A DNA stretch of 30,666 nucleotides, from contig JALVKK010000171.1 in the NCBI GenBank assembly GCA_027033875.1, positions 1 through 30,666 of the forward strand, given 5' to 3'. Position numbers and translations under genes: made by a program. The stretch is from Flavobacteriales bacterium (GTDB lineage: Bacteria > Bacteroidota > Bacteroidia > Flavobacteriales > Flavobacteriaceae). Shown piece after piece: positions 1 to 30,666 of the stretch (its first letter is position 1; the number at the start of each line of letters is the position of its first letter). The notes beneath the pieces were generated by a model. The model made no database searches, was not told the DNA's origin, and worked only from the letters and a program-made list of their open reading frames with translations.

Positions 1-2
1 AA

Positions 3-3000
3 GTAATCACAGGTGTGGTTACAGATGCCGGAAACGGAGAACCGCTTCCGGGTGTTAATATTGTTGTAAAAGGTACCCAAACGGGTGCCACAACAGATTT
101 TGACGGTAAATATACCATCAAAGCGAACAAAGGGCAAACCTTAATGTTCTCTTATGTTGGTTATAATACCGTTGAAAGGAAAGTAGGCGATTCTAATGTC
201 ATCAATGTACAATTAAAACAAGGTGATCAGTTAGAAACTGTTGTAATTACAGGTGCGCAAGGCATTAAAGAAAAACCAAAAGAGGTATCTTATGCACAAC
301 AGGTTGTTAAAGCTAAAGATTTGACTATTGGTAAAGACACCAATATTAAAACTGCTATTGCAGGTAAAGTTGCTGGGGTACAAGTTCATGCTCAAGCTGG
401 ATCTAAACTTGGACAATCTGGCAAAGTGTATTTACGTGGAGCAATCTCTGCTTTAGGTAGAAAAGAAGCAATTTATATTGTTGACGGCGTTGAAACCAGC
501 CCCGATAATATTGATATGGAAAACGTAGCTTCAATCAACGTACTAAAAGGACCTGCAGCAGTTTCATTATATGGTTTAAGAGGTGCTGATGGTGTAATCA
601 TTGTTACTAGCAAATCAGGTAAGAAAGGATCTTTAAGTGTTGAATTATATAATAACACAACCTTTGAAAAGGTAGCTTATTTACCTAACTATCAAAATGA
701 ATATGGTCAAGGATATAGGGGCGCTGCTGAGTTTGATACTTTTGATATGTCATCAGCTTCGAATTACCCTGCCGAATGGTCAGCTTTGAATGGCGGCCGA
801 TATATTAAAAGACCTTATGCTGATGAAAGTTGGGGACCTAAATTTGATGGCGAAGATTACTTTCCTTGGTACACATGGTGGCCAGGTGAAAATAACAGTA
901 ATAAATACTTTGCAAAACCTCAAAAATATGAAGCAGCCCCTAACAATGTTAAAGATTTTTATAATACTGGTGTCAACACCAAATCCGGTGTAGCTATCAG
1001 TGGTGGTAGCGATAAAGCCAAAGGCCGTATTTCTTTTTCTAAAAACGACATAAAAGGCTTGATTCCCACTACAACATTACAACAAAATATAGCTAGTGCT
1101 AAATTTAGTGTAAAACTTACTGATAAATTCACTATTGGTTTTAATGGAACATTATCTACCAAAGAAATAAATGGTGGTAGTGATTTTGATGATAGTTATG
1201 GAAATGCAATTTCTGGATCATTCAACCAATGGTTTGGTCGTCAGTTATCTACTAAAAAAATGAAAGAATTAAAAAACTTAAAAACAGTTAATGGTTATCA
1301 TGCCTCTTGGAACTGGTGGAGTCCTTATGGATATCTATTAGCGGACTTAGGTTATATCCCCGGAGGAGCTGCTGTTGAAAAACCTGTTTTTTGGTACAAT
1401 CCATACTGGCAATTAGAGCAAGAAAGTTATAATACAAATTATAATAGAGCAGTAGGTATTATTAACTTAGACTACAAACTTAGTGATAACTTAGATATTA
1501 AAGCTAGTGCATCTAAAACGACTAACACCTATAATTATGAAAGAAAAACCAATTATTTGATGCAATTTAATTCTAATGCTTTATCTTTTGGTTACACCGA
1601 TTATTTAAATTCGATGGAACAAACAAAAAGTTATTATGCTTTAAATGAATTAAAATTAATGGGAGATTTTAAACATCAATTTAATGATAATTTTAAATTA
1701 CAATTTATATTAGGAGGTAATTATAGAGGAGCTAACTATGAGAGATTAAAAAGCGCAATGTCAAGAAATGGCAAACCAACCTCAGCCGGTTTTGTAATTC
1801 CTGATGTTTACAGTTTCTCTAACTCTAAAGAAGTTATTAAACCGGAAAGTTTAATGAGAAGGTTTAAAGCTTTTACCGCATTTAGCCGTTTAAAATTAGA
1901 CTATAAAGACTTCTTATTTTTTACAGCCGATCTTTCTAACGTTTGGGATAGCCGATATGATTTATACGGTAGAGACAACTCTAATTCTTTTATGTTTGGA
2001 TCAGCCGGATTGAGTTTACTATTCTCAAAAGTATTAGAACTACCTAAATTTATTAACTTTGGGAAATTCCGTTTAAGCTATGCTGAAGTTGGAACCGAAA
2101 TTAATTCAAACAGTTTAAACCCTGGATATGTAATTGGTGCGTCAGACTATGATTCATATAACAATCTTCCATTAATGTATTTACCAAATACTATTGTTGA
2201 TCCAAATGTAAGACCTGCAACATCTTCAGCAATAGAAACAGGTATAGATTTGAAAATGCTTAATAATAGATTGATGTTCTCTTTAACTTACTTCAACGAA
2301 CACCGTAAAAACGAGATTATTAGAACTGAAATTCCTTATGAAAGCGGTGCGCAAGCTATCATGGCTAACGCAGGAGATGTCCAAAGAACCGGTTTCGAAA
2401 TTGAATTAGGTGGTGATATTATAAAAAAGGAAGATTTCGGTTGGCACATGGCAGTTAACTTCTCTAATCCTAACGTAGAAGTCATTAAATTAGCTGATGG
2501 ACAAGATAGTCAATTATTATCAAGAAGTTCATTTGGGGTTGTTTCTGTCTTAAATATGCCAGGGGAACCTTACGGACAACTTGTCGGTACCGGTATTAAA
2601 AAAGATAAAAACGGAAATAATATTATTGATCCTTCGACTGGTTTTTATGTTACTGAAGAAAATCAAAAGTTTGGTAGCATCTTACCCGATTTTAACGGAG
2701 GTATTATCAACTCATTCAGGTATAAAAATATAAACTTGGCTGCAACGATCAACTACCAAAAAGGTGGCAAATTTTTCAGTTTATCAGAGTGGTGGGGAAC
2801 TTACACTGGTGTATTAGCTGAAACCGCCGGAAACAATGACAAAGGTCATGAACAACGAGATGATGTAGCTAATGGTGGAGGTGTTCACGTTACAGGTGTT
2901 GACGAAGCAGGAAATGCAGTTGATATGTACGTAGAAGCACACGACTATTATCAACAACAATATCCTAGCTTAGCAGAAGGTTTCATTCACGATGCCAGTT

Positions 3001-3230
3001 ATATCAAATTGTCTGAAGTTAGCTTGAGCTATTCATTCCCTAAATCTCTTTTAGGAAAAAATATCAAAGGAGCTTCAATAGGTGTAGTTGCCAGAAATTT
3101 AGGTATGATTGCTGTCTCAGGCGACAATAAACATAACTGGGATCCTTCGGAATTCGGTTATATGTTTGGTGATGATGCCCAATTACCAGGAACTACCAGT
3201 TTTGGTTTCAATGTAAAATTAACTTTATAA
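3..3230 (+). CDS. SusC/RagA-family TonB-dependent outer-membrane transporter, 5'-truncated by the window edge
   Basis: Frame is open from position 3 (V-I-T-G-V-V-T-D). N-terminal CarboxypepD_reg-like segment (GEPLPGVNIVVKGT..TTTDFDGKY), TonB-box-like LETVVITG, plug motifs (IYIVDGV, NVLKGPAAVSLYG..GADGVIIVTSK), barrel ending in aromatic alternation FGFNVKLTL. Followed 13 bp later by a SusD. Confidence 0.95.
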   Translation, partial: VITGVVTDAGNGEPLPGVNIVVKGTQTGATTDFDGKYTIKANKGQTLMFSYVGYNTVERKVGDSNVINVQLKQGDQLETVVITGAQGIKEKPKEVSYAQQVVKAKDLTIGKDTNIKTAIAGKVAGVQVHAQAGSKLGQSGKVYLRGAISALGRKEAIYIVDGVETSPDNIDMENVASINVLKGPAAVSLYGLRGADGVIIVTSKSGKKGSLSVELYNNTTFEKVAYLPNYQNEYGQGYRGAAEFDTFDMSSASNYPAEWSALNGGRYIKRPYADESWGPKFDGEDYFPWYTWWPGENNSNKYFAKPQKYEAAPNNVKDFYNTGVNTKSGVAISGGSDKAKGRISFSKNDIKGLIPTTTLQQNIASAKFSVKLTDKFTIGFNGTLSTKEINGGSDFDDSYGNAISGSFNQWFGRQLSTKKMKELKNLKTVNGYHASWNWWSPYGYLLADLGYIPGGAAVEKPVFWYNPYWQLEQESYNTNYNRAVGIINLDYKLSDNLDIKASASKTTNTYNYERKTNYLMQFNSNALSFGYTDYLNSMEQTKSYYALNELKLMGDFKHQFNDNFKLQFILGGNYRGANYERLKSAMSRNGKPTSAGFVIPDVYSFSNSKEVIKPESLMRRFKAFTAFSRLKLDYKDFLFFTADLSNVWDSRYDLYGRDNSNSFMFGSAGLSLLFSKVLELPKFINFGKFRLSYAEVGTEINSNSLNPGYVIGASDYDSYNNLPLMYLPNTIVDPNVRPATSSAIETGIDLKMLNNRLMFSLTYFNEHRKNEIIRTEIPYESGAQAIMANAGDVQRTGFEIELGGDIIKKEDFGWHMAVNFSNPNVEVIKLADGQDSQLLSRSSFGVVSVLNMPGEPYGQLVGTGIKKDKNGNNIIDPSTGFYVTEENQKFGSILPDFNGGIINSFRYKNINLAATINYQKGGKFFSLSEWWGTYTGVLAETAGNNDKGHEQRDDVANGGGVHVTGVDEAGNAVDMYVEAHDYYQQQYPSLAEGFIHDASYIKLSEVSLSYSFPKSLLGKNIKGASIGVVARNLGMIAVSGDNKHNWDPSEFGYMFGDDAQLPGTTSFGFNVKLTL

Positions 3231-3243
3231 AATATAATATAAA

Positions 3244-4704
3244 ATGAAGAAATTAATTTATTTCGTAGCGTTAGTAGTCCTAACACTTAACTCTTGTAAA
3301 AGAGTTGATTTTGGGGACATTAACATAGATCCATATCAACCTCAACAAGGCAACATAGATGCATTGATGAGAGGTGCTATGTCAAGTTTTGCCACTAATG
3401 GTGGTCGTGTTTACTTTTCAAATGCGACTCTTTACGCACAATATCAATCACAAACCACATACACCCAAGAACAAAGATATGTTCAATATGTCGGATCTTG
3501 GTACAGATATTATGTTGAACAGTTAAACAGTTTAAAAAGTATTGTTAACACAAATGATGATGTTAGAGGATCAACAGATAACATGAAAGCAATAGCTGAA
3601 TTAACAAGTGTTTTGATATACAAAAGAATTACGGACACCTATGGTGATATTCCATACTTTGAAGCACTTGATAATGACAATTTAACGCCAAATTATACTC
3701 CTCAAAGAGAAATTTATCTGGACTTAATTGCTAGGGCAAAAGCAGCTAGGGATTTATTAAATCCAAGCGCATTTACACCCGATGCCAATACTGATATTTT
3801 CTACGGGGGTGATATCCAAAAATGGGGTAAATTCGCGAACTCATTAATATTAGCATTAAGTATTCAATTATCTAATACTGATGCTGCTTCTTTAGCACAA
3901 AATGCTTTTAATGAAGCATTAGGTAACTCTTATGGTGTTATTGAAGATAATTCTGATAATTTAGTATTCACACCAAACGTAGCCGGTGGAGTTGTTAATC
4001 CTATTTCTAGATCGAGACCTGGTGACTTTAATGTTTCTAAAGAATTGACTGATGCATTAATGGGAAATCCCGGTCCTTGGGGAGCCGGCTTGAACGATCC
4101 TAAAAATGTTACGTCGAATCATACCTATGATAAACGTGTTTTAAAGTATACTGAAAATGGTTCTGATGGTTTGCCATTTGGATATACTTCTTATCCGGGA
4201 GCAGCTGACAGTATGAATGATATGTTTGATAGCGAAGACTCTCCCTTTACTCTATTTAGTGCCGCTTACACTTGGTTAAACCGAGCAGAAGGTGCTTTAA
4301 TATACAGTTCAGGAGAAGACGCCTCTACTATGCTAACAAATGGTATTGAAAAATCATATACTGCGGTTGGATTAACTCTATCAGATGCTAGCTCGTACGC
4401 AGCCATCAGAATAGCTGATGCTGGTAACGCAAGTATAGCTCCTGGAGGTATGGCACAAGTAATAGGTGAAGAAAAATGGTTTGCTTTATTCCCTGACGGA
4501 TTTGCCGCTTGGGCGGAACAAAGAAGAACAGGATGGCCTGCATTGCAACCTGCACCTGATGCGGTTAATGGCGGAGTAATACCTCATAGAATGCTTTATC
4601 CCTCAAATTCTAAAACGGTTAACCCGAACGGATGGGCACAAGGTGTTCAAGGTTTATTGCCTTCAGAAGACCTAAATACATCTGAAATTTGGTGGGAACA
4701 ATAA
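3244..4704 (+). CDS. SusD/RagB-family outer-membrane lipoprotein
   Basis: Lipoprotein signal (MKK..LTLNSC), TDTYGDIPYFEAL, DIFYGGDIQKWGKFANSL, EKWFALF..GFAAWAEQRRTGWP, IPHRMLYP and C-terminal IWWEQ are SusD-like motifs. Directly downstream of susC. Confidence 0.93.
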   Translation: MKKLIYFVALVVLTLNSCKRVDFGDINIDPYQPQQGNIDALMRGAMSSFATNGGRVYFSNATLYAQYQSQTTYTQEQRYVQYVGSWYRYYVEQLNSLKSIVNTNDDVRGSTDNMKAIAELTSVLIYKRITDTYGDIPYFEALDNDNLTPNYTPQREIYLDLIARAKAARDLLNPSAFTPDANTDIFYGGDIQKWGKFANSLILALSIQLSNTDAASLAQNAFNEALGNSYGVIEDNSDNLVFTPNVAGGVVNPISRSRPGDFNVSKELTDALMGNPGPWGAGLNDPKNVTSNHTYDKRVLKYTENGSDGLPFGYTSYPGAADSMNDMFDSEDSPFTLFSAAYTWLNRAEGALIYSSGEDASTMLTNGIEKSYTAVGLTLSDASSYAAIRIADAGNASIAPGGMAQVIGEEKWFALFPDGFAAWAEQRRTGWPALQPAPDAVNGGVIPHRMLYPSNSKTVNPNGWAQGVQGLLPSEDLNTSEIWWEQ

Positions 4705-4720
4705 AACTCATCTTTAACCT

Positions 4721-4757
4721 TATAAAAAAACCGCCAAATTTGGCGGTTTTTTTTATA
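4721..4757. terminator. Bidirectional intrinsic terminator after susD
   Basis: Perfect palindrome CCGCCAAATTTGGCGG flanked by an A7 and a T8 tract. Confidence 0.9.
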
Positions 4758-4827
4758 CTAAGTAAGCCAATACAAACAATAAGCAAAATTATATGTTAAA
4801 TAATTTAAACATCAAACAATAAAAACC

Positions 4828-4835
4828 TATCTTTG
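4828..4835 (+). promoter_or_regulatory. Bacteroidota -7 promoter element for gene X fragment 1
   Basis: TATCTTTG matches TAnnTTTG. The same octamer precedes the other two gene X copies. Confidence 0.6.
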
Positions 4836-4842
4836 TTAATTA

Positions 4843-4904
4843 ATACCGAATTTCGAATTCAATATAGTTCATTTCATTGAACTATATTCATTCAGTATCG
4901 GTAT
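4843..4904. repeat. Long imperfect hairpin in the leader of gene X fragment 1
   Basis: Perfect 11-bp arms AATATAGTTCA (4861-4871) / TGAACTATATT (4878-4888), extended by GAAT/ATTC and outer ATACCGA/TCGGTAT arms. Confidence 0.7.
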
Positions 4905-4982
4905 AAACAATTCTAAAAACATAAAATAGTTTTGGCTATTTTATATTAAGAATACGTATAATCAAAACAAACAACTAACAAA

Positions 4983-5030
4983 ATGACATCACCACACAAT
5001 TTTCATATCCCTGTTATGGGGGTGGCATAC
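4983..5030 (+). pseudogene. Gene X fragment 1: first 16 codons only
   Basis: MTSPHNFHIPVMGVAY matches the start of 20543-22339 (MNALHNFHIPVMGVAY). Similarity ends abruptly at 5030; the ORF runs on through unrelated sequence to 5180. Confidence 0.85.
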
Positions 5031-5168
5031 TATAATTACCTGCAAGCTACCAAAAAGAAAAATCCAAAACCAAACTCCTTTTCTTTTTTAAAATTCAAAA
5101 TAAGTCTATCTATATCTATAAGACAGGTAGTTATGTTTTATATCATAATGGTGAGCTTAAATCTGACT

Positions 5169-5208
5169 TTTTTACACTAAATGATTATTTTTATAAATTT
5201 TTACACTA
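5169..5208 (+). promoter_or_regulatory. 11-bp direct repeat upstream of the antitoxin remnant (possible operator)
   Basis: TTTTTACACTA at 5169-5179 and 5198-5208. The operator role is inferred from autoregulation of AbiE-type systems. Confidence 0.3.
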
Positions 5209-5232
5209 TATTTTTAGGCAGTATATAAAACA

Positions 5233-5409
5233 ATGAGAATTAAAAACATATCAACTCAATCAAGTAAAATCTTAACCTACTTTAACGAGTTAGGACAAGA
5301 GTGTTTTACTTATGCTGATGCTGTTAAGGTTTTACCCAATTCAAGAAATAGCGCCTTGAAAGAATTATTGAGTGATATGGTAAAAAGAGGCCTCTTAATG
5401 CGTTTGAAA
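5233..5409 (+). pseudogene. N-terminal ~59 aa of an AbiEi-like (type IV TA) antitoxin, winged-helix region
   Basis: ISTQSSKILTYFNE..CFTY..ALKELLSDMVKRGLLMRLK resembles the N-terminus of Bacteroidota AbiEi-family antitoxins as I recall them. The frame then reads 7 unrelated codons to a stop at 5433. Confidence 0.7.
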
Positions 5410-5639
5410 ATTTGTTGGAAAAACATCAAATAGACATAGAATTTTATATTGCTGATTTTATAAAAAAATGTGAAAACAAAGGTATAAATCCCTCAAATTT
5501 TCATTCAAAACTCAACCAAAGATTACCACAATACAAAGCCCGTTGGCAGAAGTCTATGGCAGATCAAATTCAAAATTTACCGGATTTTGAAACTGTGTTG
5601 CGTGGAACAATGCGTCATTTAAAAAAATTAGAAGTGTAA
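5410..5639 (+). pseudogene. C-terminal ~75 aa of an AbiEii-like nucleotidyltransferase toxin
   Basis: LLEKHQIDIEFYI..F..KCENKG..P..FH.KL.QRLPQYKARWQKSMADQIQNLPDFE..RHLKKL resembles the C-terminus of the cognate toxin. No catalytic N-terminal half (KGGT / SEDLDF-type motifs) is present, and there is no proper start. Confidence 0.65.
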
Positions 5640-5649
5640 AATGAAACCC

Positions 5650-5685
5650 CTGTAGGCAACACATATATAATACATAGCGGAGTTC
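5650..5685 (+). other. Possible left arm of an attC-like (integron-cassette-type) palindromic element, right arm missing
   Basis: CTGTAGGCAAC-ACATATATAATACATAGCGGAGTTC begins ~10 bp after the toxin stop. It resembles from memory the left arms of cassette-bounding repeats in Bacteroidota. No complementary arm is seen downstream. Confidence 0.35.
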
Positions 5686-5749
5686 TACTGAAAAGTATTG
5701 CTCTCAAATTTAATCTAAAATAAAATCTTAGACTTCAAAATTAAAACCC

Positions 5750-5757
5750 TATCTTTG
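5750..5757 (+). promoter_or_regulatory. Bacteroidota -7 promoter element for gene X fragment 2
   Basis: TATCTTTG 27 bp upstream of the ATG at 5785. The context AAAACC(C)TATCTTTGTTAATTAAT is shared with 4822-4844. Confidence 0.65.
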
Positions 5758-5784
5758 TTAATTAATTAAAAGAATAACAAACAA

Positions 5785-6066
5785 ATGAACTCTCCCCACA
5801 ATTTTCATATTCCCGTTATGGGGGTTGCTTATACTATTGACACGCCTTTAAAGGTCGCACCGTTTGGTATCGATTCCGTTATTTCACTTGTCGATAATGT
5901 TTTGCTGGAAAAATTGCGGGCAAAGTATAGTGAAAAATTTAACTTACCCTACAAAGAAATTTCACAGAAAGCCGAAGATTATATGGCTAAACGTATCACG
6001 GCTTATTTGAACTTAATCAATAAATTGACCATAGAAAAATTTGAAGAACAGAAAAACGGTTTTTAA
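5785..6066 (+). pseudogene. Gene X fragment 2: first ~93 codons
   Basis: Aligns without gaps to the N-terminus of 20543-22339 (HNFHIPVMGVAYTI..PLKVAPFGIDSVISLVDNVLLEKLR.KYSEKF.LPYKEIS.KAEDYMAKRITAYL) with many synonymous differences. Stops at TAA 6064-6066. Confidence 0.9.
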
Positions 6067-6606
6067 ACAAGCAGATTATATTATAATTATATACCTGATT
6101 GGGGTATTATAAATGCCTATAAAGCATCTTGGTTTGGAGGTGGTGATAACGGTAAATTTTATGGTAATCAAGCCTTACTTACCTATGGAGAAATGTTACT
6201 AATTCAAGCGGAAGCAGAAGCTAGAGTAAATGGTGTAAGTAATGGTGTTGACAAACTTAATGATTACTATAATCTACTTGGTGCCGGTTATACCCCGCAA
6301 GGTGGAGATATGGGATTTGGTCTAGGATATCCTACCAGAACAGCCGCAGATTATGCAACTCTTAAAGATTTCTTAACTGACGTACTTCAAGAAAGATATC
6401 TATATTTTATTGGTGACTTTGAAGCATTTGTTGATCATGCACGTGTTAACGGCGATGCCGATGTTGACAGTAGTTATATGCAATTAAAATCAGGCTTCAC
6501 AGGAAACCCAGTAAGGTTCCTTTATCCACAGGTTGAAATTGATTCCAATGATAATATCCCCGCTACCATACCTGATATTAACGCACCATTACCTATTTAT
6601 AACTAA
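6067..6606 (+). pseudogene. 3' fragment (~179 codons) of a second SusD/RagB-family gene
   Basis: Frame is open from 6067 (TSRLYYNY...). LLTYGEMLLIQAEAEAR, VLQERYLYFIGDFEAFVDHAR and PVRFLYPQVEIDSNDNIP are SusD C-terminal motifs. No signal peptide, N-terminus or partner SusC. Confidence 0.8.
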
Positions 6607-6629
6607 GCCTAAATAATTTAGCAATGAAA

Positions 6630-6668
6630 AAAAGAGGCTGTCTCAAAAATATCGAGACAGCCTCTTTT
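6630..6668. terminator. Bidirectional terminator-like hairpin between the susD fragment and the convergent T9SS gene
   Basis: Perfect 15-bp arms AAAAGAGGCTGTCTC / GAGACAGCCTCTTTT with a 9-nt loop. Confidence 0.85.
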
Positions 6669-6686
6669 ATATAAAACTATTTGCTT

Positions 6687-8492
6687 TTATTCTTTGATAA
6701 ATTTCACTGTTGAAATTTTTTCACCGGCTTTTACACGCATCATATAGACACCGTTTTGCAAATCGGCAATGTTTAAAATAACTTGCTTTTGGTCAGGCGC
6801 CAAATATCGTACTTCTTGTCCTAAAAGATTAGTGATACTGATAAAATCAATATTTGAATCGGCACTGACATTTAAGACGTCGGTAGCAGGGTTCGGATAG
6901 AATTTGAATGACAACTGTTGGTAGTCTTCAACACTGAGAGCATCATCGGTTAAATAAAATAGAGATGTTCCTATATTGTCATTTTTATAATCCCAAGTTC
7001 TTAACCAATAATCATGTCCGGCAGTTAGACCGGAAACGGTTTTTACTTCATAAGGAGAGGAAAATCCTAAAATGTTAATGGATCCACAATAGATATCAGA
7101 ATTGGCGGTTGCACTGTTATAAATAGCAAATGAGAATGCTGACCAGTCCCCGGCATCATTTGAATGATGTACTTTAACAACGCCTGATGAAGGCGCTGTA
7201 AATTTGTACCAAACATCACCACCTTGATAATTAGCATTGGGACCACTACCTCCACAACTTGGTATGCTGTTTATAGGATGCGAACTCGTACTAAAAGTAT
7301 TATCAGCAGAAGTCAATATGAACAAAGAAGCATTTTCAGGTTGTACATTAATATCAATGGCATATGCAGCTTCATCATTACCTTCAATTTTGGCAAGATA
7401 GAATGGCATAATACCAAAATCATCATTATAATAATCCCACATTCTGATGTAATAAGTATCACCGGCATTTAAGTCACCTACCATATGAGGAATAAATAGA
7501 TTCGCATTATTATTCATTATTCCGCCACAAACAACAAGCGTTCCATTATACGCATTATGATAAATGGCATACCCCACTATGCCTATACCGTAACCGGTTC
7601 TCATGATACTAATTGCACCTGTACTGGGCGCGGTAAACTTATACCAAACATCACCACCTTGATAACCGGTACAACCAGGGTTCCCCGGAGAGTTAGTAGC
7701 GCCTATATTATTAAAATAATTCATTTGAATGGTACTGTTATCTCTTGGATCTGCTAAGGTAATTGTTCGGGGGTGGGTATTAAAATCATTCCAAGCTTTA
7801 TCAAAAGTAAAAGTATAACGATACCCATTTCCGGGCCAGTTAGCAGCATCTATATTATTATTTGCCGTTGTTCTGGAAATTGTAGGATTTGAACCGGAAG
7901 ACGTAACACTGATAAACGTAGTGTTAGTCCCATCATAATAATTAAAGCCTATTGATGCATTTAAATTGTTTCCGCTATCGCAATGTCCATAAAAAAATTC
8001 AATTTCATTGGAAGTTTCTCTTAATTTCAAACCAAAGCTCATATCGTGAGCACTGTCATTATAACGTGAAATATTTTTCCAATGAACTATAAAAACTCTG
8101 TTTGGTGCCGTACCAACTGTTTCATATGCAATATAACCATTATTGGCAGAATATAATATTAAATCATCCCACAAAGGAGCAATCATATTTTTTCTACCGT
8201 TAGATGTAGAAGCTAAATCATTTATTAAACTAATATTATTTTCTGTAAAAGATATGGCTCCGTTAACACCTACAGTACAAGTAGTAAATTTTTTACCACC
8301 GTAATAAAAGTCAAAACCGATGGGTACACCGGTTTGTTCTTGTTCGTCACCTGATGTCCAAAGGGTCGTTGCCGAACTACCCGGCATAGGATAACTCGAC
8401 AGACCACTTCGTGTAAGCGTATAATAATCCACTTGCGCTTGAAGGTTAAACATCAAGATGAATAAAAACGTGAATAAAATAGCTCTTTTCAT
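6687..8492 (-). CDS. T9SS (type A CTD) secreted protein with an N-terminal beta-rich domain and two tandem 'GDVWYKFTAP' domains
   Basis: Signal peptide (MKR..LQAQ). C-terminal T9SS sorting domain (FYPNPATDVLNV..GVYMMRV..TVKFIKE). Two ~145-aa repeats containing YQGGDVWYKFTAPS.G and Y..R.WDY.ND. Confidence 0.88.
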   Translation of the reverse strand: MKRAILFTFLFILMFNLQAQVDYYTLTRSGLSSYPMPGSSATTLWTSGDEQEQTGVPIGFDFYYGGKKFTTCTVGVNGAISFTENNISLINDLASTSNGRKNMIAPLWDDLILYSANNGYIAYETVGTAPNRVFIVHWKNISRYNDSAHDMSFGLKLRETSNEIEFFYGHCDSGNNLNASIGFNYYDGTNTTFISVTSSGSNPTISRTTANNNIDAANWPGNGYRYTFTFDKAWNDFNTHPRTITLADPRDNSTIQMNYFNNIGATNSPGNPGCTGYQGGDVWYKFTAPSTGAISIMRTGYGIGIVGYAIYHNAYNGTLVVCGGIMNNNANLFIPHMVGDLNAGDTYYIRMWDYYNDDFGIMPFYLAKIEGNDEAAYAIDINVQPENASLFILTSADNTFSTSSHPINSIPSCGGSGPNANYQGGDVWYKFTAPSSGVVKVHHSNDAGDWSAFSFAIYNSATANSDIYCGSINILGFSSPYEVKTVSGLTAGHDYWLRTWDYKNDNIGTSLFYLTDDALSVEDYQQLSFKFYPNPATDVLNVSADSNIDFISITNLLGQEVRYLAPDQKQVILNIADLQNGVYMMRVKAGEKISTVKFIKE

Positions 8493-8567
8493 AACAATAA
8501 GAATTTAAGGATTAAATTTTATATCAAAAATAATAAGAGAATTATTGCAAAAACAATAAAATTCACA

Positions 8568-8617
8568 AACTGCATAAACTAGTTTATAAACGACATAAAT
8601 TAATATATGAACGACAT
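8568..8617. promoter_or_regulatory. Three direct repeats at 21-bp spacing upstream of the T9SS gene (LytTR-like operator)
   Basis: AACTGCAT (8568), AACGACAT (8589), AACGACAT (8610). Confidence 0.45.
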
Positions 8618-8726
8618 TATTACAGATTTACAGACCGGTAAATTGAGGAGAAAAAAAATGAGATAAATCTGTAAAATTCGGAAGAAAAAACATAATTTCT
8701 ATAATTCAAATTTCAGATTAATACAT

Positions 8727-8757
8727 AAAAAAACCTGCCAAAATAGATTGACAGGTT
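8727..8757 (-). terminator. Intrinsic terminator of rpmE2
   Basis: The minus strand reads AACCTGTCAA-tctat-TTGGCAGGTT-TTTTT, a 10-bp stem with one G-U pair followed by a U tract. Confidence 0.8.
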
Positions 8758-8781
8758 GTAAAATTATGTTTTATAATCGGT

Positions 8782-9033
8782 TTATTTTTTAAACTTGGCG
8801 TATTTTCTTTTAAATTTATCAATACGTCCTGCTGTATCAACCAATTTCATTTTTCCGGTATAGAACGGGTGTGAAGTTCTGGAAATTTCCACTTTTACCA
8901 AAGGGTATTCAACACCTTCCACTTCAATTGTTTCTTTAGCTTCAGCGGTTGAACGGGTTAAATAAATCTCTCCGTTTGACATATCTTTGAATGCAACCAT
9001 TCTATAATTTTCGGGGTGAATGCCTTTTTTCAT
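8782..9033 (-). CDS. rpmE2: 50S ribosomal protein L31 type B
   Basis: [40 protein letters not shown]; no CxxC motifs. Confidence 0.97.
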
Positions 9034-9068
9034 CGTCTTATATTTTTGATTTCCTTATTTAGAGTGTG

Positions 9069-9076
9069 CAAATTTA
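9069..9076 (-). promoter_or_regulatory. -7 promoter element of rpmE2
   Basis: TAAATTTG on the minus strand, ~35 bp upstream of the start codon. Confidence 0.6.
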
Positions 9077-9120
9077 TAAACTTTTTTTTAATTGACAATA
9101 ATATTGTTGATTTTTTTAAT

Positions 9121-9129
9121 GGGGGGGGG
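9121..9129. repeat. G9 homopolymer tract
   Basis: Nine consecutive G in an AT-rich divergent intergenic region. Confidence 0.9.
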
Positions 9130-9258
9130 ACTTCTAAAATCTTAAATCGTCAAAACTTGTTCGATATTCAAAATATAGAAGTTGAAGTAATATAATAGAA
9201 ATTAGAAGTGTTAAGCAGTTATCATAAAACGAAACAATTACTCACTCTTCACTCCTCA

Positions 9259-9321
9259 AACATTATAAACATTATGAACATTATGAACATTATAAACATT
9301 ATGAACATTATAAACTTTTAA
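9259..9321. repeat. 9-bp tandem repeat (AACATTATR x6 plus one degenerate unit)
   Basis: Units start at 9259, 9268, 9277, 9286, 9295 and 9304, with degenerate AACTTTTAA at 9313. Confidence 0.92.
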
Positions 9322-9349
9322 CTAAATTGCAGTTTCAAAAACAAAGGCA

Positions 9350-10636
9350 ATGCAAATAGACGGATTTTCAAAATTATCAAAAAAAGCTAAAATTGATTGG
9401 TTATTACAAACGTATTTTAACAATGATAATACTGCTCGTCAAATTTTATGGCAATATTGGCACAACGACAAAGCCCTTCAAAAACTCCACGACGGCTTTA
9501 TTGAAAATACCATTACAAATTATTATCTGCCTTATGCCATAGCGCCAAATTTTTTGATAAATGGCAAAATGTATGCCATACCAATGGCAATTGAAGAAAG
9601 TTCCGTAGTGGCGGCAGCCTCCAAAGCCGCCAAATTTTGGTTAGACAAAGGCGGTTTTAATGCAGAGGTTATCAATACGGTCAAAACCGGACATATTCAT
9701 TTTGTTTACACCGGCAAAACAACCGATTTGATTCAATTTTTCAGACAAAATCGTACTAAAATTTTGGACTCGGTTGCCGGTATCCAAAACAATATGCAAA
9801 AACGCGGAGGCGGTATAAAAGATCTAAATTTGATAGACAAAACGACTGCCATGTCCGATTATTATCAAATTGAATTTCAGTTTGAAACAGCCGATGCCAT
9901 GGGGGCTAATTTTATCAATTCGGTCTTAGAAGAAGCCGCCGATACCTTGCAAACATTGGCACAAAAAGAATTATCCGGAGATTTACAAGTTTTGATGCGT
10001 ATTTTGTCCAACTATACACCGGATTGTCTTGTAAGAGTTTCGGTTAGTTGTCCGGTTTCGAAATTGAAAAGTGATGAATTATCAGGCGAAAACTATGCCC
10101 TAAAATTTGTAAAAGCAGTCAATGTTGCCGAAGTAGAACCATATAGAGCCGTAACCCACAATAAAGGAATAATGAATGGCATCGATGCGGTGGTTATTGC
10201 CACGGGTAACGATTTCAGAGCCGTTGAAGCCAATGCGCACGCTTATGCCGGCAAAAGCGGACAATATACGTCTTTGTCTCATGCCGAAATAAAAGACGAA
10301 ATTTTCCGGTTTTGGATAGAAATGCCTTTGGCAATAGGAACGATAGGTGGTATAACGGCTATACACCCTTTAACGCGTTTTTCGTTGCAATTGCTTCAAA
10401 ATCCAACCGCAAAAGATTTGATGCAAATCATAGCGTCGGTAGGTTTGGCACAAAATTTTGCCGCTGTCAATTCGTTGATAACAAGCGGTATCCAAAAAGG
10501 ACACATGAAAATGCACCTCAACAATCTTTTGACGTTCCTGCAAGCCTCACCGGAAGAAAGACAACGAGCAGAACTATATTTTGCCGACAAAAAAGTCAGT
10601 TTCAAAGCCTTAAAAGATTTGTTGGGACGCCGGTAA
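9350..10636 (+). CDS. mvaA: Class II hydroxymethylglutaryl-CoA reductase
   Basis: ENTITNYYLPY, PMAIEESSVVAAAS, DAMGANFIN, ILSNY, THNKGIMNGIDAV.IATGNDFRAVEA, GLAQNFAA, GIQKGHMKMH. Confidence 0.95.
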   Translation: MQIDGFSKLSKKAKIDWLLQTYFNNDNTARQILWQYWHNDKALQKLHDGFIENTITNYYLPYAIAPNFLINGKMYAIPMAIEESSVVAAASKAAKFWLDKGGFNAEVINTVKTGHIHFVYTGKTTDLIQFFRQNRTKILDSVAGIQNNMQKRGGGIKDLNLIDKTTAMSDYYQIEFQFETADAMGANFINSVLEEAADTLQTLAQKELSGDLQVLMRILSNYTPDCLVRVSVSCPVSKLKSDELSGENYALKFVKAVNVAEVEPYRAVTHNKGIMNGIDAVVIATGNDFRAVEANAHAYAGKSGQYTSLSHAEIKDEIFRFWIEMPLAIGTIGGITAIHPLTRFSLQLLQNPTAKDLMQIIASVGLAQNFAAVNSLITSGIQKGHMKMHLNNLLTFLQASPEERQRAELYFADKKVSFKALKDLLGRR

Positions 10637-10671
10637 TCAATAAATTATATTATTATTTCAACTATTTTTAT

Positions 10672-10679
10672 TATATTTG
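10672..10679 (+). promoter_or_regulatory. -7 promoter element of the FG-GAP gene
   Basis: TATATTTG ~60 bp upstream of ATG 10739. Confidence 0.5.
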
Positions 10680-10738
10680 TAATAAAATACAACACTGCTT
10701 ATTACAATAAACAATAAGCATATTAAAAAATTAATATT

Positions 10739-12106
10739 ATGAAAAGAATATTTACATTTGTTTTACTATTTGTCAGCGTAACTGTTTTTGCACAGTTTCA
10801 AAGAAATGTTGTTGCCAATCTAACCGGAGCATACGGCATTTTGGAAAAAGATGTTAATGGCGATGATATTTTAGATTTGCTTGCTGCCGGTGAATCCGGC
10901 AATATTTTAGCCTATTTTATCAACGACGGTAGCGGTAATTTTACCCAAACGACTATTGACAGCAATTTTACAGGCGCTCGTTTTATTGACGGTGCCGATT
11001 TTGACAATGACGGTGATATGGATTTTGTTGCTACCGGCACTTCCGATTTGGTTTGGTACTTAAACGATAACGGCACTTTTGTCAAAACGGTGATTGAAAC
11101 CGGACTTAATGACCCGCGTCAGGTGCGTACTTCGGATATAGGAGATTTAACAAATCCCGCAACACCTGACGGTGATATCGACTTGGGAGTTTTGGTTAGT
11201 GGCGAAAATACCGTATCGGTTTATTTTAATGACGGGGCTAATAATTTTAGTCGTTTTAATATCATCAGTATCAATTCACCGCGATATTTACACGGTGGTG
11301 ATTTTGATTCTGATAATTCTCCCGATTTTTTAATTTCATCGTATAACGGAGACGGTACCAACGACGAAGACAATATATTTTGGTATTATGTCGGTAATTG
11401 GGGGTTGACGCAGGGTGGTGTCGTTGCCAGTAATTTTCACGGCGCTTTCGGTGTCGAAGGCGGTGATATCGATTTGGACGGCGACGACGATGTTATTGGT
11501 GCCGCTTATATCGATAATGAAGTAGCTTGGTTTGAAAACCTAAATGGGGACGGTTCGTCTTTTACCAAACACATTATCGATGATAATTTACCCGGTGCTT
11601 CTTATGTACATTGGTTGGATATTGACGATGACGGTGATAAAGATATCGTTGCTACCGGTTACGGCGATACTTCCGGAAACAATTCGCAAGTGGTTGTTTA
11701 CTATAACGACGGCGCTCAAAATTTTACCAAAACGCTTATCGATGATACTATTCAAGGAGCCAATACATTTACCGTACAAGATTTTAACGGCGATGGTAAA
11801 AACGATATAGCTGTAACAGGCTCGGTTTCCAATGAAGTTGTTGTGTATATTTACAACCCCGGCAATGTAAAACAAAATTCGATTACCGGTTTGTCGATAT
11901 ATCCCAATCCGGTAAAGGACGTTTTGCATATTGCACCGGCAGACAAAATTCAACAAATTCAAATATTTGATATCACCGGACGACAAGTTCTTTCAACAAA
12001 TCAAACTGTTATCGATGTTTCAAAATTGGACAAAGCCTATTATTTGGTTAAAATGATTTTGAAAAATCACAATATCATAACTAAAAAAATTTTGATATTG
12101 AAATAA
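10739..12106 (+). CDS. FG-GAP/VCBS-type repeat (beta-propeller) protein with T9SS C-terminal sorting domain
   Basis: Signal peptide. About seven D-x-N/D-x-D-G-D-x-D repeats each followed by W/Y-Y/F-x-N-D-G. CTD IYPNPVKDVLHI..IFDITGR..YLVK..KKILILK. Confidence 0.9.
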   Translation: MKRIFTFVLLFVSVTVFAQFQRNVVANLTGAYGILEKDVNGDDILDLLAAGESGNILAYFINDGSGNFTQTTIDSNFTGARFIDGADFDNDGDMDFVATGTSDLVWYLNDNGTFVKTVIETGLNDPRQVRTSDIGDLTNPATPDGDIDLGVLVSGENTVSVYFNDGANNFSRFNIISINSPRYLHGGDFDSDNSPDFLISSYNGDGTNDEDNIFWYYVGNWGLTQGGVVASNFHGAFGVEGGDIDLDGDDDVIGAAYIDNEVAWFENLNGDGSSFTKHIIDDNLPGASYVHWLDIDDDGDKDIVATGYGDTSGNNSQVVVYYNDGAQNFTKTLIDDTIQGANTFTVQDFNGDGKNDIAVTGSVSNEVVVYIYNPGNVKQNSITGLSIYPNPVKDVLHIAPADKIQQIQIFDITGRQVLSTNQTVIDVSKLDKAYYLVKMILKNHNIITKKILILK

Positions 12107-12124
12107 AACCCGATACAAATCCGG

Positions 12125-12946
12125 TTATAGCATTTTTAAAAAATCGATTTCTTTTTGGGTCAAATGTCGCCAATGTCCGCGTTTGAGATCTTTTTTGGTC
12201 AGTCCGGCAAACAAAACACGGTCCAGTTTGATGACATCATATCCCAGATACTCGAATATCCGGCGAACAATACGGTTGCGACCCGAGTGGATTTTGACCC
12301 CTACTTCGTTGTGCGAAACGCCTTTGATATACGAAATTTCATCGACTTGAACATGTCCGTCATCTAACTCTAAACCTGCTTTGATTTTTTCCATATCCGA
12401 AGGCTTCAGGTTTTTATCAAGTTTGACATGATAAATCTTTTCAACACGATGCTTAGGGTGTGTCAATTTTTTAGCCATATCACCGTCATTGGTAAAAAGC
12501 AGTACGCCGGTAGTATTACGATCCAATCTGCCTACGGGATAAATTCGTACGGGAGCAGATTTTTCGACTAATTCCATAACTGTTTTGCGTCCTTTTTCAT
12601 CTTCGGTGGTAGTGATAAAATTTTTTGGTTTATTGAGCAATACATAGATTTTTTTTTCGGGTTTGATGGTTTCGCCGTTAAATTGAACTTTATCTCCCGA
12701 TTGTACTTTGTAACCCATTGTCGTAACGACTTTGCCGTTGACACTGACAGCGCCTATCTTTATCAATTCATCTGCATCACGTCGCGAAGCTATTCCGGCA
12801 TGAGCCAAATATTTGTTTAGACGCATCGCCACGTCTGTCTTAGGCTCACCGGTTTTCTTAACAGTAGATTTTTTAAGTCGCGGTTTGTAATTTTTTGATA
12901 TAAAATTTTTCTTTGGCTTGTTATTATGTTGGGATTTCTTTTTCAT
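12125..12946 (-). CDS. rluB: RsuA/RluB-family rRNA pseudouridine synthase with S4 domain
   Basis: MRLNKYLAHAGIASRRDADELI (S4), LNKPK, PVGRLDRNTTGVLLFTNDG, GRNRIVRR. The exact paralog (RluB vs RluF) is uncertain. Confidence 0.9.
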   Translation of the reverse strand: MKKKSQHNNKPKKNFISKNYKPRLKKSTVKKTGEPKTDVAMRLNKYLAHAGIASRRDADELIKIGAVSVNGKVVTTMGYKVQSGDKVQFNGETIKPEKKIYVLLNKPKNFITTTEDEKGRKTVMELVEKSAPVRIYPVGRLDRNTTGVLLFTNDGDMAKKLTHPKHRVEKIYHVKLDKNLKPSDMEKIKAGLELDDGHVQVDEISYIKGVSHNEVGVKIHSGRNRIVRRIFEYLGYDVIKLDRVLFAGLTKKDLKRGHWRHLTQKEIDFLKML

Positions 12947-13006
12947 TTGGCAATTGTTATGAATTTTATAAACATTCCACTAGCAAGCTTGCGAGCAAAC
13001 TTGCTG

Positions 13007-13014
13007 CAAAGATA
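13007..13014 (-). promoter_or_regulatory. -7 promoter element of the pseudouridine synthase gene
   Basis: TATCTTTG on the minus strand. Confidence 0.55.
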
Positions 13015-13075
13015 TGACAATTTGACATAATCATACGGGCTTATCATTGCAAATAATTCTATGGCATATTTATTG

Positions 13076-13083
13076 TAAATTTG
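13076..13083 (+). promoter_or_regulatory. -7 promoter element of the Trx-Grx/groES operon
   Basis: TAAATTTG 23 bp upstream of ATG 13107, which supports that start over the TTG at 13047. Confidence 0.6.
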
Positions 13084-13106
13084 TCGGTGAAAAATTATTC
13101 GTAAAT

Positions 13107-13679
13107 ATGAATTTTGTTGTTGTAAAGGATTATCAAGATATCGTTAAAGACAGTGATACCAAAAAATTCATTTTAATTTACAAAAAAGGAACTGTCAATT
13201 CCGATTGTGCCTATGAAGCCTTAACAAAAATTAAAGACGCTAGGGTTTTGACGGTTGATGTCAATTCGGTTAGGAATGTTCACGAGCATTTCGGGGTCGA
13301 TTCGGTTCCCTCGTTGGTGGTAACAACCGGTGCCAAAGTAGAAAATATCATCAAAGGTTGTCAAACTCCGGCATATTTTGATCAAATTATTCACGAAAAA
13401 AAAGCTGTCTATACGACACCGGACAAGCGTCAAGCACAAAAACGAGTAGTGGTGTATTCGACTCCGACCTGTCAATATTGCAACAAATTGAAGCAATATT
13501 TTAACAAACACGGAATCAAATATACAGACATAAATGTTGCGAGCAATCAACAAGCCGCTGCCGAAATGGTTCGTAAAAGCGGACAACGCGGTGTACCGCA
13601 AACCGATATAAACGGACAAATCATAATCGGTTTTGATACGGCAAAATTGAGCAGAATATTAAATATACCAACAGAATAA
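13107..13679 (+). CDS. Thioredoxin-like domain fused to a glutaredoxin (NrdH/YruB-like) domain
   Basis: N-terminal Trx-like features (FILIY..NSDC..VLTVDV..FGVDSVPSLV). C-terminal VVVYSTPTCQYC..SGQRGVPQTDINGQIIIGFD. Confidence 0.85.
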   Translation: MNFVVVKDYQDIVKDSDTKKFILIYKKGTVNSDCAYEALTKIKDARVLTVDVNSVRNVHEHFGVDSVPSLVVTTGAKVENIIKGCQTPAYFDQIIHEKKAVYTTPDKRQAQKRVVVYSTPTCQYCNKLKQYFNKHGIKYTDINVASNQQAAAEMVRKSGQRGVPQTDINGQIIIGFDTAKLSRILNIPTE

Positions 13680-13700
13680 ATAACTAAAAACCAAAATAAT

Positions 13701-13988
13701 ATGAGAGAATTACAACCATTAAACGAGAATGTTTTACTGGAATTAACCGATGAATTTACCGAAGAAAAAACAGCTTCGGGTATCATTATTCCCGACAGCG
13801 CCAAAGAAAAACCCTCATTGGGACGTGTTTTGGCATTAGGCAATATTGAAGATGCCGCCGTCAATCCGGGTGATGTCGTAATGTATAAAAAATTTGCCGG
13901 CAACAAAGTGGAATTAGACGGCAAAGAATATCTGATTTTGCCTTATGCTGACATTTTGGCTAAAATCAGTGAAGTAGATGCTATTTAA
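13701..13988 (+). CDS. groES: Divergent stand-alone GroES (Cpn10) paralog
   Basis: Mobile loop EKTASGIIIPDSAKEKP, VNPGDVVMYKKFAG, ELDGKEYLIL..DILA. No groEL adjacent; a terminator follows directly. Confidence 0.88.
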   Translation: MRELQPLNENVLLELTDEFTEEKTASGIIIPDSAKEKPSLGRVLALGNIEDAAVNPGDVVMYKKFAGNKVELDGKEYLILPYADILAKISEVDAI

Positions 13989-14008
13989 TCAAACTTTGTA
14001 AAATTTTA

Positions 14009-14050
14009 TAATAAGAAACCGCTCCGGCTTGCCGGAGCGGTTTCTTATTA
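14009..14050. terminator. Bidirectional terminator between groES and ssb
   Basis: Perfect 20-bp inverted repeat TAATAAGAAACCGCTCCGGC-tt-GCCGGAGCGGTTTCTTATTA. Confidence 0.9.
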
Positions 14051-14078
14051 CAGTATTTTATCGAGTAACAACACCAAC

Positions 14079-14420
14079 CTATTGATTGTTACCTCTCAAT
14101 AACAAAACTTCATTGACTAAAACTTCAGTTACATACCGACGTTGACCGTCTTTGGTTTCATAACTGCGATTGGTCAGTTTGCCTTCGATGGCAATTTCTT
14201 TACCTTTATCGACAAAATTTTCGATAATTTCTGCGGTTTTGCCCCAAGCCACCAAATTGTGCCAATAAGTCTGTGTAATACGCTCACCATCTTTATTGAG
14301 ATAAGTCTCATTGGTTGCGATAGAAAATTTGGCAACTTTTCTGCCGTTTTCTAAAGTTTTGATTTCAGGTACTTGACCTACGTTTCCGATTAATTTTACA
14401 CTGTTTTTTAAAGTACTCAT
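14079..14420 (-). CDS. ssb: Single-stranded DNA-binding protein, OB fold only (no acidic C-terminal tail)
   Basis: NSVKLIGNVG..PE..FSIAT..T.WHNLVAWGKTAE..KG..IAIEGKL.NRSYE.KDG..RYVTEV; ends LRGNNQ. Confidence 0.93.
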   Translation of the reverse strand: MSTLKNSVKLIGNVGQVPEIKTLENGRKVAKFSIATNETYLNKDGERITQTYWHNLVAWGKTAEIIENFVDKGKEIAIEGKLTNRSYETKDGQRRYVTEVLVNEVLLLRGNNQ

Positions 14421-14536
14421 AATAAAAAATTTAATGGTTAATAAATAATTAAAATAGTGTCATATAAAGTATGTGATTATATGCTTGATACAACACTGAC
14501 GTGCATCGATTCAAACTTTCGATTGATTTGATAGTG

Positions 14537-14600
14537 CAAATGTATGACAGCCGGCAAATTTTATTCGGTTATTAAGCGTTTACTTACGAAAATAGTCGTT
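14537..14600 (-). promoter_or_regulatory. ssb promoter: -7 element plus helically phased boxes
   Basis: TACATTTG (14537-14544, minus strand). CG dinucleotides at 14566, 14577, 14587 and 14597. Confidence 0.45.
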
Positions 14601-14774
14601 TGCAAACATTTGTATTTGGTTTTTGTATTGATATTCAACACATTATAACAGCCGAAGTAATTGTAAATAAATGATTGTTTTTGTTGGTGTATATTATACC
14701 CATATATTATAGGCAACGTTTCAACAAACTTTCAACTTAGGTTATTGAGCTTGCCGAAATATAACTTTTTACTT

Positions 14775-15680
14775 TCAACTATCGTTGTGCGTTAATTCCT
14801 TAAACAACTGCTCCAGATTTTTATTTTTTTGACGCATTTGTAAGATTTTAATGCCTTGTTCTTGAGCAAAATCAAAAATAAGCGGTCGCATATCATCTTG
14901 AGTTTCAAACGCCAAACACCAGATATGCTCATAAATATTTTCGGCAGCTGATATATGCGGTAACCGGTCTAAAAATTCGCGCTCGATTCTGATATCAAAT
15001 TCCACTTCGATAATCTGCTGTTGTCCGGATTGCAATGTTTTTAAAGATTCATCAGCCATTATTTTACCTTTATCTATTATCAATACACGATCAGCCAAAT
15101 GTTCTACTTCTTGCATAATATGCGAAGATAAAATCAAGGTTTTGTCACGCCCCAAATTTTTGATCAATTGCCGGATATCTACCAATTGATTAGGGTCAAG
15201 TCCGGTAGTAGGCTCGTCTAATATCAAAATATCAGGATCGTGAATTAAAGCGGCAGCCAATCCGACGCGTTGTCGATAACCTTTGGAGAGCTGTCCTATT
15301 TTTTTATGGGCTTCCGGTGTCAATCCGGTGTCGGCAATCACTTGTGCAATCCGATTTTTGTCCGTTTGAAAAATCGAAGCGACAAAATCTAAATATTCAC
15401 GCACATACATATCCGTATATAACGGATTGTGTTCCGGTAAATATCCGATATGTTTTTTGATTTGTAACGGATTGTCAGATACATCTACTCCCACTACTTT
15501 AACCTCTCCGCTATCGGGTTTGATATAGCCCGTCATAATTTTCATCAAAGTGGATTTTCCGGCTCCGTTTGGACCTAGCAGTCCGACTATTTCTCCTTGA
15601 CCTATATGAAAAGAAACATTGTCTAAAACTTTTTGAGACCCGTAATATTTTTGAATGTTATGTAGTTCTATTCTATTCAT
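14775..15680 (-). CDS. gldA: Gliding-motility-associated ABC transporter ATP-binding protein
   Basis: GPNGAGKST, GYLPEHNPLY.DMYVREYL, LTPEAHKKIGQLSKGYRQRVGLA, DEPTTGLDPNQL, and the C-terminal DMRP.IFDFA..G.K.LQ..QKNKNLE characteristic of GldA. Confidence 0.9.
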   Translation of the reverse strand: MNRIELHNIQKYYGSQKVLDNVSFHIGQGEIVGLLGPNGAGKSTLMKIMTGYIKPDSGEVKVVGVDVSDNPLQIKKHIGYLPEHNPLYTDMYVREYLDFVASIFQTDKNRIAQVIADTGLTPEAHKKIGQLSKGYRQRVGLAAALIHDPDILILDEPTTGLDPNQLVDIRQLIKNLGRDKTLILSSHIMQEVEHLADRVLIIDKGKIMADESLKTLQSGQQQIIEVEFDIRIEREFLDRLPHISAAENIYEHIWCLAFETQDDMRPLIFDFAQEQGIKILQMRQKNKNLEQLFKELTHNDS

Positions 15681-15936
15681 TTTTTTTGTAAACTCTGTAA
15701 ATTAATCCGGCTATATATTGTGCCGATATAAAAGCAATGACATTGTATAAAACGGATATCCATGAAAAACCGATGTGAAAATGAAACTTGTTGTAAATGC
15801 GAAGTATAATGATAAAGGCCACTGGTATGTGAATGGCAAGCATCCAATCTCGTGATTTGAATTTGCTTTTGACACGCCAAAAACCAAATGGAAAGGCTAA
15901 TAAAAACACAATAACGGCAAAAGTTATGTTATTCAT
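15673..15936 (-). CDS. Small hypothetical membrane protein (~87 aa)
   Basis: Three hydrophobic segments with PFGFWR..W.LAIHIP pattern. The stop overlaps the gldA start. ATG 15936 is preferred to 15963. Confidence 0.7.
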   Translation of the reverse strand: MNNITFAVIVFLLAFPFGFWRVKSKFKSRDWMLAIHIPVAFIIILRIYNKFHFHIGFSWISVLYNVIAFISAQYIAGLIYRVYKKNE

Positions 15937-15997
15937 AGAATAATTTTTGCAAATGTAAGTCAAATATAATAATTTTGAGAGAACAAAAACAATTCTG

Positions 15998-16717
15998 ATG
16001 TTAAATCAAGCCCGATTATCACAATTTTTATTTCTTGACATTGAAACCGTCCCCGAAATTTACCGGTTTGATGATTTGGATAACCCGAAAAAAAGATTAT
16101 TTGAAAAAAAAGTACGATACCGGCTTAATGACGATTCAACAGTTGAAGAATTGTACGAACAAGCGAGTATTTGGGCGGAGTTTGGTAAAATTATTGTGAT
16201 TTCCGCCGGCTTTTTTGTCAAAGATAACGGAAGCGAATTTCGCCTCAAATCTTTTGCTTCTGATAATGAGGTGCAACTTTTAAAAGATTTTGCAGACCTA
16301 CTCAATAGCAAATATTTTCAACGTAATGATTTAAAACTCTGCGCCCATAACGGCAAAGAATTTGATTTTCCGTATATCGCCCGCCGAATGATCATCAATC
16401 AAATTCCGCTACCAAAACAATTAGCGGTTTACGGCAAAAAACCTTGGGAAACGCTTTTTTGCGATACTATGGAATTGTGGCGTTTTGGCGATTATAAACA
16501 CTATACGTCTTTGGAATTATTGACTCATATACTTCACATTCCTTCACCGAAACAAGACATCGAAGGAAAAGATGTCGCCAAAGTTTATTACGAAGAAAAA
16601 AATTTGGAACGCATCAGATCTTATTGTGAAAACGATGTAATAGCTATCGCTCAGATTATGCTACGCTATATGAATAAAGACCTGATGAACGATGAACAAA
16701 TCATCAGAGTTGATTGA
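15998..16717 (+). CDS. PolB-like 3'-5' exonuclease (DEDD family)
   Basis: FLDIETV (ExoI), CAHNGKEFDFPYI (ExoII), DTMELW, YCENDV (ExoIII). Confidence 0.9.
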   Translation: MLNQARLSQFLFLDIETVPEIYRFDDLDNPKKRLFEKKVRYRLNDDSTVEELYEQASIWAEFGKIIVISAGFFVKDNGSEFRLKSFASDNEVQLLKDFADLLNSKYFQRNDLKLCAHNGKEFDFPYIARRMIINQIPLPKQLAVYGKKPWETLFCDTMELWRFGDYKHYTSLELLTHILHIPSPKQDIEGKDVAKVYYEEKNLERIRSYCENDVIAIAQIMLRYMNKDLMNDEQIIRVD

Positions 16718-16740
16718 TAATAGATAATAGATATTATCAA

Positions 16741-16756
16741 TAAATTTGTAAATTTG
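16741..16756 (+). promoter_or_regulatory. Tandem -7 elements upstream of the HIT gene
   Basis: TAAATTTG-TAAATTTG. Confidence 0.5.
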
Positions 16757-16773
16757 TCCAAAACAAAAGTCTT

Positions 16774-17181
16774 ATGAGTTCTATATTTACTAAAATTATC
16801 AATCGTGAAATACCGGCTTATATAGTAGCCGAAGATGATAAACATATAGCTTTTTTTGATATTTTTCCCAATGCCAAAGGGCATACTTTGGTGGTGCCTA
16901 AGCAGGAAATTGACCAAATTTTTGAGATGTCCGAACAGGCTTATCTTGATTTGATGCAATTTGCCCGCAAAGTAGCCAAAGCACAAGAGCAAGTTTTTAC
17001 AGGTGCCAAACGCATAGGTATGGCGGTAGTCGGATTGGAAGTGCCACACGTTCACGTACATCTGATTCCGCTCAATAATATGAGTGATATGAACTTTGGT
17101 AAAAAAGTAGAAATAAACGAAACTGAATTTAAAGATTTACAAAAACGTATGAGGGAAGTTTTTGAACAATTATATCTTTAA
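16774..17181 (+). CDS. HIT-family nucleotide hydrolase
   Basis: IFTKIINREIPA, AFFDIFP..GHTLVVPK, histidine triad VPHVHVHLIP. Confidence 0.95.
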   Translation: MSSIFTKIINREIPAYIVAEDDKHIAFFDIFPNAKGHTLVVPKQEIDQIFEMSEQAYLDLMQFARKVAKAQEQVFTGAKRIGMAVVGLEVPHVHVHLIPLNNMSDMNFGKKVEINETEFKDLQKRMREVFEQLYL

Positions 17182-17531
17182 GATTCCGAACGTTTGACCA
17201 GCATATAAAAATCATTACCAATATCCAAGTAGCCTTGGTTATAAACAAAATAATAGACTTTTTGTTTTTTGGTGGTATAGATACTTGTAAAAAGATTAAA
17301 ATCAAAGCCGGCAGCTATCAATTTTGATTTATGCACATTGGTTTTGTCTTCCGGATTTAATTCGTTGAGTATGCGCCAATTTTTTTTTAAGCGGTTATTG
17401 GTTGTTCGAATAAGGTTACTTACAGCTTTGTTTTTGCGGTTGTTGTACGCATTGCGACAGTAATCCGAACAAAATTTTTTATCTGACCGGCCTAAAATAG
17501 GAGCACCGCATTCCAAGCATTTTTTTTCCAC
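17178..17531 (-). CDS. Hypothetical protein with N-terminal zinc ribbon (DUF2116-like)
   Basis: C-x2-C-x12-C-x3-C (CLECG..KKFCSDYCR), followed by a conserved-looking GFDFNLFTSIYTT..YYFVYNQGY. Overlaps the HIT stop by 4 bp. Confidence 0.8.
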   Translation of the reverse strand: MEKKCLECGAPILGRSDKKFCSDYCRNAYNNRKNKAVSNLIRTTNNRLKKNWRILNELNPEDKTNVHKSKLIAAGFDFNLFTSIYTTKKQKVYYFVYNQGYLDIGNDFYMLVKRSES

Positions 17532-17803
17532 AATAATAATTTATAATAGGTCTGACAGTCAAATATACAATTTTTTGATGATATGGTTGTTTGGTTAATC
17601 GGTTATTTGAGGAATTGAGGAAATGAAATTGTTGAATTATTTATTATGCAAAAGAAAATTGTATCGTAACCGGTATTAGTAATATCTATTATTTTCAATC
17701 AAAATTGAATTTGAGGTCATCAAATACAGGTGGTCCGAACCTGAATTTCGGATGTCCTGATAAAGCATAAGATTTATCAAAAAAAAATAAAATTTATCAA
17801 CAT

Positions 17804-18235
17804 TTACTTGACCGGTATTTTTTTGACTCTACGTTGGTGTCTGCCGCCTTCAAATTCGGTATTCAGAAAAGTTTGTACATATTCCAAAGCTTGATATTGT
17901 GAGATAAACCGTGCAGGCAAACTTAAAATATTAGCGTTATTATGTTGACGCGCGAGTTCAACTAATTCTTTGTTCCAGCATAAAGCGGCACGTACACCTT
18001 GATGTTTGTTAGCGGTAATGGCGGCGCCGTTACCGCTACCGCAGAGAATGATACCCAAATCCACTTCATTATTTTCAACGGCATTGGCAACAGGGTGAAT
18101 GTGATCAGGATAGTCAACGCTATCATTTGTGTCGGTTCCGAAGTTTAGGATTTGATGTCCTAAGTTTTCTAAAAGTTTAATAATGGCAAATTTGTAAGTT
18201 GTTCCGGCGTGGTCGTTTCCAATAGCTATTTTCAT
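17804..18235 (-). CDS. rpiB: Ribose 5-phosphate isomerase B
   Basis: MKIAIGNDHAG, DYPD, ICGSGNG..ITANK..GVRAALCW, ARQHNNANILSL, FEGGRHQRRV. Confidence 0.97.
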   Translation of the reverse strand: MKIAIGNDHAGTTYKFAIIKLLENLGHQILNFGTDTNDSVDYPDHIHPVANAVENNEVDLGIILCGSGNGAAITANKHQGVRAALCWNKELVELARQHNNANILSLPARFISQYQALEYVQTFLNTEFEGGRHQRRVKKIPVK

Positions 18236-18321
18236 AAAAAACATATTATTATTGCGATGGTACGGTTTTCAAAAAAAGAAAAAAAATATCCCCTTCAAAC
18301 CGTATATTATTGTAAGTAAAA

Positions 18322-20154
18322 TTACATTATCAAACGGACACCACCGAGTTCTTCCAAACGGTAAGGGAATTTTTCGTCCGGCGAGCCTATAAACATAAAA
18401 TTAATGGGAATATGCCATTTTTCAGATAATTCTTTGATGAGTCCCGGTCCGAAATTTCCTTCAACCGGTACAAATTCTATATCAATTTCCGGATATTCTT
18501 CATCTAAAATATTGATATTTCTAACCAATTCTTCCGAAGGTTTTTCGCCCGGAGACAAAACTTTTACGATTTTAACTCTTTTTGTATGTTCGTTATCGCG
18601 GATATACAACATGGCTTTGTTCATATTGGCAATACTTTTACCTTTGGTAAAAAATACAAATTCCTGACTGTTAATATCTTCAATCAATTTGTCGATACCT
18701 TTGTGCAGGCGCAAGAAAAACTTACGAATGGGTTCAAAAATGTATTGCACAATGTTGAGCAATAATTTAAGTAACATGGTGCGGTTAAGCATAATCATTA
18801 CAAATATCAAAACAGGGATAAAATACATCGTAAATATTAACCAGTTTGCCGGATCGTCCGGATTTTCAGGTTCCATAACCAAATTGCCCAACAAGGCAAT
18901 GAGTACGGCGGAAAAAGCAACAAGAATACCGAACCAAGGCGCTTTCTCGGGTCGAGGCAAATGTTTTCTTTTGACCTTTAAAAGCACATTACCGACAACA
19001 AACAGGAGCATAACCGATAAAAATGAAATGGTGTAAACGCCTGCCAAAGTAGTAACTTTTCCTTTGGTTATAATCAAAACCGAAATGCTGAGTAAAAAGA
19101 AAAATATGATAATTCGATATGATGCGTTTTTTTTATTTTTCTTTAAGAAAAAATTAGGCATAATACGGTCCAAAGTTAAACGCTCCAACAAACCGGTTAC
19201 TCCGATATAACTGGTCAAAACGGCACCGGATAAAACCAAAAAAGCATCAATTGATATAAATAAAGCCAACCAATTTCCGGCAGAATTTTCACCTAATTGT
19301 ATCAGTAAAGTATTTTCGTTAACATCTCCTATTGATAAAGCTGCAAGTGCCAAAAACGCCATTAACGGATTCAAAATACTCACGACTACCCACATATTTC
19401 GCAGCGTTTTTGGAAAAACTCCGGGTTTCTGTTCTTCGACAAAATTTGCCGAACTCTCAAAACCTGAAATTCCCAACATGGAAGCCGCAAACCCGAAGAA
19501 AATGGCTTTGACGATACTCCCGTGTTTAACCGGTTGGTGCCAGTTTTCAACAAATACATCAAAACCGTGTTGCAAAATATAAATAATTAATGAAAGGATT
19601 AAAGCTGTCATCACAGTCAAATGAAAAAGAAAAATAGCGATAGCTACTTTTGAGGATTCTTTAATACCCATGATGGCCAAACCGGCAAATATTCCTAACA
19701 ACCCGATGGTTGCCAAAATAATGATCTTGTTACTATCAACACCTATGACATGAAATAAATAATGAATGGCTTCATTGGCAGAAATAACAGCTGTTGCCAT
19801 ATATGACAACAAGGTCAAAGTTGCTGCAATAGATGACATTCGTTTGCTGGTAGTATTTAACAAAGCGTTGTAAGCACCTCCGTTGAGTGGTAAGGCACCG
19901 ACGACTTCGCCATAAATTTTTCTAAAAAAGTATAATACCAAAGCTACAATTAACAATGTAACCCAAGCATATTGACCGGCAAAAGCAATAGCTAAAGCCG
20001 ATACATACAAAACCGAAGAGCTGATGTCGTTACCACTAATTGCCGTAGCGGCTAATTCGCCTAATTTTACATGTTTTTTCAGTTCCGTCCGGTTGTTATG
20101 AATTTGCACGTCGTTATTGGTTTGAATTTTGGAAGGTGTATTATCTGTACTCAT
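18322..20154 (-). CDS. APC-superfamily permease with C-terminal soluble domain (KimA/YdaO-like)
   Basis: About 12 hydrophobic segments, GNDISSSVLY in TM1, ALPLNGGAY, SGFESSANFVEE, and a ~120-aa hydrophilic C-terminal domain. ATG 20154 is preferred to 20256. Confidence 0.85.
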   Translation of the reverse strand: MSTDNTPSKIQTNNDVQIHNNRTELKKHVKLGELAATAISGNDISSSVLYVSALAIAFAGQYAWVTLLIVALVLYFFRKIYGEVVGALPLNGGAYNALLNTTSKRMSSIAATLTLLSYMATAVISANEAIHYLFHVIGVDSNKIIILATIGLLGIFAGLAIMGIKESSKVAIAIFLFHLTVMTALILSLIIYILQHGFDVFVENWHQPVKHGSIVKAIFFGFAASMLGISGFESSANFVEEQKPGVFPKTLRNMWVVVSILNPLMAFLALAALSIGDVNENTLLIQLGENSAGNWLALFISIDAFLVLSGAVLTSYIGVTGLLERLTLDRIMPNFFLKKNKKNASYRIIIFFFLLSISVLIITKGKVTTLAGVYTISFLSVMLLFVVGNVLLKVKRKHLPRPEKAPWFGILVAFSAVLIALLGNLVMEPENPDDPANWLIFTMYFIPVLIFVMIMLNRTMLLKLLLNIVQYIFEPIRKFFLRLHKGIDKLIEDINSQEFVFFTKGKSIANMNKAMLYIRDNEHTKRVKIVKVLSPGEKPSEELVRNINILDEEYPEIDIEFVPVEGNFGPGLIKELSEKWHIPINFMFIGSPDEKFPYRLEELGGVRLIM

Positions 20155-20390
20155 AAATGATTGATTTGTACCGCGAAAATAATAAAAAAAGCCTATATAT
20201 GAAAAATTGTGTGAAGTAAGTATAATTTGTTCGATGTCGGCTTGTTTGATGTCCAATGTTATTTTGAGGAAATAAATGAAGAAAAAATTCTTTGAATTTC
20301 GAAGAGTTGGAACGTTAATTTTTTTGTGGTATTAAGGTATTAAATAGATATTTCCTATTTTCTTTACTTATATTTTTTCTAAAAATACTG

Positions 20391-20404
20391 CTGATAATTG
20401 TCAG
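20391..20404. promoter_or_regulatory. Crp/Fnr-like near-palindrome
   Basis: CTGAT-AATT-GTCAG, with 5-4-5 geometry like TTGAT-N4-ATCAA. Confidence 0.3.
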
Positions 20405-20509
20405 GCGCTATGTTGATATATTAGCATTTCTCGTACTTTGTCTAACTTAGTTTTTTATTTCTCTGACCACATTATGATGTATAGTACTTATACTTCAAAA
20501 TAAATAACT

Positions 20510-20517
20510 TATCTTTG
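20510..20517 (+). promoter_or_regulatory. -7 promoter element of gene X
   Basis: TATCTTTG 25 bp upstream of ATG 20543. The upstream ACTTCAAAA is shared with fragment 2 (5732-5740). Confidence 0.65.
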
Positions 20518-20542
20518 CCATTTATTGAACATCATCAAACAA

Positions 20543-22339
20543 ATGAACGCATTACACAATTTTCATATTCCGGTTATGGGCGTAGCCTATACCATTGAAA
20601 GCCCGCTTAAAGTAGCTCCTTTCGGTATTGATTCGGTAATTTCGTTGGTCGATAATGTCTTATTGGAAAAATTGAGAGAAAAATACAGTGAAAAATTTGG
20701 CTTGCCCTATAAAGAAATCTCCCGTAAAGCCGAAGATTATATGGCAAAACGCATAACGGCTTACCTCGATATGATCAATCGCCTAACCACCGAAAAATTT
20801 GAAAGTTTAAAAAATAATTATGAAGATAAAAAAACGGAAATATTTGATTATTTTGAATTATTGCCGGACTCTTCCTCTTTAAAACAAAGTTTTAAAAAAG
20901 TTGTCAATAAAAATGTTGAGGACATTAAACAATGGTTAGAGCAAAATTTGGTTATGGGAAGTATTGATGTGAATATCATGACCAAAGTAGATAAAACCAA
21001 TTACAAAAAAAACGGAGAAGCTTTGCCGCAAGAATTTAACGATGCTCACGCAGCTTTGCGGGGCTATGCCAACAGTAAATTAGAATCATCATTAGTATTA
21101 TCAGCCGGTATGAGTCCGCGTTTGTATAGCTATATAGAAAATTTTGATGATTTCTATCCGGACAACGATGGATATATTAAGAAAAAAATAGTTTTGAAAG
21201 TCAGTGATTACCGTTCGGCTATCATACAAGGCAAATTTTTGGCCAAAAAAGGACTTTGGGTTAGTGAATATCGGATAGAATCAGGATTAAATTGCGGTGG
21301 ACATGCTTTTGCAACCGAGGGTTTCTTGATGGGACCGATATTGGAAGAATTTAAAAATAATAGAGAACAATTAATTGAAGAAGTGCACAATATTCTAATC
21401 AAAGGATTGCAACAAAAAAACAGACCCATACCTGAACAACCATTACCTATGCGTATAACGGCACAAGGCGGTGTCGGCACCCATGACGAACATCAATTTT
21501 TATTAGATTATTACCAAGTTGATAGTGTCGGTTGGGGAAGTCCGTTTCTACTGGTACCGGAAGCTACAACCGTTGATGAGGAAACCAGAGAAAAATTGGC
21601 TGTTGCCGAAGAAAAAGATTTGTATTTGAGTAATATCTCACCGCTAGGTGTCCCTTTTAACAGCTTACGCACCGCATCGGCAACTATAAAAAAAATAGAA
21701 AAAGCCCGCATAGGCAGAGCCGGTAGCAGTTGCCCCAAAGAATATCTGGTATCCAATACGGAATATACCGAGAAACCTATATGCACGGCATCCAGACAAT
21801 ACCAATACCTGAAACTTAAAGAATTGGATGAAAAAAAATTACCTAAAACGGAACATGAAAAAGAATTTAACCGTATAACTGCGCCTGAATGTCTATGTGT
21901 AGGCTTATCCGAACCGGCAATTATCACACACCAAATTGATTATAAGATTAAAGACAACGGCGTAACGGTTTGCCCCGGCCCCAATATGGCTTATTTTGAT
22001 AAAATTGTTTCGCTTAAAGATATGGTCGGACATATTTACGGAAAAGTCAATTTGCTGCGCAATGCCTATCGTCCGCATATGTTTATCAAAGAACTGAATC
22101 TTTATATTGATTTTCTGAAAAACGATATTAAAAAACGAAAAAGTCCTCTAGACAAAAAAACTGAAAAATATTTAAAAAAATTCTCCAGTAACTTAAACGA
22201 AGGAATCCAATATTATCAAAAACTTTTTACGAACAAAAAAAACAGTTTTAGTCAAAATAAAAATTCTGTTTTGAAAGATTTGAAAAAAGCCAAGCAAAGC
22301 CTGAATATTTTATTGGGAACCATTCAAAATTTGACATAG
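20543..22339 (+). CDS. Gene X: uncharacterised 598-aa protein, probable FMN-binding TIM-barrel oxidoreductase (FabK/nitronate monooxygenase-like) with a Cys cluster
   Basis: IESGLNCGGHAF, ITAQGGVGT and VGWGSPFL resemble NMO/FabK/IMPDH-type barrel motifs. C-x16-C-x35-C-x-C-x24-C near the C-terminus. The CDS itself is certain; the function is inferred. Confidence 0.8.
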   Translation: MNALHNFHIPVMGVAYTIESPLKVAPFGIDSVISLVDNVLLEKLREKYSEKFGLPYKEISRKAEDYMAKRITAYLDMINRLTTEKFESLKNNYEDKKTEIFDYFELLPDSSSLKQSFKKVVNKNVEDIKQWLEQNLVMGSIDVNIMTKVDKTNYKKNGEALPQEFNDAHAALRGYANSKLESSLVLSAGMSPRLYSYIENFDDFYPDNDGYIKKKIVLKVSDYRSAIIQGKFLAKKGLWVSEYRIESGLNCGGHAFATEGFLMGPILEEFKNNREQLIEEVHNILIKGLQQKNRPIPEQPLPMRITAQGGVGTHDEHQFLLDYYQVDSVGWGSPFLLVPEATTVDEETREKLAVAEEKDLYLSNISPLGVPFNSLRTASATIKKIEKARIGRAGSSCPKEYLVSNTEYTEKPICTASRQYQYLKLKELDEKKLPKTEHEKEFNRITAPECLCVGLSEPAIITHQIDYKIKDNGVTVCPGPNMAYFDKIVSLKDMVGHIYGKVNLLRNAYRPHMFIKELNLYIDFLKNDIKKRKSPLDKKTEKYLKKFSSNLNEGIQYYQKLFTNKKNSFSQNKNSVLKDLKKAKQSLNILLGTIQNLT

Positions 22340-22559
22340 ATACAGATTGATCACATACCGGACGTCAAACACTCAATACCGACAATAATCACGATTACAT
22401 AACATAATGTAACATGAATATTATTGAAAAATCTCAGAATTTACAAAGGTATATTTAAGATTATTATTGAAAAATATAAAATCTGTTAACATAATATTAA
22501 ATAATAATTTTTCTTTTTAATTTAATTGTTACGATTGGTGATATTTATTTACTTTTTAT

Positions 22560-22567
22560 TACCTTTG
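22560..22567 (+). promoter_or_regulatory. -7 promoter element of the HAD-like gene
   Basis: TACCTTTG 19 bp upstream of ATG 22587. Confidence 0.6.
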
Positions 22568-22586
22568 CGTAACAAAACAACACAAA

Positions 22587-23108
22587 ATGAAAAATATCAA
22601 ACTATTTATATCCGGTTATAACGGTGTATGGACAAATAATCATATATATTATGATAAAAAAGGAAACCAAACTAAATATTTTAATTTGAACGATTGTATA
22701 GGTGTCGCGTTCTTAAAGCTAAACAACATTCCGGTAATAGTTTTGACCGAAGATCACGGAGAAATCATCAAATCTCAATTAGAAAAATTAAAAATAACCG
22801 ATTATTACGTAGGTGTCAGTAATAAAATAAAAGTTGCCAAAGAAATATTACAAAAATACAATATTACATGGGAAGAAACAGCTTATATCGGTGACGATAT
22901 CAATGATTTACCACTTCTCAAAAAGGTCGGTTATGCCGGTGTTCCCGCACAAGCACCCTACTACGTCAAAAGAGAGGTCGATGTTATTCTTTCCAAAAAC
23001 GGCGGTGAAGGTGCTTTTAGAGAATTTGTTGAAAAATATATGGACGAAAGCGGCATCTTAAAAAAAACTCTCAATAAGTATTTATCCATATACGAAGCTG
23101 TTGACTAA
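22587..23108 (+). CDS. KdsC/YrbI (KDN-9-P/KDO-8-P phosphatase) family HAD protein with degenerate motif I
   Basis: GVWT..YYD..GN..K.FN..D, AYIGDDIND..LLKKVG.AGVPA.APYY and GGEGAFREFVEK match the family. The DxD nucleophile motif reads SGYNG. Confidence 0.85.
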   Translation: MKNIKLFISGYNGVWTNNHIYYDKKGNQTKYFNLNDCIGVAFLKLNNIPVIVLTEDHGEIIKSQLEKLKITDYYVGVSNKIKVAKEILQKYNITWEETAYIGDDINDLPLLKKVGYAGVPAQAPYYVKREVDVILSKNGGEGAFREFVEKYMDESGILKKTLNKYLSIYEAVD

Positions 23109-23140
23109 TACTTTGTATAGCCATAGTGAACAGGCTTTGT

Positions 23141-23821
23141 CTATATTTTTTTTCCTTTTAATACGATCACAAATTCACCTTTGACTGAGGCTTTGTCATT
23201 GAATATTTGAAGTACCTCGGACAGATTCCCTCTGATGGTTTCTTCGTAGAGTTTGCTGATTTCCCGTGAAACAGAAATTTGTCTGTCTGCACCGAAATAT
23301 ATTTCAAAATCTTGTAAAGTTTTGAGCAATTTGTGTGGCGATTCGTAAAAAATCATAGTTCTTGTTTCATCTTGCAAACTTTCCAAACGGGTTTTACGCC
23401 CTTTTTTAACCGGTAAAAAACCTTCAAATACAAAACGTTCGGCAGGCAAACCGGAATTGACCAAAGCAGGAACAAATGCCGTTGCTCCGGGTAAAGTTTC
23501 GACCGGTATATCTTTTTCAATGGCTTTGTGTACTATTAAATAACCCGGGTCCGATATAGCCGGTGTGCCGGCATCAGATATTAAAGCAAAACTTAGCCCC
23601 TGCTCTAACTGTGATACCAAACTATCAACTATTTTGTGTTCATTAAATTTATGATATGAACGTTGTGAAGTGACAATCTCAAAATACTTTAACAATTTAC
23701 CCGAAGTGCGAGTATCTTCCGATAAAATCAAATCGACCTCTTTTAACACACTGATAGCCCTAAAAGTCATATCTTGCAGATTGCCGATAGGAGTTGGTAC
23801 TACATATAATTTTCCTTTCAT
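23141..23821 (-). CDS. rsmI: 16S rRNA (cytidine-1402-2'-O)-methyltransferase
   Basis: LYVVPTPIGNLQDMTFRA, EDTRTSGKLL, LISDAGTPAISDPG, FEGFLP, FYESPH.L, REISKLYEE, KGEFV. Confidence 0.97.
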   Translation of the reverse strand: MKGKLYVVPTPIGNLQDMTFRAISVLKEVDLILSEDTRTSGKLLKYFEIVTSQRSYHKFNEHKIVDSLVSQLEQGLSFALISDAGTPAISDPGYLIVHKAIEKDIPVETLPGATAFVPALVNSGLPAERFVFEGFLPVKKGRKTRLESLQDETRTMIFYESPHKLLKTLQDFEIYFGADRQISVSREISKLYEETIRGNLSEVLQIFNDKASVKGEFVIVLKGKKI

Positions 23822-23834
23822 CTGTATATAATTT

Positions 23835-24518
23835 TCAGGCAAATCTAAGTTCTAACAACTGTAATAATCGAAATTCGTACTCATCTTTGCCTTCCCAATC
23901 ATCATATTTCGGTTTAACCTCCCGATTGATATATCTAAGCGCATCTTCATAATTGTCAAATGTGTTGAGACGATCAACAAAATACGTATAAAAATCATTG
24001 TCTCCGGCAAACAGATGTTTGATAAAGGCAATTCTATCATTCAAACCTATATTCATTTTTTTTAAAGATTTAGCAGATGTCGGTATTTGACTATCAGAAG
24101 TCGTTTTGTTTTGTCCTTTTGGCACAAAACGCATTTTGCCGGCTTGTTTATAAGGATTTGTCTCCGGCTCATTCGTATTCTGTTGTGTTTCTATCTGTTT
24201 TGTTTCCGGTTTTAGATTTTCTTTTTCTTCATTATTCAGATTTTCTTTTACAGCCTGAGGCTCTTCTTCTTTTTTCTTTTCTACCGGTAAGCCGATGTTT
24301 TCCAAAACTTCTGCTTTTTTAATCTTTAAAATTGCCATCAATTCACTTGTATCCAACTGTTCTTTCAATACCATAATAGCCGCCATCTTTTCTTGCAATT
24401 GACGAGTGGCACTATACAAACTATTCAAATCTTTTTGATGAATATTTTGCAAAATATCTTTGGTAAGTAAAATCAATTCAGCTCTTAAAATATTGGCTAA
24501 TTCATTGTTTTTGTCCAT
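23835..24518 (-). CDS. Conserved Bacteroidota hypothetical protein upstream of rsmI
   Basis: Charged linker followed by a C-terminal IGLNDRIAFIKHLF.GD..Y...L..F..W.GKDEY..RL..L.E.RFA block. Confidence 0.8.
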   Translation of the reverse strand: MDKNNELANILRAELILLTKDILQNIHQKDLNSLYSATRQLQEKMAAIMVLKEQLDTSELMAILKIKKAEVLENIGLPVEKKKEEEPQAVKENLNNEEKENLKPETKQIETQQNTNEPETNPYKQAGKMRFVPKGQNKTTSDSQIPTSAKSLKKMNIGLNDRIAFIKHLFAGDNDFYTYFVDRLNTFDNYEDALRYINREVKPKYDDWEGKDEYEFRLLQLLELRFA

Positions 24519-24736
24519 AATAAATAAATTTACAACTAATTGAATATCAAAATGTAAAAACAGATTGTTTATTGTTAATAAAAAAAACGGGATAATAATA
24601 TAAAAATTGTCGAAAAATAAATTATTTTCGTTGTTACAAATTTAATTAAAAAAACAAACATAAAAGAATTTACTTAAATGAACTTATAATCCTTATGGTT
24701 CAAATAAATAACAATGATAAATAATTACCTTGTAAT

Positions 24737-25333
24737 ATGTTTTTAGAAATACCTGTAAATCACAAAGACAATCTCGGTTGGATAGAAGTCATTACCGGCA
24801 GTATGTTTTCGGGAAAAACCGAAGAATTGATTCGGCGGTTGAAACGGGCACAATTCGCCAAACAAAAGGTCGAAATTTTTAAACCGAAAATTGACACCCG
24901 TTACCATGAAACCAATATTGTATCTCATGACAAAAACGAAATCCGCTCAACCGCAGTTTCATCACCACAAGAAATTTTATTATTATCGGAAGATGTCGAT
25001 GTTGTCGGTATAGACGAAGCGCAATTTTTTTCAAATGAAATAGTTGATGTTTGCAACACTCTGGCTAACAAAGGATTAAGAGTAATAGTGGCAGGCTTAG
25101 ATATGGATTTTATGGGCAAACCTTTCGGACCTATGCCCTATCTGATGGCAGTAGCCGAATACGTTACCAAAGTACATGCCGTATGTACACGAACAGGTAA
25201 TTTGGCTCATTACAGTTACCGCCTGACTGATGACGATAAATTGGTCTTGCTCGGCGAAACACAAGAATACGAACCATTGAGTCGCACCGCTTACGTAAAA
25301 GCTATGACAGAACGGCAAAAAAAGAAAAATTAA
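24737..25333 (+). CDS. tdk: Thymidine kinase
   Basis: [49 protein letters not shown]. Confidence 0.97.
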
Positions 25334-25335
25334 CA

Positions 25336-26430
25336 ATGCGTGAAAGTTATATCGAAATTGACGGCAATCGCCTGAAACATAATCTGAACCTCATCAAAAA
25401 ACACTTAGATCCCGGCACTAAAATTCTTGCCAATCTCAAAGCTAATGCCTATGGTTTGGGAGCTTATGAAATCGGAAGTTTTCTTGAACAATCAGAAGTT
25501 ACGTATTTTTCGGTAGCCTATATCAATGAAGCAATAGCTCTAAGACAAAAAGGTATTCATACAAATTTATTGGTTTTTAATCCGTCATTTGACAGTTTTG
25601 ACGAATTAATCACTTATAATTTGGAACCGCAAATCGGTTCGTTAGCTTACCTCAACAAATTAACAGAATATATTTCAAGAGGTAACATTACCGGATTGCC
25701 GGTACACATTAAGTTGGATACCGGTATGCACCGCGCAGGAATTATGCCGGAAGAATTGTACAAACTTATTCAAATACTCCAACAAAACAAAAATATAGTC
25801 GTAAAAAGCGTTTTTTCTCACTTAGCTGCAGCTGAAGACCCCGAAGAAGATGCTTTTACCCGTAAGCAAATAGAAACATTTGAATTGATAACAAATAAAC
25901 TATCTGCTAATTTAAACTCGAAATTTTTCAGACATCTACTCAACACCGCCGGCATTTTTCGTTTTCCGCAAGCTCGATACGATATGGTAAGACCGGGCTT
26001 GGGATTGTTCGGATTATATCCGGTTGCCGGACAAGAAGACAGTTTGCAACCTATTGCTCGAGTCAAAACCAAAATCAATCAAATCAAAGAATTAAAAGCA
26101 GGTGATACCGTCGGATATAACCGGCGTTATAAAGTTACAGATAATAAACGAATAGGCTTGCTACCACTAGGCTACGCCGACGGTATAGACAGACGACTGG
26201 GGAACGGCAATTTTTACGTCAAATGTAAGGGTTATAATATCCCTGTTGTAGGAACTATCAATATGGACAGTATCAATATAGATCTGAGTGATACACCTTG
26301 CCGTCAAGGCGATGAAGTTATCGTTTTTGACAATGACCGCAGTATTTATGATATAGCTTGCCGTCTCAATACCATTCCGTATGAAATTATTGCCGGATTA
26401 AGCGAACGTTTACCTCGCAAAATTATTTGA
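25336..26430 (+). CDS. alr: Alanine racemase
   Basis: LKANAYGLG (PLP lysine), HIKLDTGMHRAG, SHLAAAE, MVRPGLGLFG, GDTVGY, GYADG, PYEII. Confidence 0.96.
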   Translation: MRESYIEIDGNRLKHNLNLIKKHLDPGTKILANLKANAYGLGAYEIGSFLEQSEVTYFSVAYINEAIALRQKGIHTNLLVFNPSFDSFDELITYNLEPQIGSLAYLNKLTEYISRGNITGLPVHIKLDTGMHRAGIMPEELYKLIQILQQNKNIVVKSVFSHLAAAEDPEEDAFTRKQIETFELITNKLSANLNSKFFRHLLNTAGIFRFPQARYDMVRPGLGLFGLYPVAGQEDSLQPIARVKTKINQIKELKAGDTVGYNRRYKVTDNKRIGLLPLGYADGIDRRLGNGNFYVKCKGYNIPVVGTINMDSINIDLSDTPCRQGDEVIVFDNDRSIYDIACRLNTIPYEIIAGLSERLPRKII

Positions 26431-26841
26431 TCAAAGGTTTGTCCGATTTTCTTGACAAATTTCAACCAATATACCACCGGTTGATTTGGGATGGACAAAA
26501 GCTACCAACTTATTATCCGCTCCGGCTTTGGCTTGTTCGTTTATCAAAACAAAACCTTCTTGTTTGAGAACAAACATTTTTTGCTCAATATCATCTACTT
26601 CAAAAGCAATATGATGCATAGCCTCGCCTTTCTTATCAAGAAATTTTTGAATTGGACTATCCGGACGAGTCGGTGCCAATAGTTCGATTTTGCTTTCTCC
26701 GGTTTTAAAAAAAGATGTAACAACACCTTCACTTTCAACCTTTTCACGTTTGTAAGATAAAGTATTGAGCAGTTTGGCAAAACGCTTTTCCGCTTCGTCA
26801 ATATCTTTGACCGCAATACCGATATGTTCTATTTTTTTCAT
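26431..26841 (-). CDS. mce: Methylmalonyl-CoA epimerase
   Basis: IEHIGIAVKD, GESKIELL, FLDKKGEAMHHIAFEV, AFVHPKSTGGILVEICQ. Confidence 0.95.
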   Translation of the reverse strand: MKKIEHIGIAVKDIDEAEKRFAKLLNTLSYKREKVESEGVVTSFFKTGESKIELLAPTRPDSPIQKFLDKKGEAMHHIAFEVDDIEQKMFVLKQEGFVLINEQAKAGADNKLVAFVHPKSTGGILVEICQENRTNL

Positions 26842-26970
26842 ATTATTGAGGAATTGAGGATTTGTTATACTTCAATGAATATTTTTGAACTTTGATGATT
26901 GTTTATTATTTCAAAGCATATTCCTGTATATAATTTGAGGAATGAGGTATTGAGGAAATTATTCAATTTG

Positions 26971-27003
26971 AGATTTCACAGTCGTACCTCCGTCAAAATG
27001 ACA
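26971..27003 (-). repeat. Degenerate REP-like element
   Basis: The minus strand reads TGTCATTTTGACGGAGGTACGACTGTGAAATCT, resembling from memory the GTCATT...GAAATCT REP class. Confidence 0.45.
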
Positions 27004-27121
27004 CTCATGACTTATTTAACTATCTATTCAAAATTTCACTTTCAATTCTATTCCCTACAAACACGTAATCTCACTACTTGTCGTTTTGTCGCATTCTACC
27101 GAGAATAAATAATTTTCGTCT

Positions 27122-28309
27122 TTATTCATTACTAAAATCTTCGATTTTTTTTACCTTTTCATAAACTTTTTTAAACAAATCAGCTTCTATACCTGTAAAT
27201 TCTTTTTGACGACGTTTCATAACGGCAGTGGCAACTTCAACGGCTTTGTCATAACGATAATCCGTATATTGTTGTCCGCCCCATTTAAAAGAAGGGAAAA
27301 ATTTCGGTTGGTAATCGCCTCCGAAAATATTGCTACTCACTCCTACTACGGTACCGGTATTAAACATTGTAGCAATACCGCATTTGGAATGATCACCCAT
27401 AATCAAACCGCAAAACTGCAAACCCGTATCGACAAAATCCTTTTGCGTATAATCCCAAAGTTTGACTTTAGAATAATTATTTTTCAGATTTGAATTATTG
27501 GTATCCGCACCCAAATTGCACCATTCGGCAATCACCGAATCACCTAAATAGCCGTCGTGTCCTTTGTTGGCATAACCAAAAAAAACACTATCCTTTATCT
27601 CACCACCGGCTTTGGTAAATGGACCTAAAGTCGTCCCGCCGTATATTTTAGCTCCCATTTTTACAACACTGTTGTCTAGTGCCGCAAAAGGACCGCGAAT
27701 CATACTTCCTTCAAGTATTTTGACATTTTTACCGATATATACCGGACCCTCGTCCGTATTAAATATCACCGCTTCCACTACAGCACCTTTTTCGATAAAA
27801 ACCGGATATTTACCTGTTTTCGTATTGGTCCGGGACAAAACCTGCGAATCGCGATTACGGGTTACCAATACATAATCGGCTGTAATTTGACCGGCATTGA
27901 AACTAAAAATATCATAAGGTTTTTTGATGCTTACAACCGGTTTTTGATAAACTATTGTTTTGCCTTTAAAATTTTGAACAGTGTCCGGATTCAACTGACC
28001 GGCTCTAAAAGCCAAAACCTTATCGTTGTAAACAAGTTGTTCGTTTGATTGCAAATTTTGAACGGCTTTTACCAAATCTTTTTCCGGCAACAACGCAGCG
28101 TTGATATATATATTATCCGCTTCAAAATGTACGGGAAATTTTTCGGAGAGATAAGCCTCCGATAACGAACTGACCGGACTGTCCAAATAATATTCCCATT
28201 TTTCTTTGATAGTCAATATACCGCAACGAATATCACTTACCGGTCTGAAATAAGTCAAAGGTAATAAAGATTTTTTGATAAAATTTTCGTCAAAAACTAT
28301 ATAATTCAT
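27122..28309 (-). CDS. GlmU-like putative sugar nucleotidyltransferase with left-handed beta-helix (Bacteroidota type)
   Basis: LLPLTYFRPVSDIRCGILTIKEKW, hexapeptide-like region, KGHDGYLGDSVIAEWCNLGADTNNSNLKNNY, GLIMGDHSK. Confidence 0.85.
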   Translation of the reverse strand: MNYIVFDENFIKKSLLPLTYFRPVSDIRCGILTIKEKWEYYLDSPVSSLSEAYLSEKFPVHFEADNIYINAALLPEKDLVKAVQNLQSNEQLVYNDKVLAFRAGQLNPDTVQNFKGKTIVYQKPVVSIKKPYDIFSFNAGQITADYVLVTRNRDSQVLSRTNTKTGKYPVFIEKGAVVEAVIFNTDEGPVYIGKNVKILEGSMIRGPFAALDNSVVKMGAKIYGGTTLGPFTKAGGEIKDSVFFGYANKGHDGYLGDSVIAEWCNLGADTNNSNLKNNYSKVKLWDYTQKDFVDTGLQFCGLIMGDHSKCGIATMFNTGTVVGVSSNIFGGDYQPKFFPSFKWGGQQYTDYRYDKAVEVATAVMKRRQKEFTGIEADLFKKVYEKVKKIEDFSNE

Positions 28310-28423
28310 TTACTAAAAATTTGATTTATAAGAATATCCATATCAAGAATGTTTGACAAAAATACGTAAAAAAATATTTTGAAAACTCTTTTTTATTAGT
28401 AAATTCGCCTTAAAAACAAGCCC

Positions 28424-29077
28424 ATGAAAACGCCCGTTATTGCGCCCTCAATATTGTCTGCCGATTTTTCCGATTTGACAAAAACTTTTAAAATGCTTAA
28501 CCAAAGCGAAGCCCAATGGATTCACTTGGACGTTATGGACGGCAATTTTGTTCCCAATATTAGTTTCGGTATGCCCGTAATCAAAAGTTTACGCAAACTT
28601 ACCACAAAGGTTTTTGATGCTCATTTAATGATAGAAAAACCGGAACGATATATTCACAATTTTAAACTCGTTGGAGTAGATGTTTTAACGGTGCATTACG
28701 AAACTCAAACCCATTTGAATCGCACAGTTGATTTGATAAAAAAAATCGGTATGAAAGCCGGTGTAGCTCTCAATCCGCATACACCTGTCAGTTTACTAAA
28801 AGACATCGTTGCCGAACTGGATTTGATATTGATTATGTCCGTCAATCCCGGATATAGCGGACAACAATTTATCGAACATACTTACCGAAAAATTGCGGAA
28901 ACCAAAGATTTAATTCTCGCCGGCAATTCAAAAACCTTAATTGAAGTTGACGGAGGAGTCAATGACACCAATGCTTCCAAATTGTTTACGGCAGGCGCCG
29001 ATATTTTAGTTGCTGCAAGTTATATTTTTAATCATGATAATCCTTTGAAAGCTATTAATAATTTAAAGTATTTTTAA
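28424..29077 (+). CDS. rpe: Ribulose-phosphate 3-epimerase
   Basis: IAPSILSADF, HLDVMDGNFVPNISFG, DAHLMI, MSVNPG..GQQFI, IEVDGGV. Confidence 0.97.
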   Translation: MKTPVIAPSILSADFSDLTKTFKMLNQSEAQWIHLDVMDGNFVPNISFGMPVIKSLRKLTTKVFDAHLMIEKPERYIHNFKLVGVDVLTVHYETQTHLNRTVDLIKKIGMKAGVALNPHTPVSLLKDIVAELDLILIMSVNPGYSGQQFIEHTYRKIAETKDLILAGNSKTLIEVDGGVNDTNASKLFTAGADILVAASYIFNHDNPLKAINNLKYF

Positions 29078-29185
29078 AATTTGCATTTTTTGATTATTAA
29101 TATTTCAAAACTTTGATTTTCAATATATTAATATTTTTTACAAAACTTTTTAAATAAAAAATTTTTATATATTAATGACTTTTCT

Positions 29186-29193
29186 TAAATTTG
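29186..29193 (+). promoter_or_regulatory. -7 promoter element of the NUDIX gene
   Basis: TAAATTTG 18 bp upstream of ATG 29212. Confidence 0.55.
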
Positions 29194-29211
29194 TTTGAAA
29201 AATTAAGAACA

Positions 29212-29823
29212 ATGTCCTATAAAATTTACATATTTAATAAAGCTATAATACTAACGGACAATCTTAATGAAAGTTCTAAAAACATTTATGCTTTTAATTC
29301 TGTAAATTTGGACAAAATTATCAACAAACTACAAACGAATATTTTTTCGGAAATCTATCTTTATCACCCTCATCTGGATGAAGCTTGGCAAATATTTAAA
29401 ACCCATTTTGACGTTATTGAAGCTGCCGGTGGGATTGTTGAAAACGACGAACATAAGTATTTATTTATCTTTAGAAACGGTAAATGGGATTTGCCGAAAG
29501 GCAAAATGGAACCGGGAGAAAACCCCTCCGAAACAGCTATCAGAGAAGTCAAAGAAGAATGTGGTATTCAAAATATAAATATCGACCATTTTTTATTGGA
29601 TACTTATCACCTGTTTAATGATAACAATAAAAAACGCCTCAAAATTACACACTGGTTTAAAATGAATGAACTGGAAAAGAGTAATTTAGTTCCGCAAACC
29701 GAAGAAGGTATAGAACGCGTAGAATGGATTGATATTAATAATAATGATTTTGCGCTTGAAAATTCCTATGAAAATATCAAATTACTTTTTTCCGATTTAA
29801 ACAAATTAAACAATTTAAAATAA
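29212..29823 (+). CDS. NUDIX hydrolase
   Basis: AAGGIV..LFIFRNGKWDLPKGK and Nudix box GKMEPGE-x7-REVKEECGI. Confidence 0.93.
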   Translation: MSYKIYIFNKAIILTDNLNESSKNIYAFNSVNLDKIINKLQTNIFSEIYLYHPHLDEAWQIFKTHFDVIEAAGGIVENDEHKYLFIFRNGKWDLPKGKMEPGENPSETAIREVKEECGIQNINIDHFLLDTYHLFNDNNKKRLKITHWFKMNELEKSNLVPQTEEGIERVEWIDINNNDFALENSYENIKLLFSDLNKLNNLK

Positions 29824-29869
29824 CAACTCTTTCTAAAAAAAGATACCATTTTTACTTAATCATAAAAAA

Positions 29870-30666
29870 TTATTTACCGGATATAAAATCAATATTCCGC
29901 TTCAAGCCGTTGTATTTGGTTCGTTTTACGGCTGATTTTTTAAAAATATCCCTAAAAATCTTTTCGGTAATTTCTTCCCAATCCTGTTTGGTCATTTGTA
30001 GCAAGTCGGGGTGGGGAGTAAAAAAAGGCTCCTTGTGTGGTAAGCTGAATTTGTTCCAAGGACACACATCTTGACACACATCACAACCAAATATCCAATC
30101 ATCAAATTTATCTCTCATATCAGCCGGCAATTCATCTCTCAATTCAATAGTCAAATATGAAATACATCTATTTGCATTTATAGTCTTATTGTCAAGAATA
30201 GCTTCGGTAGGACAAGCATCAATACAATTAGTACAAGTGCCGCAATGATCAGTCGGAAACGGCTTATCGTAAACTTCAAAATCCAAATCCGATATGATTT
30301 CAGCTAAAAAGAAAAACGAGCCTTTATTTTTTTGGATAATTAAGCTGTGCTTACCTTCCCATCCTATACCTGCCCTACGTGCCCAAGCCCGCTCAAGCAC
30401 CGGTGCCGAATCGGTGAAAACACGTCCTTCAACTTTTCCTATCGTTGCATCAATGAAGTTAACCAACTCCCGTAGCTTGTCTTTGAGCAAAAAATGATAG
30501 TCTTTGCCGTAGGTATATTTGGCTATTTTGTAAGTATTTGCAATTTGTTTTTGTTCCGGAAAATAATTGTAAGATAAAGAAATAACAGATTTGGCTCCGG
30601 GCACCAACAAACGCGGGTCCAATCGTTTGTCAAAATGATGTTCCATGTACGACATCTTGCCATGGT
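29870..30666 (-). CDS. queG: Epoxyqueuosine reductase, 5'-truncated by the window edge
   Basis: Frame is open to the edge ([13 protein letters not shown]). [51 protein letters not shown]. Confidence 0.96.

Follow-up and report, generated by a model that had tools for sequence, protein, structure and literature searches.

A 1.9-kb mosaic of truncated genes between a SusCD pair and a T9SS-cargo gene in hydrothermal-vent Bacteroidota

AbiE has been described as a type IV toxin–antitoxin and abortive infection system (Dy et al., 2014; PMC3985639). The parental pair of the locus analysed here, found in the congener G011, is bicistronic and matches AbiEi_1/AbiEi_4 and AbiEii (PF08843), and the corresponding pieces in our window (the whole stretch of DNA analysed, 30,666 nucleotides from a Flavobacteriales bacterium) are 93–95% identical to it in amino acids; they differ from it in that only 59 antitoxin and 75 toxin codons have been retained, a remnant and not a system. 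Another point of comparison is provided by the defence islands located at variable integration hotspots between core genes, which decay there into pseudogene remnants. As in these islands, a cassette containing abiE and an MmeI-type gene occupies a strain-variable gap with conserved flanks, and is present or absent, intact or deleted, among co-occurring strains. On the other hand, the cassette is reduced here to about 0.5 kb, neither an integrase nor a mobile-element backbone can be seen with it, and what flanks it is the 5' end of a protein-coding gene in duplicate. Finally, the locus resembles SusC/SusD loci for the utilisation of polysaccharides or proteins, among which tandem and swapped susCD pairs occur, in having an intact susC–susD pair upstream and the tail of a second susD downstream, and a relative (GCA_054013135.1) carries two tandem pairs after the orthologous susD1; the second susD of our window differs in lacking the N-terminal ~290 residues and its susC partner. 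In this hydrothermal-vent Bacteroidota population, positions 4760–6670 form a 1.9-kb stretch built of broken gene pieces, which is probably a non-functional recombination scar of an ordinary kind, produced by the import of DNA followed by deletions.

Composition of the stretch

The preliminary description had presented this region as a mosaic of at least five fragments with abrupt junctions, arranged in a given order between two terminators and each deprived of its middle or of one end. The pieces do lie where it placed them, with refined coordinates, and in that order, to which a 118-bp repeat element, a junction at 5646/5647 and a 7-nt filler have been added. A search for donors of each fragment has identified intact counterparts of gene X, of the abiEi–abiEii pair (in G011) and of SusD, and comparison of the sequences indicates that all the pieces are truncated versions of genes found intact elsewhere. 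The features are as follows:

4724–4753, no strand: perfect 30-nt palindromic bidirectional terminator, after susD1
4786–4840, plus strand: gene X promoter, copy A; its Bacteroidota -7 box, TATCTTTG (TAnnTTTG), lies at 4828–4835
4841–4958, no strand: MITE/REP-like interspersed repeat of 118 bp with two hairpins, an insertion within the copy A 5' UTR
4959–5034, plus strand: 5' UTR and first 16 codons of gene X, allele A (stub A), ATG at 4983, codons at 4983–5030
5035–5130, no strand: 96-nt segment between gene X stub A and the abiEi upstream region
5131–5409, plus strand: abiEi upstream region and first 59 of 273 codons, ATG at 5233
5410–5639, plus strand: 3' end of the toxin gene abiEii (the final 75 codons out of 267), 96% (nucleotides) and 93% (amino acids) identical to G011
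5641–5646, plus strand: ATGAAA, the first two codons of an MmeI-family restriction-modification gene, the next gene after abiEii in G011
5647–5705, no strand: 59-nt segment between the MmeI stub and promoter copy B
5706–5784 (start approximate), plus strand: promoter copy B of gene X and 5' UTR, -7 box at 5750–5757
5785–6066, plus strand: gene X allele B (stub B), 93 codons and a stop, 87% identical to G002/G008 and 76% to the resident gene
6065–6606, plus strand: 3' part of a second susD, the C-terminal 177–179 residues, ~40% of the protein
6630–6668, no strand: hairpin terminator, in common with the convergent T9SS-cargo gene (6687–8492, minus strand)
20487–22339, plus strand: intact gene X of the resident locus (598 aa; start codon ATG at 20543), preceded by a promoter of its own and followed by a HAD gene; reference for both stubs

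Gene X is also intact in congeners. In G002 and G007 it belongs to a syntenic block formed by susCD, terminator, promoter, gene X and HAD gene, and the gene X promoters of these two genomes are orthologues of promoter copy A; the order susCD–terminator–X is found in G003, different upstream genes precede X–HAD in G008 and G011, and two other relatives have their susD1 orthologues in other surroundings, where gene X is missing. The type of sequence represented by the terminator at 4724–4753 also precedes gene X in G002, G003, G007 and G011. Because synteny is scrambled across the genus, the ancestral arrangement in this species is uncertain. Homology of stub A to gene X stops at about 5034, and identity up to this point is 96% to G008 and 91% to G002; the comparison of this 75-nt stub with the resident gene gave no scored match. 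In stub B, homology ends at about 6057 and is followed by the 7-nt filler (6058–6064), the allele being itself a mosaic with a G012-like 3' end. An origin of the gene X stubs outside this lineage is supported by their identity to the alleles of other species (87–96%), to be compared with the ~76% shared by the resident gene and the 93-codon stub. The two 5' copies form direct repeats of ~130 bp that are ~80% alike, with blocks of 49 nt at 84% and 30 nt at 90%. The gene X 5' motif has three copies in this genome, and at most one in each of the 13 congeners and 400 family genomes searched.

The abiE remnants match the G011 pair in order and orientation and descend from an AbiE locus. Identity of the abiEi piece to the intact G011 gene is 89% in nucleotides and 95% in amino acids, and the 96% nucleotide identity of the abiEii piece, against a background of 74–87%, supports a probable foreign origin for it as well. 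Relative to the intact G011 locus, the junction at 5410 corresponds to the loss of 1,214 bp across the pair. The PF08843 domain spans residues 30–255 of the G011 AbiEii protein, which matches it at 1.8e-36; most of this domain is gone from the window, where the 75-codon piece gave no Pfam AbiEii match. As for the 59-codon antitoxin piece, its matches to AbiEi_4 (E 8.8e-4) and to NCBIfam TAA_AbiEi (4.1e-5) are both below the cut-offs, and the C-terminal domain is absent, so that the two-domain architecture (AbiEi_4 plus AbiEi_1) is incomplete. Homology to the MmeI-type gene stops at 5646. The 5' end of abiEi, the 3' end of abiEii and the start of MmeI keep the arrangement and direction that they have in one parental cassette, and abiE and MmeI are again linked in G022, a genome of another genus, with MmeI truncated there too.

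The susD piece aligns to residues ~290–483 of 483-aa SusD-like_2 homologues, ~60% of the gene being absent. Its match to SusD_RagB (E 0.0074) is below the cut-off, and it has neither the full ~480-aa length of a SusD/RagB outer-membrane lipoprotein, which would begin with an N-terminal lipoprotein signal, nor a susC upstream. The sequence of the hairpin at 6630–6668 has been found at many loci throughout the genus. An undeleted second susCD, or a fuller allele of the island, was matched neither by exact-protein look-ups (T9SS protein, stub B and a 137-aa ORF) nor by two scans of metagenome contigs, and the loose-end sequence is absent from the MAG.

The 118-bp element folds into its two hairpins with a z of -6.6, and its ends, TA..TA, are ambiguous by 4 nt. 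Many copies exist in G002, G003, G005, G007, G008 and G009, and its insertion is polymorphic, as contigs in X1 and X2 skip 4841–4958 (short side, 23 nt); it is thus a short, non-coding, structured, multi-copy and polymorphic element, of the MITE/REP-like type. The 96-nt segment at 5035–5130 does not fold significantly, and neither the 41 related genomes nor the 300 family genomes searched contain a relative of it; when it was searched together with the 59-nt segment at 5647–5705, no relatives of either appeared in the 41 related genomes, and low-complexity noise alone in the 300 family genomes. Searches of Rfam gave nothing beyond terminator look-alikes, and no tRNA was found. The second of these segments had been proposed as a possible half attC arm, an idea that has to be abandoned. 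The only likeness to integron cassettes is the position of a non-coding stretch right after a stop codon; the segment differs from them in that there is no GTTRRRY core on either strand between 5640 and 5745, no imperfect palindrome (fold z +0.44 and +0.67), no array and no intI nearby.

Junctions and alleles in the population

The breaks originally placed at ~5030, ~5409 and ~5690–5730 have been relocated to 5034, 5410 and ~5706, the one at ~6065 has been maintained, and that at 5646 is new. No motif common to the junctions has been found, as had been reported, and microhomology at the 5410 breakpoint is at most 1–2 nt. The junctions have been confirmed across samples. Two ENA scaffolds from two other samples align without gaps, one (L048) to positions 4625–5866 at 99.9% with 1 mismatch and the other (L044) to 5953–6875 at 99.4% with 6 mismatches, the link 5866–5953 falling outside both of them. 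Exact Logan unitigs from the runs of two studies bridge 5034, 5410, ~5706 (the start of promoter B) and 6066; the junction at 5646 is bridged by scaffold L048 only. An assembly chimera, in which strains would have been joined at short repeats, could be suspected because the samples were of mixed strains and the MAG consists of 348 contigs, because breaks occur in other assemblies near 6523 or inside the T9SS gene, and because the Logan unitigs are very fragmented here. The gapless scaffolds and the exact unitigs over most junctions largely refute this explanation, which is now scarcely credible. A chimera at the contig scale, across 6687–23000, has been ruled out, because the order from the T9SS gene to X–HAD is reproduced in three other assemblies.

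Undeleted continuations of the pieces have been observed in the same sequence collections. Unitigs from X2 and X4 carry abiEi and abiEii past 5410; the frame of susD runs on into position 6065 in unitigs from X1 and X4, with a depth of 229 vs. 94 for the junction unitig; and gene X continuing past 6006 is also represented. One X4 strain has 824 nt, with abiE intact, where the window has 105. The scar is therefore polymorphic in the population, since undeleted alleles occur in the same metagenomes. In addition, an X3 strain shares the 5034 junction, located there behind a G003-like gene X 5' end, so that the junction must be old, the repeat having recombined since.

Proposed history and alternatives

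On balance, the alignments and the alleles described above favour a history in which a copy of gene X received an abiE–MmeI cassette in its 5' end; the cassette, flanked by the ~130-bp repeats, would then have been eroded by several independent deletions, leaving a scar in what we take, with the same moderate confidence, to be a strain-variable gap with the SusCD pair on one side and the convergent T9SS-cargo gene on the other. The starting point would have been the genus arrangement of susC–susD, terminator, promoter, gene X and HAD gene seen in G002 and G007. A mobile cassette containing abiEi–abiEii and an MmeI-type gene, as in G011 and G022, may then have entered the 5' end of a copy of gene X, leaving the promoter and 16 codons to its left and a second promoter with gene X to its right, which would have created the ~130-bp direct repeat. 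The likely route is homologous recombination, or recombination of the Campbell type, by way of a piece of the gene X 5' end on the incoming DNA, because the repeats are different alleles, ~80% alike, and both resemble the genes of other species. After a Campbell-type integration by a single crossover, the target exists in two copies, one of them complete and the other truncated. The left copy of gene X agrees with this in ending where the repeat homology ends, foreign DNA following, and the right copy in having its own promoter; the differences are that the right copy was later truncated, that the repeats are diverged alleles and that a circular donor is not known. Separate illegitimate deletions would have come afterwards, one of them being the observed loss of 1,214 bp within abiE, and one or more others cutting the MmeI gene to its present 6 nt, with the 824-nt allele of another strain as an intermediate. 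By a further deletion, the right-hand gene X appears to have been fused after its codon 93, through the 7-nt filler, with a susD nearby, at about codon 290 of the latter; the joint itself is observed and the extent of the deletion is inferred. Insertion of the 118-bp element into promoter A, which can be read directly, would come next. No functional toxin or antitoxin, and no functional SusD or gene X protein, could be made from the remaining DNA, and the genome would rely on the intact gene X–HAD pair 14 kb downstream. This order of events comes from allele sharing among short unitigs, not from long molecules, and no genome was found to have the whole cassette with a gene X 5' copy on either side. 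A tandem duplication of susD–terminator–promoter–X was also considered as the source of the joint between gene X and susD; it is disfavoured, because the T9SS gene follows the second terminator and because promoter B is preceded by the cassette remnant and not by a susD tail and terminator.

The preliminary description had proposed either a much larger island collapsed by serial deletions or a hotspot for repeated capture of foreign DNA, and this interpretation holds in part. Serial deletion is supported directly by the 1,214-bp loss in abiE, the MmeI stub, the 824-nt allele and the undeleted abiE, susD and gene X alleles of the same metagenomes, whereas the presence of both SusCD loci and both gene X alleles, complete, on a single molecule is not, the intact second susD being known as a population allele only. 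A foreign origin is supported for the gene X stubs and the abiEii piece. A related alternative, which we regard as rather unlikely, is that no complete island was ever resident and that the fragments were imported separately by homology-facilitated illegitimate recombination, with the conserved terminator, the promoter and the gene X 5' sequence as anchors and the abrupt ends as import joints. The locus shares with this process, as it operates in natural transformation, one seamless homologous side, one abrupt side with little or no microhomology, and mosaic alleles from several donors; it differs in that neither competence nor transformation is known for this organism and no donor molecule can be reconstructed. 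The fragments are indeed closest to different congeners (G008, G002, G011 and, at the 3' end of stub B, a G012-like genome), the junctions lack microhomology or a common motif, and species have the terminator–promoter module upstream of gene X in common even when the genes before it differ. However, the polymorphic abiE breakpoint, the intact alleles and the fuller X4 allele indicate deletion in place, and the three cassette pieces keep the order of a single cassette. A site-specific integrative element, with the gene X 5' end as its attachment site, the two copies as attL and attR, and an island restoring the gene by carrying its own promoter and first codons, would account for the direct repeats that bracket the remnant. 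This possibility seems improbable: there is no integrase or other recombinase ORF in 4760–6670, and no integrase has been noted among the Pfam-screened ORFs of the window or in the 6.6-kb G011 contig; more than one gene X 5' motif is found in this genome only, among 14 genus and 401 family genomes, a search that revealed no recurrent attachment site at gene X; and the repeats, being long and only ~80% alike, do not have the look of an att core, which is short and identical. Alternatively, the pieces might be functional, their promoters driving small proteins (a 93-aa N-terminal peptide of gene X, a 66-aa AbiEi HTH stub) or regulatory RNAs, given that both gene X stubs retain promoter, UTR and start codon, that the frame of stub B is open for 93 codons and that the AbiEi stub keeps an N-terminal winged-helix region with its weak AbiEi_4 match. 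This is very unlikely, as no relative retains such small genes, the dN/dS of stub B is raised (0.13 vs. 0.02–0.06), Rfam offers no candidate RNA, and deleted and undeleted alleles coexist.

Biological meaning

Islands that target tRNA genes rebuild the 3' end of the tRNA. Their counterpart at the 5' end of a protein gene would exist if the promoter and first 16 codons of gene X were a portable homology handle or attachment site for defence cassettes among vent Bacteroidota; cassettes would then land at gene X with a replacement promoter and start, and the gene would stay expressed. We consider this a long shot. Under the favoured reading of import followed by deletion, the locus is a known kind of thing, neither a new mechanism nor a new system, and its value is that of a natural, well-documented case of defence cassettes being gained and then lost piecemeal, in which vent metagenomes hold the intermediate with intact abiE, the eroded form and the undeleted continuations of each gene. 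The locus is also to be marked as a breakpoint of MAG assembly. For the biology of these bacteria, it illustrates that a toxin–antitoxin pair can be disarmed by one deletion that takes most of both genes.

Parentage of the fragments

The source genome of the window consists of 348 contigs (1.97 Mb, about 92% complete), and the public runs containing the stretch at 4760-6670 are hydrothermal-vent metagenomes from three studies. The features of the window are:

3-3230: susC
3244-4704: susD1
4760-6670: mosaic of gene fragments
6687-8492, minus strand: T9SS-sorted surface protein, convergent
after the T9SS gene: rpmE, HMG-CoA reductase gene and other housekeeping genes
18322-20256, minus strand: amino-acid permease
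20543-22339: intact (resident) gene X, 598 aa
after intact gene X: HAD-family gene

In a DNA search of the genome itself, 5727-6045 proved to be a copy, at 76% identity, of 20487-20803, where the resident gene X has its promoter and start; profile search assigned this gene to no Pfam or NCBIfam family. In an alignment of both truncated copies (A and B), the resident gene and eight genes from seven congeners, all starts share a conserved -7 box, here TATCTTTG, which we take to be of the Bacteroidota type (consensus TAnnTTTG), followed by the UTR and an invariant N-terminus, HNFHIPVMGVAY. Copy A retains terminator, promoter, UTR and 16 codons, gene X homology ending at about 5034; copy B retains promoter and 93 codons, homology ending at about 6057. 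For copy A including the UTR, identity to congener G008 is 96%; copy B matches G002 and G008 at 87%. The resident gene reaches just 72-80% against any of these alleles over the first 91 codons (76% against stub B), and the background identity of the source genome to its congeners is 74-87%. The stubs are closer to the alleles of other species than to the resident gene, so they are not recent copies of it but alleles held in common with other species. Stub B is itself a mosaic, with a UTR like that of G011, codons 10-67 like G002/G008 and last codons like G012. Several congener assemblies break exactly in the first gene X codons (ends of G010:C171 and G010:C26, start of G003:C54), a sign that in other species, as well, the gene X 5' end may vary between strains or contain repeats.

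The middle of the stretch can be traced to G011, in which intact abiEi (273 aa from the ATG) and abiEii (267 aa), matching Pfam AbiEi_1/AbiEi_4 and AbiEii, are followed by an MmeI-family restriction-modification gene and a helicase. The window matches the abiEi side at 5131-5410 (89% identity) and the abiEii end at 5410-5646 (96%); since 1,214 bp separate these blocks in G011, a single deletion has cost the antitoxin 78% and the toxin 72% of its length, with microhomology of at most 1-2 nt at the joint (5410). Homology extends past the abiEii stop codon as far as the two opening codons (ATGAAA) of the MmeI-like gene and stops at 5646, a junction absent from the preliminary description. The linkage recurs in G022, a genome of another genus, with MmeI in fragments. 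In both genomes whose cassette is otherwise intact, the MmeI-family gene after abiEii is broken, being split into three ORFs in G011 (L023, contig C260, 1867-4564), while in G022 (L028, contig C8, 4830-5476) about 215 aa of it are left. The abiE-MmeI cassette is one that repeatedly moves and decays. For 5035-5130 and 5647-5705, no parental sequence was found in the related and family genomes searched.

SusCD context, gene order and small repeats

The susD tail aligns to residues 290-483 of 483-aa SusD-like proteins (48-57% identity) and is 46% identical to the susD upstream of gene X in G003. The order susC, susD, terminator, promoter, gene X, HAD is found in G002 and G007, and susD2-like gene, terminator, gene X in G003; in G008 and G011, gene X-HAD stands behind another gene. 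Downstream of susD1, the window has a terminator of the type preceding gene X in those congeners; it differs from the one behind the orthologous susD1 (80% amino acid identity) in two other sequences, GCA_054013135.1 and a JGI contig, both with susCD1 beside the rpsL-fusA operon. In GCA_054013135.1 (L039, 6661-19439), a second susCD pair and an S8 peptidase with T9SS sorting lie behind the orthologous pair. The nearest full-length homologues of the susD tail (L045-L047) also have such a peptidase downstream; these peptidase neighbours hint that such SusCD pairs serve protein or peptide uptake.

From the T9SS gene to X-HAD, gene order is identical in three other assemblies (93-97% identity). 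Between species of the genus, the order over 6687-20500 is strongly divergent: the permease adjoins rpmE in four relatives and the T9SS gene an rpiB-like gene in three, the T9SS and permease genes having swapped places in the source species, as confirmed by three assemblies of the species. In this species, the distance from the susCD pair to gene X-HAD is about 14 kb. Amino acid identity of the T9SS-sorted protein (GBD_T9SS_assoc and Por_Secre_tail domains) to the version in the same-species assembly GCA_054008475.1 is only 79%, against 98-100% for the neighbouring rpmE, HMG-CoA reductase and FG-GAP protein; it looks like a hypervariable surface protein.

Promoter A contains a 118-bp insert (4841-4958) with two hairpins (fold z -6.6) and copies at many loci in congeners. 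Dozens of intergenic sites in the genus (G000-G012) carry the terminator hairpin of 6630-6668 (GAGGCTGTCTC, 9-nt loop, GAGACAGCCTC) in nearly unchanged form; it behaves as a dispersed repeat, not a private terminator. Short intergenic sequences at ~9196-9336, ~14723-14790 and ~17560-17637 match many congener contigs, and small interspersed repeats seem to abound in the genus. The half attC arm suspected earlier is not supported: 5640-5745 lacks GTTRRRY on either strand and folds no better than shuffled sequence.

Junctions and co-resident alleles

The mosaic is not an assembly artefact. ENA scaffold L048 (SAMN10217872) reproduces window 4625-5866 gap-free with a single mismatch, carrying on one molecule the susD1 end, terminator, promoter A, repeat element, stub A, junctions 5034, 5410 and 5646, promoter B and the beginning of stub B. 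Scaffold L044 (SAMN10217873) reproduces 5953-6875 with six mismatches; it includes the joint of stub B to the susD tail, the tail itself, the terminator and the end of the T9SS gene. Both scaffolds may partly share reads with the source genome, and are independent as assemblies and samples, not as populations. Logan unitigs from two studies bridge 5034 (run X1), 5410 (X2) and 5675-5841 (X1) without mismatch. Those across 6066 match exactly in X1 and X3 and have one mismatch in X2. Two of the three same-order contigs end at 6523 or within the T9SS gene, an expected effect of a strain-variable locus on assemblers. The fragments and abrupt junctions of the preliminary description are recovered, and the search for intact counterparts has yielded gene X in this genome and congeners, abiE in G011 and full-length SusD homologues.

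The scar is polymorphic, and fuller alleles coexist with the deleted one. In X2 and X4, contigs reaching 5410 from either side run on as intact abiEi or abiEii, matching G011. A 1,424-nt contig of X4 is a fuller allele of the same locus, leading at about 92% identity from intact abiEii through 824 nt (105 in the window) to promoter B, stub B and the 6066 joint. Contigs of X1 and X4 join 6065 to preceding sequence that extends SusD in frame, and X1 depth is 229 for the shared unitig (6065-6875) versus 94 for the junction unitig; therefore, a co-resident strain seems to have an intact second susD adjoining the same T9SS gene. Some contigs continue past 5993-6006 as intact gene X, and others lack the 118-bp element, the latter being weaker evidence with a short side of just 23 nt. 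In X3, the 5034 junction stands behind a G003-type gene X start, so it would predate allele shuffling in the repeat.

Origin of the cluster

We lean towards a history in which homologous sequence on the incoming DNA brought the cassette into a gene X copy at its 5' end. The result would have been a truncated copy on the left, foreign DNA in between and, on the right, a copy equipped with its own promoter; at least three to four separate illegitimate deletions and one small-element insertion would have followed. Demonstrated directly are the parental gene of every gene fragment, the exact abiE deletion, the MmeI stub, the junctions and the coexistence of fuller alleles; the abiE deletion, the stub and the fuller alleles bear out the serial deletion proposed earlier. 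The mode of entry and the order of events are inferred, as is the former presence, between 6057 and 6065, of an entire gene X and an entire second susCD.

Piecewise import by homology-facilitated illegitimate recombination is a less probable account. A site-specific element with gene X as its attachment site is improbable, as no integrase was found in the window or the G011 contig and, among 14 genus and 401 family genomes, more than one gene X 5' motif occurs only in the source genome. It is very doubtful that the fragments are functional small genes; dN/dS is 0.13 for stub B versus 0.02-0.06 among intact gene X genes. Chimeric assembly is scarcely credible.

The stretch is a real, population-polymorphic pseudogene cluster in a recombination-prone gap, and this scar is a new case of a familiar process in which defence cassettes are gained and then decayed by deletion, and SusCD neighbourhoods are swapped.

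Follow-up and report, generated by a model that had tools for sequence, protein, structure and literature searches.

The DNA analysed here (termed the window) is a stretch of 30,666 nt that forms one whole contig of a 348-contig metagenome-assembled genome (MAG) of about 2 Mb, derived from a hydrothermal vent metagenome and belonging to a marine member of the Flavobacteriaceae. A gene here called X was found to occur three times in the window, as two truncated 5′ stubs (A, with its ATG at 4983, and B, with its ATG at 5785) and as one full-length resident copy (C, with its start at 20543); all three were located where an earlier reading made from the sequence alone (hereafter the sequence-only reading) had placed them. 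The stubs lie between a SusC/SusD uptake cassette and a block of chromosomal genes, and the resident X lies beyond that block, in the same orientation as the stubs and 15 kb downstream of them. Genomes used for comparison are designated by G numbers, with G000 being this genome. The features of the locus are as follows:

3-3230, plus strand: SusC1, intact (Pfam Plug/CarboxypepD_reg)
3244-4704, plus strand: SusD1, intact (Pfam SusD-like_2)
4724-4753: terminator hairpin with the core CCGCCAAATTTGGCGG, the start of the X-side conserved flank
4786-4840, plus strand: promoter segment of copy A, with TATCTTTG at 4828-4835 and 82% identity to the spacer and promoter of G002
4841-4958: hairpin-containing insertion of 118 nt that parts the leader of copy A from its -7 box
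4959-5023, plus strand: stub A, the leader and first 41 nt of an X allele (ATG 4983), from alignment to G002 and G008
5131-5678, plus strand: relic of an AbiEi-AbiEii toxin-antitoxin module, with an internal deletion of about 1.2 kb at approximately 5410
5717-5784, plus strand: promoter and A-rich leader of copy B, with TATCTTTG at 5750-5757
5785-6064, plus strand: stub B, an X allele cut off after nt 280 (ATG 5785), from sequence comparison and the tree
6065-6606, plus strand: SusD-prime relic, in frame with stub B and corresponding to the C-terminal third of another SusD
6687-20256: chromosomal gene block of 13.6 kb between the cassette site and resident X (Pfam)
20487-20542, plus strand: promoter and leader of copy C, with the TATCTTTG box at 20510-20517
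20543-22339, plus strand: resident gene X (copy C), 598 aa, without a Pfam or NCBIfam family

Homologues of gene X were found in the thousands, all of them unnamed, and the gene was carried by 51 of 150 other genera (one genome per genus). A profile search of PDB sequences with gene X gave no match; a structure model built on 24 homologues (pLDDT 66) yielded weak fold matches (TM 0.2-0.3) to FMN-dependent TIM-barrel enoyl reductases (PfaD, DfnA-ER, FabK, and FabX), and the enoyl reductase-like fold predicted in this way is regarded as a lead only. Downstream of the resident copy the gene order HAD-methylase-h227-TK-Alr was kept, with X likewise followed by HAD in G002, G007, G008, and G011, and by the methylase, h227, TK, and Alr genes where the contigs reach. 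Upstream, the likeness of copy C to other X upstream regions begins only at about 20487-20498, with the gene fused at approximately -55 to the upstream region of an amino-acid permease gene; this permease-to-X junction was present in two other assemblies at 99.7-99.97% identity. Housekeeping promoters of the Bacteroidota have a -7 box of the form TAnnTTTG, and a putative promoter box was identified in all three X copies as well as in the congeners. The sequence-only reading had proposed that each copy keeps its promoter and leader, which held for copies B and C; in copy A the predicted box is displaced by 118 nt, being split from the leader by the insertion at 4841-4958.

The cassette to which SusC1 and SusD1 belong was found to begin on a neighbouring contig (C31), which overlaps the start of the window by 127 nt, carries the genes for S12, S7, and EF-G, and holds a 491-aa gene adjoining rpsL as the first gene of the cassette. 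The far side of the cassette is accordingly the str operon (S12, S7, EF-G), as seen in G000 and G002 only. SusC1 and SusD1 were only 41-48% identical to the cassette found at the same site in G002. The terminator hairpin, which occurs once in this genome, was detected behind unrelated cassette genes in G002, G003, G007, and G011, always within about 20 nt of the stop codon of the cassette gene and followed by the X promoter and leader. A SusC/SusD-type pair lies directly upstream of X in G002, G003, and G007, and another, unrelated gene takes this position in G008 and G011. At least four unrelated cassette types were distinguished directly upstream of X, with the cassette differing in nearly every species: the G003 type has a relative in the SusD tail at 6065-6606, G007 carries an unrelated type, and G008 and G011 share a further one. 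The adjacency of cassette and X is left in this genome only as stub A. In most other genera the upstream neighbour of X was a divergent gene of about 400 aa, which indicates that the cassette-X association is specific to this sub-clade; SusD was not seen next to X as a family-wide arrangement. The str operon was 84-88% identical across the whole genus, and no import tract could be resolved in it. The dS values towards the cassette, in comparison with G002, were 0.37 for S12, 0.71 for S7, and 1.25 for EF-G; an imported tract in the operon was considered on this account, but the gradient, which is explained by codon bias, lends it no support, and the operon is equally similar to all congeners. 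No tRNA genes were present in the window or on C31, and tRNA-sized matches in the spacer between rpsL and the cassette proved to be dispersed repeats with no Rfam match.

Between the cassette and the core block lies a junkyard of about 2 kb (4705-6686) that is made up of the stubs, the AbiE relic, and the SusD tail. In stub A, coding nucleotides 1-41 were identical to those of both G002 and G008, the leader plus start was 96% identical to G008 over 77 nt, and the segment from -62 to -1, once the insert was removed, was 89% identical to G002 and 87% to G008. Stub A differed at 9 of 48 nt from copy B and at 11 of 48 nt from copy C, and its likeness to X ends at nt 41-48. The AbiE relic that follows gave weak Pfam and NCBIfam AbiEi matches on 5233-5433. 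Its two halves are about 1.2-1.3 kb apart in G327, G022, and G065; the AbiE type IV toxin-antitoxin system is not intact here, with only the AbiEi N-terminus and a C-terminal tail left. Copy B has no terminator hairpin upstream of its promoter, and its likeness to X upstream regions starts only about 55-65 nt before the ATG. Its box and leader are intact and its open reading frame runs for 93 codons with no internal stop, the stop codon at 6064-6066 being made by the join to the SusD tail. At this join (6064/6065) nt 280 of the X allele abuts SusD-prime base-to-base, in frame and with no filler, and at most 2-3 nt are common to both sides. The SusD-prime relic comprises the last 180 codons of a SusD and was 46-54% identical to the X-adjoining SusD of G003. 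No dispersed repeats were found at the stub breakpoints; such repeats were located only at the L31-HMGR spacer, the SSB/ABC joint, and 26824-26978. The 13.6-kb block beyond the junkyard was considered as a possible island between stub B and X and rejected as such, its genes being core and single copy. It encodes a T9SS protein, L31, HMG-CoA reductase, an FG-GAP protein, an RluB-like protein, Grx/Trx, GroES, SSB, an ABC ATPase, an exonuclease, HIT, RpiB, and the amino-acid permease, and each of these single-copy genes has a counterpart in the congeners. Six congeners retain the permease-L31 adjacency that is broken here, and the gene order around the block differs in nearly every congener compared.

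The relationship of the three copies was examined by sequence identity, synonymous divergence (dS), and maximum-likelihood phylogeny. That their proteins are alike and their silent sites different, as had been noted from the sequence alone, was borne out: copies B and C are 78% identical over 268 nt, and over the first 261 nt of stub B they differ at 60 positions (77.0% identity) and at 11 of 87 residues, with 53% identity at third positions and dS saturated. By comparison, the same 261 nt of stub B were 89.3% and 88.5% identical to X of the sister species G002 and G008, respectively, with third-position identities of 78% and 77%. Between this genome and G002, dS was 1.25-1.8 for ordinary genes and 1.8 for the resident X; for stub B versus G002 it was 0.47, with a dN of 0.045 and a dN/dS of 0.10. 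In the maximum-likelihood tree, stub B was placed on a short branch with G002 and G008, inside a clade supported at 98/99, and the resident X was paired with G011 (82/93), which is also the closest relative by flanking genes. The copies are not each other's closest relatives, as an in-genome segmental duplication would have them, and the earlier view that they are not recent duplications is upheld by the tree. Identity, dS, and tree together confirm, at the level of sequence comparison, that the stubs are foreign alleles rather than in-genome paralogues, and support purifying selection on them until they were cut, also as previously suggested; the low dN/dS of stub B reflects its history before truncation. 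A mosaic test of the promoter segments (-62 to -1) gave no clear signal. We put the probability that the stubs are foreign relics of recombination at a cassette hotspot at roughly 0.8.

The stub junctions were examined in independent assemblies and were confirmed to be real rather than an assembly chimera. An independent ENA scaffold (L119) was colinear with 4625-5866 of the window, with 1 mismatch in 1242 nt, and covers the 3′ end of SusD1, the hairpin, promoter A, the insertion, stub A, the AbiE relic, promoter B, and the start of stub B. The stub B/SusD join is contained in a Logan contig from a different run, which matches 5956-6765 with one mismatch, and the interval at 5866-5956 inside stub B is covered by depth alone, with no listed contig bridging it. 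Contigs in all four runs (X1 to X4) reach from stub A, or from just past it, into the AbiE relic. The stub B/SusD join was not encountered in a scan of metagenome contigs, and no match was obtained for stub B, the T9SS protein, or the SusD-tail reading frame in exact-protein look-ups. Run X1 gave a depth of about 77 for SusC1/SusD1 and runs X2-X4 one of about 0-5, which suggests that the cassette to the left of the hairpin varies among strains; runs X2-X4 hold the junkyard sequence despite the near absence of SusC1/SusD1, and the Logan contig with SusC1/SusD1 stops at 4753, a branch point. A further contig of run X1 extends to the left of 6065 with an open SusD frame that aligns with the SusD of G003, and an 811-nt contig to the right of 6065 is common to both forms; these contigs point to a co-occurring sibling strain in which SusD-prime is intact, and thus to a recent join. 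X sequence at least 95% identical to copy B was several-fold deeper than the junk just upstream in all four runs, which indicates that close relatives of the donor allele are present in the same samples.

The stubs can be arranged into a sequence of events if sister species are taken as donors. The order in these species is (i) a SusC/SusD-type cassette, (ii) the terminator hairpin, (iii) the X promoter, and (iv) X. Given this conserved order and the turnover of cassettes, an imported cassette would tend to carry the start of the donor X, that is, a donor fragment with a whole cassette would tend to bring the hairpin, the promoter, and the first codons. A homologous crossover in X would, in the present gene order, delete the 13.6 kb of core genes. 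The X-side end of the incoming DNA may have been joined illegitimately, without homology, at the cassette site, and such a join would leave a promoter-bearing stub and sever whatever lay to its right. At least two imports would be needed to account for the junkyard: an older one, whose end would lie at X nt 280 and which would have taken the place of the front two-thirds of the resident SusD, and a newer one, which would have brought the present SusC1/SusD1 and ended at X nt 41 beside an AbiE module that may later have lost 1.2 kb. Since a crossover in X would remove essential genes, we infer that, after the core block had moved between the site and X, only imports resolved illegitimately could survive. 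Events of this type would amount to a form of the sequential displacement that is attributed to homology-facilitated illegitimate recombination, and would call for no dedicated recombinase. We tentatively read the stubs as the dead right-hand ends of imports from sister species into a cassette hotspot, at somewhat less than even odds. Their origin by one-sided illegitimate joining as the DNA entered, and not through deletions that later shortened complete second copies, is likewise a provisional preference that falls a little short of an even chance. Against the import model it must be said that either chance or the proposed survival filter is needed to explain why both imports would end in the first 280 nt of X.

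The deletion alternative holds that whole foreign X copies were acquired with cassettes and later trimmed to stubs by ordinary deletions in a small, streamlined genome. The presence of two full-length X genes on one contig in G012 is in its favour, as are the genome size of only about 2 Mb, the loss of about 1.2 kb from the AbiE operon, by which deletion is seen to be active here, and the resemblance of the stub B/SusD join to a simple deletion junction. It requires, however, that the B-type copy lay upstream of a SusC/SusD pair, an order found in no relative compared, and placing the copy there already demands an import with a non-homologous end, which makes one event more than the import model. 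Among the contigs, which are short, no full-length B-type copy was linked to the junk. We consider this course of events unlikely, if a serious contender. An assembly chimera is conceivable in a 348-contig MAG from samples that hold several related strains and species; the agreement of L119, of the contig from another run, and of the contigs from all four runs with the window speaks against it, while the tree and dS exclude a recent in-genome duplication with subsequent divergence, so that this pair of explanations is barely credible.

The remaining alternatives assign the 5′ end of X a role, either as a target or as a retained function. In one of them, the 5′ end serves an integrative element as its attachment site, the element supplies a promoter and first codons of its own, and the stubs are displaced original 5′ ends. 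The succession of stub, other DNA, and full gene in direct orientation with diverged 5′ ends would fit such an element, as would the AbiE module, a typical mobile cargo, between A and B. Yet no recombinase was detected on C31 or in the window (main reading frames, Pfam and NCBIfam), in agreement with the earlier statement that the window holds no integrase, and no transposase was found among its reading frames either. In addition, the stubs end at nt 41-48 and at nt 280 and share no core, the DNA between B and C consists of single-copy core genes, and there are no tRNA genes nearby (window and C31). Partial X copies were found in none of 13 congeners and in none of 150 other genera (one genome each), a survey whose outcome the sequence-only reading had named beforehand as decisive against its proposal and which now tells against an attachment site. 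A recombinase-borne element with an integrase att site is excluded as far as the data go, and this explanation is highly unlikely. The 5′ end of X can be called an anchor only in the loose sense that it forms the boundary of a recombination-prone, swappable locus; as a recombinase-borne integration site it is not supported, given the missing recombinase, the differing stub ends, and the core genes in between. Promoter capture, also put forward earlier, is likewise not supported, with promoter A being split and facing the deleted AbiE relic and the frame of stub B running into a stop at the SusD join. The stubs might also have been kept for a function, as decoy promoters, as a 93-residue N-terminal mini-protein, or as portable homology pads for further cassettes. 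The intact box, leader, and open frame of stub B, with no internal stop, would agree with retention, and so would the apparent difference among strains in the cassette to the left of the hairpin and stub A with the junk held in common. Set against these are the 118-nt split in promoter A, the low dN/dS of stub B as a record of the time before truncation, the absence of stubs from every other genome examined (13 congeners and 150 genera), and the structure model, in which residues 1-93 form no separate domain and fall into low-confidence strands and part of a helical insert. Retention for a function is very unlikely. In a related proposal, the module of hairpin, promoter, and X start would serve as a portable, recombinase-free landing pad, with each imported cassette bringing a fresh copy and the dead stub becoming the right-hand homology arm for the next swap. 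This is hinted at by the apparent strain-level cassette turnover to the left of stub A with the junk in common, and is improbable on balance; if true, the site would act like an integron without an integrase in marine Flavobacteriaceae.

Relics of the type that import from sister species would leave have been described as sequential displacement arrays, in which orphan immunity genes and effector 3′ ends accumulate in Vibrio T6SS clusters and in Rhs and CDI loci, and which are ascribed to homology-facilitated illegitimate recombination (PMC5361080). The present locus resembles these arrays in that (i) fragments nearest to the alleles of other lineages pile up beside a conserved flank, (ii) the joins lack homology and no recombinase is present, and (iii) newer modules push out and truncate older ones. 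The relics here are indeed closer to other lineages, and the join at 6064/6065 is non-homologous (no more than 2-3 nt). Unlike in those arrays, the relics are not toxin tails or immunity genes but promoter-bearing 5′ stubs of a neighbouring enzyme-like gene, a SusC/SusD uptake cassette forms the cargo, the homologous anchor is deduced, and a single genome is concerned. [quoted passage not shown] A second parallel is offered by the polysaccharide utilisation loci (PULs) of Bacteroides, which are replaced between conserved core-gene nodes by homologous recombination (bioRxiv 10.1101/2021.07.15.452266). As in those swaps, different SusC/SusD cassettes occupy one chromosomal site, the flank alleles resemble those of another species, and conserved genes bound the site, which in both G002 and this genome are the str operon and X. 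The clean double crossovers of Bacteroides leave no scars, whereas scars persist here, likely because the right-hand node X has moved 13.6 kb away. Islands at prfC (SXT) and dusA share with this locus the direct orientation of a full gene and a displaced stub of promoter plus 5′ end, the two differing in their 5′ allele. Such islands encode an integrase, are bounded on either side by a fixed short core repeat with cargo in between, and recur across genomes; of the four corresponding features looked for here (recombinase, common core, mobile DNA in between, and recurrence), none was found.

Within the genus, stubs were seen in this genome only, among 14 species, and the process that leaves them is therefore rare. 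As an example of recombination scars at a SusC/SusD site prone to swapping, the locus is clear but ordinary, and it reveals no new mobile element or recombination machinery. It provides a readable record of the movement of nutrient-uptake cassettes between close marine Flavobacteriaceae in one habitat, in which the stubs tell which lineage was the donor and in what order the events took place, and it suggests that imports can be finished by non-homologous joining after a rearrangement has removed one homology arm. This should be useful in studies of PUL turnover and of strain diversity in metagenomes, and is a reminder, by way of caution, that partial gene copies of diverged sequence can be genuine in MAGs.

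The 118-nt insertion that separates the box of copy A from its leader was found in none of the other X upstream regions compared. Contigs without 4841-4958 were present in runs X1 and X2. One hairpin related to this insertion was detected, at C228:1744-1807.

The 13.6-kb block of single-copy core genes (6687-20256) that lies between the cassette site and gene X, the resident full-length gene (20543-22339, 598 aa), was compared in gene order with congener contigs G003:C141, G009:C85, G002:C70, and G008:C199. Judged against the permease-L31 adjacency that is otherwise conserved, the block looks circularly permuted, and the order of genes around the permease, L31, T9SS protein, HMG-CoA reductase, and SSB was found to differ among nearly all species of the genus. 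The joint between the SSB and ABC genes, where the gene order is unlike that of the congeners, holds one dispersed repeat. The repeats, hairpins, and gene pair of the window, together with related sites in G000 (the genome of the window), are as follows.

4841-4958: 118-nt insertion, containing a long imperfect hairpin, exactly between the -7 box and leader of copy A (truncated 5′ copy of gene X, ATG 4983)
6625-6670: hairpin 3′ of the SusD tail (C-terminal relic)
9156-9336, 14713-14782, 26824-26978; G000 C31:3650-4310: short dispersed intergenic repeats
13047-13988: thioredoxin-like/glutaredoxin fusion gene, then single-copy GroES gene
G000 C228:1744-1807: a single hairpin related to that of the 4841-4958 insertion

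Copy numbers of the dispersed repeats across the genome reach 55, 11, and 16 at most, and five tandem 9-nt units were detected among them at 9259-9321. Such repeats were frequently located at contig ends and form a patchwork in the C31 spacer between rpsL and the SusC/SusD-type cassette; no match to them was found in Rfam. The hairpin after the SusD tail recurs on contigs C173, C70, and C180 at 90-93% identity and looks like a shared terminator-like palindrome. The 118-nt insertion is possibly a miniature insertion element of low copy number; contigs free of it are present in metagenome runs X1 and X2.

Among the congeners, G012 has gene X twice on one contig, as full-length copies that have diverged (C42:7733-9520 and 43387-45165; 73% and 76% identity to the window gene), neither of which is adjoined by a SusD gene. 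In G010, gene X is divided over two contig ends (C171:36853-36936 and C26:5840-6100) that overlap by codons 7-30; the assembly is interrupted here at the very start of the gene, which suggests that its flanks are strain-variable in G010 too. No source assigned a function to gene X. Its predicted model displayed weak structural likeness to FMN-dependent trans-acting enoyl reductases (PfaD, DfnA, FabK, and FabX), and the C-terminal third of the protein has several invariant cysteines.

Within the block, the GroES gene has no adjoining GroEL, and its pairing with the glutaredoxin/thioredoxin fusion was also found in G002, G003, and G009.
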